Source: Candidatus Nomurabacteria bacterium (lineage in GTDB: Bacteria > Patescibacteriota > Minisyncoccia > Phycocordibacterales > UBA5272). Taken from it: 64,000 nt of DNA. Positions within the stretch are counted from its first letter, which is position 1; every line of letters begins with the position of its first letter. The translations under genes were made by a program, and so were the position numbers. The notes under the pieces are model-generated. The model ran no database searches, was not told the origin of the DNA, and worked only from the letters and a program-made list of their open reading frames with translations. Where the stretch lies: NCBI GenBank assembly GCA_037130925.1, contig JBAXSC010000003.1, forward strand, positions 18,712-82,711. Reading direction: 5' to 3'. Positions 1 through 64,000 of the stretch are shown here, piece after piece.

Positions 1-2
1 CT

Positions 3-1466
3 ATGAAAACATTATCTCAAATTCACGAAGAATTAATTTCTAAAACTAAGACAGTTCGTCAGATAGTTGATGAATCTATTTTTATAATAAAGCAAAACGA
101 AAAAAGAATTAATCCTGATTTAGAAAATTCAAAAGACATAAATGCAATACTTGGTCTATATTCTGAAAAATTTTTAGAAGAACAAATTCAGAATGCTCAA
201 AAAATAATAGATAGCAGAAATGCAAATATTTTCACTGGTGTACCAATAATTTTAAAAGATAATATTTTAGTAGAAGGTGAGATAAATTCTGCTGGATCAA
301 AAATGCTTGAAAATTATGTTGCAACATATGATGCGAGTGTTGTTAAAAAATTAAAAGAGTCGGGAGCTATTCTTTTAGGTAGAGCGAATATGGATGAATT
401 TGCTATGGGTTCTTCTACAGAGAATTCTGCTTTTAATGAAGTAAAGAATCCTTTAGACATTAGTAGGGTTCCTGGCGGGTCTTCTGGTGGCTCTGCTGCT
501 GTACTTGCATATGGTGCTGTGCCTATTTCTCTCGGATCAGATACTGGAGGATCAATTAGATTACCAGCTGCATTTTGTAATCTTGTAGGATATAAACCGT
601 CTTACGGATCTATTTCAAGATATGGTCTCATGGCCATGGGGTCTTCTTTGGATCAGATTGGTTCTTTTGCATATAATGTTTCTGATGCTGAAGCAGTCTA
701 TGACTTACTTTCATTTTATGATAAATCTGATGCGACAAGTATTAATACAGAAATTAGAAAAGAAAATTTAGAAAATTTTAATTTAAGAAAAAAAATTGGT
801 GTACCAAATTTTCTAAAAGACGAAAAATTCCGTTCTGCTATAGATAAAGAAATTTTAGAAGACTTTGAAAAACAAATTCAAAAAATAAAAGATTCTGGAT
901 ATGAAGTGGTAGATGTTGATATTCCAAATATTGATAAAGCTTTAGCTATTTATTATGTTATTTGTCCTGCAGAAGTAACTTCAAATATGGGACGTTATGA
1001 TGGAGTGAGATACGGACTTTCTGTTCCTGGAAGAAATACTGTAGAAAATTTTACTAATTCTCGTACAGCTGGATTTGGTGACGAAGTGAGAAGAAGAATA
1101 TTGTTAGGAACATATATTTTGAGTGCTGGATATTTTGATGCTTTTTATAATAAAGCTGTGATAGCGAGAGAAATTTTGAAAAAAGAATTTGAAAAAGTAT
1201 TTACTGAAGTTGATGCTATTTTAACTCCAGCTTCTCCTATTTTTCCTTGGAAGTTTGGTGAAAAAAATGATCCATTAGCAATGTATTTGGCTGATATATT
1301 TACTGTGCCTGCAAATATAGTTGCTTGTCCTGCTATTTCGATACCAACTAAAAAAAGAGAAGATATAAATGAAAATAATCTTCCAATAAGTATTCAGTTA
1401 ATCGGAGAAACTTATAAAGATAAAAAACTTTTCCAAATAGCAAAAGATATTGAAAAGATTATTTAA
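3..1466 (+). CDS. gatA: Glutamyl-tRNA(Gln) amidotransferase subunit A
   Basis: 487-aa ORF with amidase-signature blocks GGSSGGSAAVLA and GSDTGGSIRLPAAFC; full length, ATG at 3. Confidence 0.9.
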   Translation: MKTLSQIHEELISKTKTVRQIVDESIFIIKQNEKRINPDLENSKDINAILGLYSEKFLEEQIQNAQKIIDSRNANIFTGVPIILKDNILVEGEINSAGSKMLENYVATYDASVVKKLKESGAILLGRANMDEFAMGSSTENSAFNEVKNPLDISRVPGGSSGGSAAVLAYGAVPISLGSDTGGSIRLPAAFCNLVGYKPSYGSISRYGLMAMGSSLDQIGSFAYNVSDAEAVYDLLSFYDKSDATSINTEIRKENLENFNLRKKIGVPNFLKDEKFRSAIDKEILEDFEKQIQKIKDSGYEVVDVDIPNIDKALAIYYVICPAEVTSNMGRYDGVRYGLSVPGRNTVENFTNSRTAGFGDEVRRRILLGTYILSAGYFDAFYNKAVIAREILKKEFEKVFTEVDAILTPASPIFPWKFGEKNDPLAMYLADIFTVPANIVACPAISIPTKKREDINENNLPISIQLIGETYKDKKLFQIAKDIEKII

Positions 1467-1490
1467 AAAGAAGCTTTTATAAATTCTTCT

Positions 1491-1501
1491 TATGATATAA
1501 T
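1491..1501 (+). promoter_or_regulatory. Extended -10 promoter, 11-mer TATGATATAAT
   Basis: TATGATATAAT 20 nt upstream of the ATG at 1521; the same 11-mer recurs upstream of seven other + strand genes. Confidence 0.6.
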
Positions 1502-1520
1502 TTAGTTAAATAGTAAACTC

Positions 1521-2858
1521 ATGTATTCTTTTAACTTCGATTATATATTTAATGTTGTCTATAATCTCCTTTTAGCTATCAGGTATGCTATTCTTTTTTG
1601 GATTTTGAGAATTAATCCTTCCGATTATGTAATGGATCATAAATATGATTCTTATGACGGATTGATAGCTAGAGGGTGGATTGGTACTGCAGCTCCTGTA
1701 CCAACTCAGACACAAGATGTTATTTATCTTGGTAATATTTCTACAGATACTGGATGGTGGGGGTGGCTACGAGATCATATTTTCGGAAAGGCTTTACCCA
1801 ATGCGAATTTTACAGCTAGTCAGACAGATAATAGTACTTGGTTTAGAGACTTAAAGTTTTCAATTCAAAATCCTGTTCTAGCTTTTTGTGCTGACATTGT
1901 CAGTGTGATAGCTTTTTTTGCGATGATGTTTTTGATTTATACTATGTTTGTTTGGTTCCTTAGGACTACAAAATCTATAAGAGAAAAAAATGCAAAAGTT
2001 AAATTAGAAAAAAGAGCTCTTAAAAAAGAAGAAAGACAAAAAGCTTGGTTTGAAGAAAATCAAAAAGAAATAAAAAATACAGAAAAAGAAGAATTTGTCT
2101 TAGAGTCATATTTAGAACCTGAGTCAAAATCTGATTATGAAGAAATATTTCAAAAATTTGAAGAAGAAAGAGTTTTGGAAATTCCTGAAGAAATTAAAAT
2201 ATTAGAAGAAGAACATGTTGATAGTTATCCTGCTGGAATATTAAATCTTCCAATTGATGAGTCAGACTTAGATGTATCAGAGAGAAAAATAATTGCAGAA
2301 GTGAAAGAAAAAGAAAATAATCTTTTATTAAATTATGTTGCTAAAAATGATCTTAGTAAGAGTAAAGATAGATTTATAAAAATCAAAACAAAAGATACAA
2401 TACAAGAGAAAAAAGAAATTAAAAAAGTAGAGATTAAAGAAGAAACAAAAAAGTCAGAGAATAAAATAAATAATCCTCCAATTTCTAATTTGAGACAAGA
2501 AAGACTTTCTGAAAAAGAAATTCTAGAAAAAGAATATAGATCAAGAGAATATAAAGAAAAATGGAATTTAATTATAAATTACATGGAAGCAAAAGAAGAA
2601 GGTCTCTGGAGAATTGGTATCATCGAGGCGGATAATCTTCTTGCTGATTTACTTCAAGATAGGGGATATGAAGGAAACACTCTCGCTGATAAATTAAAAA
2701 ATGCATCTTTTGGTACTATTGATCTCGCTTGGTCTGCGCACAAAATGAGAAACAGAATAGCTCATGATGGGTCTAAGTTTGTTTTAACTGATAGAATGGC
2801 TCGTAATACTTTAGAATTATTCAGATCAGTCTTTACTGAATTCAAGATTTTTGAATAA
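1521..2858 (+). CDS. Membrane-anchored Lys/Glu-rich coiled-coil protein with C-terminal HEPN-like (Rx4H) domain
   Basis: Hydrophobic N-terminal segments, long KE-rich middle, all-alpha C-terminus with AHKMRNRIAHDG (R-x4-H). Confidence 0.4.
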   Translation: MYSFNFDYIFNVVYNLLLAIRYAILFWILRINPSDYVMDHKYDSYDGLIARGWIGTAAPVPTQTQDVIYLGNISTDTGWWGWLRDHIFGKALPNANFTASQTDNSTWFRDLKFSIQNPVLAFCADIVSVIAFFAMMFLIYTMFVWFLRTTKSIREKNAKVKLEKRALKKEERQKAWFEENQKEIKNTEKEEFVLESYLEPESKSDYEEIFQKFEEERVLEIPEEIKILEEEHVDSYPAGILNLPIDESDLDVSERKIIAEVKEKENNLLLNYVAKNDLSKSKDRFIKIKTKDTIQEKKEIKKVEIKEETKKSENKINNPPISNLRQERLSEKEILEKEYRSREYKEKWNLIINYMEAKEEGLWRIGIIEADNLLADLLQDRGYEGNTLADKLKNASFGTIDLAWSAHKMRNRIAHDGSKFVLTDRMARNTLELFRSVFTEFKIFE

Positions 2859-2936
2859 AACTCAGTTTGACATTTTAAACTACTTTTAGTAGATTATTAG
2901 AGGCTTTTTATTTTTTAATTATAAAATTTAATTTTT

Positions 2937-3182
2937 ATGGATCAAATTTTAGATTCTTTATTTAAAGAGATTAACAGTGATGTTCAATCAGGTAAAACTG
3001 TAGAGATTTCTAAAAATGGAAATATTTCAGTTTTGAAAGAAGTAAGTAATGTTAATAATAATATCTATAGCGAATCTCACGTTTCAAGTGATATGGCTCC
3101 TTTTGGATATTTGTTAATATTTTTATTTTTAGTAACTGTGTTATTTATTTTATTTGCTTTAATAAAGTATCCTTTTTGGTAA
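2937..3182 (+). CDS. Small C-terminally membrane-anchored protein
   Basis: 81-aa ORF ending in the hydrophobic helix FGYLLIFLFLVTVLFILFALI; followed by a terminator. Confidence 0.4.
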   Translation: MDQILDSLFKEINSDVQSGKTVEISKNGNISVLKEVSNVNNNIYSESHVSSDMAPFGYLLIFLFLVTVLFILFALIKYPFW

Positions 3183-3200
3183 TCATTTAAAAATGGTTTA

Positions 3201-3236
3201 AATTCTCTCGGTATATTTTACTGCGAGAATTTTTTA
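3201..3236 (+). terminator. Intrinsic terminator
   Basis: AATTCTC (3201-3207) pairs with GAGAATT (3225-3231), followed by a T-run. Confidence 0.5.
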
Positions 3237-3279
3237 TTTCAAACTCGAAAAATATCTTTATTTTTGCTATATTAAGTTC

Positions 3280-4545
3280 ATGAAAAAGACAGAGTTAAAA
3301 GAATATAAATTACCAGAAAAGCCGGGTGTATATTTTTTCCTTGATAAAAAAGGAGTTTCTTTGTCTTTTCCTAAAAAAGAGAATATTTTATATATTGGAA
3401 AAGCTACAAGTTTAAAAGATAGAGTCGGAAGTTATTTTTCAAGTGATCTCATAAATACGAGAGGAGCAAAAATTCGAAGTATGGTAGAAAATGCAAAAGG
3501 TCTATTTTTTGTAGAGACAGGCTCAGTACTTGAAGCGATAATTTTAGAATCAAAATATATTAAAAAATATTCACCATTTTTTAATACTAAAGAAAAAGAT
3601 GACAAGAGTTATTCTTTTGTCGTAATAACTAAAGAAAAATTCCCAAGGGTTTTAATAATGAGAGAAAGAGAAATAGATGATTTTCATGAAGCAGAAATAC
3701 AAAATAGATTTGGTCCTTTTATTTCAAAAATGGAATTAATTTCTATTATGAAAATTTTAAGAAAAATTTTTCCATATAGAGATAAGTGTAAATTAGGAGA
3801 GAAAAGGGGATGTTTTAATTATCAGATAGGATTGTGTTCTGGTGCTTGTATAGGAAAAATATTAGAAGAAGATTATTTTAAAAATATAAGATCTATAGAG
3901 AAAATTTTAGATGGAAATACAAAAAGTATATTAAAATCTTTAGAATCTGAAATCAAAAAAAGCATAAAAGAAAAAAACTTTGAAAAGTCAGCAGAATTGA
4001 GAGATAAAATATTTTCTCTTGGTCATTTAAATGATTTATCTTTAATCAAAACAAATAATTTAATAAATAAAGAGAATTCTGAGTCTGTATTTTTAGAATC
4101 TTATGATGTGGCACATATATCAGGCTCTCATAGAGTAGGAGTCATGTGTAGATTTGAAATTATAAATGGAGAATTGGAATACAGAAAAAGTGAATACAAA
4201 AAATTTAAATTAGTTGAAAATAAAAATGACGATCTAGCAGGATTAAAAGAATTATTAGAGAGAAGATTTAAGCATACGGAATGGAATTTTCCAGATATTG
4301 TCGTGATAGATGGAGGTAAAACACATTTAGATTTTGCTAGAAAAATATTAGAAGGAAAAAATATTAATTTAGTTTCTGTTGTAAAAGACGATAAACATAA
4401 AGCCAGAGAAGTTTTATATATCGATACTGGGGAAAAACTAAAAAAAGAAAATTACAACAAATTTATCATTTTAGCAAATGAAGAAGCTCACAGATTTGTA
4501 CTTTCTTATCATAAATTCCTAAGAAATAAAATCAAAAAATCTTAA
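3280..4545 (+). CDS. uvrC: Excinuclease ABC subunit C, short form lacking the C-terminal (HhH)2
   Basis: GIY-YIG N-terminus (PGVYFF...ILYIGKATSLKDRVGSYF), UVR motif (FEKSAELRDKIFSL), endonuclease-domain start ESYDVAHISGSH; 421 aa versus about 600 typical. Confidence 0.8.
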   Translation: MKKTELKEYKLPEKPGVYFFLDKKGVSLSFPKKENILYIGKATSLKDRVGSYFSSDLINTRGAKIRSMVENAKGLFFVETGSVLEAIILESKYIKKYSPFFNTKEKDDKSYSFVVITKEKFPRVLIMREREIDDFHEAEIQNRFGPFISKMELISIMKILRKIFPYRDKCKLGEKRGCFNYQIGLCSGACIGKILEEDYFKNIRSIEKILDGNTKSILKSLESEIKKSIKEKNFEKSAELRDKIFSLGHLNDLSLIKTNNLINKENSESVFLESYDVAHISGSHRVGVMCRFEIINGELEYRKSEYKKFKLVENKNDDLAGLKELLERRFKHTEWNFPDIVVIDGGKTHLDFARKILEGKNINLVSVVKDDKHKAREVLYIDTGEKLKKENYNKFIILANEEAHRFVLSYHKFLRNKIKKS

Positions 4546-4602
4546 GACTAAGTATTTTTTTGACAAGTGTAAAGTAAAATTGTAAGGCTTTAATAATAAA
4601 TT

Positions 4603-4631
4603 ATCAGTTTGTCAAATAACTGATTTTTTTA
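4603..4631 (+). terminator. Intrinsic terminator of uvrC
   Basis: ATCAGTT / AACTGAT stem with an 8-nt loop, followed by T7. Confidence 0.7.
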
Positions 4632-4744
4632 TTTTAGATTTTAAAAATAATGGCAAAAAGTGTTGTAAGATAGAATAATGGAAAGTCTGTTTGTTTTTGC
4701 TCACCCAAGCTTTTTAATTTATTAGCTTTAATTAAAATAAATTT

Positions 4745-6094
4745 ATGAGTCCTTTTTTAAATACAAATTTAAAATACGTCAAAAAAAGAGATGAAAATCT
4801 TCAAAAATTTGATATTGAAAAAATAGCCAATGCGATATATAAAGCAATGACTTCTATTGATGCGGGCAGTGTAGAGGAGGCGAATAAAGTTGCAGAAAAA
4901 GTTGCTACATCTTTAGAGAATAAAATTCTAAAAGCAAAGCAAGATGAATCAGAAAATAAATCTGGTGAAATAGATAAAAAAATAATTGATTTAGTAAATG
5001 GTACTGTATGTATCGAGGATCTTCAAGATATAGTTGAGGAGTCTTTGATGTCATCAGAATATCACAATGTTGCAAAAGCATATATTCTTTATAGAGAGAA
5101 AAGGGCAGAATTAAGAAAGAGGGATATTTTTCAGAAAAGAGTAAATTTAAAGCCATACGAATATCCAGAATTATATGAATATGTGAGTGCTATTAGGCAT
5201 TCGTATTGGGTACATACAGAATTTAATTTTGTAAAAGATGTACAAGATTTTAAAGTTAATGTGAGTGATATTGAAAGAAGTGCTATAAAAAATTCTATGC
5301 TTGCTATTGCGCAAATAGAAGTGGCGGTAAAAACTTTCTGGGGTGATATTTATAAAAAGATGCCTAAATCGGAAATTGGTGCAGTAGGCGCAACTTTTGC
5401 AGAAAGTGAAGTTAGACATACAGATGCATATTCTCATCTTTTAGAGATTCTCGGACTCAATGAAGAATTTTTAAAAATTAAAGAGATACCAGCCCTTATA
5501 GATAGAGTAAAATATTTAGATAAAAGTATTGCAAATGCGAGAAGTGAAGATAATAAAGATTATGCACAATCTATCTTACTGTTCTCATTATTTATCGAGC
5601 ATGTATCATTATTTTCTCAATTTTTAATTATGATGTCTTTCAATAAGAGAAAATCTCTTTTTGCGGGAATATCAAATGCTGTAGAGGCGACATCTAAAGA
5701 AGAACAAATACATGGACTTTTTGGAATAGATTTGATTAATATAATAAGATCAGAGCATCCAGAATGGTTTGATGAAGAATATAATAATACTATTATTAAT
5801 GCTTGTCGTGAAGCGTACGAATCAGAAAAAGGAGTGGTTGATTGGATATTGGAGGCAGGGGAATTAGATTTTCTTTCAAAGAGTACAATACTAGAATTCA
5901 TAAAAAATAGATTTAATAATTCTTTAGAGAGTATTGGCTTACCAAGAATATTTGAAGTTGATAAAGTTATTTTAGAAGAAACAAATTGGTTTAATGATGA
6001 AGTGATCGTAACAAAACATGTAGACTTTTTCCAAAAGAAATCTATAAACTATAACAAGCGCAGTCAAAGTTTTAGTGGAGAGGATTTGTTTTAA
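4745..6094 (+). CDS. nrdB: Ribonucleotide reductase small subunit with N-terminal ATP-cone
   Basis: ATP-cone (VKKRDENLQKFDIEKIANAIYKA ... VAKAYILYREKRAELRK) fused to an R2 ferritin-like core (ESEVRHTDAYSHLLE, EEQIHGLFG). Confidence 0.85.
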   Translation: MSPFLNTNLKYVKKRDENLQKFDIEKIANAIYKAMTSIDAGSVEEANKVAEKVATSLENKILKAKQDESENKSGEIDKKIIDLVNGTVCIEDLQDIVEESLMSSEYHNVAKAYILYREKRAELRKRDIFQKRVNLKPYEYPELYEYVSAIRHSYWVHTEFNFVKDVQDFKVNVSDIERSAIKNSMLAIAQIEVAVKTFWGDIYKKMPKSEIGAVGATFAESEVRHTDAYSHLLEILGLNEEFLKIKEIPALIDRVKYLDKSIANARSEDNKDYAQSILLFSLFIEHVSLFSQFLIMMSFNKRKSLFAGISNAVEATSKEEQIHGLFGIDLINIIRSEHPEWFDEEYNNTIINACREAYESEKGVVDWILEAGELDFLSKSTILEFIKNRFNNSLESIGLPRIFEVDKVILEETNWFNDEVIVTKHVDFFQKKSINYNKRSQSFSGEDLF

Positions 6095-6127
6095 AGATTA
6101 TTAAAAATATAAATTAAAAATAATATT

Positions 6128-7891
6128 ATGTATTGGTTAAATGATTATAGTAGAAAATTTTTAACAAAAGATTATCTATTACCAGGTGTCACAGCGGAAG
6201 AAAGAATTAAACAAATATCCGAATACGCAGAAACTCTTTTAAAGAAAGAAGGATTTGCTAAAAAATTCTATGACTATATGTCTAAAGGGTATTACTCTTT
6301 ATCTACGCCTGTATGGCTCAATTTTGGCTTAAATAGAGGCCTTCCTATTAGTTGTTTTGGTTCTTATGTTGGAGATGATATGGGACAAATTCTTTTTACT
6401 CTTTCTGAAATTGGAACAATGACAAAGCTTGGTGGAGGAACGTCTGCATATTTTGGTGAAGTAAGACCAAGAGGCGCAAAAATAAAAGATAATGGTCATT
6501 CTTCTGGGTCTGTTCACTTTATGCAAATGTTTGATACTGTTACAAATATTATTTCTCAAGGATCTGCAAGAAGGGGGCATGTTGCACTTTATTTACCAAT
6601 TGATCATTCTGATATAGAAGAATTTTTAAATATAGGTACAGAAGGAGATAAAATTCAAGAGTCTACATATGCTGTGACAGTACCTGATTATTGGTTCAAA
6701 GAAATGATAGCTGGAGACGTTGCCAAAAGAAATATTTGGGCGAAAGTATTACAAAGAAGAAGTCAAATAGGATATCCTTATATTCTTTTTTCTGATACTG
6801 TAAACAATAATACTGTTGACGTATATAAAGATAAAAATCTAAAAATCCACGCAAGTAATTTATGTAGTGAAATTTTATTACCAAGTAATGAGAGATGGTC
6901 TTTTGTTTGTTGTTTATCCTCTTTAAATCTTTTCCACTATGATGAAATTAAAAATACAGACGCTGTAGAGACAATGGTAGAATTTTTAGATGCAGTGATA
7001 GAAGATTTTATTGTTAAACTAGAAACAAAAAGAGATAATGGGGATGCTAGAGATATACAGTCATTCTTATTTATGGAGAGATCATATAATTTTGCTAAAG
7101 AAAATAGAGCTCTTGGTCTCGGTGTGCTAGGTTGGCATTCTCTTTTACAAAGTAAAATGATTCCATTTGAAAGTAAAGAGGCAAAAGATTTAAATATAGA
7201 AATCTTTAAATTTATAAATGAGAAAGCTCACTCTTCTTCAAAGAAATTAGCAGAAGTTTATGGCGAGCCTGAAATATTAAAAGGATATGGAAGAAGAAAT
7301 ACAACTTTGTTAGCTATTGCTCCAACTACTTCATCTTCATTTATTCTTGGGCAAGTATCACAAGGAATTGAGCCGTCTTTCTCAAATTGTTTTGTGAAAG
7401 ATTTAGAAAAAATAAAAATAACATTTAGAAATAAATTCTTAGAAAAAATATTAATAGAGAAAAATAAAAACACAGATGATGTTTGGAGAAATATTTTAGA
7501 AAATGACGGATCTGTCAGACATTTATATTTCTTATCTGATGAAGAAAAAGCAGTATTTAAAACATTTCCAGAAATAGATCAGAATGCGATAATTGAACAA
7601 GCTGCAGATAGACAAAAATATATCGATCAGGGACAATCTTTAAATCTAATGGTTGATCCGTCAATGCCAGCAAAAGAAATAAATGGTCTTTACATTAAAG
7701 CTTGGGAGAGTGGAGTGAAGACGCTTTACTATCAGCACAGTATGAATGCGGCTCAACAATTTGGTAGAAAAAAAGCTCAAGATCAAAGTGAGAAATTACA
7801 AACTGCAAATAATGAAAAAGAAGAAACTAAAGCTAAATTAAACATAATAAAAAACGATGAAGAAACAGCTTGTCTTTCTTGTGAAGCTTAA
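6128..7891 (+). CDS. nrdA: Ribonucleotide reductase large subunit (no ATP-cone)
   Basis: 587 aa; active-site ASNLCSEILLP, C-terminal redox pair CLSCEA; starts directly in the catalytic barrel region. Confidence 0.85.
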   Translation: MYWLNDYSRKFLTKDYLLPGVTAEERIKQISEYAETLLKKEGFAKKFYDYMSKGYYSLSTPVWLNFGLNRGLPISCFGSYVGDDMGQILFTLSEIGTMTKLGGGTSAYFGEVRPRGAKIKDNGHSSGSVHFMQMFDTVTNIISQGSARRGHVALYLPIDHSDIEEFLNIGTEGDKIQESTYAVTVPDYWFKEMIAGDVAKRNIWAKVLQRRSQIGYPYILFSDTVNNNTVDVYKDKNLKIHASNLCSEILLPSNERWSFVCCLSSLNLFHYDEIKNTDAVETMVEFLDAVIEDFIVKLETKRDNGDARDIQSFLFMERSYNFAKENRALGLGVLGWHSLLQSKMIPFESKEAKDLNIEIFKFINEKAHSSSKKLAEVYGEPEILKGYGRRNTTLLAIAPTTSSSFILGQVSQGIEPSFSNCFVKDLEKIKITFRNKFLEKILIEKNKNTDDVWRNILENDGSVRHLYFLSDEEKAVFKTFPEIDQNAIIEQAADRQKYIDQGQSLNLMVDPSMPAKEINGLYIKAWESGVKTLYYQHSMNAAQQFGRKKAQDQSEKLQTANNEKEETKAKLNIIKNDEETACLSCEA

Positions 7892-7902
7892 TAAATAAAA
7901 AT

Positions 7903-8289
7903 ATGGAAGAATATGTAAAAAAGTTTTTATTAAATGCTGAGTCAAAAGCTCTAGCGACTTTCGGTGATGAAATAAATGTCGTACCTGTGTCTTCTATAAA
8001 AATAGAAGGAGATGAGATTTGGCTGGTTGATTATTTTATGAAAAAAACTAAAGAAAATATTTTAAAAAATAAAAATGTATCTTTAGTTGCTTGGACTGGA
8101 TTATTTGGATATCAAATAAAAGGTGAAATGAATTATGAGACAGAAGGTGAGAAATTTGAAAAAGCAGTCTCATGGATAAGTGAAATTTTACCAGAAAGAA
8201 AAGTAAAAGGTATTTTAATCTTAAAACCAAAAGAAGTATTCGATATAGCGCCAACTAAAAATACTAAAGAAGAATTTAAATTAAAATAA
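7903..8289 (+). CDS. Pyridoxamine 5'-phosphate oxidase-like FMN-binding split-barrel protein
   Basis: 128 aa, LATFGDEINVVPVSS ... NILKNKNVSLVAW pattern typical of the PNPOx-like family; starts 12 nt after nrdA. Confidence 0.5.
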   Translation: MEEYVKKFLLNAESKALATFGDEINVVPVSSIKIEGDEIWLVDYFMKKTKENILKNKNVSLVAWTGLFGYQIKGEMNYETEGEKFEKAVSWISEILPERKVKGILILKPKEVFDIAPTKNTKEEFKLK

Positions 8290-8311
8290 ATTTAAAATAG
8301 TCTACAAGTCT

Positions 8312-8322
8312 TATGATATAAT
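8312..8322 (+). promoter_or_regulatory. Extended -10 promoter, TATGATATAAT
   Basis: 11-mer located 17 nt upstream of the ATG at 8339. Confidence 0.6.
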
Positions 8323-8338
8323 TTAATTAATAATATTT

Positions 8339-9346
8339 ATGTCAAAAGACAAAAAGAAAAAAACTATCGCTATTTTACGTGGAGGAAAGCATGATTATCA
8401 TCGCTCAATGAAAAGTGGTGCAAATGTTATGCTTTCTTTGTCTAAATATCCAGAAGAGACGAATGTGATAGATGTGGTTATAGATGAAAAAGGGAATTGG
8501 TTTGAAAAGGGAATACCCTCAGATGTTCATAGGGTATTTTCTAAAGCTGATTATTATGTCGATTTTACCCATGACGTAAAAGGTGATCATCATAATCTTG
8601 GAAGCAAATTAGATGTTAAGCAGGTATTTAAAAATGATTTTGTAAATATTTTATCTAGAGTAAATATTAAAAGAATTTTAAATCAGATTGGCTTAAATAC
8701 TTCTAGATATGTCGTATTTAGAGACGATAAAAATTTAGAAAATAGTCTAAAAGAAATCTGGGGCAAATTTCAGACTCCTATAATAGTAAAAGATGGAAAA
8801 CATATTGCCAATAAAAAAAGTCTTTTAACTTATTCATTTTTAGATACTTATAAAAGAATAAAAGAAATACTAAAATCTGGAAGCGAGGCGATATTAGAAG
8901 AACATGTGGACGGAAAATACATTTCTCTTTCTGTAATACCAAATTACAGAGGTGAAGATCTTTATATACCGACTCCTATTGAGACTATAAATGCTGAAAA
9001 TAAAATTAGATCAGTACAAGGTAAAGAAATAAAAGATAAATATTTACCAGAGCATAGTCATAATAAGATTAGCCTTTTTCATCTTGATGATGATACTAAA
9101 AAAAGATTGAAATATTTAGCTAAAGAAATACATAAAGGTCTCGCTTTGGATTATCATGTTCTCATAGATATCTGTCTTGTAAAAAATAAAAAGGGAACAG
9201 AAATAAAGATTTTAGAATTACATACCAATCCTCATCTTTCTGAAGAATCCAGATTTAGTTTTATTTTAGAAAATTCCGGAGTCGATATGGGAAGATTCGT
9301 TTTAGATAATATAGAAAAATTAGAAGAAGAAAATCTGTCTTATTAA
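8339..9346 (+). CDS. ATP-grasp enzyme, D-alanine--D-alanine ligase-like
   Basis: N-terminus IAILRGGKHDYHRSMKSGANVMLSL resembles the Ddl GG-S-E-SL-SG block; ATP-grasp-like C-terminal half. Confidence 0.55.
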   Translation: MSKDKKKKTIAILRGGKHDYHRSMKSGANVMLSLSKYPEETNVIDVVIDEKGNWFEKGIPSDVHRVFSKADYYVDFTHDVKGDHHNLGSKLDVKQVFKNDFVNILSRVNIKRILNQIGLNTSRYVVFRDDKNLENSLKEIWGKFQTPIIVKDGKHIANKKSLLTYSFLDTYKRIKEILKSGSEAILEEHVDGKYISLSVIPNYRGEDLYIPTPIETINAENKIRSVQGKEIKDKYLPEHSHNKISLFHLDDDTKKRLKYLAKEIHKGLALDYHVLIDICLVKNKKGTEIKILELHTNPHLSEESRFSFILENSGVDMGRFVLDNIEKLEEENLSY

Positions 9347-9388
9347 AACAAAACCTCGTATTTTTACGAGGTTTTGTTTTTTTATTTT
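9345..9388 (+). terminator. Intrinsic terminator
   Basis: 15-bp stem AAAACAAAACCTCGT / ACGAGGTTTTGTTTT followed by a T-run. Confidence 0.8.
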
Positions 9389-9407
9389 GCCTCTATTTTT
9401 AATAGTA

Positions 9408-9436
9408 TTGACATTTATATATTAATATGCTAAGAT
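9408..9436 (+). promoter_or_regulatory. Sigma70-type promoter
   Basis: TTGACA (9408-9413), 17-nt spacer, TGcTAAGAT (-10 at 9431-9436). Confidence 0.65.
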
Positions 9437-9501
9437 ATATATAGGTTGGGATTAAGTTTATTCCGACAAAAAATTATTTTAAAACGTTAAATTTGTTAAA
9501 G

Positions 9502-9825
9502 ATGAAAAAAGTATCTTCTGGATCTATTCAAGTATTTTTATTAGTTATTTTATTTTTTTGTTATATTATTTTTGTTTGTATTCCTGGTATTAAACATATT
9601 TATGAGGTAAAACAAAAAGCTGTAATTTTATCCTTAATACCAAAAACAGATGTAAGATACACCCACTTAACTAGGTATCAATTACTTTTTAGGGTTAAAT
9701 TTTTGAAAACTGGAAAAGTGTGTGATGCTACGTATTCTATGAAATACACAACAACGATTGTTAATAATAAAGATACTGTTATTATTGATACTGATAATAA
9801 TGAAATCTTGTGTAAGAAAGAATAA
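9502..9825 (+). CDS. Small membrane protein
   Basis: First ATG at 9502 (the track start at 9493 is TTG); N-terminal helix IQVFLLVILFFCYIIFVCI. Confidence 0.45.
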   Translation: MKKVSSGSIQVFLLVILFFCYIIFVCIPGIKHIYEVKQKAVILSLIPKTDVRYTHLTRYQLLFRVKFLKTGKVCDATYSMKYTTTIVNNKDTVIIDTDNNEILCKKE

Positions 9826-9841
9826 TCTACTCTTATTGTAG

Positions 9842-9872
9842 AAAAGTCCCGGATTTAAATCTGGGACTTTTT
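9842..9872. terminator. Bidirectional terminator between convergent genes
   Basis: AAAAGTCCCGG / CTGGGACTTTT hairpin flanked by A- and T-runs. Confidence 0.75.
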
Positions 9873-9875
9873 ATT

Positions 9876-10601
9876 TTAACTTATTTTTATATCCAAAGTC
9901 TTTAATAATTTTTCTACTTCATCTTTTGTTAATTCTTTCATTGTTCCGGATTTTTGACTTCCTAATTTTAAGAATAAAAATCTTACTCTTTTTAATGAAG
10001 AAATAGTTAGATTGAGAGCGTTGAGCATTCTTCTAATCTCGTGTTTCTTTCCTTCTGTTAAAGTAATTTTAATTACGTTTTTATTATCTTCATTAATTTC
10101 AACTTTTTTAGCAGGAGCGTAAATTTCCTCTCTTGTTGTTATTCCTTTTTCTAACAAAGTTTTTACTCTTGGTGTAGCATTTTCTCTCACAGTGACGAGA
10201 TATTCTCTCTCAAATTCATTTTTAGGATTTAATAATTTATCTATTATTCTAAAGTCATTACTATAAATTAAGAGTCCTTCACTTTCTTTATCGAGTCTTC
10301 CTACCGGATCAAGTCTGATACCATCTTTTTCTTTAAAAGCAGTCTCTTCTCCACGTTTTTTATTGTATATAAAATATTTCAAAGTTTCTAGTTTTTGATT
10401 TACGAATACAGAATCTTTATCTTTTACTTTATCTCCAAGTATAGCAATTTTATCATTGATATGGATTTTCTTTTCTGAAATTAATTTATCAGCTTCACGA
10501 CGAGAAAGAACTCCTGATTCGCTCAAGTATTTATTTATTCTCATTTCTTCATTTGGTTTTAGAGTTACTTTTAGTTTCATATTTTTAAAAATTATTTTCA
10601 T
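9876..10601 (-). CDS. Pseudouridine synthase, RsuA/RluB family
   Basis: S4 domain (RINKYLSESGVLSRREADKLI) plus catalytic GRLDKESEGLL motif. Confidence 0.85.
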   Translation of the reverse strand: MKIIFKNMKLKVTLKPNEEMRINKYLSESGVLSRREADKLISEKKIHINDKIAILGDKVKDKDSVFVNQKLETLKYFIYNKKRGEETAFKEKDGIRLDPVGRLDKESEGLLIYSNDFRIIDKLLNPKNEFEREYLVTVRENATPRVKTLLEKGITTREEIYAPAKKVEINEDNKNVIKITLTEGKKHEIRRMLNALNLTISSLKRVRFLFLKLGSQKSGTMKELTKDEVEKLLKTLDIKIS

Positions 10602-11898
10602 TAAATTTCATCCATGCTTTTTCTGCTGTCTTTTCTTTTTTAATTTCTTCTTTTTCTATTTTCTCGTTTATTTCTTTATTTTTAGATTTCATTTCTTCTT
10701 TTAGCTTATTTTTAGCTTCTGTATCTTGTATCTTTAATATAGAAAATATGGCTAAAAATCCTATTAATCCAACTATTAGAAACATTACATTTAAATCTAT
10801 ACTAAAAAAATTAATAAGTAAAGCCCCGATAATAGAAACGAAGAGAAATCCTATATTAGACATGTTTTGAAATAGGGCTATTAACCCAGCACTACTGCCA
10901 TCTATTTTTTTGTAGAAGTAAGCATAATTCTCTGTTTCTGTGATAGTTGCACCTAATCTTGCTAAGAATAAGATAAGTATCCAAACAAAAATATTATTAG
11001 TTGTAATATTAAATAAATATATTGAAACAAGCATAAGACTTGTTAAGAAAATACCAAATAACATTGCTTTCTTTTCTCCAAAAATCTGATCAGAGTATTT
11101 TCCTAGTTCATAAGGAATGAGAATAAAAGGTATTACAGAAATAGGAGTGATTATTCCTAAATATAATAATACAGGTATTCCTAGATTATGAGTTAAATAA
11201 AGAACTAAATAAATATTTATAACAGCATAAAAAGAATTTAAAGCAAAAGAAGATGAGATGACCCCTCTAATGTTTATATCTTTTTTAATTATTTTTAAAT
11301 CTTTAAAAAGATTTATATGTTTATATTTTGGCTCTATTACATGATTAAAAAATCTATGTGTAAGATAAAATAATGGTAACAAAGTTAAGCTACTTAAAAG
11401 AAATATTCCAGTATATCCGATAAGGTTAAAAAATTGTGCCGCTACAAAAGGTGCTGTAATAGCTCCAAAGTTATAAAGGGTTAAAACTGTTCCTCTAATA
11501 GATCCAATATTTTCATGATCAGAAAATTCTTCTATAAAAATATTTATCGATACCCATATAATAGTGACTAAAATTATATGAAGTACAGATAATAATATTA
11601 TAAAAAATAAATTAAAATTATGAGCAAAGATTAAAGCTAAAGTAGAAAAGAACTGCAGCCCTATTACAAACATTAAGCTTTTATAATTTGTAAATTTTTT
11701 AAGAATATCTCCAAAAAAATTGGATAATATTATAGATATTAATGCACTACCTGCAAATATCATAGACAAAGCTATTTGGCTAAAATATTGACTCAAGAAA
11801 TCAGAAAATAAAAAATATACTAAGAAATAATGAAATGCAAAAAATACGGTTGCAACATAGGCTATACTTAATAGTCTTTTTTTTAATCCGTTATCCAT
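10585..11898 (-). CDS. MFS-type transporter with KE-rich C-terminal tail
   Basis: 437 aa, about 12 hydrophobic helices in a 6+6 layout. Confidence 0.6.
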   Translation of the reverse strand: MDNGLKKRLLSIAYVATVFFAFHYFLVYFLFSDFLSQYFSQIALSMIFAGSALISIILSNFFGDILKKFTNYKSLMFVIGLQFFSTLALIFAHNFNLFFIILLSVLHIILVTIIWVSINIFIEEFSDHENIGSIRGTVLTLYNFGAITAPFVAAQFFNLIGYTGIFLLSSLTLLPLFYLTHRFFNHVIEPKYKHINLFKDLKIIKKDINIRGVISSSFALNSFYAVINIYLVLYLTHNLGIPVLLYLGIITPISVIPFILIPYELGKYSDQIFGEKKAMLFGIFLTSLMLVSIYLFNITTNNIFVWILILFLARLGATITETENYAYFYKKIDGSSAGLIALFQNMSNIGFLFVSIIGALLINFFSIDLNVMFLIVGLIGFLAIFSILKIQDTEAKNKLKEEMKSKNKEINEKIEKEEIKKEKTAEKAWMKFNENNF

Positions 11899-11920
11899 AT
11901 AATATAAAATATATTTTATA

Positions 11921-13798
11921 TTATACCACTATAATAACAGGGATAATTACAGGTCTTTTAGCTGTTTTTTGTAACAAGTATTTAGACACAGACTCATTTA
12001 GGTCGTCCTTTATCTCATCCATTGTTGCATTTACATTTTTTTCTAATCTATCTTCAATTACTTTTTTAGCTAGTGAACGTGTCTGGTAAAGTAAGTCTTG
12101 AGATTCTTTTAGATAAACAAATCCACGAGAAATTAGGTCTGGAGATTTTTTCAATTTCTTTGTATGATTGTCTATAACTCCTATAACCACAAACATTCCA
12201 TCTTCTGCTAAAGTTTGTCTATCACGCATGACTACATCTTGAATCTTTCCTACAGACATACCGTCAACGATAATCATTTCATTTGGAGCGAATTCTTTTA
12301 ATGTGACAATTTTTTGTCCTTTGTTTTGAATTTCTATAATCATTCCATTATCTGGGATAATAATATTTTCTTCTGGCATACCAAGCTCTCTTTCAATATC
12401 AGCATGAACTCTTAACATGTAATGATATCCGTGAACAGGAATAAAGAATTTAGGATGAATTTTTTTGTGAATCCAAACTAATTCGTCATGATTAGCATGT
12501 CCTGAAGAGTGGACGTCTGAAGTTTTATAGTGAATAATATGGGCACCTTTACGAGAAAGTTTGTCTTTCAACATTTGAACAGCTCTTTCATTTCCTGGCA
12601 CTACAGAAGATGACATAAGAATAGTTGTTTTTTTATCTAATCTTACATATTTGTGTGTGCCATTTGCGGCTCTATTTAATACAGCAAATTCTTCTCCTTG
12701 AGCTCCTGTTGCAAGTACAACAACTTTATCTTGAGGATAATTATCCATTTCTTCAATAGGAATTATAATATTAGGATCCATTTTTAACAGACCTGCTACT
12801 TTTGCTACTTCAATATTTGTTTTAATACTTCTTCCTTCTACTGCGATTTTTTTACCAAAACTTTCTATCATTTTCATTATTTCTAGCATTCTTTCTACTT
12901 GTGAAGAGAAAGTTGCAATAATTAATCTTCCTGGGGTATCTTTTATTATCTTTCTAATATTTTCAAAAACAACACGATCTGAAATTGAGAATCCTGGATT
13001 TTCACAGTTTGTTGAGTCTGTTAAAAGACAGAGAACATTTCTATTTTCAAAGAATTTATAGTTATTGAATTCACTTTCTGTCGGAATATTATTGTCATGA
13101 TCTAGACGTAAGTCTCCTGTGTGTACAACATCCCCAAAAGGAGTTTCTATCACAAGCCCCATTGAGTCTGGAATAGCATGAGACACGGCAAAGAATTTTG
13201 CTTTTAAATCTCCAAGAGTAACAGTGTCATCTGTTTCGATTATTTCTAGATTTATTGGATCTAAATGAGGGAATTCTTCATGACGTTTTTTAATCATGAG
13301 AGCTGTAAACTGTCTAGCGTAAATTTTTGGATTACCAATTCTTGGTAAGATATAGGGGATTGCTCCAATATGATCAAGATGGGCATGTGTTATAAGCATT
13401 CCTTTAATTTTGTGTTTATTTTCTTCTAAATAGCGAGTATTTGGAAGAATACATTCAATACCAGGAGTTGTACTTTCAGAGAATTGGAATCCACAATCAA
13501 CTACAACTATAGAGTCTTTGTATTCAATACAACTCATATTACGACCAATTTCTTCCACTCCTCCTAGATTTATGATTCTTATTGAGTCTTCAGCAAGAGT
13601 AGGTATGTGGGCTAGTTCTGTAGCTTCTGTTATTTTTGTTTCAAATTTTGGTCCAGCATTTTTACGATTACGTATTGGTGGACGAGAAGATGATCTCTTG
13701 CTCATACTAGCGTAGCTACTACGAGTATTTTTTTCTTTAGCAGGTCTTGGTCCTGCATTATTGCCTTTATAATTATTATTTTTATTATTGTTATCCAT
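11921..13798 (-). CDS. rnj: Ribonuclease J
   Basis: Metallo-beta-lactamase motif ITHAHLDHIG, beta-CASP blocks, RNase J C-terminal domain; Asn/Arg-rich N-terminal extension. Confidence 0.9.
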   Translation of the reverse strand: MDNNNKNNNYKGNNAGPRPAKEKNTRSSYASMSKRSSSRPPIRNRKNAGPKFETKITEATELAHIPTLAEDSIRIINLGGVEEIGRNMSCIEYKDSIVVVDCGFQFSESTTPGIECILPNTRYLEENKHKIKGMLITHAHLDHIGAIPYILPRIGNPKIYARQFTALMIKKRHEEFPHLDPINLEIIETDDTVTLGDLKAKFFAVSHAIPDSMGLVIETPFGDVVHTGDLRLDHDNNIPTESEFNNYKFFENRNVLCLLTDSTNCENPGFSISDRVVFENIRKIIKDTPGRLIIATFSSQVERMLEIMKMIESFGKKIAVEGRSIKTNIEVAKVAGLLKMDPNIIIPIEEMDNYPQDKVVVLATGAQGEEFAVLNRAANGTHKYVRLDKKTTILMSSSVVPGNERAVQMLKDKLSRKGAHIIHYKTSDVHSSGHANHDELVWIHKKIHPKFFIPVHGYHYMLRVHADIERELGMPEENIIIPDNGMIIEIQNKGQKIVTLKEFAPNEMIIVDGMSVGKIQDVVMRDRQTLAEDGMFVVIGVIDNHTKKLKKSPDLISRGFVYLKESQDLLYQTRSLAKKVIEDRLEKNVNATMDEIKDDLNESVSKYLLQKTAKRPVIIPVIIVV

Positions 13799-13816
13799 AT
13801 ATTTTTTATTAATTTA

Positions 13817-15652
13817 TTAATGTATTATGTTTTCTAATTTCTCCTCTAAATCTTTCATATAGCTAAACTTCCAAACTTTTTCTTTATAAATATACCAATC
13901 ACTTATTTCTTGATATCTTTCACTAGGATCTTGCATAGTTGTAGGAATATAATCTTTTATTATTTCTTCTTTTAGTTTATCATTTATTAGGTAATTAAAA
14001 TTATTTGAATAAATTGGTATTGATTGATTTTCATCTGATAACTCTTTATTTATACTATCTATAGCACTTTTTCTTTCATCGTTATCCAAACTACTTTTTA
14101 AAATTTCTAGATTGGTATCTAATTTTTTACTTGCATATCCTGTTATGTTTAATCCTGGATAATTTCTTTGACTTGAATGCCAGTAAGCGTATAAATCTGT
14201 ATCATGATTAATGATTGACCCGAATAGTAATACTTCAAAATTTCTGTTTTTTATAATATCTACAATATCTGCTAAGCTGTATATTTTTGTATTGACATTA
14301 ATTCCTAAATTTTGCCAGTTTTTTGCTATTTCATTTGCTGTATTTTTCAAATCCTCGACATCTGCAGTTGTTATTGTTATTTGAATATTTTTATTTTTTA
14401 AAGTATCTCCTAATAAATTTTTTGCAATATCTATTCTTGATATATATACTCCAGAAGTTGTAGAGTTAATTATTTTTTGGTTATTTATAATTTGGTTTTT
14501 CATTTCACTATTATCATATGTAGAATTATTTGTATTTTGAAAAACATAATCCATTTTTCTTGCGTACCCATCAAAATAAGTATTTATTATATTTTGTTTG
14601 TCTATTGCTGTTGATAATCCACTACGAGTTTGTTTTGTTGAAAATAGATTATTTTTTGTAGGATTAAAAGATAGTGAAAATAGATTAGGTAGAGTGCTAG
14701 ATATAATATTTATGTTTTTAATATTTATGTTTTTATAATAGCTGGCAGGTAAATATCCAGTTGCGTCTATTTCATTATTTAATAATGCAGAAGATAAAGC
14801 TTTTTCATCTGAATAAGTAAATATATTTATATAATCAATAAAAGGTCTTCCTAAAAGATAATCTTTAAAAGATGATAATTTATACTCTTTAATTAAATTA
14901 GAACTTTTTACTACGTTAGATATTTTATAAGGTCCAGATCCTATTGGATTTGTATTGTAGTCAGCAAGAGAAAATTCTTCATCAGAAACGTCTCCCCAAA
15001 TATGTTTTGGTAAAATACCAAAGTCTAATGATTCGTCAAAATAATAATAAGGTCTTTTTAAATGAAATATTATAGTTTTGTCATTAACTTTTTCCACAGA
15101 AACTCCTTCAAAGTTTATAGCTAAAGGACTGTCTATATTTTTGTCTTGTATTTTAGATATTGTAAAAATAATATCATCAGCTGTTATTTTTTTACCATCT
15201 TGAAATTTGGCATTATCATCTATTGATACAGTATAGGTTAAATTGTCATCACTCTCTTCTATATTATCTGCTACATCGGTTATCATATTTCCATCTTTGT
15301 CTTTTTTTAGTAGTCCAGAATAAATAAGAGACGTTAAGTCTTTATCAGCCTCAGAAGTTGCTAAAACAGGATTTATATATCTAGGGGTGCCCAATATTCC
15401 TTCATTCCATGTTCCTCCATAAGTTGGAACTTCTATTATAAATTGATTACTTAATGTATTAATTGAAAGCAAGATAAAAATTATTCCTATAATTATTAAA
15501 GACCAAAAAATTGTTATTTTTTTTGTATTTAAAGATTTGTACGTCAAAATATAAGAAGATTTTATATTTTTTATCTTCTTATTTATAATTTTCAGAAAAC
15601 TTTTTTTTCTTTTTTCTTTTTTATAGTTAACTATAGGTATATTTTCTTGCAT
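13817..15652 (-). CDS. ABC-transporter substrate-binding protein, family 5 (peptide/nickel type), membrane-anchored
   Basis: GGTWNEGILGTPRYINPVLA ... LTYTVSIDDNAKFQDGKKITADDIIFT, typical of SBP_bac_5; N-terminal TM anchor; no permease or ATPase gene nearby. Confidence 0.75.
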   Translation of the reverse strand: MQENIPIVNYKKEKRKKSFLKIINKKIKNIKSSYILTYKSLNTKKITIFWSLIIIGIIFILLSINTLSNQFIIEVPTYGGTWNEGILGTPRYINPVLATSEADKDLTSLIYSGLLKKDKDGNMITDVADNIEESDDNLTYTVSIDDNAKFQDGKKITADDIIFTISKIQDKNIDSPLAINFEGVSVEKVNDKTIIFHLKRPYYYFDESLDFGILPKHIWGDVSDEEFSLADYNTNPIGSGPYKISNVVKSSNLIKEYKLSSFKDYLLGRPFIDYINIFTYSDEKALSSALLNNEIDATGYLPASYYKNINIKNINIISSTLPNLFSLSFNPTKNNLFSTKQTRSGLSTAIDKQNIINTYFDGYARKMDYVFQNTNNSTYDNSEMKNQIINNQKIINSTTSGVYISRIDIAKNLLGDTLKNKNIQITITTADVEDLKNTANEIAKNWQNLGINVNTKIYSLADIVDIIKNRNFEVLLFGSIINHDTDLYAYWHSSQRNYPGLNITGYASKKLDTNLEILKSSLDNDERKSAIDSINKELSDENQSIPIYSNNFNYLINDKLKEEIIKDYIPTTMQDPSERYQEISDWYIYKEKVWKFSYMKDLEEKLENIIH

Positions 15653-15736
15653 CTTTTTAGATTAATTTAAAAAATAATCAAGAAATTTTGAAGCAATTAA
15701 AGGGGATATAAAATATTTTAGATATAAATCTAAAGA

Positions 15737-15952
15737 TTATTTTACAAAAAAAGCAATAAAATTAATCGCTACAAAAATAATAGCCACAACTATAGTCGTT
15801 TGAAATAATAACTTTTCTAAACCTCTTTTTCTGGTAGTTATACCAAGAGAATCTCCGCCTAGTCCTGCTCCATCTGTATTTGATTTTTGCATTAATACTA
15901 GAACTATGAGTAAAATAGAGGTGATTACGATTGTAATTGATAGCCAATTCAT
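15737..15952 (-). CDS. secG: Preprotein translocase subunit SecG
   Basis: 71 aa, two TM helices, LVLMQKSNTDGAGLGG motif. Confidence 0.8.
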   Translation of the reverse strand: MNWLSITIVITSILLIVLVLMQKSNTDGAGLGGDSLGITTRKRGLEKLLFQTTIVVAIIFVAINFIAFFVK

Positions 15953-15961
15953 GATGGATAC

Positions 15962-15990
15962 ATTATATCAAAATAAAATATTTTTGCAAA
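15962..15990 (-). promoter_or_regulatory. secG promoter (near-leaderless)
   Basis: Minus strand reads TTTGCA, 17-nt spacer, TGATATAAT; the -10 ends 9 nt before the secG ATG at 15952. Confidence 0.6.
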
Positions 15991-16020
15991 CCTCTATTTT
16001 ATACTGTTGTTAATATCTAT

Positions 16021-16055
16021 ATAAAAAAATAAAGCGTTTTTTCGCTTTATTTTTT
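16021..16055 (-). terminator. Intrinsic terminator of the 16084-16674 gene
   Basis: AATAAAGCG / CGCTTTATT hairpin with flanking A/T runs. Confidence 0.7.
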
Positions 16056-16083
16056 AAGTATATTGTTTAACCTAATTTGATTA

Positions 16084-16674
16084 TTATTTTCTACCAAATA
16101 AATTTTTTAAAAAACCACCTATACGACTAAAGAAATTTGCATGTTCAGCTTCTTGTGGCTTTGTTGTTGAAGCTGTAGAAGTTGACCAGTCATTATTTTC
16201 TCTTTTTCCATCATTTTTATTCCAATTTTGTTGTCCTGTTTCATCGCGAATAATTTTCGCTGAGATATTATTGCCTAATATTAATCCGTTTATCATTACT
16301 CTGTCATTTATGGAAATATTGGATAGATTAGTAGTTGATCCATTTTTTATAATAATAGAAGTAGATGCATCTACAGTATAAATTTTAGTAGTACTTGATA
16401 TTGTAGAAGTGGAATGTTTTAACTCTGGCATCATTTTTGTTTCTGATACAGTTAAAATATTTCCTGTTATCGATGTAATAATACCGACTAAAGGTTTGTT
16501 GTCTTTGTTATTTTCTTGTCCTTGCCTCATCATATTTCCAGGCTTTTCTGGATTATTTCCTCGCATCATTCCTTTGTTATGTTTTTCTGGAATATTTTGA
16601 GCTCCCGCCAGAACTATAGTAATAGACGATATTAATATAATTCCTGTTGCTATACTTTTTAAGTTTTTTTTCAT
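16084..16674 (-). CDS. Secreted/anchored protein with DUF5666-like beta domain
   Basis: N-terminal signal/anchor; GIITSITGNILTVSE ... IYTVDASTSIIIKNGSTTNLSNISINDRVMINGLILGNNISAKII; paralogue of the next gene. Confidence 0.5.
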   Translation of the reverse strand: MKKNLKSIATGIILISSITIVLAGAQNIPEKHNKGMMRGNNPEKPGNMMRQGQENNKDNKPLVGIITSITGNILTVSETKMMPELKHSTSTISSTTKIYTVDASTSIIIKNGSTTNLSNISINDRVMINGLILGNNISAKIIRDETGQQNWNKNDGKRENNDWSTSTASTTKPQEAEHANFFSRIGGFLKNLFGRK

Positions 16675-16695
16675 TTTTTTTTTATTTAAAAAGTA

Positions 16696-17169
16696 TTATT
16701 TCTTTTTTGTTTTAGTTGTTTTCTTAATAGTTTTTTTTATTGTTTTATTAATTTGTTGTTTGTTTTCTACGTGTATAGATTTAGCGGAAACATTAGTGCC
16801 AACAATTGTTCCGTTAACAAGTATTTTGTCATTTATTGAAAGTATTGAAATTCCAGTACTTGTTGCTCCAGGCTTTATAATTATAGAACTTGAAGCATCT
16901 ATTGTATAAGTTGTTGTTGAAGAAGCTTCACCAACAGAAATAGCAATTGTATTTCCGTCGATTGCTGTAATTGTTCCCGATATGGAATGTTTGATTATTT
17001 GTTGTGTAGATTTTGTTTTTTTAACAATAGTTACTTTCTTGTGTAAGTTTCTGTGAGGGAAAGTACTTGTTGAGCTTGTAGCTGTTTGTGCGCCAGCAAG
17101 AGTTACACTAAGAGCACCAATCAATATTGCTCCTGTAGCAATTTTTTTTAATTTTGTAAATTTGTTCAT
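16696..17169 (-). CDS. Secreted/anchored protein with DUF5666-like beta domain (paralogue)
   Basis: GTITAIDGNTIAISVGE ... TYTIDASSSIIIKPGATSTGISILSINDKILVNGTIVGTNVSAKSI aligns with the 16084-16674 product. Confidence 0.5.
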   Translation of the reverse strand: MNKFTKLKKIATGAILIGALSVTLAGAQTATSSTSTFPHRNLHKKVTIVKKTKSTQQIIKHSISGTITAIDGNTIAISVGEASSTTTYTIDASSSIIIKPGATSTGISILSINDKILVNGTIVGTNVSAKSIHVENKQQINKTIKKTIKKTTKTKKK

Positions 17170-17301
17170 ATTATTTTATTGGTATTAATTAAATATTTAA
17201 TTTTAAAACAGTGTTAAATTAAAGCATTTACACACCTGTATACTATTATACTATTAAAATCTTTTTTTATTACAAATAATTAATAAAAGTGTTTGTTTTT
17301 T

Positions 17302-17312
17302 TATGATAGAAT
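17302..17312 (+). promoter_or_regulatory. Extended -10 promoter, TATGATAGAAT
   Basis: 11-mer variant; the ATG inside it is the track's ORF start at 17303 and is probably not a start codon. Confidence 0.55.
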
Positions 17313-17350
17313 ATATTTATAAATATAAAATTGGTTTCTTAATTATTTTT

Positions 17351-18784
17351 ATGAAAATAAATTTTTTAAGAGTGCTTCTTTTTTTAAGTATAATTTTATA
17401 CTCTTGTTTTATTTCTTTTGCTTTACAAATAAAAAATGTTAACTATTCAGCCAGTAATAATAATGATAGATGGATAGAAATATATAATGACGGTCCTAAT
17501 ATTTCTGATTTTACTATTTCTGATTATAAAATTTTAGATTCCAAAGATACCATTAAACACGGAATAAATACTATGCAGGGTGATATTTCTTTTCTTTCCG
17601 GAAGTACAATTTTCATTTCTCCTTCTGTAAATATTCCATCAGGAGCGACTAAAGTTTTTAAGAGTACTTATATTTTGGATAAAACAAGTGGATATATTTC
17701 TATTATTAACTCCGACAACTCTGGCACTTATAATTGTTTTAGTTATGGGTCCGTTCCTTGCCCTAATTCTAATTCTATTGCCGGTCAGGATAATTCAACT
17801 TCTACGAATAATGTTTCTACAAGTACAGAACAGAATATTTCTACTAGCACTTCCGATATTTTAAATTCAAATAGTATAGTCTATATGTATGTTCCTGTTA
17901 ATAACCAAAATAAATATGGAGACATACAAGTTTTATTGCCAGAAGAAAAAACAGTACCTGCTGGTGCTGATGTAGAATATAACGTCAAAGTTATAGATTC
18001 TCATAAAAATGTATTGACCGGATTAGATTTTGACTGGAGTTTTGGTGATGGAGGAGAGAGGGATAGTAAGACTGTTATCTATCATTATGTTTATCCTGGA
18101 GAATATACATTAATAGCTAGTGCTGACGGGTATAATGGTGGAGCTCAGGCAAGAATGAAAGTTTTGGTTATCAATCCTGATATTTCTATTTCAAAAGTAG
18201 GTATTGGTGGAAATGAAAATTATATTGATTTAAAAAATAATACTGATTATGATTTATTTTTATCTAATTTTTATTTAAATATAGATAATAATTTTTATAA
18301 ACTTCCGAAAAATTTTCTTATAGCAAAAAATAAGACAGTACATATTTCCGGTGAAGCTTTAAATTTTAAATTGCCAGCAGTAAATATTTCTTTAAATTAT
18401 CCAAATAAAACAATATTAACTTCTTATACTTTAAATATCCTTGCTACAAGTTCTGTTTCTGATTTAAATTCTTCTTCTACAAATAAAGATCAGATAGTTG
18501 TGCAAGATGAGAATGTTAAGAAAAATAATATATCCAATATTACTGATCCTAAATTTACAGAAATTAATTCTTTAGAAAAAACAAATAAAACAGTGCCTCA
18601 TAAGATAAATACAGACATAAGTATAAAAGATAATAAAGATAGTTTAATTTTAAAACGTTTGATTTTAAATGGCTCTATGGATACTATAAATAAAAAAGAA
18701 TCAGAAAATGTAAAACCAAATGTTAAGAATAATGAAAGTGTGGATATCGGAATAATAAAATGGTTTAAAAGTCTGTTATACTAA
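17351..18784 (+). CDS. Secreted protein with lamin-tail (LTD)-like and PKD-like domains
   Basis: Start moved to MKINFLRVLLFLSIILYSCF (signal-like); NDRWIEIYNDGPNISDFTISDYKILD (LTD-like); FDWSFGDGGERDSKTVIYHYVYPGEYTL (PKD-like). Confidence 0.5.
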   Translation: MKINFLRVLLFLSIILYSCFISFALQIKNVNYSASNNNDRWIEIYNDGPNISDFTISDYKILDSKDTIKHGINTMQGDISFLSGSTIFISPSVNIPSGATKVFKSTYILDKTSGYISIINSDNSGTYNCFSYGSVPCPNSNSIAGQDNSTSTNNVSTSTEQNISTSTSDILNSNSIVYMYVPVNNQNKYGDIQVLLPEEKTVPAGADVEYNVKVIDSHKNVLTGLDFDWSFGDGGERDSKTVIYHYVYPGEYTLIASADGYNGGAQARMKVLVINPDISISKVGIGGNENYIDLKNNTDYDLFLSNFYLNIDNNFYKLPKNFLIAKNKTVHISGEALNFKLPAVNISLNYPNKTILTSYTLNILATSSVSDLNSSSTNKDQIVVQDENVKKNNISNITDPKFTEINSLEKTNKTVPHKINTDISIKDNKDSLILKRLILNGSMDTINKKESENVKPNVKNNESVDIGIIKWFKSLLY

Positions 18785-18811
18785 ACACAAGATTAAAGAA
18801 TTCTGATTTTT

Positions 18812-20089
18812 ATGAATTTAAAGAAAATAATAAATAATTTTTTTTCATACTCATTAATACTAAGTATTATGGTATCTATTTTTATTTTATCTCCACAAAA
18901 AAGTGCAAAAGCTGAGATAGTTTTATGCGTTAACTCCAGTATAAAGGATTATCTAATGATAGATAGTCAATACACATGTCCAAGTGGTTATGTAGTGCAA
19001 AAATCCGCTTTCGATCCAACTGGTTATAGTTTTAATACTACATACGATCCAACATTAGCCAATGATACAAATATTACCGCTACATCAACAAATAGTAAAG
19101 CTGCTAATTCAGGATCTGGTAATGGAACGGTTATTAGCCCTACAGACAGTACAGGAAATTCGGTTGATCCTTTAAGTTCTGTGCAAGATATTCCTGTCAA
19201 ACAAGAAACAATAATAAATCCTGATCCTATTCTTGCTTCTGGTCCTTTCCTAACATTAGATCCTACAGATTATCCTTATTGCGTATCTCTTGGTCATGAT
19301 CTATTTTATGGTTCTAAAGATTCAAATACAAAAGGTGATATATCTGCATTACAAAGCTATTTAACAGATAGAGGCTTTTTAGAAACAGGAGCAACTGGAT
19401 TTTTTGGTAGAGCAACAGAATGGGGTGTAAAAAGATTTCAATATATAAATCAAATAACAGTGAGTGGTGTAGTATCTAGTGATATGAGAGATGTGTTAAA
19501 AGAGTTAACTTGTGTTAAATATCCTAAAGTCACTTATGTAGACAAACCTCTTTCTCCTTCTCAGATACAATATACAAAGTTATTAACAAAGGCTCCAAAG
19601 ACAAGTCAAGGAGCTAAAAAACCTGTTATTAAAAAAGTTACAATAATACCAACTACCAAATCTACTACAGCTGTTGAGGTTCCTGTTATAAATAATTATG
19701 TTTCAGTAACGCCTGCACCAAATACTACAAATCAAATACAGTCTAATAATGGTCCAATTTTAAATAATAGTAAACTTTCTTCTTTGGGTGGTACTATATC
19801 TTTTGCTAAATCTAATAGACTTTATTTTACATTCAATACTAATTCTAGTAATGCAAGTATATGTATAAATATAGGAAATGCGGATTGTTCTGTAAGTTCT
19901 AATTATAAGACTTTAACTAATGGTGTAAACGGAAGTCTTTATGAGGCAACTAATTTGTCAGGTCAATGGGCTTTTACTATTTATGGTAATCAAACATGGG
20001 GCTCAACAGGAAATAAAATTAATCTTTTCTTAAAAGATAATCCAAATTCAAATGTAATTTCTGTTTATACTGTAATACTTTCAAATTAG
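18812..20089 (+). CDS. Secreted protein with peptidoglycan-binding (PG_binding_1-like) domain
   Basis: Signal-like N-terminus; GDISALQSYLTDRGFLETGATGFFGRATEWGVKRFQ. Confidence 0.5.
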   Translation: MNLKKIINNFFSYSLILSIMVSIFILSPQKSAKAEIVLCVNSSIKDYLMIDSQYTCPSGYVVQKSAFDPTGYSFNTTYDPTLANDTNITATSTNSKAANSGSGNGTVISPTDSTGNSVDPLSSVQDIPVKQETIINPDPILASGPFLTLDPTDYPYCVSLGHDLFYGSKDSNTKGDISALQSYLTDRGFLETGATGFFGRATEWGVKRFQYINQITVSGVVSSDMRDVLKELTCVKYPKVTYVDKPLSPSQIQYTKLLTKAPKTSQGAKKPVIKKVTIIPTTKSTTAVEVPVINNYVSVTPAPNTTNQIQSNNGPILNNSKLSSLGGTISFAKSNRLYFTFNTNSSNASICINIGNADCSVSSNYKTLTNGVNGSLYEATNLSGQWAFTIYGNQTWGSTGNKINLFLKDNPNSNVISVYTVILSN

Positions 20090-20152
20090 TTTCTGTATTT
20101 TAGTGATTATTTAGTATTTTATATTTTTTGTATTTTCTGTTAAATTGTATAT

Positions 20153-21979
20153 ATGAATAATTCTATTTTTAAAAATGTTTACACAGAGAAAGATTTAAAT
20201 AATTTAAAGCGTCTTATAACAAAAGACGCTGATTTGTATAAAGAAATCGAGGAAATAAGAAAAGAAATGAGTAAAAAGCAAAAATTTCTTGGTGCGAAAA
20301 CTCTAGTACAAAAGATTTTAAATCTCGAGAAAAAAGCTCATGAGAGAGGTAAGACAAAAACTCCTACAAATAGTGAGATACTTTTAATGTTTCAAAATCG
20401 TATTTCTGATGGTAGAGAAGTTTTAGAAGAAGAAAGAAAAAAAGAAATAGAGCAACTTTTAAAAAGATTAAAAGTTCGTAGTAATTCTGGTGTGACTGTA
20501 GTTTCTCTTCTTACAAAGCCATATCCTTGCCCTGGAAGATGTATTTACTGTCCTACTGAGGCTCGTATGCCAAAATCTTATTTATCAAAAGAGCCTGCTG
20601 CGGCGAGAGCTTTAGCAAATAATTTTGATCCTTATTTACAAATGACTTCAAGACTTAAAGCTCTTGAAATGAATGGTCACCCAGTTAATAAATTGGAAAT
20701 CATTGTAATTGGTGGAACTTTTGATTTTTATAAAAAAGATTATCAAGAATTTTTCCTTAAAGAAATTTTTAGAGCAGCAAATGATTATTTTAAAGATAAA
20801 GAATCAGAATCATTTTCTTCTAGTTTTCTTAATTCTAAAAAAATAAGACAAAAACTTTTGAAAGTTAATTCTGGATCAAATCTAGATAAAACTATTTTAG
20901 AATTACAAAAAGAAAATGAAACAGCAGAATGTAGGATTATAGGTATTTCAACTGAGACAAGACCGGACTATATTAATTTTGAAACTCTAAATTGGCTTCG
21001 TTATTTAGGTGTGACAAAAATTGAGATAGGAGTTCAACATTTAGATGATCATGTTCTTGATTTTAATGCTAGAGAAATGACAAGAGAAAGTATTGCAAAT
21101 GCTACAGAAGTAATGCGTTCTGCTGGATTTAAATTTGTCTATCATATAATGCCAAATCTTCCAGAATCAAATATTGAAATGGATGTTCAAATTTTTAAAG
21201 ATCTTTATAATTCAAAAGATTTTCATCCTGACATGCTCAAAATATATCCGTGTGTGATTTTGAAGACTAGCTTACTTTATAAAATGTTTACTAAAAAACT
21301 TTATAAAGATAAAAGTGGAGAAATTATTCCATTTAATTACCAGCCGTACGACGATGAGACTTTGATAAAAGTTTTAGCGGATTCAGAAAAAGAAATAAAA
21401 AATTATACGAGATTGATACGTATGATCCGTGATATTCCGGCGACATATATTTTAGCTTCCTCAAAGAAGTCTAATATGCGTGAATTAGTTGATCAATATC
21501 AAAAGAAAGATAATTTTGTTCAGCAAGATATTAGATCAAGAGAAATCCGTGATACTGAAGTTGATGAAAAAGATTTTGAATTACGTGTCACAGAATATGA
21601 TACTGTTTATGGTAGAGAATATTTCTTAGAATATATAAATAAAAATGATAATGATAAGCTTGCTGGATTTTGTAGATTAAGATTACAGAGTGATCATTTT
21701 GATAATGAATTAGTAAAATATGAAAATTTAAAGCCTTTAGCTGATAAATGTGCATTAATAAGAGAGCTTCATGTATATGGAACTGTAAAAAGATTTGGAG
21801 AGGAGGGGACTCAAGCTCAACATGTCGGATTTGGAAAAAGATTAATGATGGAAGCAGAAAGAATATCAAAAGAAAAAGGTTATAAAAAAATAGCTGTTAT
21901 TTCTGGAGTTGGTGTCCGTGAATATTATAAAAAAATCGGTTATCATTTAGACGGAACATACATGTTGAAAGAATTATAA
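20153..21979 (+). CDS. Elp3-like radical-SAM plus GNAT acetyltransferase protein
   Basis: CPGRCIYCP (CxxxCxxC) radical-SAM cluster motif, TIM-barrel region, C-terminal GNAT (IRELHVYG ... GFGKRLMMEAERISKEKGYKKIAV). Confidence 0.8.
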   Translation: MNNSIFKNVYTEKDLNNLKRLITKDADLYKEIEEIRKEMSKKQKFLGAKTLVQKILNLEKKAHERGKTKTPTNSEILLMFQNRISDGREVLEEERKKEIEQLLKRLKVRSNSGVTVVSLLTKPYPCPGRCIYCPTEARMPKSYLSKEPAAARALANNFDPYLQMTSRLKALEMNGHPVNKLEIIVIGGTFDFYKKDYQEFFLKEIFRAANDYFKDKESESFSSSFLNSKKIRQKLLKVNSGSNLDKTILELQKENETAECRIIGISTETRPDYINFETLNWLRYLGVTKIEIGVQHLDDHVLDFNAREMTRESIANATEVMRSAGFKFVYHIMPNLPESNIEMDVQIFKDLYNSKDFHPDMLKIYPCVILKTSLLYKMFTKKLYKDKSGEIIPFNYQPYDDETLIKVLADSEKEIKNYTRLIRMIRDIPATYILASSKKSNMRELVDQYQKKDNFVQQDIRSREIRDTEVDEKDFELRVTEYDTVYGREYFLEYINKNDNDKLAGFCRLRLQSDHFDNELVKYENLKPLADKCALIRELHVYGTVKRFGEEGTQAQHVGFGKRLMMEAERISKEKGYKKIAVISGVGVREYYKKIGYHLDGTYMLKEL

Positions 21980-21984
21980 AATAA

Positions 21985-22028
21985 AAATCTTTCATTATTA
22001 AAATAACAATGAAAGATTTTCTGTTTTT
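21985..22028. terminator. Bidirectional terminator
   Basis: 12-bp stem AAATCTTTCATT / AATGAAAGATTT followed by a T-run, between convergent genes. Confidence 0.75.
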
Positions 22029-22030
22029 TA

Positions 22031-22447
22031 CTAAGACACATATAATGCTTGTTCGTCATAACCGTTTAATAGTAAGTCTGTATCATCTTTTCTATTTTCT
22101 TCAACCAAAATTGGTTCTTTTTCGATGAAAACTTCTTTATTAAAAACTGCAGCAAAATCCGTCTCTCTTTTTTTACAATGCTCAAAGACAATAAGAAAAT
22201 CTTGTGAATAAACCCTATCGGTTATTGGATCTTCTTTGTAAGCAATAAATAATCGGATTTGTTTTTGTTTAAAAATAAAAGTTCTGCACTCATTATATCT
22301 TTCGATACTTATTTCTAAACCGTTTTCTGTTTGCTTTGTTTCAGCCTTAAAGCCTCCGAGAATGCCAACTTTTGGATGAGTTCCGCTTATTTCTAATACG
22401 TACTGATTATTTTTTTCGTTACGTATTGCAGGAGTTATTTTTCCCAT
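22031..22447 (-). CDS. Hypothetical protein
   Basis: 138-aa ORF with its own promoter and a long structured leader; no recognisable motif. Confidence 0.45.
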   Translation of the reverse strand: MGKITPAIRNEKNNQYVLEISGTHPKVGILGGFKAETKQTENGLEISIERYNECRTFIFKQKQIRLFIAYKEDPITDRVYSQDFLIVFEHCKKRETDFAAVFNKEVFIEKEPILVEENRKDDTDLLLNGYDEQALYVS

Positions 22448-22462
22448 GTGTTTAATTTTTAT

Positions 22463-22527
22463 TGTTATTTAATTTGGTGATTTTAAAGATCAAAATTTTA
22501 ATCCCTAAAATCACCAAACAATAACAA
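22463..22527 (-). promoter_or_regulatory. Long hairpin in the 5' leader of the 22031-22447 gene
   Basis: 13-bp perfect stem (22473-22485 / 22506-22518) extended by 7 bp (22463-22469 / 22521-22527); 20-nt loop. Confidence 0.5.
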
Positions 22528-22563
22528 ACAAAATATTTTTAACGAACTTATCAATCTGAATAT

Positions 22564-22591
22564 ATACTACATTTTTAAAATATTTTGTCAA
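22564..22591 (-). promoter_or_regulatory. Sigma70-type promoter for the 22031-22447 gene
   Basis: Minus strand reads TTGACA (22591-22586), 16-nt spacer, TAGTAT (22569-22564). Confidence 0.5.
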
Positions 22592-22656
22592 GTATTTATA
22601 TAAAAAACAAATATCCCATAAAAAATCAAAAAGACAAGTGTTTACACTATTTTCTT

Positions 22657-22667
22657 TATGATATAAT
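22657..22667 (+). promoter_or_regulatory. Extended -10 promoter, TATGATATAAT
   Basis: 11-mer upstream of the 22730 gene. Confidence 0.6.
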
Positions 22668-22729
22668 TTATCCATTACAAAATTGGGTGTTTTCTTGTGT
22701 TTAGCAAGAAAAGTTTAATAAAATAAATT

Positions 22730-25183
22730 ATGAAAAAAATAAGTCTTAATGATAATAAAGATAATAAATTTTTGAGATGGACTATCTACATCTCACTTGC
22801 TATTATTCCGTTTCTAGCATTTTACGTTTCTGGATTTGGTATGAATCTCTCATGGAATTCAATGCTATTCCCATATATTTCTGGAAAGAATTTCGCTTTC
22901 AGAATTTTAGTTGAGATTGCTGCAGCAGCTTGGCTAATGCTTATGATTATTAATAAAGAATATAGACCTAAGAAGTCATTTATAATTTGGGCATATTCAG
23001 CTTTTATTTTTGTTTTATTATTGGCTGATATTTTCTCTGTAAATCCTACACGCGCATTTTTCTCTAACTATGAAAGAATGGAAGGATTTATTTCACATGC
23101 TCATTTGTTCTTATATTTCTTGATTTTAGTATCAATGTTTAAGACTAAAGCGGCTTGGGATAAATATAAATCAGTATTATTTATTTCAAATATTCCTGTT
23201 TTGCTTTTAGCTTTCCTTCAATTGTTAGGCCTTTCTAGTTTTACTCCAATGAAATATTTACCAACTCTCCGTGATGCTATTCATAAGATTTTTGCACCTA
23301 CACAAGGAGGAAATCAATTAGATGCTTCATTGGGTAATTCTACTTATCTTGCTATATATACTGTATTTTTTGTTTTCTTGTTTTTGATTACTTATTTAGA
23401 AAATAAATTTGAAAAAGCAAAAAATAGCTGGATATATTTAGTAATGCTGATATTGAACTTGGTTGTACTTTACTATACACAAACTCGTGGAGCTCAAGTT
23501 GGTTTTGCTTTGGGTATATTTGTATCTGCTATTGTTATTTATTTTGGTGGTAAAAAATTCTCCGAATTAAAATTAATCAGAAATATTTCTTTAGGAATAG
23601 TTGCTGTATTATTAGTATCTTTTGTTGGGCTTATTTCTTTTAAAAATGCAAACTTTATTCAAAGTTCACCTACTTTAAATAGACTTGCTAAAGTTTCTTC
23701 TTTTGCGAATCCAATTTCTTTGTCTGGAAAGATAAGTGAAATTAAAACAGTGCTTTATAATCCAACTTCTACTTATCAAGATTTATTAGCAGTATCAGGT
23801 GATAGTACATTTACTTCACGTCTATTAAATATTAAAATGGCTTTAGCTGGAGCAAAAGATAGACCTTGGCTAGGATGGGGACAAGATAATTATTTTTATG
23901 TTTTTGCAAAACATAATGATGCTCGCATGTATGCTCAGGAGCCTTGGTTCGACAGAACACATAATGTATTTATGGACTGGCTAATTGCTGGAGGAATAAT
24001 TGGATTAATAGCTTATCTTGCACTTTATTTCTCAGCTATTTGGACAATGTGGTTTTCAAAATATTCCAAATCACATAAAAATACAAGAGCTGAATTTATC
24101 GAAAAAGCATTGTTGACTGGATTGTTGGTTGCTTATTTCGTTCATAATATTTTTGTGTTCGATAATTTAGTTTCTTATTTATTGTTCTTTATTGTTCTTG
24201 CTTATATTAATTTTTCTTTCAATAAATCTGTTTCAGAAAATATTGTATCTTTAGATAAAAAAGATGTTAAAAATAAAATGATTATTTGGGGTCCTGTTAT
24301 AGGAGTTGCGCTTTGTTTAGCTTTATATTTCTTAAATATAAACTACATAATGGCTAATAGAGATATTATTAATGGTCTTTCCCCTCAAGCACAAGCTGGT
24401 GAAAATCCTGTTCAAGCTCTCAGTAGAAGTCTTTTATCATTTGAAGCTGCTGCACAAATTGGCGGTATTGCTAAAATGGAAAGTCGTGAACAGCTCGCTC
24501 AGCAATCTTTGAGTCTTATCAATCAGATAAATAGTGCTGGTATTCCTCAAACACAAGAATATCTTCCTGTCTATCAAATGTTGGCAAATTATATTGATAC
24601 CACAAAAAAAGAGTATGTAGATGTTGTAGATATTAAGAATCCTGACCCAAGAAGTCTTTCTATTTATTCTGCATTCTTGAGAAATATAGGAGATGATGCT
24701 GACTCTCTTAAGTATGGGAAAATGGCTCATGATTACGCTCCAGAAAAACAAACTATTACTACAGAATATATTCAAGAATTATTGAGTAATAAAGATGTTA
24801 CTGCTGCAAATAAAATAGCAAAAGAAATGTATGAGAGTGATCCAAGTTATGAAGAGTCTCTAAATGTATACGCTCTTACAAATATTTATGTAAAAGATTT
24901 TGATACTGCAGAGAAATTATTAAAAAATACTGATGGAACTATCGCTGTAGATCAATCTGTTGCAGCTGCATATGTGGCAGTAAATGCACAAGATAGACTT
25001 ATTGGTATATTAAATAGTAATTTAAAAACTTCTCCTAATGATATTAATTCTATGGTTATACTGGCAAAAGTTTATGAAAATATTGGTAATAGATCACAAT
25101 CTATATCAATCTTAAACCATATTGCTGAAATTAGACCAGATCTTAAATCAGAAGTAGACAGTTATATTAAAACTTTAAAATAA
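22730..25183 (+). CDS. O-antigen ligase/polymerase-like polytopic membrane protein with C-terminal TPR repeats
   Basis: 817 aa, many TM helices, Wzy_C-like block YYTQTRGAQVGFALGIF, TPR-like C-terminal third. Confidence 0.6.
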   Translation: MKKISLNDNKDNKFLRWTIYISLAIIPFLAFYVSGFGMNLSWNSMLFPYISGKNFAFRILVEIAAAAWLMLMIINKEYRPKKSFIIWAYSAFIFVLLLADIFSVNPTRAFFSNYERMEGFISHAHLFLYFLILVSMFKTKAAWDKYKSVLFISNIPVLLLAFLQLLGLSSFTPMKYLPTLRDAIHKIFAPTQGGNQLDASLGNSTYLAIYTVFFVFLFLITYLENKFEKAKNSWIYLVMLILNLVVLYYTQTRGAQVGFALGIFVSAIVIYFGGKKFSELKLIRNISLGIVAVLLVSFVGLISFKNANFIQSSPTLNRLAKVSSFANPISLSGKISEIKTVLYNPTSTYQDLLAVSGDSTFTSRLLNIKMALAGAKDRPWLGWGQDNYFYVFAKHNDARMYAQEPWFDRTHNVFMDWLIAGGIIGLIAYLALYFSAIWTMWFSKYSKSHKNTRAEFIEKALLTGLLVAYFVHNIFVFDNLVSYLLFFIVLAYINFSFNKSVSENIVSLDKKDVKNKMIIWGPVIGVALCLALYFLNINYIMANRDIINGLSPQAQAGENPVQALSRSLLSFEAAAQIGGIAKMESREQLAQQSLSLINQINSAGIPQTQEYLPVYQMLANYIDTTKKEYVDVVDIKNPDPRSLSIYSAFLRNIGDDADSLKYGKMAHDYAPEKQTITTEYIQELLSNKDVTAANKIAKEMYESDPSYEESLNVYALTNIYVKDFDTAEKLLKNTDGTIAVDQSVAAAYVAVNAQDRLIGILNSNLKTSPNDINSMVILAKVYENIGNRSQSISILNHIAEIRPDLKSEVDSYIKTLK

Positions 25184-25198
25184 TATTATTTTAAATAA

Positions 25199-25233
25199 TA
25201 AAAAACTAGATATTATAAATATCTAGTTTTTTA
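25199..25233. terminator. Bidirectional terminator
   Basis: AAAAACTAGATAT / ATATCTAGTTTTT hairpin between convergent genes. Confidence 0.75.
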
Positions 25234-25246
25234 TTTTATTTTTTAA

Positions 25247-26506
25247 TTAAATATTTTCTACATTCCAGTTACTTTCTGCTTTTATTTCTGAGATATGAGT
25301 TTCTTTTTTATTGTTAATTATTTGTATCATTCCGACAACTCCGATCATGAAGGCATTATCTCCTGTGAGGCTTTTTTCTGGAATATTGAGATCAATATTT
25401 TCTTTATCTGTAAATTCTGTAAAACTTTTTCTTATAAAATTATTCGCTATTACTCCTCCTCCTATCAATAAAGTATTTGTACTATATTTTAATATTGCAT
25501 CACTTACTTTTTTAATTAATATTTCTGTCGTAGCATTTTCAAAATCAAGAGAAATCATATTTTTAATATTTTCTTCTGCCATATTTAAATCTTTCAGTTT
25601 TTGAATCGCATGAATCACTGCTGTTTTTAATCCAGAGAAAGAGAAATTTAAATCTTTAGAATTTATCATTGGACGAGTAAGTTTTAATTCTTTTATTATT
25701 TCTAATTTATTTTCTCGAGCCTGATCAGCTAAGTGAGATATTTCTGGTCCACCAGGATAGGGGAGACCGATAGATCTAGCTACTTTATCAAAAGCCTCTC
25801 CGACTGCGTCATCGACAGTTTGTCCTACTTTTTTGTATTTACTTTCTCCAAAATTTTCTACAAAAATAATCTCCGTATGTCCTCCAGATATAAGTAATGC
25901 TAGAGCAGGTGAAGAAATATTTTTTATTTTAAATCCATTATCTAATTTTGTGATTAATCCACTTACAATATGTCCCTCCATGTGATTGATAGGGTATACA
26001 GGCATGTCCCAGAATATTGATATGGCTTTTGTGAAATTTATTCCAACCCAGAGAGCTGGTGCGAGACCTGGTCCAGTTGTCACAGCTACCGCATCTATAT
26101 TTGGCTTTTCGATACTTAATAAAAGCTTTATTAATTCACTAAACATTTCAGACTCTCTTTCTAAGAGATTTCTAATCTTCTCTATTTTTTCATAATTAAA
26201 ATTATCTTTTAAAGACTCAAATATTTTCTCATTATCAGTATTCCAATCAATATTTAAATTAATATCTTTTTCTAAATATAGTCCTGATTCTTTTAGGCAT
26301 TCTGTGAAAATTCTAACGATATTTTTTGCATGCTCTCTTTTTGCAAGCATTGGAAAAACTCCTCCGAATTCACGGTGAATATTTATTTGTGACAAAATAT
26401 GATTTGAAAGTAAATTAAAAGAAATTTCTTCTTTCTTTTCTTTTTTAAAAGATAATATAGCTATCGCTGTCTCATCACAACTTGTCTCTATAGATAATAG
26501 ATTCAT
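25247..26506 (-). CDS. tsaD: tRNA N6-adenosine threonylcarbamoyltransferase TsaD (with internal insertion)
   Basis: MNLLSIETSCDETAIAIL, HMEGHI, GGGVIANN motifs; about 60-80 extra residues between the first and second conserved blocks. Confidence 0.85.
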   Translation of the reverse strand: MNLLSIETSCDETAIAILSFKKEKKEEISFNLLSNHILSQINIHREFGGVFPMLAKREHAKNIVRIFTECLKESGLYLEKDINLNIDWNTDNEKIFESLKDNFNYEKIEKIRNLLERESEMFSELIKLLLSIEKPNIDAVAVTTGPGLAPALWVGINFTKAISIFWDMPVYPINHMEGHIVSGLITKLDNGFKIKNISSPALALLISGGHTEIIFVENFGESKYKKVGQTVDDAVGEAFDKVARSIGLPYPGGPEISHLADQARENKLEIIKELKLTRPMINSKDLNFSFSGLKTAVIHAIQKLKDLNMAEENIKNMISLDFENATTEILIKKVSDAILKYSTNTLLIGGGVIANNFIRKSFTEFTDKENIDLNIPEKSLTGDNAFMIGVVGMIQIINNKKETHISEIKAESNWNVENI

Positions 26507-26540
26507 AATTTTATTTTTTCAATTATAGCAAAATATGAGG

Positions 26541-26575
26541 AAAATAAAAAAGACTATATTTCTATAGTCTTTTTG
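26541..26575 (-). terminator. Intrinsic terminator
   Basis: AGACTATA / TATAGTCT stem with flanking A/T runs, downstream of the 26587-26985 gene. Confidence 0.65.
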
Positions 26576-26586
26576 CTTAAATTAAG

Positions 26587-26985
26587 TTAATATCCATTAA
26601 AAACTTTTCTCATTTCTTCATAAATCTCTTTTGTTTCTGGATTTGAGATTAATTTTTCAAATTTCTTCTTTTTTTCTTCATTTGAGTCTATATATCTACC
26701 AGTTTTAAATAATCCAATTTTTACAGAAATAAAAATAGAAATTATAAAAGTTATTAATCCTATTAATAGAATTATAATTCCAGGACAAGAATCAAAAAAT
26801 AACATTGTGATAAAACCTGAAATGATTATAGAAGGACATAAATCTAATAAAAAATCATTTTGAATAATTAAATCATTCCAATAATTATCATAGATATTTA
26901 TTGCTATTTTTCTTTTTTTATTTGGAAGTTTTTCAATGTATTTAATTAATTTAATTTTCTGAAATGAAGATGTTGGAATTGGCAT
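26587..26985 (-). CDS. Small membrane protein
   Basis: 132 aa with two central hydrophobic helices. Confidence 0.4.
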   Translation of the reverse strand: MPIPTSSFQKIKLIKYIEKLPNKKRKIAINIYDNYWNDLIIQNDFLLDLCPSIIISGFITMLFFDSCPGIIILLIGLITFIISIFISVKIGLFKTGRYIDSNEEKKKKFEKLISNPETKEIYEEMRKVFNGY

Positions 26986-27010
26986 AATTACAAATTTTAA
27001 TTGTTATGAA

Positions 27011-27205
27011 TTATTCTCCGTCTTGGAAGAATCTTTTTGGCAGAAATGCTGTTATTATAGATGATAAAAATAATATGGCAGATATTATTAATAAATAAAA
27101 ACCTAATTCTTTATTATCTAAAAATGTACCAAGCATAAAGCTTATCATTGTTAAAAGTAATAAGCCTTCTAAAATTGATTGTCGATCCGATTTTTTTTCT
27201 TTCAT
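27011..27205 (-). CDS. Small membrane protein
   Basis: 64 aa with two hydrophobic helices. Confidence 0.35.
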   Translation of the reverse strand: MKEKKSDRQSILEGLLLLTMISFMLGTFLDNKELGFYLLIISAILFLSSIITAFLPKRFFQDGE

Positions 27206-27300
27206 TTTTATTTAATTTTGAGTGAACAATTTTGTTACTGAATATATTAAACAATAAATATAAATTTTTGTCTAAAAAATAGTCATTTTTGATATATTTT

Positions 27301-27316
27301 TAAACAAAGTGTTTAT
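27301..27316. promoter_or_regulatory. Palindromic operator-like site, copy 1
   Basis: TAAACAAAGTGTTTAT; near-identical to 28530-28545. Confidence 0.4.
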
Positions 27317-27324
27317 TTTAAGCA

Positions 27325-27717
27325 TTAAATAGATCTTAATTCTTTTCTTAAATTCTCAAATTCAGAATAATCTTGAAATAGTTCTTCTCCTTTTTTAATG
27401 TCTTTTATAGATATTATCAAAGTTTGATTTTTAACAGTTTTTTGAGAAATATTATTTATAGTTTTTGAATGATTGCAAAATCTTATATTATCAAAAGATA
27501 AATGCCAAATATTTTTTATTTTATCTTTATATCCATAATGTTTTATGAAGTCTCTTTCTATTTTGTCTAATTTTAACAGTTCTTTATTTTTTATAAATAG
27601 ATCTAAAGATTTATTTTGTTTATAAATTATCTTATTAGATTTTATATTTTCTTCAGCAAATAAACCAAGTCCTTTAATTTGTTTGCTATTGTCTATATAA
27701 GTTTTAACGAAAAACAT
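27325..27717 (-). CDS. SET-domain protein (putative lysine methyltransferase)
   Basis: IKGLGLFAEENIKSNKII, RFCNHSKTINN (NHS-x-x-N), IKKGEELFQDYSEF. Confidence 0.65.
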   Translation of the reverse strand: MFFVKTYIDNSKQIKGLGLFAEENIKSNKIIYKQNKSLDLFIKNKELLKLDKIERDFIKHYGYKDKIKNIWHLSFDNIRFCNHSKTINNISQKTVKNQTLIISIKDIKKGEELFQDYSEFENLRKELRSI

Positions 27718-27726
27718 AATTTTATT

Positions 27727-28449
27727 TTAGTAATTAAAATCTTTTGGTGAAAAAGGATTAAAATTTGTACCAATATCGTAAGTGTCCAAACCTTCTTTTT
27801 GCTTAATTATTTTTATTACTCTTTTTGTTATTGGAAGCATTAATATTTCCCAGAGAGTACAAAATACAACTACTGTAACAGTTAGAGGTATAAATTGAGA
27901 CCATGAATACCAGCCTAAAAACAAAACTCCAGATAAATTAAATATCGTATTATCAAAAGTTTGTCCGAATAATGTTGATAATATATATCTAGCACCTTCA
28001 TATTTGCCTTTAGTCCAGATTTTCATTTTTGCTAATATAAATGAATTAGTAAATTCTCCAGTAGAAAAAGCTGCGAGTGATGTTAAAACTAAAATAGGAG
28101 AACTTCTAAAAACAAAATTAAATTCATTGTTATGTGTAAAAGATGGATCTCCTGGAATCAATGAATATAAGTAAGCTATCAAACTCATAAAGAAAAAACA
28201 GAAAAATCCAGACCAGATAACTTTTCTAGAAATTCTGTATCCATAAATTTCTGTAAAGATATCATCTAAAATATAAGTGATAGGGTAAGTCAAGGTTCCT
28301 ACAGACCATAGAGTACCAAACATTCCAAATGTTTTAAAAGAAGTCATACTATTTATAATCCAATCAGAAAACCAAATTAATGCAAAAAATATTAGATATT
28401 TATGTCTATGTATAAAAGCTGTTTTTGGGTTTGTTATTAAATGTTCCAT
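27727..28449 (-). CDS. yhhQ: Queuosine-precursor transporter, YhhQ/DUF165 (VUT) family
   Basis: YPITYILDDIFTEIYGYRISRKVIWSGFF block and about 6 TM helices. Confidence 0.7.
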   Translation of the reverse strand: MEHLITNPKTAFIHRHKYLIFFALIWFSDWIINSMTSFKTFGMFGTLWSVGTLTYPITYILDDIFTEIYGYRISRKVIWSGFFCFFFMSLIAYLYSLIPGDPSFTHNNEFNFVFRSSPILVLTSLAAFSTGEFTNSFILAKMKIWTKGKYEGARYILSTLFGQTFDNTIFNLSGVLFLGWYSWSQFIPLTVTVVVFCTLWEILMLPITKRVIKIIKQKEGLDTYDIGTNFNPFSPKDFNY

Positions 28450-28529
28450 AATTTTATATATTTATTATAAGACTATTAAACAATAATCTTGTCAAATATA
28501 CAAAAAATCAGCTCTTTTTTCTTAATTTT

Positions 28530-28545
28530 TAAACAAATTGTTTAT
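28530..28545. promoter_or_regulatory. Palindromic operator-like site, copy 2
   Basis: TAAACAA-A-TTGTTTA perfect 7-1-7 palindrome in the divergent yhhQ / wHTH intergenic region. Confidence 0.45.
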
Positions 28546-28560
28546 TTTTTGATGTTTCTC

Positions 28561-28570
28561 GTGATATAAT
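28561..28570 (+). promoter_or_regulatory. Extended -10 promoter giving a leaderless mRNA
   Basis: GTGATATAAT; the -10 ends 6 nt before the ATG at 28577. Confidence 0.55.
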
Positions 28571-28576
28571 TTTATT

Positions 28577-29425
28577 ATGAAAAAAGATTTAAACTTAAAT
28601 AAAAAGCCTATTGAAGATCTATTATTAAACATTTTACAAAAGGGTCCTATTTTGATTTCGGATTTGATATATAGTCTTTCTAAAGAAAGAGGAAATACTA
28701 CAAAGCAGGGAGTTTATAGAGTTTTAAGAAAATTAAATAACGAAGAAAAAATAGTTATTAATAAAAAACAAGTTTCTTTAAATTTGCATTTTATTAAGAA
28801 AATGAATAATTTTTTCTCTTTGGCACAATATTTTTATATTTCAGATCTTTCTAATTCAAATGACTTTTTGTGGCTTCAAGATTCAGAAAAAATATCTTAT
28901 TATTTTAAAAATTTGAATTTGTTAGATGCTTTTTGGTCTCATGTTTTTTACATGTTGAATGAAAGTATAAATATAGAAGAACCTGTGTTTTTTTATATGC
29001 CACACAATTGGTTTTATTATGTTAGACAAGATACAGAAGAGGTTATTTTAAAAGATTTACAAGAAAAGCCTAGACCTGTATATTTAACTATTTTTAATAA
29101 TAGTCCTTTAGATAAGGATTCTCAAATAAGTTATAGAAAAAATAATATACAATGTAATATTATTTCTAAAAATTTTTTTGATAAGAAAGATTTTTATTTT
29201 AGTGTTATGGGTGATTATATTTTAGAGACTCCGGTAGATTTGAATATCGTCAAAGATATTAATAAGTTTTTCGAAAATACTAAAGTTTTTGATGAGAAAG
29301 CAAAATTAGAATTATTATCTATAGTTTCAAAAAATGGAAGGAATAAACTGATTATATCTAGGAATAAAAAGAAAGCAGAAGAATATAGAAAAATATTGAG
29401 TAAAGACTTTTTTATTAAGAAATAA
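28577..29425 (+). CDS. Putative transcription regulator with N-terminal winged helix
   Basis: LLLNILQKGPILISDLIYSLSKERGNTTKQGVYRVLRKLNNEEKIV resembles wHTH (MarR/TrmB-like) domains. Confidence 0.4.
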   Translation: MKKDLNLNKKPIEDLLLNILQKGPILISDLIYSLSKERGNTTKQGVYRVLRKLNNEEKIVINKKQVSLNLHFIKKMNNFFSLAQYFYISDLSNSNDFLWLQDSEKISYYFKNLNLLDAFWSHVFYMLNESINIEEPVFFYMPHNWFYYVRQDTEEVILKDLQEKPRPVYLTIFNNSPLDKDSQISYRKNNIQCNIISKNFFDKKDFYFSVMGDYILETPVDLNIVKDINKFFENTKVFDEKAKLELLSIVSKNGRNKLIISRNKKKAEEYRKILSKDFFIKK

Positions 29426-29532
29426 TTCTTTTGTTAAGAGAATTTAACATAAAAATTTGACTCTATTATATTTAATATGTTATAAAAAGAGTACTTAAAT
29501 ATAAGTAATCTTTTTTAATTAAAATTTCAGTA

Positions 29533-30036
29533 ATGAGTGTAGTAAAAATTAAAGTATCGTTCTTTCTATTTGTTTTTTTAGTTTTCTTTTCTTTGAATTT
29601 ATATTCAATGAACATTTCAGTTTCTAATTTTAAAAAATTAATCGATATTAGCCAAAAGGCTCATAATCTTGATAATTATTTTAGAAAAAGGCATATGCCT
29701 TTAGCTGGACATGGAATGAAGTTTGTACTAGTTGCTGAGAAGTATAATTTATCTTATAGTTTTTTACCTTCTATTTCTATAATAGAAAGTACAGGAGGAA
29801 AAAAATCTTTTTATTGTAATCCTTTTGGATTTGGAAGGAAAAGATTTACTTCTTATGATGAAGCTATAGAGTATGTTGCTCAGACTTTGTCTGAACACAA
29901 ATATTACAAAGGTAAGTCTCTTTATCAAAAATTGTCTGTATATAATTGTTGTGATAAACATTATAAACAGAAGATTTTTGAAACAATGCAAAAAATTGAA
30001 AACGAAAAAACAAAGGAACCTGCACATGAAGTGTAG
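29533..30036 (+). CDS. Secreted glucosaminidase (GH73)-like peptidoglycan hydrolase
   Basis: Signal/anchor; PLAGHGMKFVLVAEKYNLSYSFLPSISIIESTGGK...NPFGFG; paralogue of 48650-49234. Confidence 0.45.
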   Translation: MSVVKIKVSFFLFVFLVFFSLNLYSMNISVSNFKKLIDISQKAHNLDNYFRKRHMPLAGHGMKFVLVAEKYNLSYSFLPSISIIESTGGKKSFYCNPFGFGRKRFTSYDEAIEYVAQTLSEHKYYKGKSLYQKLSVYNCCDKHYKQKIFETMQKIENEKTKEPAHEV

Positions 30037-30081
30037 GTTTTCTGTTTTTATATTATTAATGATAAGATAATTATAATTAAT

Positions 30082-30561
30082 ATGAAAAAACTTAATATAA
30101 TTTCAACTTCAAAAGATTCAACTTCAAAGATTTTAAGTAATTTATCACATACTCCATTTATTTATGGAGGTTATTCTTTTTATTCAGTTGAGTCTGCTTT
30201 ACAGGGTATTAAATTTGAAGATCATAAGGAAAGACTAAAAGTGTTTAAAATGAAAGGCTTAGATGCTTTAAAGGCTGGTAGAAAATTGAATGAAAATAGT
30301 AAAGGTAAAAGATATGTTTATTGGGACGATAAAAGAATTTTATATAATTCTGACTCCCACAGACTTTTAATATCTACTTTTATAAGAGAGAAAGTTAGGC
30401 AAAATTTAAGTGTGCAAAAAGCTTTAATAAGTACAGAAAATTTCTTTATATATCATGATGCTGGAATTGAAAATAAAAAAACTTCTTTACCAGAAAGGTT
30501 ATTTATTGAAATTTTATTATCTGAAAGAAAAATACTTTTAAAATTGAAAAGTTTAAAATAA
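30082..30561 (+). CDS. NADAR (YbiA/DUF1768)-like protein
   Basis: LSNLSHTPFIYGGYSFYSVESALQGIKF matches the NADAR N-terminal signature. Confidence 0.5.
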   Translation: MKKLNIISTSKDSTSKILSNLSHTPFIYGGYSFYSVESALQGIKFEDHKERLKVFKMKGLDALKAGRKLNENSKGKRYVYWDDKRILYNSDSHRLLISTFIREKVRQNLSVQKALISTENFFIYHDAGIENKKTSLPERLFIEILLSERKILLKLKSLK

Positions 30562-30567
30562 AAATTT

Positions 30568-31041
30568 ATGAAATTTCAAATCATTACAATCGGTAAAAAA
30601 CATGATAAAAATCTAGAAGATTTTATTCAAGACTTTGAAAAGAGAATCAAAGCTAATTTTGATTTTGAATGGTCTATTTTAAAAAGTGAAGATGATAATA
30701 ATAAAGAAGTGCAGATCAAAAAAGAAAGTGAAAAGATTTTGGAATTTTTACAAAAGAATAATAAAAATAGTTTTGTGATTTTGCTTGATGAAAAAGGTAA
30801 AGAAAAAACCACAAAAGAAATTTCAAATCTTTTTGAAGAAAAAATGAATGAAGGAATAGAGAAGATTATTTTTATAATTGGTGGAGCTTTTGGTGTGTCA
30901 GAAGACATTTTTAAAAAAGGGGATTTGGTTTTAGGTTTGTCTAAGTTAACCCTTCCTCATCAATTGGTCCGTGCATTATTAACTGAGCAAATATATAGGG
31001 CTATTTCTATTTTAAAAAATGGAAAATATCATCATGAATAA
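30568..31041 (+). CDS. rlmH: 23S rRNA (pseudouridine1915-N3)-methyltransferase
   Basis: 157-aa SPOUT fold, IFIIGGAFGVSEDI ... LSKLTLPHQLVRALLTEQIYRA. Confidence 0.85.
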   Translation: MKFQIITIGKKHDKNLEDFIQDFEKRIKANFDFEWSILKSEDDNNKEVQIKKESEKILEFLQKNNKNSFVILLDEKGKEKTTKEISNLFEEKMNEGIEKIIFIIGGAFGVSEDIFKKGDLVLGLSKLTLPHQLVRALLTEQIYRAISILKNGKYHHE

Positions 31042-31065
31042 TAGTCTTGATTTTAGTTTTTATTG

Positions 31066-31074
31066 TGATAGTAT
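31066..31074 (+). promoter_or_regulatory. Extended -10 promoter, TGATAGTAT
   Basis: Part of the 17-mer ATTGTGATAGTATTTAT (31062-31078) that is repeated at 31475-31491. Confidence 0.5.
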
Positions 31075-31119
31075 TTATTAGGTATCTTATTTTATTTTAC
31101 ATTTTTAAATTTTAAAAAC

Positions 31120-31389
31120 ATGCCGCTTCGTACAGACGATTGTGATCTTCGTGATGTGTCATTTAATATGAGTCATGGTGGAAATGGGGATTTTTATGCA
31201 ACTTTGACAGAGTATCCAAACGACGAATTACCTTCTGGAGCAAAAGAATTTAAACAAATTCATTATAGAATGAGTATGTCAGGAGGATTTGCTACTAGAT
31301 ATCCGGAAGTAAAAAATGCTTTTGTTGCTTTGTATAGAGCTATGGAAGCTGCAGGACTGAATGAATTTCCTTCAGGACCATCAAAGTAA
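31120..31389 (+). CDS. Hypothetical protein (G+C-richer orphan)
   Basis: 89-aa ORF with its own promoter and terminator; codon composition visibly less AT-biased than its neighbours. Confidence 0.45.
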   Translation: MPLRTDDCDLRDVSFNMSHGGNGDFYATLTEYPNDELPSGAKEFKQIHYRMSMSGGFATRYPEVKNAFVALYRAMEAAGLNEFPSGPSK

Positions 31390-31410
31390 AATATTTTTTA
31401 CCACATTACT

Positions 31411-31437
31411 AAAATCCCAGAAATGGGATTTTTTTAT
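31411..31437 (+). terminator. Intrinsic terminator
   Basis: AAAATCCCA-GAAA-TGGGATTTT followed by a T-run. Confidence 0.8.
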
Positions 31438-31459
31438 ATTATATATAAAAATAATATAT

Positions 31460-31487
31460 TTGACACAATTATTAATTGTGATAGTAT
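31460..31487 (+). promoter_or_regulatory. Sigma70-type promoter
   Basis: TTGACA (31460-31465), 16-nt spacer, TGaTAGTAT (-10 at 31482-31487). Confidence 0.6.
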
Positions 31488-31530
31488 TTATCTGTTAACA
31501 AAATTTGTTCATTCATAAATATTATTAAAA

Positions 31531-32178
31531 ATGGAAATATTTAATTTTAAGCAATCTATTTTATCTGCTGGTGGAAATCCGGAATCTTGTAAGTATATAT
31601 CCAAAGAAGATTTGGATATCTTAGTAAAAAAGGCTATTTATATCAAAAATAGGAGAGATAAATTTCCTTCTTTTGATGTTATTCCTGTTAATTCTTTAGA
31701 GGAAGGAATTGAACTATGTAATTTCCAAGAAGTTCATAAAAATCGATTTTTGGATGGTTTGAAAATTTTTAGAAAAGATAAAAAATTAAAACCAAAGAAA
31801 ATAATTTTAGGTTCTTTCACTGAGTATGATAAGTCTGTAAATGGAGGGTTGAATAAAATATTCGCAGACTATAAGCTCAAGATGGTTGAAAATTACGCGT
31901 ATTATTTTTTAGGTCTAATGATTTTAGATGCTAAAAAACGCAAAGTTGCAAATGCTTGCAGAGATTTTTATTTAAAGGATTACAATGATACAATTTCTGA
32001 ATTTGAGATTTTTTTAAATTCTTCAGAAGAAAAACCTTGTTCTAAAGGTGTTAGATTTATAGGAATTTCTAAAAAAAATGACTGGAAAGAATTAAATACT
32101 TTTAGTTTATTAGATTCTACTACGTTATTACCCAGGATTCAGAGACGTCATTTTTATATGTTAGAAGAAGACGTTTAA
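31531..32178 (+). CDS. Hypothetical protein
   Basis: 215-aa ORF flanked by a promoter and a terminator; no recognisable motif. Confidence 0.45.
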   Translation: MEIFNFKQSILSAGGNPESCKYISKEDLDILVKKAIYIKNRRDKFPSFDVIPVNSLEEGIELCNFQEVHKNRFLDGLKIFRKDKKLKPKKIILGSFTEYDKSVNGGLNKIFADYKLKMVENYAYYFLGLMILDAKKRKVANACRDFYLKDYNDTISEFEIFLNSSEEKPCSKGVRFIGISKKNDWKELNTFSLLDSTTLLPRIQRRHFYMLEEDV

Positions 32179-32197
32179 AAAGATTGTAATTCAGTTT

Positions 32198-32241
32198 AAG
32201 ATCCATAGACTATTAACTATATAGCACTAGGATCTTTTTTT
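32198..32241 (+). terminator. Intrinsic terminator (large loop)
   Basis: AAGATCC (32198-32204) pairs with GGATCTT (32230-32236), followed by T7. Confidence 0.5.
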
Positions 32242-32249
32242 ATTTATTA

Positions 32250-32258
32250 TGTTATAAT
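32250..32258 (+). promoter_or_regulatory. Extended -10 promoter, TGTTATAAT
   Basis: 26 nt upstream of the ATG at 32285. Confidence 0.55.
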
Positions 32259-32284
32259 TTCTTTCCTTAATTGTAACTATATAT

Positions 32285-32533
32285 ATGAAGAAAGAAGAAT
32301 TAAATAAAATAATAGCAGACCTCGAAAGAATAAGAGATGTAAATAATGCTGACAATCACGATAAAATCGAAGTTGCTGACACAATTGCAAGAATTAAATT
32401 AGATCAAGAATTAAGTGAGTCAAACAGAGAGTCTTCTCGTAGAATGTTTAGATTTACACAATGGATAATGCTCGCAACTGTGGTACAAGCTCTCGCTGTC
32501 GTGCTTCAGACATATATTGCTTATAAAAGGTAA
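32285..32533 (+). CDS. Small tail-anchored protein
   Basis: 82 aa, charged helical N-terminus, C-terminal TM WIMLATVVQALAVVLQTYIAY. Confidence 0.4.
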   Translation: MKKEELNKIIADLERIRDVNNADNHDKIEVADTIARIKLDQELSESNRESSRRMFRFTQWIMLATVVQALAVVLQTYIAYKR

Positions 32534-32544
32534 TCTGTTTTAAT

Positions 32545-32575
32545 AAAACGCCTCAATATTGAGGCGTTTTATTTT
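32545..32575 (+). terminator. Intrinsic terminator
   Basis: AAAACGCCTC-AATATT-GAGGCGTTTT. Confidence 0.85.
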
Positions 32576-32601
32576 GACATAATTCTGTTTTATGTTAATA
32601 T
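32574..32601 (+). promoter_or_regulatory. Sigma70-type promoter
   Basis: TTGACA (32574-32579), 16-nt spacer, TGtTAATAT. Confidence 0.6.
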
Positions 32602-32649
32602 TATATAGCTAAAAAACGTTCTTTTTATTAACTTATAAAACATTAAATT

Positions 32650-33081
32650 ATGCAAATGGTGGAAGCGAAAAAAACAGGCTTTACTATTAAAAGTGTCGAA
32701 AGTCTTTCTATTTTTAAATTAATAGAAAGTGAAGATGATTCTCCTGTAGATAGAGGATTTTTAAATAGATTCTTACTTAGGAAATGTAATATTTCACAGA
32801 GGAAATATTTAAGAATAAAAAATCAATACATTTATGAGTCTGGTTTTCCTGAAAAGGAATTTCATCATTCTTTATTAGATCACCTAATTTTTGATTCTTG
32901 TGTAGAAACATTTTCTGATGATTTTTCTACACAATTTCTTATTTTAAATTTCATGGAAATCTCAAAAATAGATGATTTTAATGAATTTTTAGATGAAATC
33001 GTAGACTTAAATCTAAAATGGAAAGGTATAGTAGAATTAACTATTGTTGATTCTCTATTTTTTTCATTTAAATTTATTTAA
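32650..33081 (+). CDS. Hypothetical protein
   Basis: 143-aa ORF flanked by a promoter and a terminator. Confidence 0.4.
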   Translation: MQMVEAKKTGFTIKSVESLSIFKLIESEDDSPVDRGFLNRFLLRKCNISQRKYLRIKNQYIYESGFPEKEFHHSLLDHLIFDSCVETFSDDFSTQFLILNFMEISKIDDFNEFLDEIVDLNLKWKGIVELTIVDSLFFSFKFI

Positions 33082-33106
33082 ATTTAAATGTTTTTGTTAA
33101 TTTTTT

Positions 33107-33153
33107 AAACCCATTAATTATCTTTAAAATATGATTAATGGGTTTATTTTTTT
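33107..33153. terminator. Bidirectional terminator
   Basis: 12-bp stem AAACCCATTAAT / ATTAATGGGTTT followed by T-run; between convergent genes. Confidence 0.7.
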
Positions 33154-33248
33154 TACAGAATATTTAATTTATATATGTTGCAATATTAATATTTTAATTT
33201 TATTAATAGGACTAATTTAGAAAAATAAAAACAAAAATTACACAAAAA

Positions 33249-33725
33249 TTACCAATTTTTAAATGGATTTTCTATAAGCTTCGCATTTTTATATCTACTG
33301 TCATAAGTAACTTCCTCTCCTAGCCATTCAGGTTTTTCAAAATTTTCATCTTCTGATTTTAATTCTATTTCTGCTATAATCAAGCCTTCATTTTCTTCAT
33401 GAAAAATATCTATTTCCCATTTTTGTTCAGAATTTTTGATTGGGACTATGTATCTTGTTTTAGATATTATTTTATTATCACAAAATTCAGATAAAAATAT
33501 TTTTCCATCATTTAATGGAATCTCATATTCAAATTCTGAATGAGAAAAAGAGTTTTTATTTCCGCCTTTAATAGTCAGGAAAGCCTTATCTGAAGAAGTT
33601 CGTACTCGTATTGTTTTGTTTTTATCATTATTTAAATATCCTTGTGTATATAAAGTTTCTTTAGTTGTAAACTTTTTCCAGTTGTTATTCTTTAAAAGAA
33701 ATTTTCTTTCTATTTCTAAATTCAT
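33249..33725 (-). CDS. CYTH-domain protein (CyaB/ThTPase-type triphosphate tunnel metalloenzyme)
   Basis: N-terminal MNLEIERKFLL (the EXEXK signature) and a 158-aa beta-tunnel-sized product. Confidence 0.8.
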   Translation of the reverse strand: MNLEIERKFLLKNNNWKKFTTKETLYTQGYLNNDKNKTIRVRTSSDKAFLTIKGGNKNSFSHSEFEYEIPLNDGKIFLSEFCDNKIISKTRYIVPIKNSEQKWEIDIFHEENEGLIIAEIELKSEDENFEKPEWLGEEVTYDSRYKNAKLIENPFKNW

Positions 33726-33730
33726 ATATT

Positions 33731-33739
33731 TGTGGGCGA
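33731..33739. repeat. Left copy of the 9-bp att core TGTGGGCGA
   Basis: Identical to 40672-40680 (antisense of the tRNA-Val 3' end); lies 5 nt from the CYTH start codon. Confidence 0.55.
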
Positions 33740-33943
33740 AATGGTTTTTGATTGGAACATTATGGAAATGGAGATTTTAAGATGGAAAAGGATTTTATCT
33801 TTTCATCCAAAGAGATTAAAAGTCTTAAATATATCAATAAAAAGTAATAATTCTTGATATTTTATTCTACGATTAAGTAATAGAAATATAAGAGTTAGAA
33901 AAAGAATGTATCATTTTTTAAATGATTTTATATATTTTGTTAT

Positions 33944-33973
33944 GTGACATATTAATGATTAATATGGTATAAT
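33944..33973 (+). promoter_or_regulatory. Strong promoter of the structured RNA
   Basis: GTGACA, 18-nt spacer, TGgTATAAT (-10 at 33968-33973). Confidence 0.65.
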
Positions 33974-33979
33974 CATTGT

Positions 33980-34122
33980 GCCCAAAAACCAAATAATGAA
34001 GATAGTATAAGAGCTTAATAGCTAGCTATTGATTCTGACCAGTATAGGCATTCTATGAGGAACAGAATCAGTAGTCTATCTATTGGTTTTTGGGCACCTT
34101 ATGGGGTGCCTGTTTTGTTTTT
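33980..34122 (+). ncRNA. Candidate structured RNA of unknown class (stand-alone sRNA or cis-regulatory leader)
   Basis: 15-bp perfect closing helix (33978-33992 / 34083-34097). It encloses the palindromic hairpin AATAGCTAGCTATT (34017-34030). It also encloses an 8-bp helix (34030-34037 / 34063-34070) with a nested 5-bp hairpin. A GC-rich terminator follows immediately. Confidence 0.5.
34092..34122 (+). terminator. Intrinsic terminator overlapping the 3' arm of the RNA closing helix
   Basis: GGCACC (34093-34098) pairs with GGTGCC (34105-34110), 6-nt loop, then TGTTTTGTTTTT. Confidence 0.75.
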
Positions 34123-34165
34123 ATACAGAGCACTATTTATTCAAATAAATTTTAATATTAAAAAT

Positions 34166-34489
34166 ATGGACATAGATGGTATATCAAACTTTCTGGTAGG
34201 TATTGTAATTTTTATTTTGGTTTTAGGTCTTTACTTTTTACCAACTATAACAGCTATGCGTCGTAAAAAGAAAAATGATGGTGTTATTTTGCTTATAAAT
34301 CTTTTGGTTGGTTGGACCGTTGTTGGTTGGTTGATTGCTTTAGTTATGGCAACTAGTGAACCGTCAGTAGTTGTTAATACTTCAGGGAGTATGGCTGATG
34401 AGTTAGAAAAACTTCATAATTTAAAAGAGAAAGGAATTTTGTCAGAGAAAGAATTTGAGCAAAAGAAAGCGTCACTTATTAATAAGTAA
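34166..34489 (+). CDS. Superinfection-immunity (T4 Imm-like) membrane protein with C-terminal SHOCT domain
   Basis: Start moved to the ATG at 34166 because the upstream part of the track ORF is the RNA structure. YFLPTITAMRRKKKNDGVILLINLLVGWTVVGWLIALVMA matches the Imm_superinfect pattern. ELEKLHNLKEKGILSEKEFEQKKASLI is SHOCT-like. Confidence 0.7.
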   Translation: MDIDGISNFLVGIVIFILVLGLYFLPTITAMRRKKKNDGVILLINLLVGWTVVGWLIALVMATSEPSVVVNTSGSMADELEKLHNLKEKGILSEKEFEQKKASLINK

Positions 34490-34493
34490 TTGT

Positions 34494-35441
34494 ATGTATT
34501 TATTAAGATTAAATAAAATTCAAGTATATATTAAAGTTTTACTTATAATCTTTCTGTTTCCTCTTTTATTTTTATTTCCATTAGGGACTATAATATATAT
34601 TTTGCTTTTAATAATATTCACATCTAACAAATTTTGTGTCTCTATTGATAGTTTTTTAGAGGATAAAATTTATTCTTCTGGCTTCTTTAAAAAAAGTAAA
34701 GGAATCAATATTTATAAAGAAACATTAATAAATTATTTAGAAGATGGAGAATTGTCTAGTGAAGAAAAAGAAAAATTAAATAATATTATTCAAGAATATA
34801 ATTTATCTGATAAGGATATTGAAAAATGTAAAAATATTGGTTTTAATTCATTTTTTACAAATATAACTTCCGATAGAAGAATAAGTGAAGATGAAAGATT
34901 AAAACTTATAAAAATCCAAGAGGATTTAGGGGTAAATATAGAGGATACAAATTACAGTCAGGAAATTTTTAATAAATATTACTCACTAAATCAGATAGAG
35001 GATGGAATATTACCTAAAGTTAATATTGAAAATAGTCAATTAGGTTTTTCTTTACAAAAAGGCGAAGAACTTTATTATGTAAGTAGGGCTTTTATTATAA
35101 AAAATAAATTAATTACACAAAGAATTAATTATAGCGGAATGACTGGTTCTATAAAAATAATGAAAGGGCTCAGATATAAGGTTGGAAGTATAAAAGTTCA
35201 GCCGGTAAAAATAGAGACTTTAGCAGTAGAAGATAGTGGTGTTATTTATTTATCCTCTTCAGGTTTCCATTATTTAGGAATTAAAAAACATTTTGATTTT
35301 CCTTATACAAAAATAAGTCACTTAGAGATAAGAGATGGAGTATTATATTTATATAAACAAGGTAAAGAAGCTCCTTTTATGATTTCTATGAGTGATTATG
35401 AAGTATCTTTGGCGGTAATTTCTTTCATGTTGAATAAATAG
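34494..35441 (+). CDS. Membrane protein with TerB-like helical repeats and C-terminal bacterial PH-like domain
   Basis: First ATG is 5 nt after the upstream stop. Two N-terminal TM helices. Repeats DGELSSEEKEKLNNIIQEYNLSDKDIEK and RISEDERLKLIKIQEDLGVNIED. C-terminal beta-rich segment GVIYLSSSGFHYLG...ISHLEIRDGVLYLYKQG. Confidence 0.4.
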   Translation: MYLLRLNKIQVYIKVLLIIFLFPLLFLFPLGTIIYILLLIIFTSNKFCVSIDSFLEDKIYSSGFFKKSKGINIYKETLINYLEDGELSSEEKEKLNNIIQEYNLSDKDIEKCKNIGFNSFFTNITSDRRISEDERLKLIKIQEDLGVNIEDTNYSQEIFNKYYSLNQIEDGILPKVNIENSQLGFSLQKGEELYYVSRAFIIKNKLITQRINYSGMTGSIKIMKGLRYKVGSIKVQPVKIETLAVEDSGVIYLSSSGFHYLGIKKHFDFPYTKISHLEIRDGVLYLYKQGKEAPFMISMSDYEVSLAVISFMLNK

Positions 35442-35500
35442 TATTTAGTTATTATTTGTATTTTAAATTTAAGTATATTAATCACTGTATTTTTTTATTA

Positions 35501-35530
35501 TTGCTCATATTTTTTGAATTATGATATAAT
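35501..35530 (+). promoter_or_regulatory. Promoter of the protease cassette
   Basis: TTGCTC, 18-nt spacer, TATGATATAAT (35520-35530), the same 11-mer used by chromosomal genes. Confidence 0.6.
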
Positions 35531-35548
35531 CTTTTCATAGTATATTTT

Positions 35549-36292
35549 ATGATGGATTTTTCTAAAGTTGTTGAAAAGATAAAACCAAGTATAGCTTTTA
35601 TAATAACTGGAAACGGCACTGGTTCTGGTTTTGTTTTTCAAAAAAAAGGAATATTAATAACGTGTAATCATGTGGTAGAAGGAAATCAATTTGTTTCAAT
35701 ACGTTTTCCAGATATTGATAATTTTATTCATGCTGAAGTTGTTTTGAGAGACAATGAACATGATTTAGCAATTTTAAAGTTTCAAGATGATTCAAGACAT
35801 CCTTTATCTGTGTGTGAAGTTTCTAATATAAAAGAAGGTATGCCTGTTATATTTTCAGGATATCCTTTAGATTTGCAGGTTTTAACAACACATCAGGGTA
35901 TATTGTCTTCTATATCTAAAGACCAGACAGGGAAGACAAATTATCTTATTGATGGAACTGTTAATTCTGGAAATAGTGGATGTCCTTTAATGGATAAAAA
36001 TGGTGATGTTGTAGGTATTGTAAATGCTAAAAATATAGGACAATTTAGTGGTAGTGATTTATTTAATAAAGTTAAATCTATGTCTTCTGGACTTGTATCT
36101 ATATCAGGAGTTGATATATCAATGATATTAAAAATATTATCTAGTAATACCCAAATGGGTATAGGTTATGCAGTTCCGGTAAGTTATGTTCCAGAACATA
36201 AAGATGTTAGTGATATACTGGTTGAAAAAGTTGTTATTGAAGATGACGGGAAGAAAGATGTGAAAGATAAAACAAAAATAATTAAATTATAA
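35549..36292 (+). CDS. Cytoplasmic trypsin-like (S1/DegP-type) serine protease, no signal peptide, no PDZ
   Basis: Catalytic triad contexts ITCNHVVEG (His), NEHDLAILKF (Asp), GNSGCPLMDKNGDVVGIV (Ser). Confidence 0.8.
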   Translation: MMDFSKVVEKIKPSIAFIITGNGTGSGFVFQKKGILITCNHVVEGNQFVSIRFPDIDNFIHAEVVLRDNEHDLAILKFQDDSRHPLSVCEVSNIKEGMPVIFSGYPLDLQVLTTHQGILSSISKDQTGKTNYLIDGTVNSGNSGCPLMDKNGDVVGIVNAKNIGQFSGSDLFNKVKSMSSGLVSISGVDISMILKILSSNTQMGIGYAVPVSYVPEHKDVSDILVEKVVIEDDGKKDVKDKTKIIKL

Positions 36293-36297
36293 AAAAT

Positions 36298-36615
36298 ATG
36301 AACAATAAAAACAATTATACTTTTATATTTAAATCAGATGGAAGATATCTTGGATTTGTATTTGAAAATAATCTTTTTTCTAGAGATGGTGAATATCTTG
36401 GTTGGATAGAAGGTAATTTTGCTTGGGATAAAAATGGAAATTTTCGCGGAATAACAAATGAGATAAATGGACATATTTATATTTTTATAAATAAATTTAG
36501 TATTCCTCCAATTAAAAGAATTCCTAAATTGGATAATATTATACCTGTGATACCTCCTCCACAACAAAATATTTTACCAATTAGATTGCAAATAGAATTC
36601 CAAGACGGTTTTTAA
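36298..36615 (+). CDS. Small beta-repeat protein with Pro-rich tail
   Basis: Three DG-x-Y/F-x-G-like repeats (SDGRYLGFVFENNLF / SRDGEYLGWIEGNFAW / DKNGNFRGITNEINGHIY), then IPPIKRIPKLDNIIPVIPPPQQNILP; starts 5 nt after the protease stop. Confidence 0.45.
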   Translation: MNNKNNYTFIFKSDGRYLGFVFENNLFSRDGEYLGWIEGNFAWDKNGNFRGITNEINGHIYIFINKFSIPPIKRIPKLDNIIPVIPPPQQNILPIRLQIEFQDGF

Positions 36616-36662
36616 TAACTAATTATTGATTTTTAAATTATAAGAGCTATATTAAATTATAT

Positions 36663-37187
36663 ATGCTCGAAGAGAATAATGTAAATACACAATTAGATAA
36701 TTATAATGGTGGTCCTAAAACAGAAGAGGGTAAAATTATCAGTAGTCAAAACTCTAAAACTCATGGAATATTTTCTTCTGAATTTTTATCTCAAGAAGAA
36801 GAGGAAGAGTTTGATTTTATATTTAAAGGAATATTAGAAGACTACAATATTCAAGAAGGGACCGCTCAAGCTATATTGGCTCTAAATCTGACTATGTCTT
36901 TTATAACATTAAGAAGAATAAATAAAGTAGAAGCTAATATTTTAGAAGATGAGCTTTCTAATAATCAATCTAAAAGTGATTTAAATCTAGCTAAATTAAA
37001 TTTACTAGCTAGATATAAAGTATCAGCCGAGAATGGTGTTTATAAGGTTTTGGCGATAATTAAAAATGTTGGTGATGATGTTAGGAATAGCAGGTTCGAA
37101 GCTTCTCTAAGGGCAAATTCTAGCCTTATACGTGATATTATGGGGGATAAATTCTTCTCTAGGAATAATAAAAAAATGGTTATATAA
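36663..37187 (+). CDS. Hypothetical protein
   Basis: 174 aa; N-terminal GGPKTEEGKIISSQNSKTHGIFS motif, acidic stretch, helical remainder. Confidence 0.4.
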   Translation: MLEENNVNTQLDNYNGGPKTEEGKIISSQNSKTHGIFSSEFLSQEEEEEFDFIFKGILEDYNIQEGTAQAILALNLTMSFITLRRINKVEANILEDELSNNQSKSDLNLAKLNLLARYKVSAENGVYKVLAIIKNVGDDVRNSRFEASLRANSSLIRDIMGDKFFSRNNKKMVI

Positions 37188-37217
37188 TATTCATATTACA
37201 AAACGAACTTAAAACCT

Positions 37218-38066
37218 ATGAGGAAGCTAAATATAAAAGACTACGCATACATTTCAAAGTTATATTCTGAAATAAAAAATACATTGAAATCTAAAAATAA
37301 TATTAATTTAGTAGAAAAATTATCTTTAGTTGTTAATTTTTGTGTTCTCTTAGAAAAATTAATAAAATTAAGACTCTCAGTAGAAAATAAGTTATTGGTT
37401 TATTATGGTAAAAGTTTTAATGATGATTTTATATTTGGGATTTTGAAAGATAAAATTCCTCCAACAAGCTTTGAAGCAAAAACTAAGACTTTTAATGAAG
37501 CAAATAATTTGTTTAATAAATTATTTGATGTTTTTTCTGAGAATGAAATATTATTGCTCGATAATATATACAATATAAGAAACGCTATTGTTCATAGTTA
37601 TTTTCAAGATAATAAAATATTAGATAGTGAGGAGAACATAATAAAAGATATTTCTACAATTTTAGATAAAGTTAACTCATTACTTGAAGAAATGTTTGGA
37701 AAAGAGGCTATAGCTTCAATAAAAATTGGAGGAGAAGAAAAGTATTCTAAAGAAGAGTTGGAAGAGGTATTGAGAGAACAGGTTAGAAAAAAGATTTTAT
37801 ATGGAAGAAATAAAAGGACTAATTATTTTTTTGATAAGCTTTCTATGATTAAAACAGAAGAATATAGTTTTCCAAATAATGGACTATCATGTCCAGCCTG
37901 TGGAAATTATTCACTAGAAGGAAAGGATATTGAAAATAATTTTTATCCAATAGCTGTATCAGTTTTTAATTATAAAGATAAAGATATTTACATATGTTCA
38001 AAATGCGGCCTTCAATTAACTAAAAGGGAATACGAAATCGCTAAAGAAATTAAATTTAATATTTAA
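37218..38066 (+). CDS. HEPN-like (Rx4H) protein with C-terminal CxxC...CxxC zinc ribbon
   Basis: All-alpha N-terminal 160 aa with NIYNIRNAIVHSYF (R-x4-H); C-terminus LSCPACGN ... YICSKCGLQL. Confidence 0.55.
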   Translation: MRKLNIKDYAYISKLYSEIKNTLKSKNNINLVEKLSLVVNFCVLLEKLIKLRLSVENKLLVYYGKSFNDDFIFGILKDKIPPTSFEAKTKTFNEANNLFNKLFDVFSENEILLLDNIYNIRNAIVHSYFQDNKILDSEENIIKDISTILDKVNSLLEEMFGKEAIASIKIGGEEKYSKEELEEVLREQVRKKILYGRNKRTNYFFDKLSMIKTEEYSFPNNGLSCPACGNYSLEGKDIENNFYPIAVSVFNYKDKDIYICSKCGLQLTKREYEIAKEIKFNI

Positions 38067-38071
38067 AAACT

Positions 38072-38707
38072 ATGATTAGAAAAAATCATTTTAGTCCTAT
38101 ACTAGATAATACTTTATCTAATCTTATAGACATGTTGGAAGTTCTGATTTCTTATTCAGAGAAATATCAAATTGAAGATAGAGAACTAAAAAGAAAAATA
38201 GATGGACTGTATATAGATATTTTGTGGTCCGCTAGAAAATTAGATTCTAGTTTAGATTATCCAGATACTATATTTGGAAATAAAGATTTAGTAGTTAAAA
38301 AGAAACATCAAGATATCAAAATATATGATGATAATTATAGAAAATCAATTCAAAACTTTATTAAGACAGTTTCAGAACTACCTATAAAGTCAAAGAATTT
38401 ATTTTTAATTGAAGTTGAAATTGACACAAAGGCAGGTGTAATCAAAAGATTAGATAATGGAAATATTTGTAAATTTAGAAGTCATAAAAATAGTAATAGA
38501 TTTAGTTTTATTACTAAAATAGCAAAAGGTTATTCTAAAGGTAAAAGTTTGGCAGAAAAATTACCTTACCTAAGTAAGGATATTAAAATAATTAATGAAA
38601 GATTATCTAAAGATTTAAACTTAGTTGATAAGTTTATAATTAATGACACTAAAAAACAAACAGGTTATCATTTAAATGATAACTTCTATAAAGTTAAATT
38701 GATATAG
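38072..38707 (+). CDS. Hypothetical protein (possible C-terminal DNA-binding helix region)
   Basis: 211 aa, starts 5 nt after the HEPN gene; no confident motif. Confidence 0.4.
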   Translation: MIRKNHFSPILDNTLSNLIDMLEVLISYSEKYQIEDRELKRKIDGLYIDILWSARKLDSSLDYPDTIFGNKDLVVKKKHQDIKIYDDNYRKSIQNFIKTVSELPIKSKNLFLIEVEIDTKAGVIKRLDNGNICKFRSHKNSNRFSFITKIAKGYSKGKSLAEKLPYLSKDIKIINERLSKDLNLVDKFIINDTKKQTGYHLNDNFYKVKLI

Positions 38708-38708
38708 T

Positions 38709-38768
38709 TAACCTTAATTCTTGCAATGTGAGTATTTTCTAATCTTGTAAAATAAGGTTATTTTTTCT
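38709..38768 (+). terminator. Possible terminator / large-loop hairpin at the end of the cassette
   Basis: TAACCTTA (38709-38716) pairs with TAAGGTTA (38753-38760), then T6; GTTAACCT is repeated at 38707 and 38774. Confidence 0.35.
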
Positions 38769-38824
38769 ATTGGGTTAACCTAAAACCAATTATATTTTTT
38801 CTTATAAAAATCTAAAATGTTCTT

Positions 38825-38974
38825 ATGACATTAGAAGAGTTTAAAGAAAAAATATTAGGCGAAGATATTAAAAATATGTCTAATAAAGACATAGAAGACA
38901 GATATAAATTTCATTTGAATTTTTTTAATACTGCTTTTAAAAAATGGAAATATAATAAATCTAAAATGATATAA
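38825..38974 (+). CDS. Small ORF upstream of the recombinase (candidate accessory/directionality factor)
   Basis: 49 codons, MTLEEFKEKILGEDIKNMSNKDIEDRYKFHLNFFNTAFKKWKYNKSKMI; ends 10 nt before the recombinase ATG; below the ORF-track length cut-off. Confidence 0.25.
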   Translation: MTLEEFKEKILGEDIKNMSNKDIEDRYKFHLNFFNTAFKKWKYNKSKMI

Positions 38975-38983
38975 TGGAAATAT

Positions 38984-40720
38984 ATGGAATCTCTTATTTA
39001 TGTTATTGGTTATGCTAGAGTTAGTAGTGTTGACCAAGCTAGAGGTAATGACAGCTTAGAGAATCAAGAATTTAGTATTAGAGAATACTGTAAACGAAAA
39101 GGATATATTCTATTTGAAGACAAAGTTTTTAAGGAAGCATTTACTGGGAGTAATACTTTTCGTCCCGCATATACAAAAATAAAAGAAATTTTACAAAGTA
39201 TTAATAATGGAAAGATTAAAAAAATAAAATATTTAATTTTTTATGATTTTGATAGATTAACAAGAGGTGGTTCAGATGAATACGAAAAGATATGGTCAGA
39301 GATGGAGACTTTCAGTGTTGAATTAAGAGATACAAAAGATGAAATAATTAAAGAGGATAGAGACTTAATGAAAGAAGAATTTGGTTTCGATTATAGTTTT
39401 TCTTGGGCAAAAGGAAGACCTAGTGAGGATATGGAAAAACAGAGAACTGAAGAAGCAAAGCGGGATAAAAAGAGAATTTTACAGAAATTAATTTTTTCAG
39501 AAATAAGATTAACTCAAAATGGTTATCAGATTGGTAAACCGGACTATGGTTTCAGAAACAAAAAGATTCTAGCTGGAACGAAAGAAAGATTTGTTCAGTC
39601 TCCTTATGAAGATGAAGCTAAGTTTGTTATTGAAATGTTTAATCTTAGAGCTGAAGGGGTTTTCTCAGATAATGAAATTTGCGACAAAATAAATGCTATG
39701 GGTTATAAGAGTGCTAGAAGAAAAAAATGGAGTAAGGACCAGCAAAATATTATTGGTTATACAGGTAGTGTTAAGTTAAAACCAAAAGAATTACAAAATT
39801 TTATAAAAAGAACTTCATATTGTGGAATTATTTGTAAGAAATGGACAAAATATATACCGATAAAAGCAAAATGGGAAGGTATAGTATCGATAGATTTATG
39901 GAATAGAGCAAACAGGGGAAAATTCTTTTTGGAGCAAGATGATAAAGATAAAGAATCTTTCATGTTGCTTAAAAATATAAATCCTAATTTTTCAAAAAAG
40001 AAACAAAAATATAATCCTAGTTTTAAATATAGAGGTATAGTTTGTTGCGATGTATGTGGCAATCAGATGACAGCTAGTTTTTCGCAAGGTAAAAGTGGTA
40101 AAAAGTTTCCTTTTTATCATTGTTCTAAAAATCATAAACAGTTTAGTAAGACTAAAAAAGAAGTTGAAGATATTATTGATAGCACTATTAATAGTATTTC
40201 TTTCAAAGAAAACTTTATTAAAGAACTTACAAAATCTCTAGAGTTTCAGTTTCAAGAACAAGAGAAAAATTTAGCAAAGTTTACTTCAGAGACAAATATT
40301 AATGTTAGTAATTTAGAAATTGAGAAATCTAAATTATTTGAAGCTTATATTAATGAGCAAGATGAATTTATTAAAAATGAAATAAGAGAAAGATTTAAAA
40401 GAAAAGAAGAGGAAATAGTGAAAGCTAGAAATGAAAGAAATAAAGCAGAGCTTGAAGAAGATGATGTGACTAACTTTTTAAGATTTGCTAAAGAATTAAT
40501 GGAACACCCAGAAAAAACCTTTGAAGATATTGATTCTAAAGAAGAATTACTTAGTGTTTTTAGTCTGTTTGTAGAAGACCTCCCAAGATACTCTGATTTT
40601 ATAAATGGAACACTAAATTTAACTAAATTTTTCAAGCTTAATAAGGAATTCAGTGATAATAAAAACTATTCTGTGGGCGATACAGGATTCGAACCTGTGA
40701 CATCTACAACGTCAATGTAG
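38984..40720 (+). CDS. Large serine recombinase (integrase)
   Basis: N-terminal resolvase domain VIGYARVSSVDQA (catalytic Ser). Recombinase domain, zinc ribbon CCDVCGN...FYHCSKNH, and a coiled coil. The last 47 nt overlap tRNA-Val antisense. Confidence 0.9.
   Translation: MESLIYVIGYARVSSVDQARGNDSLENQEFSIREYCKRKGYILFEDKVFKEAFTGSNTFRPAYTKIKEILQSINNGKIKKIKYLIFYDFDRLTRGGSDEYEKIWSEMETFSVELRDTKDEIIKEDRDLMKEEFGFDYSFSWAKGRPSEDMEKQRTEEAKRDKKRILQKLIFSEIRLTQNGYQIGKPDYGFRNKKILAGTKERFVQSPYEDEAKFVIEMFNLRAEGVFSDNEICDKINAMGYKSARRKKWSKDQQNIIGYTGSVKLKPKELQNFIKRTSYCGIICKKWTKYIPIKAKWEGIVSIDLWNRANRGKFFLEQDDKDKESFMLLKNINPNFSKKKQKYNPSFKYRGIVCCDVCGNQMTASFSQGKSGKKFPFYHCSKNHKQFSKTKKEVEDIIDSTINSISFKENFIKELTKSLEFQFQEQEKNLAKFTSETNINVSNLEIEKSKLFEAYINEQDEFIKNEIRERFKRKEEEIVKARNERNKAELEEDDVTNFLRFAKELMEHPEKTFEDIDSKEELLSVFSLFVEDLPRYSDFINGTLNLTKFFKLNKEFSDNKNYSVGDTGFEPVTSTTSM
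40672..40680. repeat. Right copy of the 9-bp att core TGTGGGCGA
   Basis: Antisense of tRNA-Val positions 67-73 plus 2 trailer nt; identical to 33731-33739. Confidence 0.55.
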
Positions 40721-40746
40721 CGCTCTACCAACTGAGCTAACCGCCC
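40674..40746 (-). tRNA. tRNA-Val (anticodon GAC)
   Basis: Minus strand: GGGCGGT-TA-GCTC-AGTTGGT-AGAGC-G-CTACA-TTGACGT-TGTAG-ATGTC-ACAGG-TTCGAAT-CCTGT-ATCGCCC-A. Perfect cloverleaf, no encoded CCA. Confidence 0.9.
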
Positions 40747-40790
40747 TAATTTTCAAATTATATCATAATTTAAATTTTTGAAAAATTTCT

Positions 40791-40801
40791 TATGATATAA
40801 T
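40791..40801 (+). promoter_or_regulatory. Extended -10 promoter, TATGATATAAT
   Basis: The -10 ends 9 nt before the ATG at 40811. Confidence 0.6.
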
Positions 40802-40810
40802 TTATTTATT

Positions 40811-41512
40811 ATGAAGAAAAATATTCCTGAAAAAATTATTTTAATTTCTGGTGGAAGTGATGGACTCGGTCTTGCTACAGCCAGAGCTTTATTTGAAAAT
40901 AATACAGTTATAATTCTATCTCCCGAAAAAGATAAAATGATAGAAATTAAAAAGCATTTTGATATTGATTATGTCGTGGCAGATGTGACAAAAGAAGAAG
41001 AAATAGAATTAGCTGTAAAAGATGTGATCAAAAAATATGGGCGTATTGATGTTTTAATAAATAATGCAGGGATTTGGATTGAAGGAAAACTCGAAGAAAA
41101 TGATTTTTCAAGAATTAAAAAAGTTTTTGATGTGAATGTTTTAGGATATATCCTTCTTACTAAAGAAGTTTTGCCTTATATGAAAAAGATAAAGAGTGGA
41201 AGAATAATAAATATTGTCTCTCAGGCTGGTCTTTATCCAAAAGCTGAAAGAAGTGTCTATCATGCAAGTAAATACGCTGTAAAAGGATTTATGGACTCTA
41301 TGGCTATAGAAGTAGCACCTTTTGGTATTTCTGTATCAGGATTTTATCCAGATAAAATGAATACTCATTTTTTTGAAAAGGCAGGAAATAAAAAGGCCTG
41401 TAAAGAATTTATTGATGTGGAAGAATCTGTGAGATGTATAGAGTTTTTAGTTGATACAAATTCTGATTTAAATATTCCAGAATTAGGTATTAAAAAATTG
41501 AATCAGTATTAA
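40811..41512 (+). CDS. Short-chain dehydrogenase/reductase
   Basis: ILISGGSDGLGLATARAL (TGxxxGxG-like), NNAG, YHASKYAVKGF (YxxxK). Confidence 0.85.
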   Translation: MKKNIPEKIILISGGSDGLGLATARALFENNTVIILSPEKDKMIEIKKHFDIDYVVADVTKEEEIELAVKDVIKKYGRIDVLINNAGIWIEGKLEENDFSRIKKVFDVNVLGYILLTKEVLPYMKKIKSGRIINIVSQAGLYPKAERSVYHASKYAVKGFMDSMAIEVAPFGISVSGFYPDKMNTHFFEKAGNKKACKEFIDVEESVRCIEFLVDTNSDLNIPELGIKKLNQY

Positions 41513-41571
41513 TTTTAAAGGATATTTAGATGATTTAATTTTCTTAACTTTTCGAGCAAAAAATCTGTTTT

Positions 41572-41582
41572 TATGATAGAAT
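41572..41582 (+). promoter_or_regulatory. Extended -10 promoter, TATGATAGAAT
   Basis: 54 nt upstream of the secA ATG. Confidence 0.55.
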
Positions 41583-41635
41583 GTAAAGACATTTTTAACT
41601 AATATTTATTTTATTGCTGAAAAAGCTAATTTTTT

Positions 41636-44248
41636 ATGGCCACATTTTTAAGTAAACTTTTTAAAACCGAAGATCAGAAATTATATAAAAAACTTTCACC
41701 AATTGTGGATGAGGTTTTTGCATTTGAAGAAGATTTAAAGAAATTATCTGATTTGGAATTAAAAGAAAAAAGTCTTGGATTGAAAAGTAAGATAATGGGT
41801 GAAATTAAAATCGAAGAAGATGTTTTGAATGCTAAAAATTTAGATGATTTAGAATATAAACTCGAAAGTCAGAAAATCGTTCAAGAAATTTTAGATAATA
41901 ATCTCGCTCTAGCTTTTGCTCTTGTGCGTGAGTCTGCCAGGAGAACTTTAAATATGATGCATTATCCTGTTCAAATTATTGGAGGAGTAATGATGCATCG
42001 TGGACATATTGCTGAAATGCGTACAGGAGAAGGAAAAACTTTGGTAGCAACTTTGCCTGCATATCTTAATGCTCTTTCTGGAAAAGGTGTACACGTCGTG
42101 ACTGTAAATGATTATCTTTCAAAAAGAGACGCTGTATGGATGGGAAGAATTTATGATTTGCTTGGTTTAAGTGTTGGTATTTTAAATCATCAAGTTTCTT
42201 ATTTATTTGATAGAGATGCTGTAGGAAAAAGAGATGAGGAAAAAGAAAAGAAGGATGATAATGAAATTAAAGAAGAAGGAAGCTTCAAAATAGAAAATGA
42301 ATATTTGAAAATGATTTCTCGTCGAGAAGCTTATAATGCAGATATTACTTATGGTACAAATAATGAATTTGGATTTGATTTCTTGCGTGATAATTTAATT
42401 TATAATGAAGATCAACTTGTACAGAAGGGGCATAATTTTGCAATTGTTGACGAAGTCGACTCTATTTTAATAGACGAATCAAGAACTCCTTTAATTATTT
42501 CTTCAGAAGCTACTGATTCTGATGAGCTTTACAAGAGATTTGCTCGTTTTGCAGACAAATTAATCGAAGATGAAGACTATGAAAAAGACGAGAAACAAAG
42601 ATCTATTTCTTTACTTCCTACTGGAATTGAAAAAGCAGAAAAAGATTTTAATTTGCAAAATTTTTATGCTGCAGAAAATATAAAATTAATTCATCATCTT
42701 GAAACAGCTGTCAGAGCAAAAGCCCTTTTCTTAAAAGAAAAACAATATGTTGTAAAAGATATTCAAAAAGAAAATGGTCAAACTCAAAAAGAAGTCATTA
42801 TTGTCGATGAATTTACAGGAAGAATGCAGCCTGGACGTCGCTGGAGTGATGGATTACATCAAGCTGTAGAAGCAAAAGAAAATGTTTCAATACAAAAAGA
42901 ATCAAAGACTATTGCAAGTATCACATTCCAGAATTATTTTAGATTTTATAAAAAGCTTTCTGGAATGTCAGGTACAGCTAAAACTTCAGAAGAAGAATTT
43001 TTCAAAGTTTACAATCTTCCTGTTTCAACAATTCCTACACATAGAGCGGTTGTTCGTGATGATAGACAAGATTTAATTTTCCAAACAGAAAAAGGAAAAC
43101 TAAAAGCTTTAACAAAAGAAGTTAAAGAATTATTTGAAAAAGGACAACCAATTCTTATTGGTACTATTTCTATTGAAAAAAATGAAATGATTTCTAAGTA
43201 TCTTGAAAGAGAAAAAATTCCTCATAATATTTTGAATGCTAAAAATCATGAAAGAGAAGGAGAGATAATTGCTATGGCTGGTAAAAAGCGTGCTGTGACT
43301 ATTGCTACAAATCTTGCAGGTCGTGGAGTAGATATTAAATTAGGTGGTCCAAATGCGTCTGATGCTGAAAAAGAGGAAGTGAATAATCTTGGAGGGCTGG
43401 TTGTGATCGGTACAGAGAGACATGAGGCTCGTCGTATTGATAATCAGCTCCGTGGTCGCTCAGGAAGACAAGGAGATAATGGTATGACACAATTCTTTGT
43501 TTCTCTTGAAGATGATCTTATGCGTGTCTTTGGAGGCTCTCCAGTAAAAAATATGATGAATAAATTTGGTATCCCTGAAGATATGCCAATTAAATCAAAA
43601 ATGGTTTCTAATATGCTTGAGAGTGCTCAAGAAAAAATTGAAGGATTCCATTTCGATGCTAGAAAACATACTCTACAATATGACGATGTTTTGAATCATC
43701 AACGCCAAGGTATTTATGAAAGACGTAGAAAAGTTTTATTAAATGAAAATAATGAAATAAATAATATTTTGGCTGAGCTTTATGAAGTAAAGGCAGAGTT
43801 AAAAGATTTCATCGAAGAAAAAATAAATAAATATACTAAAGAAACTTTATATGAAGTATTGCGTACTGTTTATTTGCAAATAATAGACCAGTATTTCATG
43901 GCACATCTAGAACATATGGATCATATTCGTCAGTCTGTGAATCTTCGTGCTTATGGTCAAAGAGATCCGTTAGTAGAATATAAAAAAGAAGCTCTTGCGA
44001 CTTATAGAGCTATGCAAGAAAAAATGAAAGAAGATTTTTATAATTTTATAACTCATGTCGATAATGTAATTGCAAATATAGAAGCTCAAAAAATAATGCA
44101 AAATTCACAATTAAAGAACCAAACTCACACATCAAGCGATAATCAAAATGGTGAAGAAAAAATAGGTAGAAATGATATGTGTCCTTGTGGTAGTGGTAAA
44201 AAAGTTAAAAAATGTGATTGTAGTCAATATGAATATTTAAGAAAATAA
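41636..44248 (+). CDS. secA: Preprotein translocase ATPase SecA
   Basis: 870 aa; MRTGEGKTLVATLPAYLNAL Walker A, DEVDSILIDESRTPLIIS, C-terminal zinc motif CPCGSGKKVKKC. Confidence 0.95.
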   Translation: MATFLSKLFKTEDQKLYKKLSPIVDEVFAFEEDLKKLSDLELKEKSLGLKSKIMGEIKIEEDVLNAKNLDDLEYKLESQKIVQEILDNNLALAFALVRESARRTLNMMHYPVQIIGGVMMHRGHIAEMRTGEGKTLVATLPAYLNALSGKGVHVVTVNDYLSKRDAVWMGRIYDLLGLSVGILNHQVSYLFDRDAVGKRDEEKEKKDDNEIKEEGSFKIENEYLKMISRREAYNADITYGTNNEFGFDFLRDNLIYNEDQLVQKGHNFAIVDEVDSILIDESRTPLIISSEATDSDELYKRFARFADKLIEDEDYEKDEKQRSISLLPTGIEKAEKDFNLQNFYAAENIKLIHHLETAVRAKALFLKEKQYVVKDIQKENGQTQKEVIIVDEFTGRMQPGRRWSDGLHQAVEAKENVSIQKESKTIASITFQNYFRFYKKLSGMSGTAKTSEEEFFKVYNLPVSTIPTHRAVVRDDRQDLIFQTEKGKLKALTKEVKELFEKGQPILIGTISIEKNEMISKYLEREKIPHNILNAKNHEREGEIIAMAGKKRAVTIATNLAGRGVDIKLGGPNASDAEKEEVNNLGGLVVIGTERHEARRIDNQLRGRSGRQGDNGMTQFFVSLEDDLMRVFGGSPVKNMMNKFGIPEDMPIKSKMVSNMLESAQEKIEGFHFDARKHTLQYDDVLNHQRQGIYERRRKVLLNENNEINNILAELYEVKAELKDFIEEKINKYTKETLYEVLRTVYLQIIDQYFMAHLEHMDHIRQSVNLRAYGQRDPLVEYKKEALATYRAMQEKMKEDFYNFITHVDNVIANIEAQKIMQNSQLKNQTHTSSDNQNGEEKIGRNDMCPCGSGKKVKKCDCSQYEYLRK

Positions 44249-44250
44249 TT

Positions 44251-44811
44251 ATGTCTTTAGAAAGACCTGTAGAAATTAAAAAAGAAAAATTGGATGAGAT
44301 AGATTTTTCTGATTATTTAAATATAAAAGAAGATGAAAAGCAAAAATTAAAAGAATGGTTAGAAATAAGAGAAGAATTGCCAGATTATTTTTGGGACAAC
44401 ATAAAAGATATTTCTCCTGATAAAAATTTAAGATATATTATTTTAAATATAAAAAAAGAGTTAGATAGTATTTATAAAAACAAAAAAACAAACATTACGT
44501 CTTTATCAGTATCTAGATTTATAAGTTTAAATAATGCTTTAAATGAAGGTATGTATTCTTGCGGCATTGCTACCAAAATATATGGGACATGTTTTAGAAA
44601 ATTTAATATTCCCGTTAAATTTATTCATGGAAAAATTGATTCTAAAAAAGTTTTACATTCTTGGTTAGAAATTTATGATCCAAGAAATAAAAATTGGTTT
44701 GATTTTGACTCTACAAAAAATGATTTTAAATTATCAAATGAAGCTAGAAAAATAAACACCTATCATGATTGGGAAGAAATGAAAGATGATTTTTATAAAG
44801 GCAATATGTAA
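44251..44811 (+). CDS. Transglutaminase-like cysteine protease fold protein
   Basis: CGIATKIYGTCFR (Cys) ... HSWLEIYD (His) ... FDFD (Asp) spacing typical of the transglutaminase core. Confidence 0.55.
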   Translation: MSLERPVEIKKEKLDEIDFSDYLNIKEDEKQKLKEWLEIREELPDYFWDNIKDISPDKNLRYIILNIKKELDSIYKNKKTNITSLSVSRFISLNNALNEGMYSCGIATKIYGTCFRKFNIPVKFIHGKIDSKKVLHSWLEIYDPRNKNWFDFDSTKNDFKLSNEARKINTYHDWEEMKDDFYKGNM

Positions 44812-44839
44812 TTAAAATGTTATAATTGTAATTAAATAT

Positions 44840-46237
44840 ATGAAAGATTTTTTTAAAAAAAATGTTTTAGCTATCATAACTTTTCAAGCAAAATTTGTAC
44901 TCAAAAAAAATAATCCAACAATTATCGCCGTCACAGGCAATCTTGGTAAAACTTCTACAAAAGATTTTATTTACTGTGCTTTAAAAGATAATTTAGTTGA
45001 TAATAATGGAGAGACTTTAGTAATTTCAAGTAAGAAAAGTATGAATAGTGATTTTGGTATTCCTCTTACTATTTTAGAATTACCAAGCGGTTGGGATAAT
45101 CCAATTCTCTGGATAAAAATAATTTTCCAAGGATTTGTAAAAATGTTTGATAAAATGGTTTTTAAATATTTAGTTTTAGAAGTCGGTGCAGATACTCCTG
45201 GAGATATAAAAAAAGTTTGTAAATATATAAAGCCTGACATAACTATTGTGACAGGATTTGCTGAAGTGCCAGTACATATTGAATTTTTTGGTGGGGATAG
45301 AAATAGACTAGTAAGAGAAAAGAAATATTTGGTTGATAATCTAAAAGAAAGGGGAACTTTTATTTATAATCTTGACGATAAAGATTGTCAGAATATGGCA
45401 GAAGAATCAAAAAATAGAAATATTAATTTTAAATCATTTTCTATTAAAAATCCTGAAGCTGACATTTTTGCGGAAGATATAAATACTGATACTCATAAAA
45501 ATGAAAACAGTATTATAAAATTAGACGGTATTTCTGCTAATTTAAATCTTAAAAATAGTGAAATAAAAACTATTAATATTAAAATGCATAATGTGTTAGG
45601 TGATGCAATAATTTATTCTTTAATGCCTTCAATTTTAATATCTGAAATTTTAAATATCGATTTAGAAAAAGCTGTAAAAGATATTGAGAATTCAAAAAGA
45701 ACAAATGGAAGAATGAAAATTCTTGATGGTATATATAATTCTATTATTATAGATGACACTTATAACGCTTCTCCAAAAGCTGTTGTACACGGAATTGATA
45801 CTATTAAAAAAATAGAAGTTTCAAAGAAGAAAATATTTGTATTAGGAGATATGCTCGAGCTTGGTGATTTTACAAAAATTGAACATGAAAAAATAGGGGA
45901 GAAAGTGGTAGGGAATTGCGATATATTGATCACAAGCGGAATCAGGGCAAATATTATTGCGACTTCTGCTATAAAACACGGAATGTCTGGAGAAAATGTT
46001 TTTCCTATGAATAATAGTATTGAAGCAGGAAGAGAGCTCTTGAAAATTTTAGAAATAGAAACAGAAGAAGATTATAAAAAAGGAAAAACAGAAAAAGAAA
46101 TTGGTGGAAATTTAATTTTTATAAAAGGGTCACAAGGATCGAGAATGGAAAGGGTTGTAAAAATGATTCTCGCTGAAAATCATGATTCAAATGTTGATTT
46201 AGTCAGACAAGATAATATTTGGAGTCAAAAGAATTAA
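44840..46237 (+). CDS. murF: Mur ligase family, MurF-like
   Basis: IIAVTGNLGKTSTKDF P-loop, DDTYNASPKAV, C-terminal Mur ligase domain. Confidence 0.65.
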   Translation: MKDFFKKNVLAIITFQAKFVLKKNNPTIIAVTGNLGKTSTKDFIYCALKDNLVDNNGETLVISSKKSMNSDFGIPLTILELPSGWDNPILWIKIIFQGFVKMFDKMVFKYLVLEVGADTPGDIKKVCKYIKPDITIVTGFAEVPVHIEFFGGDRNRLVREKKYLVDNLKERGTFIYNLDDKDCQNMAEESKNRNINFKSFSIKNPEADIFAEDINTDTHKNENSIIKLDGISANLNLKNSEIKTINIKMHNVLGDAIIYSLMPSILISEILNIDLEKAVKDIENSKRTNGRMKILDGIYNSIIIDDTYNASPKAVVHGIDTIKKIEVSKKKIFVLGDMLELGDFTKIEHEKIGEKVVGNCDILITSGIRANIIATSAIKHGMSGENVFPMNNSIEAGRELLKILEIETEEDYKKGKTEKEIGGNLIFIKGSQGSRMERVVKMILAENHDSNVDLVRQDNIWSQKN

Positions 46238-46253
46238 TTTTCCACTTAATCTT

Positions 46254-46264
46254 TATGATATAAT
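46254..46264 (+). promoter_or_regulatory. Extended -10 promoter, TATGATATAAT
   Basis: 21 nt upstream of the ATG at 46286. Confidence 0.6.
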
Positions 46265-46285
46265 TTATTCATAATAATAAAATTT

Positions 46286-46612
46286 ATGAATCATTATATA
46301 AGCGCTTTTAAGAATTATTCCAAATTTACAGGACGTGCTAACAGGGAAGAGTTTTGGTATTTCATGTTATTTGATGCATTGATTATTGTAACTCTCCTAT
46401 TACTTATTATGGTTCATGGTCTTTTTTCTATTCCTTATCTGATATATGCTATCGGTGTATTAATTCCAAAATTAGCTATATTTGTTAGAAGACTTCATGA
46501 CATAAATAAAAGTGGTTGGTGGTTCTTTATTGTTTTAATTCCAATTGTCGGACCTATTTGGCTCTTAGTCTTGTTGTGTCTTCCAAGTGTTAATGAGGGA
46601 AATAAATACTAA
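46286..46612 (+). CDS. DUF805 family inner-membrane protein
   Basis: GRANREEFWYFMLF ... RRLHDINKSGWWFF signature. Confidence 0.75.
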   Translation: MNHYISAFKNYSKFTGRANREEFWYFMLFDALIIVTLLLLIMVHGLFSIPYLIYAIGVLIPKLAIFVRRLHDINKSGWWFFIVLIPIVGPIWLLVLLCLPSVNEGNKY

Positions 46613-46633
46613 TTAGATAAAAATAAAATTAAT

Positions 46634-46667
46634 AAAAAAACAGCCGCCCATAATTGGACGGCTTTTA
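46634..46667. terminator. Bidirectional terminator
   Basis: AGCCG / CGGCT plus CC / GG stem, A-run before and T-run after. Confidence 0.65.
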
Positions 46668-46687
46668 GTTGGTTAAAAAATTGGATA

Positions 46688-47002
46688 TTAATTATCTGCT
46701 AATACTGTAGCAGGCAGGACTCTTGCCGGATACTTTGGTATTCCGATAAGTCTCACATAACTTATACCTTGTACATTTACTACTTCATTTTCATGTCTAA
46801 GACATTTTGGCTGCAGTGAATCAGCGTCTAATTCAATATACACATTTTCTTTTCTGACAAAAAAACTAGAATCAGATTTGTATTTCTTTTTCATTTCTAG
46901 TACTGTGCCGTTGCTTAATACCACTTTTGTAGTATTTGAATAACAAGAACTAAAAAATACTGACATTGAAATACTAACAAAAAGAACTCTCGAAAACCTC
47001 AT
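46688..47002 (-). CDS. Putative lipoprotein
   Basis: Signal peptide with lipobox-like VFFSSC. Confidence 0.45.
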   Translation of the reverse strand: MRFSRVLFVSISMSVFFSSCYSNTTKVVLSNGTVLEMKKKYKSDSSFFVRKENVYIELDADSLQPKCLRHENEVVNVQGISYVRLIGIPKYPARVLPATVLADN

Positions 47003-47181
47003 AAAACTTTGTTTAAAAATTTAAAAAATAGATTAAAACGATTCATAATATAGCACTTTTTTAGATAAAAGTCAATTATAGGATCTGTGGAAAATTGCTA
47101 ATATATTTGATTTGTGTTATATATAAAGAAATTAAAATCAAATAATGTCAATAAAAAGATTGATTTTTAACTATAATTAAT

Positions 47182-48207
47182 ATGAATGATACTTATAAAA
47201 TAAAACTTTCCTTTATAAAAGGTCTAAAAGAAATAGTTTTGAAAGAAATTGCTGAGAAAACTAATTTTCAGGTTTTAGACGTGCAAGATGAATGTGTTTA
47301 TCTTATTTTTGATGTAAATTTTCAAAAATTATTAATATTAAGAAGTGTTAATTATATAAGCCTTGTAATAGATAATAAAAATCTTAATCCTTTGTATTTA
47401 TCAAATCGTAAATCAATCTTAAAAGATATGATTGATATAGTACTTAATAAAAAGCTGGATAAATTTTCTAAATTCAAAATATCTTGTGCTGGATCTATTT
47501 CTCCAGAAGTGAGAAGTATTGTTAGGTATATAGAGCAAGAATATAAAATGACTGAGAATGTTGATGCTGATTTAAAAATAGCTATAGCGAAGATAGGAGA
47601 CGAATGGGAAGTTTCTGTACAAATTTCAAAAAGACCTATCTCTGTTAGAAATTATAAAGTTGGAAATATGGCTGGCGCAATGGATCCAACAGTTGCTTTT
47701 GCTTTAAATGAATATTGTGAATTAAAAGATAAAAAGACCTATTTGAATGCTTTTTCTGGAAGTGGAACTTTATTGATAGAAGCAGGACTCGCTTATCATA
47801 ATTTAGAAAATATGATCGGTTTTGATAATAATAAAAAGCATTTATCTCTTTCATATAGAAATATTAATCAAGCAGGACTTATAAAAAGAATTAACTTAAA
47901 AGAAGAAAATATTTATAATCAACCAGATCTCGGTAAATTTGATGTGATAGTAGCTGATCTGCCATTTGGAATGGTCATTTCTAAAAGTGAAGATTTAGGA
48001 AATCTTTATAAATCTTTCTTAGAATATTCAATGAAATTTTTGAATCAAGACGGAGTATTAGGTGTATATACTAGCGAACATAAACTATTCAAAAGTGTAA
48101 TGGATTTTTCAAAATGGGAAATTGTAAAAGAGGTAGAGCTTAAACTAGTGACAAGTGTTGACTCTTATTTATATCCAAAAATAATGATTTTGAAGAAAAA
48201 AGGTTAA
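47182..48207 (+). CDS. THUMP-domain RNA methyltransferase (UPF0020 family)
   Basis: DPTVAFALNEYCEL ... LNAFSGSGTLLIEAG (SAM motif I), VIVADLPFG (motif IV). Confidence 0.7.
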   Translation: MNDTYKIKLSFIKGLKEIVLKEIAEKTNFQVLDVQDECVYLIFDVNFQKLLILRSVNYISLVIDNKNLNPLYLSNRKSILKDMIDIVLNKKLDKFSKFKISCAGSISPEVRSIVRYIEQEYKMTENVDADLKIAIAKIGDEWEVSVQISKRPISVRNYKVGNMAGAMDPTVAFALNEYCELKDKKTYLNAFSGSGTLLIEAGLAYHNLENMIGFDNNKKHLSLSYRNINQAGLIKRINLKEENIYNQPDLGKFDVIVADLPFGMVISKSEDLGNLYKSFLEYSMKFLNQDGVLGVYTSEHKLFKSVMDFSKWEIVKEVELKLVTSVDSYLYPKIMILKKKG

Positions 48208-48333
48208 ATAACCAGATATAACAAACTTAGTTTTTTGATTTAATTAAGGCTAGCAGCTCTATCTCCTAGAAGGGTCGTGAATTTTGAATTTAAAAAACTA
48301 TTATAAAACAATGCTTCTCGTGATACCATTTGA

Positions 48334-48408
48334 TGGTGACCCTACAGAGAATCGAACTCTGCTTTTATCCTTGAGAAGGATACGTCCTGACCGATAGACG
48401 ATAGGGCC
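48334..48408 (-). tRNA. tRNA-Glu (anticodon CUC)
   Basis: Minus strand: GGCCCTA-TC-GTCT-ATCGGTCA-GGAC-G-TATCC-TTCTCAA-GGATA-AAAG-CAGAG-TTCGATT-CTCTG-TAGGGTC-A-CCA. Confidence 0.85.
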
Positions 48409-48435
48409 TAAAATCTGCCTTTTTCAGATATTCTA

Positions 48436-48463
48436 ATATTAGCACATTTTTTAATAAAGTCAA
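48436..48463 (-). promoter_or_regulatory. Promoter of tRNA-Glu
   Basis: Minus strand reads TTGACT, 16-nt spacer, TGcTAATAT; the -10 ends about 27 nt before the tRNA 5' end. Confidence 0.5.
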
Positions 48464-48532
48464 AATATTCTTATTTTATAAGGGTTTGTTATAATATCGA
48501 TTTGACAGTTATAAAAAAGCATTGCAGGGTAC

Positions 48533-48561
48533 TTGACTTTTTGATTTGAATTTGCTAACAT
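48533..48561 (+). promoter_or_regulatory. Sigma70-type promoter
   Basis: TTGACT (48533-48538), 17-nt spacer, TGcTAACAT (-10 at 48556-48561). Confidence 0.55.
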
Positions 48562-48649
48562 ATTCACATATGAGCAGCTAAGCTCATTTTTCGTTTCTAT
48601 ACGGAATATATACAGATATGGACAGTTGGCGGAGCTAAACCGCAATGTT

Positions 48650-49234
48650 ATGAAAAATAAACTACAAAATACTCTACTCGTCTCAGCATTTATCCCAATA
48701 CTTGCTTTGTCGACATTAGGGTTAAATATCGTCTCTGATAGTTCAAGTACTTCTAATAACGTAATTGAATCAAAGGGGACAAAGACTGATCAAGACAGTG
48801 GGAATGTTATCAGACAGGAAAAGGCAGATAAAATCAATGCTTATTTCCAAAGTAAATCAACTCCATTAGCAGGACACGGAATGCAATTTGTGCTTGTTGC
48901 GGAGAAATATGGTTTACCTTATAATCTTTTGCCAGCTATCGCTATGCGTGAGTCTACTGGTGGTAAATTCTCTTATAACAATAATCCGTTTGGATGGGGT
49001 TCAGCAAAGATAAAATTCTCGAATTTCGATGATGCGATTGAAACTGTAGGTAAGAATCTTGGTGGTGCGAACTCAAAGACATCAAGTTATTACTCAACTC
49101 CAAGTATTAAAACTAAGCTTTGGTATTATAATGGTTCGGTCATAAAAGGTTATGAAGACCAAGTTATGGGAATCATGGATACTATTGATAGTACAGATAC
49201 AGGAAAAGTGGCAACATTAGCTGATAATTCTTAA
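48650..49234 (+). CDS. Secreted glucosaminidase (GH73)-like peptidoglycan hydrolase
   Basis: First ATG at 48650 (the track start is TTG). Signal/anchor. PLAGHGMQFVLVAEKYGLPYNLLPAIAMRESTGGK...NPFGWG. Paralogue of 29533-30036. Confidence 0.45.
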   Translation: MKNKLQNTLLVSAFIPILALSTLGLNIVSDSSSTSNNVIESKGTKTDQDSGNVIRQEKADKINAYFQSKSTPLAGHGMQFVLVAEKYGLPYNLLPAIAMRESTGGKFSYNNNPFGWGSAKIKFSNFDDAIETVGKNLGGANSKTSSYYSTPSIKTKLWYYNGSVIKGYEDQVMGIMDTIDSTDTGKVATLADNS

Positions 49235-49242
49235 TAAAAAAT

Positions 49243-49272
49243 AAAAAGCTCGTAGCAATACGAGCTTTTTAT
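49243..49272. terminator. Bidirectional terminator
   Basis: AAAAGCTCGTA-GCAA-TACGAGCTTTT. Confidence 0.85.
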
Positions 49273-49286
49273 TTTATTTAATTATC

Positions 49287-49595
49287 TTAATTTTTATCAT
49301 CTAATCTCTTAATAGGGGATTTAATGAATACAAAATAAACAACTATTAATATTGCAATGAAATTAATAGTTTCAGAAAGCAAATCTCCATATCTGAAAGT
49401 TATATTTGTATTTTCCATAGTAAAGCTCATATTTTGTATATTTCCGTTTTGTCCAAAGAAATAACTTATCACAGGACTGACAATGTCACCAACTACTGCT
49501 TTTACGAAAGCTTGAAATTCATACCCTATAATAATACCGACTGCTGCACCGATAACACCTTTTTCTTTTAAAAATTTTCCAAGTTCTTTAACCAT
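49287..49595 (-). CDS. mscL: Large-conductance mechanosensitive channel
   Basis: GVIGAAVGIIIGYEFQAFVKAVVGDIVSPVI TM1 signature; 102 aa. Confidence 0.7.
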   Translation of the reverse strand: MVKELGKFLKEKGVIGAAVGIIIGYEFQAFVKAVVGDIVSPVISYFFGQNGNIQNMSFTMENTNITFRYGDLLSETINFIAILIVVYFVFIKSPIKRLDDKN

Positions 49596-49744
49596 ATTTA
49601 TATTATTTATATTTAGGCATTATACCATTTACTTGTGTATAAATAAAAATATTAGAATTTCAGAAAAATCTTTTTTTATGTTAAAATATTTGTCATTAGG
49701 GACGTGGTAAATAATGTTTTCTAAGAATTTAGTTTAATATATAT

Positions 49745-49834
49745 GGAGACGTGTCAGAGTGGTCTAACGTACCTCTTTGCTAAAGAGGCAGGGTGTCAAA
49801 GCCCTCGGAGGTTCGAATCCTCTCGTCTCCGCCA
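49745..49834 (+). tRNA. tRNA-Ser (anticodon GCU), type II, CCA encoded
   Basis: GGAGACG ... CCTCT-TTGCTAA-AGAGG, long variable arm, GGAGG-TTCGAAT-CCTCT, CGTCTCC-G-CCA; the D-stem is weak (only 1 of 3 Watson-Crick pairs by my fold). Confidence 0.8.
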
Positions 49835-49849
49835 CGTTTTTTAATAAAA

Positions 49850-49936
49850 GGAGAATTGGATGAGTGGCTTAAATCAGCGGTTTACTAAACCGCCGAACCT
49901 TTACCGGTTCCGTGAGTTCGAATCTCACATTCTCCG
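49850..49936 (+). tRNA. Type II Ser-like tRNA with anticodon ACU
   Basis: GGAGAAT-TG-GAT-GAGTGGCTTAA-ATC-A-GCGGT-TTACTAA-ACCGC, variable arm GAACC/GGTTC, GTGAG-TTCGAAT-CTCAC, ATTCTCC-G. Anticodon at 49884-49886. No encoded CCA. Confidence 0.7.
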
Positions 49937-49943
49937 CAAAAAT

Positions 49944-49976
49944 AAAAAATCTCATTTGATTATGAGATTTTTTATT
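49944..49976. terminator. Bidirectional terminator
   Basis: AAAAATCTCAT / ATGAGATTTTT hairpin after the tRNA pair. Confidence 0.8.
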
Positions 49977-49985
49977 TTATAAAAT

Positions 49986-50432
49986 TTATCTCGAAACCAA
50001 ATACCAAACTATCATAGCGAGAGATCCCCACCATCCGAGATCAGAAAAAATCAAACTAACCATTATTTTATTTTGCCATTTTTGTGGTAAAAGCTCCGCT
50101 TGTTTTCCTTCTTTCTCTCTTTCGAGCATATATGGACTCACAGAAAATGAAAGGAAGAATCCGTTTATTATAAGTACTAAAGAAATTATTGTTAAATACA
50201 TTAATATTCCAGAGAAAGAATGATCTCTAAAGAAAATATTTTCACCGATAACCACAAGAAAAATACCAACCCAAATCATAGGTTTTGTCACTTTGTGTGT
50301 TCGTGTAGTCGCTTCAGTCCAATATTTAGATTTTCTTCCCAAGAATCCATGAAGATCAATCACAGTCACAGCACCGAGTCCGATAATAAATCCAGCAAAA
50401 AGTAAAAATAGTCCAATAAAATTTAATATCAT
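49986..50432 (-). CDS. Membrane protein (4 TM)
   Basis: 148 aa with four hydrophobic helices; no named motif. Confidence 0.45.
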   Translation of the reverse strand: MILNFIGLFLLFAGFIIGLGAVTVIDLHGFLGRKSKYWTEATTRTHKVTKPMIWVGIFLVVIGENIFFRDHSFSGILMYLTIISLVLIINGFFLSFSVSPYMLEREKEGKQAELLPQKWQNKIMVSLIFSDLGWWGSLAMIVWYLVSR

Positions 50433-50512
50433 ATATTTAATAGTTTAATAAATTTATTATATCACTAGTATATTCTTATTTTTTTTAATAATAATTTCTA
50501 TTTAAATCTAAC

Positions 50513-50541
50513 TTGACAACATATTTAGATTATGCTATGAT
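50513..50541 (+). promoter_or_regulatory. Sigma70-type promoter
   Basis: TTGACA, 17-nt spacer, TGcTATGAT. Confidence 0.65.
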
Positions 50542-50629
50542 ATATATAGCTTAAATAAAAAGCACTTTGTAATTAATTAACATAAAAACTCGGGGACAGG
50601 TGGAGAAATCCGGCTGAACACAAATAAAA

Positions 50630-51412
50630 GTGAGAAAAATAATTTTAATTTTGATTTCAGTTTTCTTTTTCTTTTCTTGCAATAATGAAAAGAAGGAAGA
50701 AAAAAAGTTAGCTATTAAAATGGATTCTCGTGAACAAATCGGAATAGATATCCATGATGGTCATGGGGTAATCGACTTTGATATTGTTAAACAAGATCCG
50801 ATTTATAAAGTTACTTTCGTCCTTACGAGATTAACAATGGGTAAAAATAGGAACGACATCGTTTCTATGTTTAATTTTAACGGTGCTCGTAAGGCTGACA
50901 TGCAAGTTGGTGCTTATCATTTTTTTGATTTAAAAGAAGACGGAGTTATTCAAGCTACAAACTATTTGAACATCCTCTCTACTATTGTTAAATCAGATTT
51001 TCCTCCGATTGTAGATATTGAAATATTTAAGAAGCATATTGAAAAAGAATATGTAACTGTAAATAAAAAAATAACTAAAAAAGGAAAAAAGGGTCATATC
51101 ATTCATATGATTAAAAAATCAAAAGAAATTAAGTATGTAACACATCCGACTGTATCAGAAGTGAAGTCATCTATCGTTGAATTAAAAAGATTTTTAAATG
51201 TTGTTGAAAAGAAAACAGGACAAAAGGCTATGATTTATAGTAGTGCTGACTTTTTTGACCAATATTTGAATGGTTTTGATAATCCTCGATGGGTTGCGGC
51301 TGTATCTCGGCCAACTTCTGAGGTAAAAGGAACTTTGCATCAGTTTTCTCAGACCTTGCACATAAAAGGCATTAAAGGATATGTCGATGGTAATCGATTT
51401 ATTATCCAATAA
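50630..51412 (+). CDS. GH25 muramidase (lysozyme) lipoprotein
   Basis: GTG start; lipobox FFFFSC; GIDIHDGHGVIDFDIV ... FVLTRLTMG ... VGAYHFF. Confidence 0.7.
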   Translation: MRKIILILISVFFFFSCNNEKKEEKKLAIKMDSREQIGIDIHDGHGVIDFDIVKQDPIYKVTFVLTRLTMGKNRNDIVSMFNFNGARKADMQVGAYHFFDLKEDGVIQATNYLNILSTIVKSDFPPIVDIEIFKKHIEKEYVTVNKKITKKGKKGHIIHMIKKSKEIKYVTHPTVSEVKSSIVELKRFLNVVEKKTGQKAMIYSSADFFDQYLNGFDNPRWVAAVSRPTSEVKGTLHQFSQTLHIKGIKGYVDGNRFIIQ

Positions 51413-51439
51413 AGATTATTTAAGTAATTAATAATCTTT

Positions 51440-51471
51440 AAAAAGCAGATTTTTTTAAATCTGCTTTTTTA
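51440..51471 (+). terminator. Intrinsic terminator
   Basis: AAAAGCAGATTT / AAATCTGCTTTT followed by a T-run. Confidence 0.8.
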
Positions 51472-51497
51472 TTTTATCTTGTGTTAAAATTATTATT

Positions 51498-51860
51498 ATG
51501 AATGAGATAAATAATACAATTTACGAATTAGAAATATCACTTTTAAATCCAGAAGTGAGAAGTTCTACTGAAATACTTAATAATTTATTAGTAGATGATT
51601 TTAAAGAATTTGGAAGCTCTGGATTAATTTATAATAAGCAAGATGTTTTAGAAAGATTACCATCAGATATAAATAAGACTGAATATACTGTGAGTGATTT
51701 TGAAATTAAAATATTATCAGAAGACATAATTATGACAAATTTTAAGACAGAAAAAGTTGTAAATGATACAGAAAGTTTTTCTTCTCTTAGGACTTCACTT
51801 TGGAGAAAAGAAGGGGAATCGTGGAAAATATTTTTCCATCAAGGAACTTTGATAAAATAA
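51498..51860 (+). CDS. DUF4440 / SnoaL-like (NTF2 fold) protein
   Basis: 120 aa; C-terminal WRKEGESWKIFFHQGT pattern. Confidence 0.5.
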   Translation: MNEINNTIYELEISLLNPEVRSSTEILNNLLVDDFKEFGSSGLIYNKQDVLERLPSDINKTEYTVSDFEIKILSEDIIMTNFKTEKVVNDTESFSSLRTSLWRKEGESWKIFFHQGTLIK

Positions 51861-51864
51861 AATT

Positions 51865-52491
51865 ATGGAAAATGAAAAAGTATTTATATCAATTACATTG
51901 ATTCCTGAAGAGAAAATAGAGAATTTGGTTTTAAAAATTAATGAAGATTTAAGTGAAAAGTTTTCAATAAACAAACCAGATTCTAATAAAGAATACGCTC
52001 ATATTTCTCTATATAATGCTAATTTTCCGTCTCATAATAGACTTTTAATTGAAAATATTATAGAAGATATTTCAAAATCTTTTTCGAATATTGAATTAGT
52101 TCCTGAATATATAAATTCCAAATCAAGATTTATTTCTATTGTCTTTCATAAAACTGAGATAATTGAAAATTTACAAAATAAAATTATTGAAATGTTAAAT
52201 CCTTTAAGAGAAGGTTTGCTTCAAAGTGAATATACAGAAAAAACAGAATCTTATTCAGAGAAAGAATTATTTTTAGTAAAAATGTATGGATACCCTTTTT
52301 GTAAAGAAGAATTTACACCTCACATGACTTTAGTAGAGCTTAATGATATTGAAGATACTTCTTCTATATTGAAAGAAATTGTTTGGAATAAAAATGTATC
52401 TATCGATAAAATAAGTATGAGAATTATTTCTAAAAATGAAATTGGAGAAAAGGTTGTAAAAACAATTTTATTTAAATTGAAATCTATATAG
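51865..52491 (+). CDS. 2H phosphoesterase superfamily (LigT-like) protein
   Basis: Two HxS/T motifs: AHISLY and PHMTLV. Confidence 0.6.
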   Translation: MENEKVFISITLIPEEKIENLVLKINEDLSEKFSINKPDSNKEYAHISLYNANFPSHNRLLIENIIEDISKSFSNIELVPEYINSKSRFISIVFHKTEIIENLQNKIIEMLNPLREGLLQSEYTEKTESYSEKELFLVKMYGYPFCKEEFTPHMTLVELNDIEDTSSILKEIVWNKNVSIDKISMRIISKNEIGEKVVKTILFKLKSI

Positions 52492-52510
52492 TAATGTTTT
52501 AAAATTGGGC

Positions 52511-52516
52511 TATAAT
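52511..52516 (+). promoter_or_regulatory. -10 box giving a leaderless mRNA
   Basis: TATAAT ends 6 nt before the ATG at 52523. Confidence 0.45.
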
Positions 52517-52522
52517 AAATAT

Positions 52523-53158
52523 ATGAAAAAATATATCCGTGAGATTGTTTTACTGGTTTTAGTATTAGTTTTTTGTATTTCTGTTTTTATTTATTTTAAT
52601 AAAAATACACAGCAAATTGTAAATAATGAAAATAATACTGTGATTAAAAATCCTGTAGATCAGAATTCAAATTTATTTAAAGATGAGAAAATTGGATTTT
52701 CTGTTTTAGTACCAAAAGATTATAAAATAGATGAAAATTATTCTTATCAAGCTCTCGGTCCAGGAAAAGAAATATCAGGGACAAAATTTACTATTCCATT
52801 ATCTATGGTAACAGGTACGAATCTTGGGCAGGATACTTATTTAAGTATTGAAAATATTCCAAATTTAAAAACTTGTTCAGCGAAAAACTTTTTAGATCAA
52901 CAGATTTCTATAAAAGAAAATATTTTAGAAAAGAATGGATTAAAATATTCTGTCGCATCTTCATCTGATGCTGGAGCAGGAAATAGATATGATGAAGTTG
53001 TTTATTCTGTTTTAGAAAAAAATAAATGTATAGCAGTGAGATATTTTATACATTATAGTGTTTTTGAAAATTATCCAGCTGGGTCTGTAAAAGAATTTAA
53101 TGAGTCAGATTTAATAAACAAATTCGATAAAATTAGACAAACTTTGATTGTAAATTAA
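52523..53158 (+). CDS. Membrane-anchored hypothetical protein
   Basis: Start moved to the ATG at 52523 (MKKYIREIVLLVLVLVFCISVFIYF anchor). Confidence 0.45.
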   Translation: MKKYIREIVLLVLVLVFCISVFIYFNKNTQQIVNNENNTVIKNPVDQNSNLFKDEKIGFSVLVPKDYKIDENYSYQALGPGKEISGTKFTIPLSMVTGTNLGQDTYLSIENIPNLKTCSAKNFLDQQISIKENILEKNGLKYSVASSSDAGAGNRYDEVVYSVLEKNKCIAVRYFIHYSVFENYPAGSVKEFNESDLINKFDKIRQTLIVN

Positions 53159-53210
53159 AAGATTTAAGGAAAAATAAGGCTTTTTTGATTTTGTTAATAG
53201 GTGTGTTTCG

Positions 53211-53219
53211 TGATAATAT
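53211..53219 (+). promoter_or_regulatory. Extended -10 promoter giving leaderless mreB
   Basis: TGATAATAT; the -10 ends 6 nt before the ATG at 53226. Confidence 0.55.
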
Positions 53220-53225
53220 ATATCA

Positions 53226-54284
53226 ATGCTTAAAAATTTATTAAGAAGATTTTCTAACGATATCGGTATTGATCTCGGCACTACAAACACTCTTGTTTCT
53301 CTTGCTGGAATGGGTATTGTGATAAATGAGCCATCTGTTGTGGCTATCAATAATAAAACTAATAAAATTGTAGCTCTCGGTACAGAGGCTAAAAATATGA
53401 TGGGTAGAACGCCTGAGCATATTAATGTTGTTCGTCCTATTATTGATGGTGTCATCTCTGATTATGAAGTTACAGAAGAATTCTTGTCTTATCTCATAAA
53501 CAAAGCAAATAGTATTAATAAAAAATTCTTTGGTCCCAGGGTTGTGATCGGTATTCCAATTGGTATCACAGACGTTGAAATTAGAGCTGTAGAAGATGCG
53601 GCTATTGCTGCTGGAGCAAGAGAAGTATTTATTATTGAAGAGCCAGCTGCTGCGGCTATTGGAATGGGATTATCAGTTCATACTCCTACAGGATCAATGA
53701 TTGTAGATATTGGAGGAGGTACTACTGATATTGCTATTCTTTCTTTATCTGGAATTGTAAGAAGAAAATCTTTAAAAATAGCTGGAGATAAAATGAATTC
53801 TGATATTGTTGCATTTATAAAGACTCACTATAAAGTTTTAATTGGTGAAAAAACAGCAGAAGAAATAAAAATTGAAATTGGTAGCGCTCTTCCTGATAAT
53901 GAGAGGGATAATCATGAAATGTCCGTTAAAGGACGAGATCTTGTGTCTGGTCTTCCAAAAGAAATATCTATCAGTGATGTCGATATCCGTGAAGCTATGT
54001 ATCCGAGTGTGGTAGCCATCGTTGAAGCAACAAAAGAATTACTGGAGGTATCTCCACCAGAAGTTCTGGGTGATATTCTGCGTGATGGAATTGTATTAAC
54101 GGGAGGAGGGGCTATGATAAAAAATATAGATAAACTTTTAGAAATTCAATTAAAAGTTAAAACTATAGTTTCTCCAAATGCATTAATAGACGTCGCAATT
54201 GGTTGTGGTATTGCTTTACATAATATAGAAAAATTTGATGAATTAATAATTAAAAATCCTAAAGATGTATCTTTTGTAAAATAA
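53226..54284 (+). CDS. mreB: Rod-shape-determining protein MreB
   Basis: IGIDLGTTNTLV, actin-fold phosphate motifs, DIGGGTTDIAILS. Confidence 0.95.
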   Translation: MLKNLLRRFSNDIGIDLGTTNTLVSLAGMGIVINEPSVVAINNKTNKIVALGTEAKNMMGRTPEHINVVRPIIDGVISDYEVTEEFLSYLINKANSINKKFFGPRVVIGIPIGITDVEIRAVEDAAIAAGAREVFIIEEPAAAAIGMGLSVHTPTGSMIVDIGGGTTDIAILSLSGIVRRKSLKIAGDKMNSDIVAFIKTHYKVLIGEKTAEEIKIEIGSALPDNERDNHEMSVKGRDLVSGLPKEISISDVDIREAMYPSVVAIVEATKELLEVSPPEVLGDILRDGIVLTGGGAMIKNIDKLLEIQLKVKTIVSPNALIDVAIGCGIALHNIEKFDELIIKNPKDVSFVK

Positions 54285-54291
54285 ATTTATT

Positions 54292-55221
54292 ATGAAAATC
54301 GATTATTTTAAAGTAAATTTTATTTTTATAGGACTTTTTTTAATTTTTTTAATTTTTTTTCCAGCTATAAAATCTAGTTTTAATGACAGTGGATCAAAAG
54401 AAGAAAATCAAATGAATATGCCAAATTCATTTTTATCTTCTGTTAATAATTCCTCTAATGCTTTTACTGGATTTTTTGTTGGTATAAAAGACTATTTTGT
54501 TTCAAAAAAAGATTTAGAAAATCAGATTTTAGATTTGAAAAGTCAGATTCAAAAAAGCCAATATAATTCTTTACTTACTTCTAGTGTTGTTTCTGATAAA
54601 TCTCTTTCAAAAGATGGGCCTGTTTTAGCTAAAAAAGTATTTTCTGATTTTACTTCTATATATGATACCGTGATACTTAATAAAGGATTTTTAAATGGTG
54701 TAGAAAAAGGAGATATTGTATTTCTTTATCCAAATCAACTGTTAGGTCAAATAGAAAGTATAAATTCTAATACTTCTATTTTGTCTCTTTATTCAAAAGA
54801 TAAAAATAAACTAGAAGCAGTTTTAAAAGCCAAAAAGAGTAATGATGTTATTTCTATAGACCAAAGTCAGTCAACTACAAGTTCTTCGTCTGAAGAAATT
54901 ATAAGTACTTCCTCTTCTCCTTTTTTCTCCTCTTCTTCAGTTTTTAATCCAAATCCTAATTTTAAAATTAAAAATGATTCCGGTGGAAGTAATATTATTA
55001 TAGATATTTATGGAAATGGTAGTGGTGATTTTACAGCTTCACTTCCTGATAATATAAAAGTTGCAACAGGCACTATAATTTATTTATCCAGTGATGAGAG
55101 TAAAGCTCTTGGTGAAGTTGTAAAAGTTGAAAATCAAGAGGCTTCATTTTTCCAAAATATTTTTATTAGGGGATATTATAATACAAGGACAAACGATGAT
55201 TATTATATTATGCATAAATAA
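54292..55221 (+). CDS. mreC: Rod-shape-determining protein MreC (divergent)
   Basis: TM anchor, coiled coil (LENQILDLKSQIQK), VILNKGFLNGVEKGDIVF beta-barrel block; position after mreB. Confidence 0.6.
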   Translation: MKIDYFKVNFIFIGLFLIFLIFFPAIKSSFNDSGSKEENQMNMPNSFLSSVNNSSNAFTGFFVGIKDYFVSKKDLENQILDLKSQIQKSQYNSLLTSSVVSDKSLSKDGPVLAKKVFSDFTSIYDTVILNKGFLNGVEKGDIVFLYPNQLLGQIESINSNTSILSLYSKDKNKLEAVLKAKKSNDVISIDQSQSTTSSSSEEIISTSSSPFFSSSSVFNPNPNFKIKNDSGGSNIIIDIYGNGSGDFTASLPDNIKVATGTIIYLSSDESKALGEVVKVENQEASFFQNIFIRGYYNTRTNDDYYIMHK

Positions 55222-55226
55222 TACAT

Positions 55227-55403
55227 ATGAAAATTATTAAACAACAATATTTAAAGATTATTCTGATTCTAGTTTTAGTTTTTCTTTTTATTTTTTGTGT
55301 CTTTTTTGATATTTCACTTTCTACAAACAATTTTCCAGTATTAACTACAATTTATTTTTCTATTTTTATTATTTATAGATTTTTAAAGCCGTATTTGAGA
55401 TAA
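55227..55403 (+). CDS. Small two-TM protein in the mreD position
   Basis: 58 codons, MKIIKQQYLKIILILVLVFLFIFCVFF...; below the ORF-track cut-off; lies between mreC and mrdA. Confidence 0.35.
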   Translation: MKIIKQQYLKIILILVLVFLFIFCVFFDISLSTNNFPVLTTIYFSIFIIYRFLKPYLR

Positions 55404-55412
55404 TATATAATT

Positions 55413-57173
55413 ATGGTTAAAAATTATTTTAAAAGAATATTAAGAAAAATAAATAAGAAAAAAGGAAAAGAAATAGATCCTGAAGACATATTCCTTGATT
55501 CTTCAAATTTAGCAGGACTAGATATGGATAGAATGGAGGGTTCTATAGATAGGCCTATTTCAAAATCTGCTGAGATAGTGCCATTTATATTTTTAATATT
55601 TATTTTTATTTTATTTACAGCAAGACTTTTTAATTTGGAAGTTTTAAATTTTGATACTTATAAAGAAAAAGCTGATAATAATAGATATAATACAGATCTT
55701 ATTTTGGCGAACAGGGGAGAAATATTTGATCGTAATGGGAAAGTTTTGGCTAGTAATATATCCGCTTCCTCTAGTTATATTTTTAAAAGAGAATATATTT
55801 CAGATCCTGGATTTTCAAATTTATTAGGATATATTTCATACCCAAAAGCTGATAATCTTAAAAATTATTGGCAAGATGATTATATTGGAAAAGATGGTGT
55901 AGAGTTAATTTATCAAAAATTACTTACAGGTATTAATGGTAAGAAAATTGCAGAAAAAGATGTTAAAGCTTCTGTAGAATCAGAAAATATTATTGTAAAA
56001 CCAGTTTCTGGGGCAAATCTAAATTTATCTATTGATGCAGAATTACAAAAAAGCCTTTTTAATTCTATTCGTGATGTAGTGAATACTCGTGAATATGTTT
56101 CTGGAACTGGAATAATAATGGATGTCACAAATGGCGAGATTTTAGCTATTACTACATTTCCACAATATGATAATAATTTAATGACAAATGCGACAGGTAC
56201 TCTTGATAATCAAAAAATAGTAGCGTCTTTGAAAGATAAACGTACTCCATTTTTAAATAGACCGGTAAAAGGATTATTTACTCCAGGATCGGTAGTAAAG
56301 CCTTTCATGGCTTATGCTGCATTAAATGAAAAAGTTATTTCTCCAGAAAAAAATATTTTATCTACAGGAAAAATAGTTATTAAAAATAGATACGGTGGAG
56401 CAGATACTGTTTTTAAAGATTGGAAAGCTCACGGATATATAAATGTGGTGAGGGCTATAGCGGAATCTTCTGACGAGTATTTTTATCAAGTTGGCGGCGG
56501 ATACGCGGATCAGACAGGTCTTGGTATTGCGAGAATAGACACATATGCGAGACTTTTTGGTTTTGCTTCTACTACAAATATAGATCTTCCAGGAGAGGTA
56601 GTTGGTGTTATACCAACTCCAGATTGGAAGAGAATAAATTTTGTTGATGGAGATTGGTTTCTTGGAGACACTTATCACACATCTATTGGACAGTATGGAT
56701 TTCAAGTTACTCCTGTTGAGTTGATACGTTATGTGGCTTGTCTTGCAAATGGTGGAAAAATGGTGACACCTCATGTGTTTTTATCGGCATCTTCGAGTGA
56801 TCCTTTTGCAGAGGCAGATGTTTTGAATGAGTATAATAATAAAGTTTGGCCGATGACTGATTTAAATTTAAATCAGTCAGCCCTTAAATACGTAAAAGAA
56901 GGAATGAGAGAAGTTGTGATGCCTGGAGGTACAGAGCCAATGCTTGAAATTCCATCACTTAAGATTGCAGCAAAATCTGGTACTGCGGAAATAGGGGTGG
57001 TAAAAGGAAGGGTGAATTCTCTTATTACAGGATATTTTCCTTATGATAATCCTAAGTATGCGTTTACTGTAATAATGGAAAATGGAAAAATTGGTAATTC
57101 TTCTGGTGCTGTGCAAGCTGTTCAGCCTGTTTTGAATTATATCGCTGCACATAAAGAGCAGTATATAAAGTAA
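55413..57173 (+). CDS. mrdA: Penicillin-binding protein 2 (elongation transpeptidase)
   Basis: TM anchor, dimerisation domain, SVVK (SxxK), SSD (SxN-like), KSGTAE (KTG-like). Confidence 0.85.
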   Translation: MVKNYFKRILRKINKKKGKEIDPEDIFLDSSNLAGLDMDRMEGSIDRPISKSAEIVPFIFLIFIFILFTARLFNLEVLNFDTYKEKADNNRYNTDLILANRGEIFDRNGKVLASNISASSSYIFKREYISDPGFSNLLGYISYPKADNLKNYWQDDYIGKDGVELIYQKLLTGINGKKIAEKDVKASVESENIIVKPVSGANLNLSIDAELQKSLFNSIRDVVNTREYVSGTGIIMDVTNGEILAITTFPQYDNNLMTNATGTLDNQKIVASLKDKRTPFLNRPVKGLFTPGSVVKPFMAYAALNEKVISPEKNILSTGKIVIKNRYGGADTVFKDWKAHGYINVVRAIAESSDEYFYQVGGGYADQTGLGIARIDTYARLFGFASTTNIDLPGEVVGVIPTPDWKRINFVDGDWFLGDTYHTSIGQYGFQVTPVELIRYVACLANGGKMVTPHVFLSASSSDPFAEADVLNEYNNKVWPMTDLNLNQSALKYVKEGMREVVMPGGTEPMLEIPSLKIAAKSGTAEIGVVKGRVNSLITGYFPYDNPKYAFTVIMENGKIGNSSGAVQAVQPVLNYIAAHKEQYIK

Positions 57174-57245
57174 AAACACTCAATTCACAAATGTCTATAA
57201 ATATGTTATCATTAACATATTAATTAAAAACATATTTAAAAATTT

Positions 57246-57719
57246 ATGGCAAAAGAAGTAAAAGAATATTTGACTACTGATAAAAAAGCAGAGTTAGAAC
57301 AAGAGCTTGAAAATTTAAAAACTGTAAGAAGAAAAGAAATAGCTAGTGCTATCGAATGGGCTAAATCTCTAGGAGATTTAGCAGAAAATGCAGAATATTC
57401 ACAAGCTCGTGATGATCAAGCACGTTGTGAAGCTAGAATTGCTGAGTTGGAAAATATTTTACAAAATGCCATAATTGCCAATTCTCATCATACTGAAAAT
57501 GGAATCTATGTAGGGTCAAGAGTTGTAGTAAAAAGGGTTGATAATAATGAGATAAATACTTTTACTATAGTTGGATCAGAAGAAGTTGATTTACCAAATG
57601 GAAAGATTTCAAATGAATCACCACTTGGAAATGCTTTATTAGGAAAGAAGGCTGGAGATAAAGTTACTTTTATGACTCCAAAAGGTGAGACTTCATACAT
57701 TGTAGAAAAATTGAATTAG
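57246..57719 (+). CDS. greA: Transcription elongation factor GreA
   Basis: Coiled-coil N-terminal domain with DLAENAEYSQARDDQ and a C-terminal FKBP-like domain. Confidence 0.9.
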   Translation: MAKEVKEYLTTDKKAELEQELENLKTVRRKEIASAIEWAKSLGDLAENAEYSQARDDQARCEARIAELENILQNAIIANSHHTENGIYVGSRVVVKRVDNNEINTFTIVGSEEVDLPNGKISNESPLGNALLGKKAGDKVTFMTPKGETSYIVEKLN

Positions 57720-57737
57720 TAAATATTATTAGAAAAT

Positions 57738-57777
57738 AAAAAAAAGGGTTTACAAAATATTTTGTAAACCCTTTTTT
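57738..57777. terminator. Bidirectional terminator
   Basis: GGGTTTACAAAA / TTTTGTAAACCC palindrome flanked by A8 and T6. Confidence 0.85.
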
Positions 57778-57796
57778 AGTTTTCCTAAAAGAAAAA

Positions 57797-58249
57797 CTAA
57801 GTTGTAGCAGGATCTGGAGCAGGAGAAATGCTTTTGAAAGTAACCAAAAATCCTGTTTGATAATCAGGCATATCGGCAAGTCCGTAATGCTTTTTGATAT
57901 CAAATGTTATTTTTTCTTTTCCAAGCTCTTCTTTAAAGAGTCCAGGATTTGCGATTGCTAATTCAGCAAAATCGTTTAACATGTAGGAATTTTCTTTACT
58001 TTTTTGTTGTTTGGTTGATCTTTCTTTACTTTCTACAGTTAAATTTAAGTCCTCAATTTTAAAAGAAAAGTTTTTCTCATCTTTTATTTTGTTATAGATT
58101 TTTTGTTTTAAAAAATCATTTACAAATTGAAGACTTTCAGTATACTTCTCCAGATTTTCCTGTTTTGCTTGTTCTACGGTTTGCTCAACCGTATCTGGTA
58201 GATCTATCTTTTTTTTAGAACTACCCCATTTCCAAGGTCTTAATTCCAT
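57797..58249 (-). CDS. Hypothetical protein
   Basis: 150-aa ORF with an upstream TTGACA-17-TATATT promoter on the minus strand. Confidence 0.45.
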   Translation of the reverse strand: MELRPWKWGSSKKKIDLPDTVEQTVEQAKQENLEKYTESLQFVNDFLKQKIYNKIKDEKNFSFKIEDLNLTVESKERSTKQQKSKENSYMLNDFAELAIANPGLFKEELGKEKITFDIKKHYGLADMPDYQTGFLVTFKSISPAPDPATT

Positions 58250-58330
58250 ATTAAAACTATTTATTTTTTAGAACAATATCGCTCTGTTTATAATATACAC
58301 AAAATAAATATACTTGTCAAATTTGTTTTT

Positions 58331-58365
58331 TTAAAAAATTATCCCCTCCAAAAAATGAAGGGGAT
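58331..58365 (-). terminator. Intrinsic terminator
   Basis: ATCCCCT (58341-58347) pairs with AGGGGAT (58359-58365); T-run follows on the minus strand. Confidence 0.6.
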
Positions 58366-58394
58366 TAATTCAATCTTTAAACTTTTAGAAAATT

Positions 58395-59054
58395 TTAATA
58401 TTCATCAGGAATTTCGATATCTATTCCGAAATTATCGGCATAGTTTACTTTTGTCATAAAATTAGCTTTTATTAAAAGATTATTGTCGATACAAAACATC
58501 CAGGCCTTATATCTTGTTTTGTCGTAAATTCCATAATGATGAATACGGAGAAAATTCCTAACCTTAACCTTATCATCAGTTTTTTCATTTTGAATCTTAT
58601 ACAGATTACAAAGATGAACTAAAGCTGTTTCTGCTGCCCAGTGAGCCTGATTACTTGTTTCTTCACCATCGCCATTATTTTTTATTGCAATAGCTTGGAA
58701 AAAAGCTATTTTTCCAAAATTAGGATGCTTTGGTTTATACTTCGCCAACTCTTCCATAGTTTTTTCTATGATTCTTTGGTTTTTTGACTCTTTAAAAATT
58801 TTATTCAGACTTTCTCTTAAACAGAGATCTTCTGTTAAATTTAATTTAAAAATCGTCTCTATTACTCCAAAAGCTCTTTGTGGTTTATCGAAGTGGCCAA
58901 CGCTAAGAATTAAAGAAGTTAATTCTTTTAGTGTGTATTGATCTTTTTTAGCTTTTTTAAAAATAAGAGAATTTAAATCGCTTATTTCTTTTTCATCATT
59001 TGTGATTTTTAAAATTGCACAAAGTTGTTCCAGTGAAAGTTTTTTAATAACCAT
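58395..59054 (-). CDS. Hypothetical protein
   Basis: 219-aa helical ORF; no recognised motif. Confidence 0.45.
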   Translation of the reverse strand: MVIKKLSLEQLCAILKITNDEKEISDLNSLIFKKAKKDQYTLKELTSLILSVGHFDKPQRAFGVIETIFKLNLTEDLCLRESLNKIFKESKNQRIIEKTMEELAKYKPKHPNFGKIAFFQAIAIKNNGDGEETSNQAHWAAETALVHLCNLYKIQNEKTDDKVKVRNFLRIHHYGIYDKTRYKAWMFCIDNNLLIKANFMTKVNYADNFGIDIEIPDEY

Positions 59055-59202
59055 TAGTAATAATTTTTTTTGTTTAAAAATATAATTTAAAATAACATTC
59101 CATTTGAAATACTACATAAAAAGGAATATAAAGTCAAGTTTGGATTTCTTCTTTCATTTTTACAAAAAATCAATTATAATATTTATAATTACACAAATAT
59201 TT

Positions 59203-60672
59203 ATGACATCTATTTTAGAATTAAAAGAAGAAAGGTTGAAGAAATTGCAAAAGTTAAAAGATAATGGTTTTGATCCGTTTACTGCTCATTCGGATAGAAA
59301 TAAATCTATTAAAACTTATTTAGAAGATTTTGATAATTCTGAAGAGTCTAAAAATATTCTCGGTGGAAGAATTATGTCTTCACGTGGACAAGGGAATTTA
59401 ATTTTCTTTGATCTTTTTGATGGATCTGCAAGTGAAAATGATAAATCTAAAGTTCAATGTATTATCAAAAATCCAGAATCTCCAGCTGAAGCTTTTGATT
59501 TTTATAATGAGTATCTCGATATTGGTGACTTTGTAGAAGTTGAAGGAGATAAATTTTTAAGTAAGACAGGACAAAAAAGTTTATTAGTTAAAAGTATAAA
59601 AATTCTAACAAAGTCTCTTCTACCACTTCCGGATAAATATCATGGACTCGAAAATGAAGAATTAAAAATAAGATTGAGATATCTTGATATTTTGACTAAT
59701 AAAGATTTGAGAGAATTATTTTATAAAAAAGCACAATTCTGGAAAGTTGTCCGTGAATTTTTGAATGAAAAAGGAATGCTCGAAGTAGAAACTCCAACTA
59801 TAGAGTCAACAACAGGTGGAGCGGAAGCGAGACCTTTTAAAACTCATCATAACGATTATGATATAGATGTATATATGAGGATTTGTATTGGAGAGCTTTG
59901 GCAAAAGAGACTCATGTCTGCTGGCTATGCTGGAACGTTTGAAATTGGTAGAGCATATAGAAATGAAGGATCTTCCCCAGAACATCTTCAAGAATTTACT
60001 AATTGTGAATTCTATTTAGGATATGCAGATTATAAAGATGGAATGAAATTAGTAAAAGAGCTTTATAGAAAAATAGCTACAGAAGTCTTTGGTAAAACAC
60101 AGTTTGAAATGAAAGGATTTATTTTTGATCTTGCTGATGAATGGCCAGAAATAGAATATGCAGAAGAAATTAAAAAACAAACAAGCATTGATATTTGGAC
60201 AGCGACAGATGAAGAAATAAAATTAAAGCTAGAAGATTTGAAAGTTAAATATGATGGAAATAATAGAGAGAGACTTCTAGATACTCTTTGGAAATATTGT
60301 CGTAAGAATATTGCTGGTCCAGCTTTTGTTGTGAATCCTCCAATGATAATTGTGCCTTTGGCAAAGCCTAATCCAGATGGAAAGACTGCGCAAAGATTTC
60401 AACCAATACTTGCTGGTAGTGAAATAGGAAATGGATATTCAGAATTAAATAATCCTATTGTACAAAGAGAGAATTTTGAAAAACAAAAAGAAATGCTCGA
60501 AGGTGGAGATGAAGAGGCTATGATGCCTGATTGGGAATTCGTAGAAATGCTCGAACATGGAATGCCTCCAACATGTGGATTTGGATTTGGAGACAGGCTA
60601 TTTTCATTCTTGGCAGGACTTCCGCTCCGTGAAGCAATAATGTTTCCGCTTGTAAAAGAAAAGAAGAATTAA
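59203..60672 (+). CDS. lysS: Lysine--tRNA ligase, class II
   Basis: Start moved to MTSILELKEERLKKL (ATG 59203; TATAAT at 59184-59189). OB-fold anticodon-binding domain. Class II motifs FRNEG-like YRNEGSSPEHLQEF and GFGFGDRL. Confidence 0.9.
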   Translation: MTSILELKEERLKKLQKLKDNGFDPFTAHSDRNKSIKTYLEDFDNSEESKNILGGRIMSSRGQGNLIFFDLFDGSASENDKSKVQCIIKNPESPAEAFDFYNEYLDIGDFVEVEGDKFLSKTGQKSLLVKSIKILTKSLLPLPDKYHGLENEELKIRLRYLDILTNKDLRELFYKKAQFWKVVREFLNEKGMLEVETPTIESTTGGAEARPFKTHHNDYDIDVYMRICIGELWQKRLMSAGYAGTFEIGRAYRNEGSSPEHLQEFTNCEFYLGYADYKDGMKLVKELYRKIATEVFGKTQFEMKGFIFDLADEWPEIEYAEEIKKQTSIDIWTATDEEIKLKLEDLKVKYDGNNRERLLDTLWKYCRKNIAGPAFVVNPPMIIVPLAKPNPDGKTAQRFQPILAGSEIGNGYSELNNPIVQRENFEKQKEMLEGGDEEAMMPDWEFVEMLEHGMPPTCGFGFGDRLFSFLAGLPLREAIMFPLVKEKKN

Positions 60673-60682
60673 TATTAAAAAA

Positions 60683-60707
60683 ATCACCTCGAAAGGGGTG
60701 TTTTTTA
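60683..60707 (+). terminator. Intrinsic terminator
   Basis: CACCTC-GAAA-GGGGTG followed by T6. Confidence 0.8.
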
Positions 60708-60770
60708 CTATTGATTAATTTATAAAAATATTGTATTATATATAAAGTTTAAACATAATAAATTCAAACA

Positions 60771-61118
60771 ATGAATAAAAAAGGTAAATTTTATTTTATT
60801 TTTGGAAGTTATCATTTTGATAATGAAATTATTGTAAAAATCTCTATATCTTTTGATTTTGTAAAAGGTGAATTTTTTGGAATAGAATATATAAATGGTA
60901 AGAAATTTCCATTTATAGTCTATAATTTAAATTTTACATCTGAAAAGATTTCTTTTTATAAGAAAAATATTTCTAATTCTAATAAAACTAAAATTGAAAC
61001 AAAATGTTTCAAAGCTTCTGGTATTTATCAAGGTTTTTCTAAAACTAAAGATAAAAAAAATAAGTTTATAGTTTATTTAGATCCTATAGAAACAAAATCA
61101 AATTTATGGGTTTTTTAA
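60771..61118 (+). CDS. Hypothetical small protein
   Basis: 115 aa; shares the pattern YNLNFTSEKISFYKK with FNLTEESFSFEY of the next gene. Confidence 0.4.
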   Translation: MNKKGKFYFIFGSYHFDNEIIVKISISFDFVKGEFFGIEYINGKKFPFIVYNLNFTSEKISFYKKNISNSNKTKIETKCFKASGIYQGFSKTKDKKNKFIVYLDPIETKSNLWVF

Positions 61119-61144
61119 TAATTATTATCTAAATTCTTTTTTCC

Positions 61145-61170
61145 ACAGGCCTTCGGGCCTGTTTTATTTT
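61145..61170 (+). terminator. Intrinsic terminator with UUCG loop
   Basis: ACAGGCC-TTCG-GGCCTGT followed by a T-run. Confidence 0.85.
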
Positions 61171-61171
61171 A

Positions 61172-61200
61172 TTGACTTATAATATTAAATATTGTAGTAT
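61172..61200 (+). promoter_or_regulatory. Sigma70-type promoter
   Basis: TTGACT, 17-nt spacer, TAGTAT. Confidence 0.55.
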
Positions 61201-61241
61201 GGGTATTGATATTGTACATTATTAATTTTAAATCATATTAA

Positions 61242-61676
61242 ATGAAGAAATTGTTTATTAAAGGATTTTTTCCTGGTAAACCTGACACTTGTCTAAATGG
61301 TGATATAAATGTGGCAGGAGTTTTGTTAAATTTTAGTGGAGATAATACTAAATTTAGTGGACATATTTATATTTTAGATGAAAAAATAGATTCTTATATT
61401 TTAGGTGATAATATGGATGAGGATAAATCTTTACCATGTAGTTGTCTATTTAATTTAACAGAAGAATCTTTTTCTTTTGAATATGCTCAAAGATTTCATG
61501 TTATGGCTGGAAGTGGCTATCATTTTCATTCTCATAATTTTATTAAAAAAGATAAAATATTTATATCTGAAAATTTTTCTTATATATCTCGTTTTGATCA
61601 AGCTTTTGGGTATAAAAATAATGAAAAGAAATTGCAAATTCAAAAAGAATCTAAATTAACACTAAAAGAAATTTAA
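61242..61676 (+). CDS. Hypothetical small protein (distant paralogue of 60771-61118)
   Basis: 144-aa ORF flanked by a promoter and a terminator. Confidence 0.4.
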   Translation: MKKLFIKGFFPGKPDTCLNGDINVAGVLLNFSGDNTKFSGHIYILDEKIDSYILGDNMDEDKSLPCSCLFNLTEESFSFEYAQRFHVMAGSGYHFHSHNFIKKDKIFISENFSYISRFDQAFGYKNNEKKLQIQKESKLTLKEI

Positions 61677-61689
61677 AAATTAAAATCTC

Positions 61690-61726
61690 AGACACTGTTT
61701 TCCACAAGGAAGACGGTGTTTTTTCT
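61690..61726 (+). terminator. Intrinsic terminator
   Basis: ACACTGT (61692-61698) pairs with ACGGTGT (61713-61719, one G-U), followed by T6. Confidence 0.65.
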
Positions 61727-61743
61727 TGCTCAAAAAAATTAAG

Positions 61744-61778
61744 TGGTATATAATGGGTACAGGTGGGATATTGTGGGA
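61744..61778 (+). promoter_or_regulatory. dcw-cluster promoter overlapped by four phased MraZ-type boxes
   Basis: TATAAT at 61749-61754; TGGT/TGGG/TGGG/TGGG start at 61744, 61754, 61764 and 61774 (exact 10-bp phasing). Confidence 0.6.
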
Positions 61779-61801
61779 GATATCAAACCAACTTTAGTTT
61801 T

Positions 61802-62236
61802 ATGCTTATCGGCCATTACATACATCAACTTGATGACAAAAAAAGAATTTCTATTCCAGCAAAATGGCGTAGTCTTCTTGGTAAAAAAGTTGTTATTACA
61901 AGTGGTCTTGATAAGTCGCTCTTTGTTTTTAGTTTAAAAGAATGGCAAAAAATAGCAGATAATTTATCATCTTTATCTTTTACAAATAAAGAAGCTCGCA
62001 GTTTTACTCGTTTTATGCTTTCAAACGCTTTTGATACAGATCTTGATTCCGTGGGAAGAATTTTGATCACTGATCAGCTAAAATCTTTTGCTGATATCAA
62101 TAAGAAAGCTGTCTTAGTCGGCATGCATTCTCGTATCGAAGTATGGAGCGAAGAAGAGTGGGAGAAATATTCTAATGCAAATAATAGAGATGCTGATTCT
62201 ATAGCTACTAAACTCTCTGATCTAGGAATATTATAA
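61802..62236 (+). CDS. mraZ: Transcriptional regulator MraZ
   Basis: Start moved to MLIGHYIHQLDDKKRISIPAKWR; second SpoVT/AbrB-like repeat DSVGRILITDQL. Confidence 0.85.
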   Translation: MLIGHYIHQLDDKKRISIPAKWRSLLGKKVVITSGLDKSLFVFSLKEWQKIADNLSSLSFTNKEARSFTRFMLSNAFDTDLDSVGRILITDQLKSFADINKKAVLVGMHSRIEVWSEEEWEKYSNANNRDADSIATKLSDLGIL

Positions 62237-62240
62237 AAGT

Positions 62241-63155
62241 ATGCATATTCCTGTTTTAATAAAAGAAAGTATTAGAGAAATGAATCTCAAAGAAGGCGAT
62301 ATTGCTGTAGATTGTACTACAAATAGAGCGGGTCATTCACTTGAGATTGCAAAAGTTATAGGAAAAAATGGGACTTTATTCTGTTTTGATTTAGATAATT
62401 CTGCTTTGAAAGAAGCAAAAATATTTTTAGAAGAAAATTTATCAAAAGAAAAATTACCAAAAATTTTTTATATAAATGATAATTTTAGAAATCTAGAAAA
62501 TGTTTTAAAGGAAAATCTACAAGACAAAAAAGTTGACGCTATTCTAGCTGATCTTGGTCTCTCATCACAAGAAATAGATGATTCTGGTAGAGGATTTACT
62601 TTTCAAAAAGATGAGCCTTTATTAATGACTCTAAAAGATAATGTTGACGAAGACGCTCTTACAGCAGAAAAAATAGTAAATATTTGGAATGAAGAAAATC
62701 TTGCTGATATAATTTTCTATTATGGAGATGAGAGGTATGCGAGAAGAATAGCCAAAAAAATCTGTGAAGACAGAAAGAAGAAATATATAAATACCACTTT
62801 CGATTTAATAAAAGTTATTTCAGAGGCTGTTCCTGAAAAATATAAAAATAGTAGAATTCATTTTGCTACAAAAACTTTTCAAGCTCTTCGTATGACTGTG
62901 AATGACGAACTAAAAGCAGAAGAAGATTTATTAGAATCTTTACCAAAAGTTTTAAGAGAAAAAGGTAGAGCAAGTATTATAACTTTCCATTCTGGTGAAG
63001 ATAGAATTGTGAAAAATGTAACAAGAAATAATAAAGAAGAATTAAAGTTGGTAAAATTTGAAAACAAAAAAGATTTTTTAGAGCCATCTAGAGAAGAAAT
63101 AAGAGAAAACCCGAGATCTAGAAGTGCAAAACTTAGAATTATAGAAAAAATTTAA
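62241..63155 (+). CDS. rsmH: 16S rRNA (cytosine1402-N4)-methyltransferase
   Basis: HIPVLIKE, DCTTNRAGHS, ADLGLSSQEID, SGEDRIVK motifs. Confidence 0.9.
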   Translation: MHIPVLIKESIREMNLKEGDIAVDCTTNRAGHSLEIAKVIGKNGTLFCFDLDNSALKEAKIFLEENLSKEKLPKIFYINDNFRNLENVLKENLQDKKVDAILADLGLSSQEIDDSGRGFTFQKDEPLLMTLKDNVDEDALTAEKIVNIWNEENLADIIFYYGDERYARRIAKKICEDRKKKYINTTFDLIKVISEAVPEKYKNSRIHFATKTFQALRMTVNDELKAEEDLLESLPKVLREKGRASIITFHSGEDRIVKNVTRNNKEELKLVKFENKKDFLEPSREEIRENPRSRSAKLRIIEKI

Positions 63156-63161
63156 TAAAAT

Positions 63162-63566
63162 ATGCAAATCAGCGCAACACAATTAAATAAAGATAGACTG
63201 ACTGGTAACAAGTTATTTTTACATAACTTTAAGAATTTTTCTACCACAAGTCCTAAAATTTCATTAAGAATGCATATTGTGCATGCTCTGCTTGCTATAC
63301 TAGCTATTTTAAGTATTACTTATATAGTTTTAGTAATTTCTATAATTTTTAATATTATTAGTAAAAAAGAATCTCTTGCTGAGATTAATAATACTAACTT
63401 TACTATTGCAAAAATAGAAAAGAAATATAATTTTGCAGTGACAAATTTAACAAAAGATTTTGCTTTGACAAATGGATATGTTGATGCGGGTAATAATAGT
63501 TTTATTTCAAGAAAAGATTCAGCGGCTAGTTTATCTTTCCTTTATGAGGGAAAGTCTAATCAATAA
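63162..63566 (+). CDS. FtsL-like single-pass division protein
   Basis: 134 aa with one TM helix, in the position between rsmH and ftsI. Confidence 0.4.
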   Translation: MQISATQLNKDRLTGNKLFLHNFKNFSTTSPKISLRMHIVHALLAILAILSITYIVLVISIIFNIISKKESLAEINNTNFTIAKIEKKYNFAVTNLTKDFALTNGYVDAGNNSFISRKDSAASLSFLYEGKSNQ

Positions 63567-63583
63567 TATATTATAATTAAATA

Positions 63584-64000
63584 ATGAGTATCAGTAATAA
63601 AAGAATAAATATTTTTGTATTTATAATACTCTTCATTTTTGCATTGATTGGAGTGAGACTTTTTTATTTACAGGTTGTACACGGAGAGGATTATCGTAGA
63701 GAAGGACAAGATCAATATTTTTATACTACAGGAGATAATTTTGACCGTGGTGCGATAAATTTTGCTAATAAAGATGGTTCTTCAGCTGTAGCTGTACAGA
63801 TGACGAATGAATACGATATTGATATAGATCCAAAAACAGCAGCAAGTGATTTATCTTCAAAAATCACTTCAAATAAAACTGAGAATGATTTACAAAAAGA
63901 AATTTATAATAAATTAGCAAATGCTTTTTCAAAATTTTCTTCAGAAACTGTAATTTCTTCCACTACAGCTAGTACGACAGACAATATTTTGGTTGATGAA
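63584..64000 (+). CDS. ftsI: Penicillin-binding protein FtsI-like, 5' partial (runs off the window)
   Basis: ATG 63584, open to the window end; MSISNKRINIFVFIILFIFALIGVRLFYLQVVHGEDYR is a typical class B PBP N-terminus; dcw-cluster position. Confidence 0.7.
   Translation, partial: MSISNKRINIFVFIILFIFALIGVRLFYLQVVHGEDYRREGQDQYFYTTGDNFDRGAINFANKDGSSAVAVQMTNEYDIDIDPKTAASDLSSKITSNKTENDLQKEIYNKLANAFSKFSSETVISSTTASTTDNILVDE

Follow-up and report, generated by a model that had tools for sequence, protein, structure and literature searches.

Gene content of the locus

The window analysed here is a 64-kb (64,000-nt) stretch of DNA from a Candidatus Nomurabacteria bacterium (Patescibacteria). A tRNA-Val(GAC) gene found by ARAGORN lies on its minus strand at 40673-40746, and the open reading frame (ORF) of a 578-aa large serine recombinase (LSR; 38984..40720, plus strand) reaches its stop codon 47 nt inside this gene, in antisense. 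The host flanks are a CYTH-domain gene on the left (33249..33725, minus strand; Pfam CYTH, E=1.5e-14) and, on the right, an SDR oxidoreductase gene (40811..41512, plus strand; Pfam adh_short, E=5e-51) and SecA. A first-pass annotation of the window, which placed the tRNA at 40674-40746, had recorded this tRNA-LSR overlap, the same flanking genes and an interior of accessory and orphan genes, and ARAGORN, the ORF coordinates and the domain searches bear it out.

All interior features are on the plus strand. Upstream of the first cargo gene, the segment 33944..34122 holds a promoter-like site (33944-33973), a strongly structured RNA of ~120 nt (fold z=-5.6) without an Rfam match, and an overlapping intrinsic terminator. 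The first gene (34055..34489) encodes a membrane protein with Imm_superinfect and SHOCT domains (Pfam E=2.9e-17; phrog_1039, 'immunity to superinfection'); its true start is likely 34166, and a 107-aa gene is called on the Logan contig. It is followed by a protein of 315-328 aa with an N-terminal membrane segment, weakly PDC-S48-like and without a Pfam match (34455..35441; PADLOC E=2.9e-9), a trypsin-like serine protease that also matches the protease part of PADLOC RT-Protease_XI (35549..36292; Pfam Trypsin_2, E=8e-23), and an adjoining Bflower (4-fold beta-flower) protein (36298..36615; PF21784, E=4.9e-11). Next come a 174-aa orphan (36663..37187), a 282-aa protein with a DUF3644-like N-terminal part (37218..38066; PADLOC DUF3644, E=5e-4) and a C-terminal Zn ribbon whose Pfam matches fall below the cut-off, and a 211-aa orphan (38072..38707); searches of Pfam, PADLOC and PHROGs return nothing for either orphan.

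Directly upstream of the integrase is a conserved 49-aa ORF (MTLEEFKEKILGEDIKNMSNKDIEDRYKFHLNFFNTAFKKWK.., 38825..38974). No Pfam family matches it, and a homologue occupies the same position in all nine of the other loci aligned. Excision by LSRs requires a separate recombination directionality factor, and this ORF is the only candidate in the element for such a role. Whether as directionality factor or as regulator, its function is inferred.

Searches of the eight cargo ORFs against Pfam, PHROGs and PADLOC found no capsid, terminase, packaging, primase/replication or capsid-redirection gene, and Pfam found no relaxase, coupling protein or type IV secretion gene in the element. The label 'satellite' in the first-pass annotation is therefore unsupported, as phage-related replication and packaging genes were not found; the cargo is defence-like, and the element is better described as a small defence island borne by a serine integrase.

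The integrase

Pfam assigns the integrase Resolvase (E=5.5e-13), Recombinase (E=6.8e-9) and Zn_ribbon_recom (E=1.6e-4) domains, the last slightly below its curated cut-off. In family alignments, the catalytic S14 and R12, R60, R91 and R94 are invariant or nearly so, and the zinc-ribbon residues C355, C358, H379/C380 and H384 are conserved. The AlphaFold (AF2) model has a pLDDT of 84, with long helices at 409-488. Foldseek ranks full-length serine integrases first (E=5e-14 over 587 columns), with 9dxd and Bxb1 9iu2 as the closest folds in the PDB. On this predicted structure, the protein is of the LSR fold, sharing its catalytic and recombinase domains and zinc ribbon with embedded coiled coil with the phiC31, Bxb1, A118/LI, TP901-1 and SPbeta SprA integrases. 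Sequence similarity to solved LSRs is confined to the catalytic domain, where the family profile matches that of TP901-1 (E=1e-14), and the next relative of the integrase is 50% identical.

Element borders and the empty site

The 9-mer TGTGGGCGA has exactly two copies in the 64 kb. The right copy (40672..40680, plus strand), the attR core, corresponds in antisense to tRNA positions 67-73 and two trailer nucleotides; the left copy (33731..33739, plus strand), the attL core, is separated by 5 nt from the start codon of CYTH (33723-33725), in agreement with the first-pass annotation. The two cores are spaced 6,941 bp apart, which gives an element of ~6.9 kb. The chance expectation for the 9-mer is ~0.07 occurrences, two copies were seen in none of 100 shuffles, and a first-order Markov model predicts 0.005 same-strand copies in the 18.3 kb of upstream sequence. 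Under a looser null, any match of at least 9 nt spanning the tRNA end, 16% of resamples succeed because the left context is AT-rich. The repeat alone is therefore suggestive rather than decisive. No shift in base composition is seen, GC being 0.20-0.32 inside the element and in its flanks alike; deviant composition is common in tRNA-gene islands and not obligatory.

The borders are fixed by relatives that lack the element. The empty site predicted from the repeats, with CYTH directly downstream of tRNA-Val, is present in two Candidatus Nomurabacteria contigs, L061 and L063, whose SDR is 79% identical to that of the window and whose gene order is SPOUT-CYTH-5 nt-tRNA-Val-SDR-SecA. Both read ...TTCATATTTT-TGTGCGCGA-TACAGGATTCGAACC..., with the break exactly at the 9-mer. 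By blastn, window 33249-33739 and 40669-41512 map to adjacent stretches of L061 with a 12-nt overlap, homology stopping at the attL core, and 33740-40668 is absent. A further contig, L060, is likewise without the element, and SDR orthologues adjoin tRNA-Val in all three.

Window segments 26538-30565 and 31043-33248 are also missing from L061.

We conclude, with a probability of about 0.92, that 33740-40671 is an integrated mobile element inserted by its own LSR at the 3' end of tRNA-Val(GAC), a reading already offered in the first-pass annotation and now supported by the empty site and by borders conserved across the family. The variability of the neighbourhood, the uniform GC and the ease with which an anchored match of at least 9 nt arises under the loose null could instead suggest an ordinary, vertically inherited variable region that was deleted in the L060 and L061 lineages. 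This is extremely improbable: the borders of the indel equal the repeat to the nucleotide and also match the point where the LSR gene ends and an in-frame tail specific to the family (E=2.7e-8, see below), and identical geometry recurs in at least eight unrelated loci. Border match, tail profile and recurrence together effectively refute it.

Geometry of the att sites

The proposed insertion event is attP x attB recombination, carried out by the element's own LSR. The att cores of the family (GTGA, GGTGA, TGGTGA, TTGGTAG, GTGCG and TGTGGGCGA) measure 4-9 bp in eight elements, without long repeats at attL and attR, and all span tRNA positions 74-71. Their intersection over seven family elements confines the crossover to 40673-40676. 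Strand exchange would thus take place within the 4 nt antisense to positions 74-71, and the tRNA therefore remains intact; the exact crossover dinucleotide is an inference.

With the inner ends joined, the reconstructed attP reads ...AAAAACTATTCTGTGGGCGAAATGGTTTTTGATTGGAAC..., and the empty attB reads ...TTCATATATTTGTGGGCGATACAGGATTCGAACC.... The motif GAAC occurs at +24 in all the P' arms listed (eight loci) and at +19 in the seven B arms read in register, so that the element-derived arm at attL carries it 5 bp further from the core than the tRNA arm does; for each att site, the test of this shift covers a single arm. In the window, the antisense of the tRNA-Val T-loop places TCGAAC at +17..22 from the core start, and TGGAAC stands at +22..27 in the P' arm. 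This offset matches the known attP/attB signature of LSRs: for LI integrase, the zinc-ribbon-domain (ZD) motif is shifted by 5 bp between the two sites (PMC3783163). The integrase probably recognises the T-loop TCGAAC as its ZD motif in attB, with TGGAAC as the attP counterpart 5 bp further out. No clear motif is shared by the left half-sites (P and B') of the loci compared.

Imperfect dyad symmetry is expected of LSR att sites, and the attP had been described as dyad-symmetric. The arms AAAAACTATT and AATGGTTTTT around CTGTGGGCGA are indeed complementary at 9 of 10 positions. This symmetry is weak, being reached by 1.8% of random junctions from the same window (p ~0.02), and it does not appear to be family-wide, as no arms matching at 8/10 or better were detected in the observed or reconstructed attP of L004 and L064.

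attP lies within the integrase gene

The attP falls within the 3' coding part of the integrase gene, at codon V564 or immediately behind it, because a conserved tail is encoded from the left 9-mer, in frame across the circle junction. In the integrated form, the repeat core and the antisense strand of tRNA-Val supply the codons for the final 14 residues, those after V564 (GDTGFEPVTSTTSM). The conserved tail is encoded by an orphan segment at 33732..33857 on the plus strand (VGEMVFDWNIMEMEILRWKRILSFHPKRLKVLNISIKSNNS*) that doubles as the P' arm of attP. A tail HMM built from 11 other loci, with the window excluded, finds it as the only match in the six-frame translation (E=2.7e-8; the next hit has E=0.12).

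Excision would join the tail segment in frame at integrase codon 563/564, so the circular form would encode a 604-aa protein against 578 aa when integrated. Its C-terminus is predicted to consist of a flexible linker and, after it, a conserved helix (WN-x-x-E-x-E-I-x-x-W-K...), which is poorly modelled (pLDDT 50-65). Integration thus exchanges a conserved tail of ~40 aa for 14 tRNA-encoded residues. The window and 11 relatives' loci all carry the orphan segment (V-x6-WNTxExEIxxWK..), which either precedes the integrase by a few kb or continues its reading frame; every integrated locus examined has it upstream. The joined junction itself is observed in a relative: L004 contains two tandem 4,333-bp copies, 100% identical, with a P-core-P' junction between them that yields a 595-aa integrase, and the frame and 6-codon V-to-WN spacing of the window tail agree with it.

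Any function of the tail is inferred, and a difference in activity or stability between the long and short proteins is supported only indirectly, by conservation of the tail at the coding level. It remains a real possibility, if not the one we favour, that the swap has no function, attP merely overlapping the end of the integrase gene and both protein forms behaving alike; the 'conserved tail' would then reflect constraint on the DNA of the P' arm, to which the integrase binds, or a requirement that the ORF end somehow. The best-conserved tail DNA, TGGAAC, is also the likely ZD-binding motif, the low-confidence helix follows an already complete set of LSR domains, and the tails of integrated forms are arbitrary tRNA-encoded peptides. 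Against this, conservation extends ~100 nt past the core, well beyond an LSR half-site of ~25 bp, and many codon changes are synonymous (10 of the 18 tail codons that differ between L003 and L005). An amphipathic helix-like pattern (W, E-x-E-I, W-K, Y-P-N-R-L) also persists although the integrases are only 45-50% identical, and distant plasmid-borne members retain the WNT tail in frame.

Comparison with known systems

The matching fold, the very short attL/attR core and the 5-bp motif shift between attP and attB ally the element with the large serine integrases of phages and ICEs. Characterised LSRs, as far as is known and as a literature search shows, mostly have protein-coding targets. The clade of the window integrase differs in targeting tRNA 3' ends throughout, with L066 as the exception, in having attP within the integrase's own 3' coding region, and in being carried by islands of 4-10 kb without phage or conjugation genes. 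P4-like tRNA islands resemble it in their insertion at a tRNA 3' end, integrase beside the tRNA, accessory or defence cargo, flanking direct repeats and empty site in relatives. They use tyrosine integrases, whereas the enzyme here is a serine recombinase for which arm-type sites are not expected, and the repeat is 4-9 bp here, against the tens of bp usual for a duplicated tRNA 3' half.

Integrase genes that span attP are found among the SSV1-type archaeal integrases, tyrosine recombinases whose gene is split and disrupted in the integrated state. The element shares with them a tRNA gene target and an integration that partitions the integrase gene; unlike in SSV1, the exchange is limited to the final ~40 codons and leaves the catalytic and DNA-binding domains all in place. 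In lambda sib retroregulation, integration likewise alters the sequence 3' of int, and Int expression differs between the free and integrated states. That control acts on RNA, through an RNase III site, and leaves the Int protein sequence unchanged, in contrast to the altered integrase protein here.

In the integration-dependent immunity of mycobacteriophage BPs and its relatives, attP lies in the 3' part of a gene; in BPs the prophage form of the protein is 33 residues shorter, constituting a state switch. There the affected gene encodes the repressor, which loses an ssrA-like degradation tag, and integration is by a tyrosine recombinase (PMC4557955). Our element shows the defining feature, an attP within a gene whose free and integrated forms have different C-termini. 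What changes here, unlike in BPs, is the serine integrase, and no role is assigned to its tail.

An integrase family in Patescibacteria

Some 80 homologous integrases occur in Patescibacteria, and of 82 homologues nearly all measure ~570 aa. The C-terminus is translated antisense tRNA in 56 of them and a WNT-type tail in 5-6, and ARAGORN places an integrase-tRNA overlap (Glu, Gly or Val) in 10 loci. Two departures from the rule are L066, whose target is not a tRNA, and L006, whose tail diverges after ~25 residues. The L066 element is 89.5% identical to that of L004, with homology stopping exactly at the att cores, and lies in a different, non-tRNA context, which we count as evidence of mobility within the family. 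For the window element, present mobility is an inference and activity is unproven, because neither a second copy nor an excised circle was found and its integrase occurs on one contig only.

Eight related elements of 4-10.6 kb have the same minimal architecture with different cargo. An origin of the window element as a decayed prophage or phage satellite, with the integrase and the superinfection-immunity gene as its last phage remnants, could draw on the membership of Imm_superinfect in a phage 'moron' family (phrog_1039) and on the matches of the integrase to phrog_95 and of the protease to phage PHROGs. We consider it improbable: Pfam and PHROGs reveal no capsid, terminase, portal, tail, lysis, primase or replication gene, a scan of IMG/VR returned no family member, and eight elements with one architecture are not the pattern left by independent decay. 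The more distant members (L127 and L129) lie on plasmid- or conjugation-like contigs with Replic_Relax, TrwB and ArdC.

We retain the reading of a defence island inserted by its own serine integrase. Across the family, the conserved module consists of the ~50-aa ORF, the ~570-aa integrase and the attP in the integrase 3' end. The remainder is variable, mostly defence-type cargo, in relatives including a reverse transcriptase, a type I/IIG restriction-modification methylase with S subunit, a NucS-like nuclease, an AbiU2 HEPN protein and a DNA methylase. These integrases form a previously undescribed group in the ultra-small Patescibacteria that, with exceptions, targets the ends of tRNA genes.

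Insertion at tRNA-Val(GAC)

The empty counterpart of this locus was found in relatives. Exact-protein look-ups with the window's CYTH and SDR genes, which flank the element on the left and right, returned the occupied contig only, and the empty site was reached through SDR homologues of 79-82% identity. The SDR homologues place the window in a Candidatus Nomurabacteria MAG and include many orthologues, 70-82% identical. Two relatives' contigs, L061 and L063 (SDR 79% identical), carry a SPOUT methyltransferase, CYTH (minus strand), tRNA-Val(GAC) (minus strand), SDR and SecA, and their site reads ...TTCTAAATTCATATTTTTGTGCGCGATACAGGATTCGAACC..., one acceptor-stem base apart from the sequence predicted by the first-pass annotation. 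The reconstructed empty site of the window locus is TTCATATATTTGTGGGCGATACAGGATTCGAACC. At the left junction, the window tracks L061 as far as a 9-mer, TGTGGGCGA, and diverges beyond it; at the right junction, it tracks L061 again starting at the 9-mer. Using blastn, window 33249-33739 and 40669-41512 matched L061 stretches with a 12-nt overlap. The block is also absent from a further relative, L060 (SDR 82% identical). Supported by the empty site, the large serine recombinase (LSR) and family borders at short cores, the earlier reading of window 33740-40671 as an integrated element is confirmed and sharpened, and we give it a probability of about 0.92. It accounts for a 6.9-kb strain-specific block in the window.

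The integrase open reading frame (ORF; 38984-40720, plus strand, 578 aa) had been described as ending inside tRNA-Val, and its stop does fall, in antisense reading, within the tRNA-Val(GAC) that ARAGORN places at 40673-40746 on the minus strand. The 9-mer likewise occurs only at the two sites proposed: 40672-40680, which covers tRNA positions 67-73 and two trailer nucleotides in antisense, and 33731-33739, starting 5 nt from the CYTH start codon. The chance expectation is ~0.07 per 64 kb on both strands, and 0.005 for a same-strand copy in the 18.3 kb upstream. The composition-preserving null that had been proposed as a check thus finds the exact repeat rare, but a looser version, accepting any match of at least 9 nt across the tRNA end, was met by 16% of Markov resamples because the left context is AT-rich, so the 9-mer repeat alone is only suggestive. 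The dyad-symmetric arms described around the core fared less well: 9/10 inverted arms do exist at the reconstructed junction, but 1.8% of random junctions from the same window score as high, and comparable arms are absent from related attP sites.

The integrase family

Domain searches of the window integrase detect Resolvase, Recombinase and Zn_ribbon_recom, and among PHROGs it hits the integrase family phrog_95. Its 82 homologues in the protein database share at most 50% identity with it; they are mostly ~570 aa long and come for the most part from Patescibacteria or Parcubacteria. The C-termini of 56 homologues resemble ..LVTLRGIEPRLQE or ..VGDRGVEPLTSTTSM, which are translations of an antisense tRNA acceptor stem and T-arm. 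At the window locus and those of nine relatives, the end of the integrase ORF runs antisense into a tRNA gene, be it tRNA-Glu(CTC or TTC), tRNA-Gly(TCC) or tRNA-Val(GAC). The register is fixed: codon V564 (GTN), invariant in a 14-sequence alignment, is the antisense of N72-A73-C74. This 14-sequence alignment was used for the locus scan, a 44-sequence one being too diverse. A scan of a metagenome collection with it gave at least four further family loci among the matches listed, while one of IMG/VR gave no family member.

Structural modelling was confined to the window's reconstructed long form (described below) and database homologues. The AlphaFold model of the long form (mean pLDDT 84) has the canonical LSR layout. 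A single-protein sequence search of the PDB found no match and a profile search matched catalytic domains only; the full-length match came from a fold search, whose best PDB matches are full-length serine integrases, namely the SPbeta-type complex 9dxd (E=5e-14) and Bxb1 9iu2.

An attachment site inside the integrase gene

One relative's locus, L004, carries two 4,333-bp element copies, 100% identical and in tandem, at tRNA-Glu(CTC) (3011-11680). At their internal junction, which is the joined P-core-P' of attP, the integrase reads through to 595 aa, ending ..LLVSQYYLGWNTIENEIIKWKTVFNKYPNRLLALTNYE. The arrangement may be a real tandem or a circle threaded into the assembly; L003 has the same element as a single copy. 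A six-frame pattern scan showed that all integrated loci have an orphan segment, V-x6-WN[TS]..E.EI..WK.., which precedes the integrase by a few kb on the same strand. In the window, this WNT-type tail segment spans 33732-33857 (plus strand, 41 codons) and starts inside the left 9-mer. Joined to integrase codon 563, it is in frame (..NYSVGEMVFDWNIMEMEILRWKRILSFHPKRLKVL..), and the reconstructed circle junction reads AAAAACTATTCTGTGGGCGAAATGGTTTTTGATTGGAAC. A tail HMM built from 11 other loci picked out that segment alone in the window's six-frame translation (E=2.7e-8; runner-up E=0.12). Between L003 and another relative, L005, 18 of 33 tail codons differ, and as 10 of these 18 differences are synonymous, the tail is under coding constraint. 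The integrase thus has long and short isoforms, which result from the position of attP in the 3' end of its own gene.

The cores shared by attL and attR are TGTGGGCGA in the window, GGTGA in L003 and L004, GTGA in L005 and L006, TGGTGA in L065, TTGGTAG in L064 and GTGCG in L010, all of these being relatives' loci. What they all have in common is the stretch antisense to tRNA positions 74-71. LSR-type insertion at a tRNA end is established, with borders exact to within the shared core. Elements of the family range from ~4.1 to 10.6 kb.

In three more distant homologues, P0038, P0050 and P0071, the WNT tail is part of the integrase reading frame. No tRNA lies on their contigs, where genes of plasmid or conjugation type occur instead (DnaG-type zinc ribbon, Replic_Relax, CBASS, TrwB and ArdC); presumably, these elements are unintegrated forms.

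Two other tRNA- or tail-like segments were seen. In L006, a 15-bp tRNA-Glu 3'-end fragment at 4772-4786, GTGACCCTACCGGGA, was considered as attL and rejected, as the conserved tail puts attL 170 bp rightward, at a GTGA core; the 15-mer is probably a scar left by an older element that had inserted at that tRNA. On the relative's contig L129, a second WNT-type tail segment (AGYKVFRWNTTVRNIVKWNHTFAKFDLAA, then a stop) lies at 20746, 9 kb downstream of an integrase with its own in-frame tail, and this contig also has TrwB and ArdC.

In the model of the long form, residues 558-569 are a disordered linker over the crossover codon; a helix predicted with modest confidence follows at 571-586, and the remainder is disordered. 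No confident docking site for the tail helix appears in the model, and we can therefore claim no structural mechanism.

Attachment-site geometry

Counting from the start of the V codon, the P' arms of all eight loci listed have GAAC at +24, within TGGAAC. The seven B arms that could be read in register have it at +19, within TCGAAC, the antisense of the tRNA T-loop. In the LI integrase-attP structure, the motif of the zinc-ribbon domain (ZD) lies at base pairs 16-24 in attP and 11-19 in attB, giving the rule that it sits 5 bp further inward in attB (PMC3783163). We infer that the zinc-ribbon domain recognizes the T-loop. If LI geometry applies, the crossover would be centered near tRNA 72/71, i.e. 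window 40675-40676, which is also the center of the inverted arms; the crossover dinucleotides GT (74-73) and TG (73-72) are not excluded.

Conserved small ORF and cargo

In an all-against-all comparison of element ORFs, only two genes were common: the integrase and a small ORF directly upstream of it. In the window, the latter spans 38825-38974 (49 aa). It can be aligned across ten loci (MxLEEFK...G.E....S..EIE..Y......F....F..WK) and matches no Pfam family. It is an obvious candidate for a directionality factor or regulator, its function being untested.

The window cargo consists of an Imm_superinfect and SHOCT membrane protein, a PDC-S48-like protein, a trypsin-like protease paired with a Bflower protein, a DUF3644-like zinc-ribbon protein and two orphans. 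Relatives carry a reverse transcriptase, a type I/IIG methylase with specificity subunit, a NucS-like nuclease, an AbiU2 HEPN protein with a DNA methylase, an aldo-keto reductase and a histidine phosphatase. Searches of the small family elements found no phage structural, replication or transfer genes, and the claim that the window element lacks replication, capsid and transfer genes held for its cargo as well.

Upstream of the superinfection-immunity gene, window 33944-34122 has a strong sigma-70-like promoter (GTGACA-18-TG-TATAAT, 11/12) followed by an RNA of ~120 nt that folds very stably (-51.7 kcal/mol, z=-5.6). An intrinsic terminator (34091-34122) overlaps the 3' strand of the stem that closes this fold, a riboswitch- or attenuator-like layout. 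Rfam had no match for the structured RNA (33978-34122).

Mobility

Evidence that elements of the family move comes from a relative's element at L066 (7206-11743), which shares 89.5% identity with the L004 element from end to end; homology ends at the att cores. Its flanks are unrelated to those of L004 and lack a tRNA. The right flank, GTGAGCGTTCAGCAGATAGAACTTAGTTGG (integrase tail VSVQQIELSWF..), resembles a degenerate P' arm or tail, not a host gene, and the element may have inserted into an old attL or attP remnant; Rfam had no match for this target.

No second copy or circle of the window element was found. Its integrase ORF is intact, as are the invariant residues without exception, the two cores and the tail segment of 41 codons. 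The element is therefore plausibly still mobile, which we hold to be somewhat probable.

The tRNA-Val neighborhood

In the empty site (L061 5148-5160; window counterpart 33723-33740), CYTH starts 5-7 nt past the tRNA-Val 3' end and is likely cotranscribed with the tRNA. This leaves no space for its own promoter, so the insertion, which has parted two genes adjacent (5 nt) in the empty site by 6.9 kb, probably alters CYTH transcription.

Two further blocks, window 26538-30565 (~4 kb, six ORFs) and 31043-33248 (~2.2 kb, four ORFs), are missing from L061, and an 82-aa ORF (32285-32533) directly adjoins tRNA-Val in L060. This marks the sequence downstream of tRNA-Val as a variable hotspot, which may retain leftovers of older insertions; no integrase or tail remnant was found in either block. 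Elsewhere in the window, ARAGORN calls a tRNA-Ser with anticodon ACT (49850-49937) beside tRNA-Ser(GCT), a pair kept in three relatives (L060 16979-17066, L061 12342-12429 and L062 7158-7245). An A at position 34 of tRNA-Ser is unusual among bacteria.

A possible state sensor and its significance

The tail swap could be a built-in state sensor of the integrase, in a clade that uses the tRNA T-loop as the attB ZD motif. We consider this joint reading unlikely; that the swap is functional at all remains tentative, any function of the tail being inferred. In such a scheme, the integrase made by the circular element would be the long one, of 604 aa in the case of the window. Its tethered WNT helix would bias it toward integration, for instance by keeping the cotranscribed ~50-aa factor off the coiled coil. 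Once integrated, the element would make the short form, responsive to that factor and able to excise. The direction of recombination would then depend on the state in which recombination has left the integrase's own gene, rather than on how a directionality factor is separately regulated, and the near-universal T-loop would offer ready-made landing sites in any genome.

The window element belongs to the large serine recombinase superfamily and behaves as a tRNA-associated genomic island, both of which are well known as kinds. Three aspects seem not to have been described before: a serine integrase that targets tRNA 3' ends throughout a clade, the location of attP in the integrase's own coding end, and the conserved-tail swap that results. 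Literature searches turned up neither an LSR whose gene has attP at its 3' end nor a Patescibacteria LSR that targets tRNAs, although coverage was incomplete and this is absence of evidence only. SSV1-type split integrase genes and lambda sib retroregulation are among the nearest conceptual parallels. Another is the integration-dependent immunity of mycobacteriophage BPs, whose repressor gene contains attP and loses a degradation tag on integration (PMC4557955).

For serine-integrase biology and genome engineering, the family is of use as a clade whose natural targets are all of one conserved kind, tRNA 3' ends, probably recognized through the T-loop. It also amounts to a natural experiment, since the enzyme's C-terminus is rewritten on integration, and with two defined isoforms, the open question of directionality becomes directly testable. 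The mobile elements of Patescibacteria (candidate phyla radiation) are very poorly known. Here, a whole family of them is defined with nucleotide-precise ends. Its members combine a serine integrase with a ~50-aa ORF and an attP internal to the integrase gene, and they shuttle defense genes into the tRNA loci of these tiny genomes.

Follow-up and report, generated by a model that had tools for sequence, protein, structure and literature searches.

Introduction

Attenuation leaders and riboswitches place a promoter-proximal folded RNA, followed by an intrinsic terminator, just before an open reading frame (ORF), and the locus described here has the same order of parts. The put RNAs of HK022 are two stem-loops that act on RNA polymerase, while the short transcript of lambda PR'-tR' gives way to read-through only with the Q protein. 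In the attenuation systems of pT181 and pIP501, an antisense counter-transcript from the opposite strand pairs with the nascent leader. The HMP-PP 'thiS' riboswitch is presented (PMC6478431) as a terminator-embedded aptamer with a terminator as its expression platform.

The RNA analysed here is encoded in a 64-kb stretch of DNA (hereafter the window) with a GC content of ~27%, which the source names of identical proteins assign to a Candidatus Nomurabacteria MAG. The original prediction for this DNA had proposed a structured RNA bounded by a promoter on one side and a terminator on the other, which could be either a stand-alone small RNA (sRNA) or a leader controlling read-through into the next gene. 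Full-text literature searches turned up no account of an RNA of this type from CPR bacteria, and no described regulatory RNA of Patescibacteria (CPR) was found in Rfam or the literature searched. Comparative analysis now places the RNA in a previously undescribed structured-RNA family of the Paceibacteria (Patescibacteria/CPR), whose members share, beyond their fold, a complementarity between the tip of one arm and the terminator.

Materials and methods

Homologous loci were collected by means of the recombinase encoded downstream of the RNA: an alignment of 36 recombinase homologues retrieved 78 loci from GTDB genomes, and nhmmer and blastn searches of these 78 loci with the RNA yielded the members L059 and L069. 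In metagenomes, the pattern ATAGGCATTCTATG plus GTGCC gave 31 matches, from which L139, L146=L150 and L153 were obtained, 26 of the 31 being chance occurrences inside genes. Stepwise covariance models led to the divergent copies L166=L167 and L172=L173, both beside recombinases related to that of L059. A covariance-model search of the recombinase loci (~1.4 Mb) detected no member beyond those named. Searches by blastn of phage and plasmid collections, covering the window against phages and plasmids, L153 against phages and L069 against plasmids, returned only chance matches of ~20-40 nt. In IMG/VR, the 15-mer of the closing helix P1 gave 42 single-arm chance matches, and patterns for the core and the tail gave no true member.

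Results

The RNA is carried by an element inserted into tRNA-Val

In contigs of close relatives (CYTH protein 81-83% identical), SecA, SDR, tRNA-Val, CYTH and RlmH are direct neighbours, and at the empty sites L049, L050 and L053 tRNA-Val directly adjoins the CYTH start codon. Compared with these empty-site relatives, the window holds a 6.9-kb insertion exactly between tRNA-Val (40673-40746, minus strand) and CYTH. The junction repeat TGTGGGCGA occurs at either end: the attL copy (33731-33739, + strand), antisense of the tRNA-Val 3' end, forms the left insertion boundary and adjoins CYTH, and the attR copy (40672-40680, + strand) lies inside the 3' end of tRNA-Val. A large serine recombinase of 578 aa (38984-40720, + strand; Pfam Resolvase, Recombinase and Zn_ribbon_recom) is encoded by an ORF that crosses attR and continues into tRNA-Val. 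Empty sites, junction repeat and recombinase domains together identify the element as belonging to the tRNA-integrating large-serine-recombinase type, inserted by its recombinase into the 3' end of tRNA-Val. The recombinase family counts ~80 homologues, mostly in Patescibacteria; for the L069 element, a repeat search yielded no left boundary.

Gene order within the insertion is the RNA, an Imm_superinfect-SHOCT membrane protein, a 315-aa membrane protein, a trypsin-like protease, four proteins without assigned function and, last, the recombinase. The protease resembles the protease domain of the type XI retron RT-protease. The promoter of the RNA starts 205 nt inside the attL side, and its earlier placement at the left end of the element was therefore correct. 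Close relatives do not have this insertion, and so the RNA within it is not a housekeeping gene.

Promoter, fold and terminator of the window copy

The promoter (33944-33973, + strand) combines the -35 element GTGACA (33944-33949), an 18-nt spacer and the extended -10 element TGgTATAAT (33965-33973). It had been singled out as strong from the outset; it scores 11/12 with the TG and is the sole such site in 33000-35500. In all eight members of the family TGn precedes a -10-like hexamer, which is TATAAT or closely resembles it (L166 has TAAACT). Counting onward from the hexamer, nucleotide 7 is the first G of P1 in seven members, and nucleotide 5 in the window. Transcription should thus begin at the first base of P1 or within 2 nt of it, and a sigma-70-type promoter with its predicted +1 at the 5' end of the structure marks the module as a putative independent transcription unit.

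The 151-nt stretch examined folds with a minimum free energy of -51.7 kcal/mol (z = -5.6), and none of 200 dinucleotide shuffles was as good. All helices lie on the + strand. The closing helix P1 pairs GTGCCCAAAAACCAA (33978-33992) over 15 bp with its exact reverse complement (34083-34097), precisely where the original prediction had drawn it. Two more pairs after a bulge, which had been added to this helix, proved wrong: a 7-nt/1-nt internal loop is followed by the 6-bp helix P1b, formed by AGAUAG (34000-34005) and CUAUCU (34076-34081). The three-way junction carries P2, a small variable hairpin AGCU-UAAU-AGCU (34012-34023), and P3, whose 13 bp join 34025-34037 to 34063-34075. The previously noted 8-bp helix with a nested 5-bp hairpin is present, the 8 bp being part of P3. 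The 14-nt palindrome reported at 34017-34030 likewise exists but is not conserved, its segment in the family being divided between the variable hairpin P2 and the start of P3.

Above P3, an internal loop ACCA / (G)AGGAA flanks the apical hairpin UAUAG-GCAUU-CUAUG (34043-34057). For the ACCA/GAGGAA loop, a K-turn or loop E motif was discarded on our reasoning that the consensus strand order does not fit. An 'ACCAG ... GGAA' resemblance and the secreted-protein neighbours of the RNA had suggested SRP RNA as a candidate, which is rejected below.

The terminator sits directly after P1. It consists of GGCACC (34093-34098), a loop, GGUGCC (34105-34110) and the U-tract UGUUUUGUUUUU (34111-34122), and so spans 34093-34122 on the + strand. 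With nine pairs, five of them G-C, and a T-run, it is predicted to be an intrinsic terminator, and the stem 34091-34112 plus T-run was the sole terminator-like site in the 2.5 kb scanned. A terminator is present in all members, with the conserved sequence GCACC..CUGGGGUGCCUAUUUUG.

A family of eight copies outside the Rfam families

The family comprises eight distinct copies, namely that of the window and seven in Patescibacteria (Paceibacteria) MAGs and metagenomes, and is rare in the data searched. Similarity between members is limited to the stretch from promoter to terminator, with unrelated flanks on either side, and the module evidently travels as a promoter-to-terminator unit. Within it, conserved sequence is concentrated in the apical hairpin, on the purine-rich side of the loop beneath and in the terminator; the junction strands and P2 are freely variable.

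Five of the eight copies (window, L059, L069, L166 and L173) lie within ~6 kb of a recombinase of this family, a proximity that is biased in that four of the five were found through the recombinase-locus search. At least five of the eight thus precede accessory genes of tRNA-integrating serine-recombinase elements. Among ~85 loci with such a recombinase, only L059, L069, L166=L167 and L172=L173 carry the RNA. From this rarity it follows that the RNA is an optional cargo module and not a fixed partner of the recombinase, and on the same count the notion of an obligate recombinase partner was rejected.

With Rfam 15 (4227 covariance models) at gathering thresholds, only 4 tRNAs were detected in the whole window. 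For 33850-34250, a search at E<=10 returned only three matches, attributable to chance, whose 13-18 bits fell short of thresholds of 40-66, and two other members had no match at E<=1. The earlier impression that the core is none of TPP, purine, preQ1, c-di-GMP, fluoride or SRP agrees with this check, which gave no match for the RNA at gathering or permissive thresholds.

Covariation supports the fold and an RNA-level function

When six members were folded individually, each gave P1/P1b, P2, P3 and the terminator. L166 has the same architecture, and so does L173 apart from the tip of P3, which is paired in another way in the minimum-energy fold of that copy. RNAalifold predicted these helices too, and 25 of its 38 pairs covary. 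In the alignment of all eight sequences, 34 of the 44 pairs show changes in both partners, with 91% of cells paired; this alignment was fitted to the model and thus favours structure, and the independent folds agree with it. Controls in which the partners were slid by 1-3 columns left 31-43% paired, and 0/500 shuffles reached the observed values. Helix covariation in homologous loci, which the original prediction had called for, is accordingly found.

The support extends to each helix. In P1, 12 of 15 pairs change on both sides among the eight sequences; in P1b, all 5 modelled pairs covary (82% of cells paired); and in P3, 11/13 pairs do so (95% of cells paired). P2 covaries in 4/4 pairs, its hairpin being there in all eight members with unrelated sequences across the six compared. 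The proposed three-way-junction RNA delimited by promoter and terminator is hence borne out by folds and covariation, at a predicted length of ~145 nt. The helices contain G-U pairs and the covariance model scores 191 bits on the forward strand versus 21.6 on the reverse strand, which fits an RNA read from the + strand.

These patterns bear on the possibility that the locus is a DNA-level element, that is, a MITE, an origin or transfer site, an operator or a recombinase binding site in which the inverted repeats matter as DNA. Long inverted repeats near the end of a mobile element, and the recurring ATAGG/CCTAT half-sites, would suit such an element. However, the arms diverge between members yet stay complementary, often via G-U pairs, which argues for selection on RNA and not on a DNA terminus recognised by a protein; the conserved promoter and terminator have one and the same orientation throughout; the window contains only this copy; and the recombinase loci that carry the RNA are restricted to the few given above. 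An element acting as DNA is accordingly extremely improbable. Its variant as MITE or transposon ends was rejected outright, given a single copy in 64 kb (both P1 arms of the window copy occur once there) and arm sequences that vary while remaining complementary.

The tip of P3 is complementary to the terminator

The P3 tip contains the segment AUAGGCAUUCUA (34044-34055, + strand), a potential anti-terminator that is complementary to the tail segment UGGGGUGCCUGU (34102-34113, + strand). This partner covers the loop end of the terminator, its whole 3' arm and the first bases of the U-tract. In the main type of the family, AUAGGCAUUCUA pairs with UGGGGUGCCUGU/UAU with a duplex energy of -16.1 kcal/mol, a value reached by 6/2000 and 1/2000 shuffles when either partner was randomised. 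ATAGGCATTCTATG is invariant in six members and is replaced by other sequences in L166 and L173, so that the two divergent copies can be compared with the main type. L166 has a quite different apical hairpin, GCGUGCG-AAAUA-CGCACGC, which matches its tail GGGCGUGCGUAUUUUG over 18 bp (-30.9 kcal/mol; 0/2000 shuffles). In L173, the pairing of the apex AUGGGCAUUCUA with the tail UAGGGUGCCCAU is extendable to 18 bp (-28.2 kcal/mol; 0/2000 shuffles).

In a common register, which for L166 was set by hand and with which the covariance-model alignment agrees for the first 7 nt, each of the five distinct apex/tail combinations has standard pairs at 12/12 positions. Double changes affect four pairs (A-U to G-C, G-C to C-G, U-G to G-C and A-U to C-G), and three more show a compatible change on one side, the compensatory changes coming from two lineages only (L166 and L173). 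Slid controls left 28-54% paired and produced zero double changes. The local apical hairpin, which partly masks the apex segment, is less conserved than this long-range pairing: it has 5-6 bp in the main type, uses a different arm in L166 and has only 3 bp in L173. Across the aligned members, 12-18 nt of the P3 tip can thus pair with the 3' arm of the terminator and the first part of the U-tract, and the match has been kept through compensatory changes. The apex-tail helix would form a long-range pseudoknot across the three-way junction, and we infer a probable role for this complementarity as an antiterminator.

A different competition had been envisaged originally, in which full closure of P1 excludes the terminator and so gates read-through. 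In a test covering six members (the window, L059, L069, L139, L150 and L153), P1 and the terminator overlap by 5 nt in the window, by 2 nt in four members and by 0 nt in L139, and forcing the terminator to form costs 0-5 kcal/mol (0-4.8) with the core fold unchanged. Given so small an overlap and so low a cost with the fold intact, P1 and the terminator are not a conserved mutually exclusive pair. The idea of a leader that gates read-through thus loses its proposed competitor, P1, whereas the conserved competitor at the P3 tip is consistent with gating, without being proof of it.

Genes downstream of the RNA

The next ORF is co-oriented with the RNA in all eight loci, its start lying 4-46 nt beyond the U-tract. 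In the window it encodes the Imm_superinfect and SHOCT membrane protein (107 aa; 34166-34489, + strand; Pfam; PHROGs 'immunity to superinfection'), with two membrane helices and a gap of ~44 nt. The corresponding products are a small signal-peptide protein in L069 (gap 15 nt), an N-terminally anchored protein in L059 (42 nt), a protein of >1000 aa in L150 that has a signal peptide and is subtilisin-like by its sequence motifs (40 nt), a multi-pass membrane protein in L153 (~25 nt), a signal-peptide protein in L139 (~46 nt) and a 63-aa membrane protein in L166 (~7 nt). L173 has a 44-codon ORF, mostly masked, after 4 nt, followed by a methyltransferase and a restriction enzyme. Seven of the eight first downstream proteins are therefore predicted to be membrane-bound or secreted, the eighth being masked. 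By a simple hydropathy test, an N-terminal hydrophobic stretch occurs in 6/6 downstream proteins tested versus 22/64 genes of the window, and the 63-aa protein of L166, as read from its sequence, also has one.

The start of the Imm gene at 34166, as originally assigned, is upheld by a Logan gene call of 107 aa and by a 57%-identical homologue of 104 aa; the 144-aa 'Imm' protein of the NCBI record reflects a mis-annotated start codon, corrected by the family model. The AUG at 34055 lies within the conserved apical hairpin. That 34055-34165 is not a conserved coding region, as had been supposed, is confirmed by other members, in which an immediate stop follows the AUG (e.g. AUGUGA); a small ORF from this AUG was dismissed in view of the immediate stops in L069 and L139. 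A specific tie between the RNA and Imm was also rejected, the 57%-identical Imm homologue (L045) having no such RNA upstream.

A Shine-Dalgarno-like sequence precedes 2/57 genes of this genome, and in many genes here TGnTATAAT stands 6-9 nt ahead of the ATG, a sign that their mRNAs have little or no leader. In L059 the downstream ATG is preceded by TATAAT at a distance of 5 nt, and in the window TAATAT stands 7 nt ahead of the ATG of Imm; with such -10 boxes, some downstream genes may not depend on read-through. A search for a downstream-gene promoter inside the terminator region gave no acceptable -35/-10 spacing, a result limited by the AT-rich, leaderless-type genome. Since the downstream genes belong to unrelated families, no common ligand is suggested, and neither a conserved pocket at the junction nor a common downstream pathway was found among the members.

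On this evidence the RNA could be a stand-alone, trans-acting or protein-binding sRNA: an efficient terminator would release a stable 145-nt RNA, and the downstream gene would have its own promoter. After release, the paired 5' end and the 3' tail, tucked against the P3 tip, would make the molecule compact and nuclease-resistant, and the conserved apex or tail would offer a host protein or a target RNA a place to bind. The module is discrete, with a precise predicted +1 at P1 and a conserved terminator at which homology ends. Moreover, leaderless-type promoters are the genome norm, with the -10 boxes of L059 and the window as instances, the downstream genes are mutually unrelated, and the terminator and P1 can coexist. 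This reading nevertheless leaves unaccounted for why 8/8 copies are co-oriented with the next ORF at 4-46 nt. A separate promoter would overlap the terminator hairpin in L166, L173 and L069, and a competitor for the terminator 3' arm follows antiterminator logic, which is hard to square with efficient termination. No conserved candidate partner protein adjoins the RNA. An sRNA of this kind, the main rival of the leader preferred below, is possible, though on balance unlikely.

Discussion

A cis-acting leader as the preferred reading

The reading we prefer is a leader that acts in cis, by way of an antiterminator and a terminator, on accessory genes for mostly membrane or secreted proteins, and we regard the chances of its being right as about even. 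P1/P1b and P3 would serve as a scaffold, which by folding back at the junction would carry the tip of P3 to the emerging terminator. P1 and P1b together measure 18-23 bp, and P3 plus its cap 20-22 bp; with lengths so similar in every member, fold-back could place the P3 tip near the base of P1, where the terminator emerges. The two long helices appear to work like a ruler, setting a distal loop against the terminator. If the tip captured the terminator 3' arm, the hairpin would be blocked and transcription could read through into the co-oriented genes 4-46 nt downstream, in the window the Imm/SHOCT gene together with the cargo genes that the element carries behind it. If the tip were instead kept in its local hairpin, or by a factor, termination would release the 145-nt RNA. 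The balance between termination and read-through could be set by a protein, a ligand, an ion or folding kinetics alone.

Several observations touch on this leader. The start codon lies only 4-15 nt after the U-tract in L166, L173 and L069, which supports it; the possible leaderless-type promoters of the downstream genes count against it, as do the unrelated families of these genes, the restriction of the compensatory changes to two lineages, the long-range pseudoknot that the apex-tail helix would require, and the location of the conserved bases in the apex and tail and not in the junction, the usual site of a riboswitch pocket.

A related possibility dispenses with regulation: the RNA could be a constitutive processive antitermination or mRNA-stabilising leader, similar to HK022 put or Bacillus EAR, with no sensed signal. 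It would act on the polymerase or protect the 5' end, so that the cargo operon is expressed across terminators. Its setting would suit such a role, since the RNA belongs to a mobile element, directly follows a strong promoter and heads a string of co-oriented genes, with its 5' end buried in a helix. The conserved terminator of its own and the complementarity to it would, however, be unexplained; the RNA resembles neither put nor EAR, no Rfam model matched it, and the recombinase gene has its own TGaTATAAT promoter, predicted from sequence. We therefore hold a constitutive leader to be very unlikely.

The antiterminator/terminator leader could also be taken further, as a new class of RNA switch in CPR mobile elements, in which a promoter, a three-way-junction sensor and a long-range antiterminator opposed to a terminator make membrane or secreted accessory genes respond to a signal. 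We regard this extended version as doubtful; candidate signals would be a metabolite, an ion or a host-contact cue. If it were true, the family would be among the first regulatory RNAs described for the episymbiotic, unculturable CPR bacteria.

Significance of the family

A leader with a built-in antiterminator and terminator would, if real, offer a rare handle on how CPR bacteria or their mobile elements control surface and secreted proteins, which are the likeliest mediators of contact with hosts and phages. The family model also marks the cargo operons of a tRNA-integrating recombinase family, and the RNA, being small and sharply delimited, is amenable to direct in vitro transcription and probing.

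Comparison with known systems

Like 6S RNA, the small SRP RNA and Y RNA, the RNA has a long 5'/3' closing helix, a length in the range of ~100-190 nt and its own promoter and terminator. Unlike them, it gave no covariance-model match at E<=10 and has no central bubble and, compared with SRP RNA in particular, neither domain IV loops nor a GNRA tetraloop. SRP RNA was rejected on these grounds (no model match, no symmetric or GNRA loop, an insertion missing from relatives), and 6S and Y RNA were rejected on the same ones. With retron msr-msd the locus shares inverted repeats that flank a structured non-coding RNA beside defence-like genes; it differs in that other family members have unrelated neighbours, and a retron was rejected, no RT domain being found in the 8 element proteins with Pfam, PADLOC and PHROGs.

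Closer parallels are found among systems that act at a terminator. As with HK022 put and lambda PR'-tR', a mobile element encodes a strong promoter and a short structured RNA that ends at a terminator ahead of an operon, but those two have no self-complementary design of apex and terminator, and no sequence or covariance-model similarity links them to the family. As in pT181 and pIP501, RNA-RNA pairing would decide whether the terminator hairpin forms; here, unlike there, both pairing partners lie on the same sense RNA. Attenuation leaders and riboswitches have in common with the family a conserved segment that can pair with one arm of the terminator. The family departs from them in having no Rfam match, no known common gene function and no conserved junction bases, and in its geometry: some 50 nt separate the terminator from the competing segment, which sits at the end of a long arm, and the antiterminator would take the form of a pseudoknot spanning a three-way junction. 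The family thus uses a known principle, attenuation by alternative pairing, in an unusual layout, with the antiterminator strand at the end of a scaffold arm.

Start codons and leaderless transcripts

In the NCBI record, the Imm gene, encoding an Imm_superinfect and SHOCT membrane protein downstream of the RNA, spans 34055-34489 in the window (P0002, 144 aa) and begins at an AUG located within the conserved hairpin of the RNA. Gene calling in Logan gives a protein of 107 aa, and a homologue with 57% identity has 104 aa; both indicate a start at 34166, and the NCBI start is likely a start-codon mis-annotation. Across the whole window, Shine-Dalgarno sequences were almost absent, occurring at 2 of the 57 gene starts, and TGnTATAAT boxes were often found 6-9 nt 5' of start codons, including those of the recombinase, SDR, and 28577 genes. 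Taken together, the scarcity of the former and the position of the latter suggest that leaderless or near-leaderless mRNAs are widespread in this genome.

Recombinase C-terminus and target tRNA

The large serine recombinase ORF (38984-40720, plus strand) runs across attR, with its final 16 codons (VGDTGFEPVTSTTSM*) corresponding to the antisense of the 3' half of tRNA-Val (40673-40746, minus strand), the target of the element. Reading into the target tRNA appears to be a family-wide trait of these ORFs, since the recombinase family consensus terminates in 'GIEP' and the enzyme of the RNA-bearing locus L069 (9932-11653) ends in ..GIEPRFKT* within tRNA-Arg (11613-11687). The recombinase may also have one C-terminus when the element is integrated and another when it is excised, because on circularisation the ORF of the window would run on into 33740-33857 instead, acquiring an alternative tail of about 38 aa.

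Elsewhere in the window (49745-49937), a tRNA-Ser carrying an unusual ACU anticodon adjoins tRNA-Ser(GCU), a pair also kept in the related contig L049 (1985-2167).

Chromosomal neighbours

A second variable spot lies between RlmH and CYTH (31042-33248), genes separated by 17 bp in L049, one of the empty-site relatives, and by 2.2 kb in the window. This interval carries four ORFs, none with a Pfam match; locus L052 harbours two other ORFs at the same position. Immediately upstream of RlmH, the chromosomal part of the window encodes a protein matching phage T4 GP30.3 (30082-30561; PF08010, E = 3e-16).

Cargo of RNA-bearing loci

Small membrane proteins encoded 3' of the RNA in L166 (approximately 8720-8914, minus strand) and L153 (287-541, minus strand), two unrelated loci, share the C-terminal motif R[FY]ED..RP...Y..YHGW. 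In the window element, a 315-aa membrane protein matching PDC-S48 is followed by a trypsin-like protease (together 34494-36292; protease 35549-36292), which matches PDC-M35A and the protease part of the PADLOC retron type XI RT-protease; no reverse transcriptase accompanies the pair. Judging from these matches, the two proteins may constitute defence cargo. A terminase-small-subunit-like N-terminus (..NALQSAIKAGYS..) was found in small proteins of L059 (6077-6553) and L069 (7737-8132), both RNA-bearing recombinase elements, the former protein weakly matching Pfam Terminase_2 and PHROG 51. There are thus hints in sequence that some RNA-bearing recombinase elements are phage satellites.

Follow-up and report, generated by a model that had tools for sequence, protein, structure and literature searches.

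Evidence for an attP site inside the gene of a large serine recombinase, and for exchange of its C-terminal tail on integration, in a small Patescibacteria element

The attachment site attP of a small integrative element in a Patescibacteria (CPR) genome lies, as our data strongly support, inside the 3' end of the gene for the element's own large serine recombinase (LSR), and the excised and integrated forms of the element would encode enzymes with different C-termini. This arrangement had been proposed in an initial annotation of the same DNA, and it is now borne out by nine reconstructed related elements, by an attP junction in one of them (locus L002) and by the boundaries of another (L013). 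For the account as a whole, in which attP lies in the gene, the tail is exchanged on integration, the exchanged stretch is dual-coded and the tail would be a working part of the enzyme, we estimate a probability of about 0.85.

The element and the two forms of its recombinase

The window, by which we mean the whole 64-kb stretch of DNA analysed, contains an integrative element of 6.9 kb (33731-40680) at the 3' end of tRNA-Val(GAC). The insertion point is the extreme 3' end of the tRNA gene (discriminator/acceptor end), and the LSR ORF runs across the 9-bp core. This core, TGTGGGCGA, has exactly two copies in the window, both on the plus strand, whereas 0.07 copies are expected and none of 100 shuffles contained two or more. 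The tRNA gene (Rfam tRNA score 70.6 bits) remains complete because the core rebuilds its 3' end. Prior to integration, the CYTH-domain gene that now forms the left flank was immediately downstream of tRNA-Val on the same strand. A contig identical to that of the window is present in SRR12676973. The features are as follows.

33249..33725, minus strand: CYTH-domain gene, chromosomal left flank (Pfam CYTH, 1.5e-14)
33731..33739, plus strand: attL core TGTGGGCGA, one of the only two copies in the window
33740..33857, plus strand: tail-coding segment, the last 39 codons of the excised-form LSR (E566-S604), stop at 33855-33857
33753..33758, plus strand: TGGAAC, the codons of W571-N572, presumed P'-arm motif recognised by the zinc-ribbon domain; GAAC occupies +22..+25 counted from the crossover
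33858..38983, plus strand: element cargo, a promoter and structured leader followed by ORFs
38984..40720, plus strand: LSR gene as integrated (hybrid), 578 aa, of which the element encodes residues 1-565
40672..40680, plus strand: attR core TGTGGGCGA, coding S(V564)G(D), antisense to the 3' acceptor strand and discriminator of tRNA-Val
40673..40746, minus strand: tRNA-Val(GAC), integration target and B' side of attB (ARAGORN, Rfam)
40681..40720, plus strand: hybrid tail codons from tRNA-Val antisense, ending ..TGFEPVTSTTSM and then a stop
40689-40694, plus strand: TCGAAC, T-loop antisense, motif of the B' arm, with GAAC at +17..+20

By its catalytic, recombinase and zinc-ribbon/coiled-coil modules, the window enzyme is a large serine recombinase. 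Pfam matched Resolvase (5.5e-13) and Recombinase (6.8e-9), and Zn_ribbon_recom scored 22.4 bits, slightly below its cut-off. Residues R12, V13, S14, Q18, R91 and R94 are invariant among 48 homologues, and the zinc-ribbon residues C355, C358, H379 and C380 are invariant in the homologue alignments. An AF2 model built with 32 sequences has a mean pLDDT of 83 and includes two long antiparallel helices (409-457 and 461-484), the predicted coiled-coil region. Foldseek assigned the model to the LSR fold, with the SPbeta, Bxb1 and phiC31 integrases (9dxd, 9iu2, 9rah) as top matches. The catalytic, recombinase, zinc-ribbon and coiled-coil parts are all upstream of residue ~490, and the protein also has a family-specific C-terminal helical domain and a tail that carries a W-N pair. 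W571 is invariant both in a 14-sequence alignment, where N572 is invariant too, and in 32 excised-form sequences, where N572 is found in at least 90%. In the model, a linker (560-568, pLDDT below 50) precedes a helix at 571-587, with block-mean pLDDT of 84 for residues 571-580 and 79 for 581-590.

In the integrated state the reading frame continues after the core as D TGFEPVTSTTSM, 13 codons antisense to tRNA-Val with a stop at 40718-40720. When the core is joined to 33740, the same frame continues as E MVFDWNIMEMEILRWKRILSFHPKRLKVLNISIKSNNS for 39 codons to the TGA, giving 604 aa in total as against 578 aa. Both continuations had been read from the DNA in the initial annotation, and all of their coordinates proved correct; its rough figure of a few percent for so long an open stretch arising by chance matches the computed values of P ~0.03 (shuffled local sequence) and 0.05 (stop-triplet frequency). 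The tail segment has no functional start of its own, and its first ~25 nt double as the P' half-site of attP. The P half-site corresponds to about the last 25-30 nt of LSR coding sequence before the core. The sequence expected for the attP junction across the joined core is AAAACTATTCTGTGGGCGAAATGGTTTTTGATTGGAAC, and that expected for the empty attB is TTCATATATTTGTGGGCGATACAGGATTCGAACC. The empty attB site was not found: exact searches with the CYTH and SDR proteins of the flanks returned the same occupied contig only, or nothing. The cargo encodes an Imm_superinfect/SHOCT protein, a 328-aa protein, a trypsin-like protease, a Bflower protein, a 174-aa protein, a Zn-ribbon/DUF3644-like protein and a 211-aa protein, and no recombination directionality factor (RDF) is recognisable among the cargo ORFs.

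Related elements and the position of the crossover

A contig scan with a closer 18-sequence alignment found nine related elements in Patescibacteria MAGs and metagenomes, with LSR identities of 38-50% and sizes of 4.0-10.6 kb; a scan of the genome contigs with one protein as query found no relatives. Far ends were located with an HMM of the tail and a register-anchored search for the core. A search based on the longest repeat in the neighbourhood of the tRNA end gave the true far end in L002 only, and in the window it missed the 9-mer behind AT-rich 10-mers. The nine relatives target tRNA-Glu, tRNA-Gly or, in one case, a non-tRNA site. At all seven related loci with a tRNA call, the 3' end of the LSR gene overlaps the tRNA 3' end in antisense (tRNA-Glu at six, tRNA-Gly at one); no tRNA was called at loci L006 and L013. 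The core is 4-9 bp long in all 10 loci and is always placed at the same Val codon (GTG or GTA), sharing GT. The LSRs of the nine relatives are 591-598 aa in the excised form versus 563-580 aa in the integrated form, and joining at the core restores a tail of the pattern V-x6-W-N-x-x-E-x-E-I-L-R-W-K..YPNRL in every one of them. Integration exchanges the last ~26-40 residues. In the integrated copies at all 10 loci, both the LSR ORF and the untranslated tail segment are intact.

Two loci bear directly on the ends of the mobile unit. L002 is a perfect tandem in which 3011-7348 equals 7344-11681 (100% over 4338 bp, overlap GGTGA). Its internal junction is an attP and carries an uninterrupted ORF of 595 aa; the outer copy terminates in tRNA-Glu. 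The initial annotation had named circular-junction reads as something to look for, and an attP junction is present in public data in the form of this internal junction. An assembler faced with both circular and integrated forms could have created the tandem, in which case the existence of the junction would still be proven and that of the tandem would not. The element at L013 is 93-99% identical to that at L002 and has unrelated flanks, and the identity ends at the core on both sides. One element at two unrelated sites, together with a 5-bp offset between attP and attB motifs that is described below, maps the crossover to the core, where the initial annotation had placed it. The crossover is within the Val564 codon, and the dinucleotide exchanged is probably GT (33732-33733 at attL), as judged from the aligned loci.

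The reading of the window would have been weakened if homologous recombinases all ended before the core, and they do not. An exhaustive search of representative proteins returned about 30 homologues with W-N tails versus at least 100 with tRNA-antisense tails (..G[IVF]EP.., in one fixed frame); the integrated form predominates among the database copies. When a C-terminal profile was used in a word-indexed protein search, only five short C-terminal fragments came back. Genes with W-N tails neighbour plasmid-like or ICE-like genes (relaxase, T4CP, ArdC, primase); a circularity check of one such contig, L021, found no terminal overlap. IMG/VR contained no close relatives, only distant matches to the catalytic domain; the elements are not catalogued there as viruses. 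In distant relatives such as P0102 and P0151, the part of the tail that follows W-N is either short or weakly conserved, and judging by these sequences it may be dispensable there.

Conservation of the tail as protein and as DNA

The frame at 33740-33857, whose conservation as protein had been left to be checked, is conserved in the nine independently reconstructed elements. An HMM of the tail built without the window sequence had this segment as its sole match among 2310 six-frame fragments of the window (E=7.7e-8), and when the HMM was limited to the part after W-N the same fragment still ranked first (E=3.1e-4). The pN/pS of the tail is 0.47-0.53 in the LSR frame versus 0.83 and 1.02 in the other forward frames, a contrast drawn from 9 elements with uncorrected distances and confined to forward frames; the 22 LSR codons before the tail have a pN/pS of 0.65. 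Third positions are the most variable in tail codons 10-27, which fall outside any attP of ~50 bp, and are unusually conserved in codons 2-9. On these substitution patterns, the stretch is dual-coded, its first ~9 codons being constrained as DNA and the remainder as protein. DNA recognition, not protein function, accounts for part of the tail conservation, including the invariant W-N.

The W-N codons TGGAAC in the P' arm copy the T-loop motif of the tRNA, TCGAAC, displaced by exactly 5 bp outward from the crossover. Identity between the P' and B' arms is 0.51 at a shift of +5 nt and 0.13-0.36 at other shifts. The offset holds on the tRNA-side arm only: the left (P/B) arms gave no clear 5-bp signal, and no clear inverted symmetry was found in attP. 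At the non-tRNA site of L013, AGAAC is present at the attB register. In serine integrases, the motif bound by the zinc-ribbon domain is 5 bp farther from the centre in attP than in attB (PMC3783163), and the displacement of TGGAAC relative to TCGAAC matches this known offset.

Consequences of the exchange and comparison with known systems

We propose that the circle would express the 604-aa LSR, whose C-terminus consists of a flexible linker followed by a conserved amphipathic helix (W571-F587), and that this full-length form would perform integration. Recombination of attP with attB would strand the last 39 codons at attL, 6.9 kb away and untranslatable, and the integrated gene would read 13 tRNA-antisense codons instead of its own tail. 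The helix probably docks against the C-terminal helical domain peculiar to the family, close to the zinc-ribbon/coiled-coil region that sets directionality, a placement suggested solely by AF2 confidence. If the tail is a working part of the full-length form, the integrated gene would therefore make an isoform that lacks it. We lean slightly towards the view that this isoform is altered, its activity being reduced or redirected after integration. The initial annotation had also suggested that the exchange could bias the direction of recombination. Because LSRs act unidirectionally even with no cofactor, stable integration can be explained without a tail swap.

The segment 33740-33857 is very improbable as a remnant of a decayed second LSR or older element, or as the result of a chance recurrence of the 9-mer. 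The core is short (9 bp) and tandem copies do exist, as at L002, but similarity to LSRs stops exactly at the Val codon in the window and in eight other loci, and nothing like an LSR 3' end was found to the left of the attL core at any of them. The expectation of 0.07 copies speaks against chance, and the comparison of L013 with L002 sets the left boundary of the mobile unit at the core. A more serious competitor, possible although we do not favour it, accepts the exchange and denies it a role: attP would be embedded in the 3' end of a gene as a neutral by-product of compaction in very small elements, with both isoforms equal. All domains upstream of residue ~490 are untouched by the exchange, the linker around the core is predicted to be disordered, the tails of distant relatives are short or divergent, and conservation of the tail is partly at the DNA level. 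However, codons 10-27, beyond an attP of ~50 bp, are biased towards synonymous change in the window's subfamily (HMM match, E=3e-4), and the amphipathic helix is confidently predicted.

Two further possibilities give the exchange a strong effect, and both seem unlikely to us. The hybrid enzyme could be inactive or unstable, as in the "suicidal" integrases of the SSV type (PMC7253208), and the element would then be locked in place unless a full-length enzyme acts in trans. Database copies are mostly integrated, and the tail is under selection, hence its loss should be costly. Against this, LSR ORFs and tail segments are intact in 10 of 10 loci, near-identical elements are found at unrelated sites in different genomes, and L002 has an attP junction alongside the integrated form, which together suggest ongoing excision or cycling; the element codes for one recombinase only. 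The other possibility is a switch in which the tail would work in cis on the hinge between zinc ribbon and coiled coil: with it, the enzyme would favour integration, and the hybrid lacking it would excise without a separate factor. In phiC31 integrase the C-terminus is located at the surface that binds the RDF, and fusing an RDF to that C-terminus yields an excisive synaptic complex (10.1101/2025.05.02.651858), which by analogy would suit such a switch. Elements as small as 4.0-4.3 kb would also suit it, one of which (L001) has three other small ORFs only and no recognisable RDF, as would the predicted amphipathic helix with its heptad-like W/I/W/L face. RDFs are, however, very diverse and one may hide among the small ORFs, and without control of its expression a prophage form constantly prone to excision would not be stable. 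If such a switch did operate, DNA topology would select the isoform made, and the same few bases would serve as tRNA T-loop mimic, as zinc-ribbon-domain binding site and as W-N codons.

In its proposed form, with attP in the gene and a tail that would be exchanged, the LSR departs from canonical serine integrases in several respects. Like phiC31, Bxb1, Listeria A118/LI, SPbeta SprA and TP901-1 integrases, it has a catalytic domain, a recombinase domain and a zinc ribbon with inserted coiled coil in that order, and a matching fold. Short att sites in which attP and attB match over only a few bp surrounding a central dinucleotide, and a zinc-ribbon motif 5 bp farther out in attP (PMC3783163), are also shared. 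Unlike them, the window family would have attP within the enzyme's own coding sequence so that integration alters the protein, targets tRNA 3' ends, has its own C-terminal helical domain and W-N tail, and is found in Patescibacteria in elements of 4-10 kb only. In the SSV-type (type I) tyrosine integrases of archaea, including SSV1 and the pT26-2 family, the gene is divided by integration and made whole again by excision (PMC7253208). The initial annotation had drawn this comparison, which holds as an analogy, in that the recombination site is inside the integrase ORF and the target is a tRNA gene (PMC7253208), and fails in enzyme class and in the extent of gene disruption. The window enzyme is a serine recombinase of different fold and chemistry in a bacterial rather than an archaeal host, and while the SSV-type split leaves two inactive pseudogenes (PMC7253208), the LSR gene remains an intact ORF that encodes every catalytic and DNA-binding domain, and only its last ~6% is exchanged. 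In the mycobacteriophages BPs and Brujita, attP is in the repressor gene, viral and prophage C-termini differ, and the removed tail controls the fate of the protein (PMC3694055). Their integration-dependent immunity resembles the present case in that attP lies within an element gene whose C-terminus changes, but in those phages the repressor gene is the one crossed and the integrase is a tyrosine recombinase (PMC3694055), whereas here the gene of the recombinase itself is crossed. The tail removed in BPs/Brujita is an ssrA-like degradation tag (PMC3694055), and the tail ends seen in the window family show no consistent tag: the window tail ends ..IKSNNS, those of close relatives ..LTNYE or ..ITKT, and a few distant relatives end in -IAA, -MAA or -RAA.

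Recombinase genes whose neighbour, and hence expression, changes between circular and integrated states are known from lambda int/sib retroregulation and from the junction promoter of Tn4451 TnpX. The former involves a 3' RNA processing site (sib) and the latter a 5' promoter assembled at the joint, and the coding sequence is unchanged in both, unlike in the window, where the swap would change it. The small serine recombinase of phiRSM reportedly integrates at a tRNA gene, and to that extent it is like the window enzyme, a serine-family enzyme targeting a tRNA gene; it is resolvase-like, without the recombinase/zinc-ribbon module, and we know of no attP-in-ORF arrangement for it. A full-text literature search in one library found no description of a serine recombinase with attP inside its own ORF.

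Serine integrases are central tools of genome engineering, and structural work is actively addressing what sets their directionality. In this family, recombination would rewrite the enzyme's own C-terminus in ~130 or more sequenced examples, a natural experiment that may inform on the role of the region after the coiled coil. Targeting of tRNA 3' ends had been regarded as typical of tyrosine integrases, and the LSRs described here appear to achieve it through T-loop mimicry in attP. Gene callers would take the hybrid ORF to be the protein and overlook its real C-terminus, and island finders that require the integrase gene within the element would mis-set the boundary. The mobile DNA of Patescibacteria is poorly known, and the family represents a defined class of small mobile elements of this phylum with exact ends.

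The integrated element and its recombinase gene

The element (33731-40680, 6.9 kb) lies in the 3' end of a tRNA-Val gene and ends within the gene for a large serine recombinase (LSR). The features at its two ends are:

33249..33725, - strand, CYTH gene, chromosomal, left of 33731
38984..40720, + strand, LSR gene, 578 aa, with Resolvase, Recombinase and zinc-ribbon domains
40673..40746, - strand, tRNA-Val(GAC), Rfam tRNA 70.6 bits

Eight ORFs lie between the two cores, all on the + strand, and the LSR is the final one. The final 48 nt of its ORF are antisense to the 3' part of tRNA-Val(GAC). The core TGTGGGCGA, a 9-mer antisense to the tRNA-Val 3' acceptor strand and discriminator, occurs twice in 64 kb in equal orientation (40672-40680 and 33731-33739; expected, 0.07). 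The initial annotation described the LSR frame as crossing this core with two alternative ends, and was accurate in all details: 13 tRNA-antisense codons in the integrated gene stand in place of a 39-codon tail, and joining the frame over the core to 33740 adds the 39 codons and gives a protein of 604 aa. The chance of a 39-codon open stretch in the local DNA was computed as 3-5%, in line with the earlier estimate of a few percent. The reconstructed tail, VGEMVFDWNIMEMEILRWKRIL, carries Trp-Asn (W571-N572, W-N) at the spacing found in W-N-tailed homologues. In sequence, fold and att sites the enzyme is a large serine recombinase, and Foldseek matched its model to the SPbeta, Bxb1 and phiC31 integrase structures.

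The cargo (34055-38707, +) looks defence-related. It encodes a superinfection-immunity/SHOCT protein, a 328-aa protein that weakly matches PADLOC PDC-S48, a trypsin-like protease that matches PADLOC RT-Protease_XI in its protease portion (1e-21) and, after it, a Bflower protein, with a DUF3644-like Zn-ribbon protein as the last recognisable item. Inside the left end, past the tail stop, the region 33944-34112 (+) contains a strong sigma70-like promoter (GTGACA-18-TATAAT with TG, 11/12), a ~120-nt long-stem RNA structure downstream of it (33978-34097, MFE -51.7 kcal/mol, z=-5.6) and then a terminator-like hairpin (34091-34112). The Imm_superinfect/SHOCT ORF, at its mechanically assigned start, overlaps this region, which gave no match in an Rfam search and might act in the cargo operon as a leader or a small RNA. 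Elsewhere in the window, two tRNA-Ser genes stand side by side (49745-49937, +), the second called with the unusual anticodon ACT. A 60-nt direct repeat (31037-31096 and 31450-31509, 70% identity, common block TTGTGATAGTATTTAT) precedes two adjacent short ORFs and is possibly a promoter or operator that has been duplicated.

Integrated and joined forms in the LSR family

A protein search with the LSR found 82 homologues, mainly from Patescibacteria (CPR) metagenome bins and mainly of ~569 aa, with two kinds of C-terminus. The majority (..LVTLRGIEPRLQE, ..VTPRRVELRLPA, ..VGDRGVEPLTSTTSM or similar) are tRNA T-arms read antisense in one constant frame. The minority have another tail, with W-N exactly seven residues past the conserved Val, as in the database protein P0050 (..LLVHLSSLSWNTIEEMVLYWKTL). 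An exhaustive profile search found the anchor motif in ~180 family members, ~30 with W-N tails and at least 100 running into tRNA antisense; the homologues thus do not all end before the core. In one related locus, L017 (6033-11106), the neighbours of a W-N-tailed (excised-form) LSR are, on one side, a CBASS-like pair (CD-NTase and Cap15) together with genes for an NYN nuclease and a LexA-like repressor and, on the other, a primase-like gene together with the toxin SymE. In another, L018, an HMM picked up a second tail-like fragment (~20725, +; E about 1e-8) 9 kb downstream from a W-N-tailed LSR, perhaps the attL of an adjacent element; this contig also has ArdC and a TrwB-type coupling protein.

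Genome and metagenome scans yielded 13 loci in which the LSR gene is complete, or almost so, and has flanks. In 7/7 distinct loci with a tRNA called there, the LSR gene runs at its 3' end into the 3' end of that tRNA (tRNA-Glu, 6; tRNA-Gly, 1); L006 and L013, with no tRNA called at the LSR end, are outside this count. A tail HMM detected a tail-coding fragment upstream of the LSR on the matching strand in 12 of 14 loci; of the two without it, one is a contig too short for the far end. Built without the window sequence, it had a sole match among 2310 six-frame window fragments, the 33720 fragment (E=7.7e-8). In the window and nine other loci, with elements of 4.0-10.6 kb, the LSR end matches the upstream site over a block of only 4-9 identical bp, always with the same Val codon (GTGA, GTGCG, GGTGA, TGGTGA, GTGAGC, TTGGTGA, TTGGTAG, TGTGGGCGA). 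In these, joining over the core gave a 591-604-aa ORF every time, compared with 563-580 aa in the integrated state. The restored end reads V-x6-W-N-(T/S/I)-x-E-x-E-(I/V)-(L/I)-(R/K)-W-K-x-(I/L/V)-(F/L)-x-x-(Y/H)-P-(N/S/K)-R-L... Both W571 and N572 are invariant in 14 excised-form sequences; in a set of 32, W571 is invariant and N572 is present in at least 90%. Restoration of a homologous W-N tail in nine other loci indicates that the longer C-terminus is conserved as protein across the junction.

The joined form was found in L002, a Saccharibacteria-labelled MAG contig in a public assembly. Its positions 3011-7348 match 7344-11681 at 100% identity across 4338 bp, so that 3011-11681 is a two-copy perfect tandem with a period of 4333 bp and overlap GGTGA. 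Its internal junction is attP, crossed by an LSR (5668..7455) with an intact 595-aa ORF and W-N tail, and the outer LSR copy (10001..11716, 571 aa) terminates within tRNA-Glu. A real tandem could account for L002, as could an assembly that ran through circular and integrated molecules present together; in both cases the joined sequence is present in the data. L001 holds a single copy of this element, and L013 (7209-11683) holds one 93-99% identical in nucleotides to those of L001 and L002 at an unrelated non-tRNA site. The flanks of L013 and L002 are without similarity and identity ends at the core on both sides, which places the crossover there as first proposed; the mobile unit therefore has the tail-coding segment at its start and its other end within the LSR ORF. 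The hybrid tail of L013, SVQQIELSWFV.., also occurs in the database fragment P0086.

A displaced T-arm motif and constraint on the tail

Nine reconstructed attP and attB sites were aligned, with the Val-codon GT as anchor. The tail side of attP (P') contains a strongly conserved ..TAGAGTGGAACACC.. block. Comparison of P' with the tRNA-side arm of attB (B') at all offsets gave one sharp maximum at +5 nt (identity 0.51 vs 0.13-0.36 elsewhere); the left arms of the nine sites gave no comparable offset signal. GAAC at +22..+25 of attP belongs to the W-N codons TGG AAC (window 33753-33758), and GAAC at +17..+20 of attB to the T-loop antisense TCGAAC (window 40689-40694). This offset matches the rule for serine integrases, in which the attB zinc-ribbon-domain motif lies 5 bp nearer the centre than in attP (Rutherford et al. 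2013, PMC3783163). From the offset, it seems that on one side the LSR recognises the universal T-arm, with attP bearing a displaced copy of the T-arm motif. As a shift of 5 nt changes the reading frame, one motif reads I/V/F-E-P when integrated and W-N when excised, and the displacement explains the uniform frame of tRNA entry in all integrated homologues. The L013 insertion site has no detectable tRNA and looks like a pseudo-attB, since AGAAC stands at the attB register. The conserved Leu-Leu-Val codons of the LSR (CTG TTG GTG) furnish the tRNA CCA end after integration in L003, and also in L009, L010 and L012. In L003 (5878-5887 and 11666-11675), the native tRNA gene reads ..AC-AAA and the integrated one ..AC-CAA; the element thus brings an encoded CCA absent from the empty site.

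Judged from codon variation, the tail is under both DNA-level and protein-level constraint, in separate parts. In codons 2-9 third positions are least variable (p-distance 0.26 vs 0.46 for first and 0.33 for second positions), a mark of constraint on the DNA, in keeping with the P' half-site. Over codons 10-27, outside any ~50-bp attP, third positions are most variable (0.50 vs 0.36 and 0.29). The tail pN/pS is 0.47-0.53 in the LSR frame, as against 0.83 and 1.02 in the two remaining forward frames; it is 0.65 for the 22 LSR codons preceding the core. An HMM of the post-W-N part alone ranked the window fragment first (E=3.1e-4). AlphaFold2 with the 32 excised-form sequences (mean pLDDT 83) modelled a family-specific helical domain (492-555), a low-confidence linker (560-568) coincident with the core and a helix (571-587; pLDDT means per 10-residue block, 84 for 571-580 and 79 for 581-590) with a putative hydrophobic face of W571/M574/I578/W581/L585.

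Possible consequences of the C-terminal exchange

The nine other loci and the L002 junction support the proposal that attP lies inside the LSR 3' end and that integrated and excised forms have different C-termini. The tail is translatable only in a circular or tandem element, yet every integrated copy retains it, intact and conserved. Selection therefore works via the joined state, and the elements regularly pass through it, as near-identical copies at unrelated sites also indicate. The full-length protein would be the integrating enzyme, and the integrated gene would produce an isoform without the helix. It is possible, if doubtful, that the 604-aa and integrated isoforms are functionally alike. 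That the integrated isoform is crippled and self-limiting, by analogy with the 'suicidal' SSV-type integrases (PMC7253208), would be rather improbable. Altered directionality of the integrated isoform also seems unlikely; in its favour, the extreme C-terminus of phiC31 integrase is on the directionality-factor-binding surface, and a directionality factor fused to this C-terminus forms an excisive synaptic complex (10.1101/2025.05.02.651858). The smallest elements (4.0-4.3 kb) point the same way, L001 having just three other small ORFs and no recognisable directionality factor.

Compared with described large serine recombinases, this family has attP within its own ORF and targets tRNA 3' ends. 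SSV-type integrase genes are likewise partitioned by integration, but those enzymes are tyrosine recombinases, a family to which the LSR does not belong, and only ~6% of the LSR gene is exchanged. In integration-dependent immunity, attP lies inside a repressor gene that loses a C-terminal tag on integration (PMC3694055); this resembles the LSR case, but the gene here is the recombinase and no consistent tag was seen. The full-text literature searched held no earlier account of a serine recombinase with attP in its own ORF, although absence there is not proof of novelty. The arrangement is common to a sizeable LSR family of Patescibacteria and is open to direct testing.
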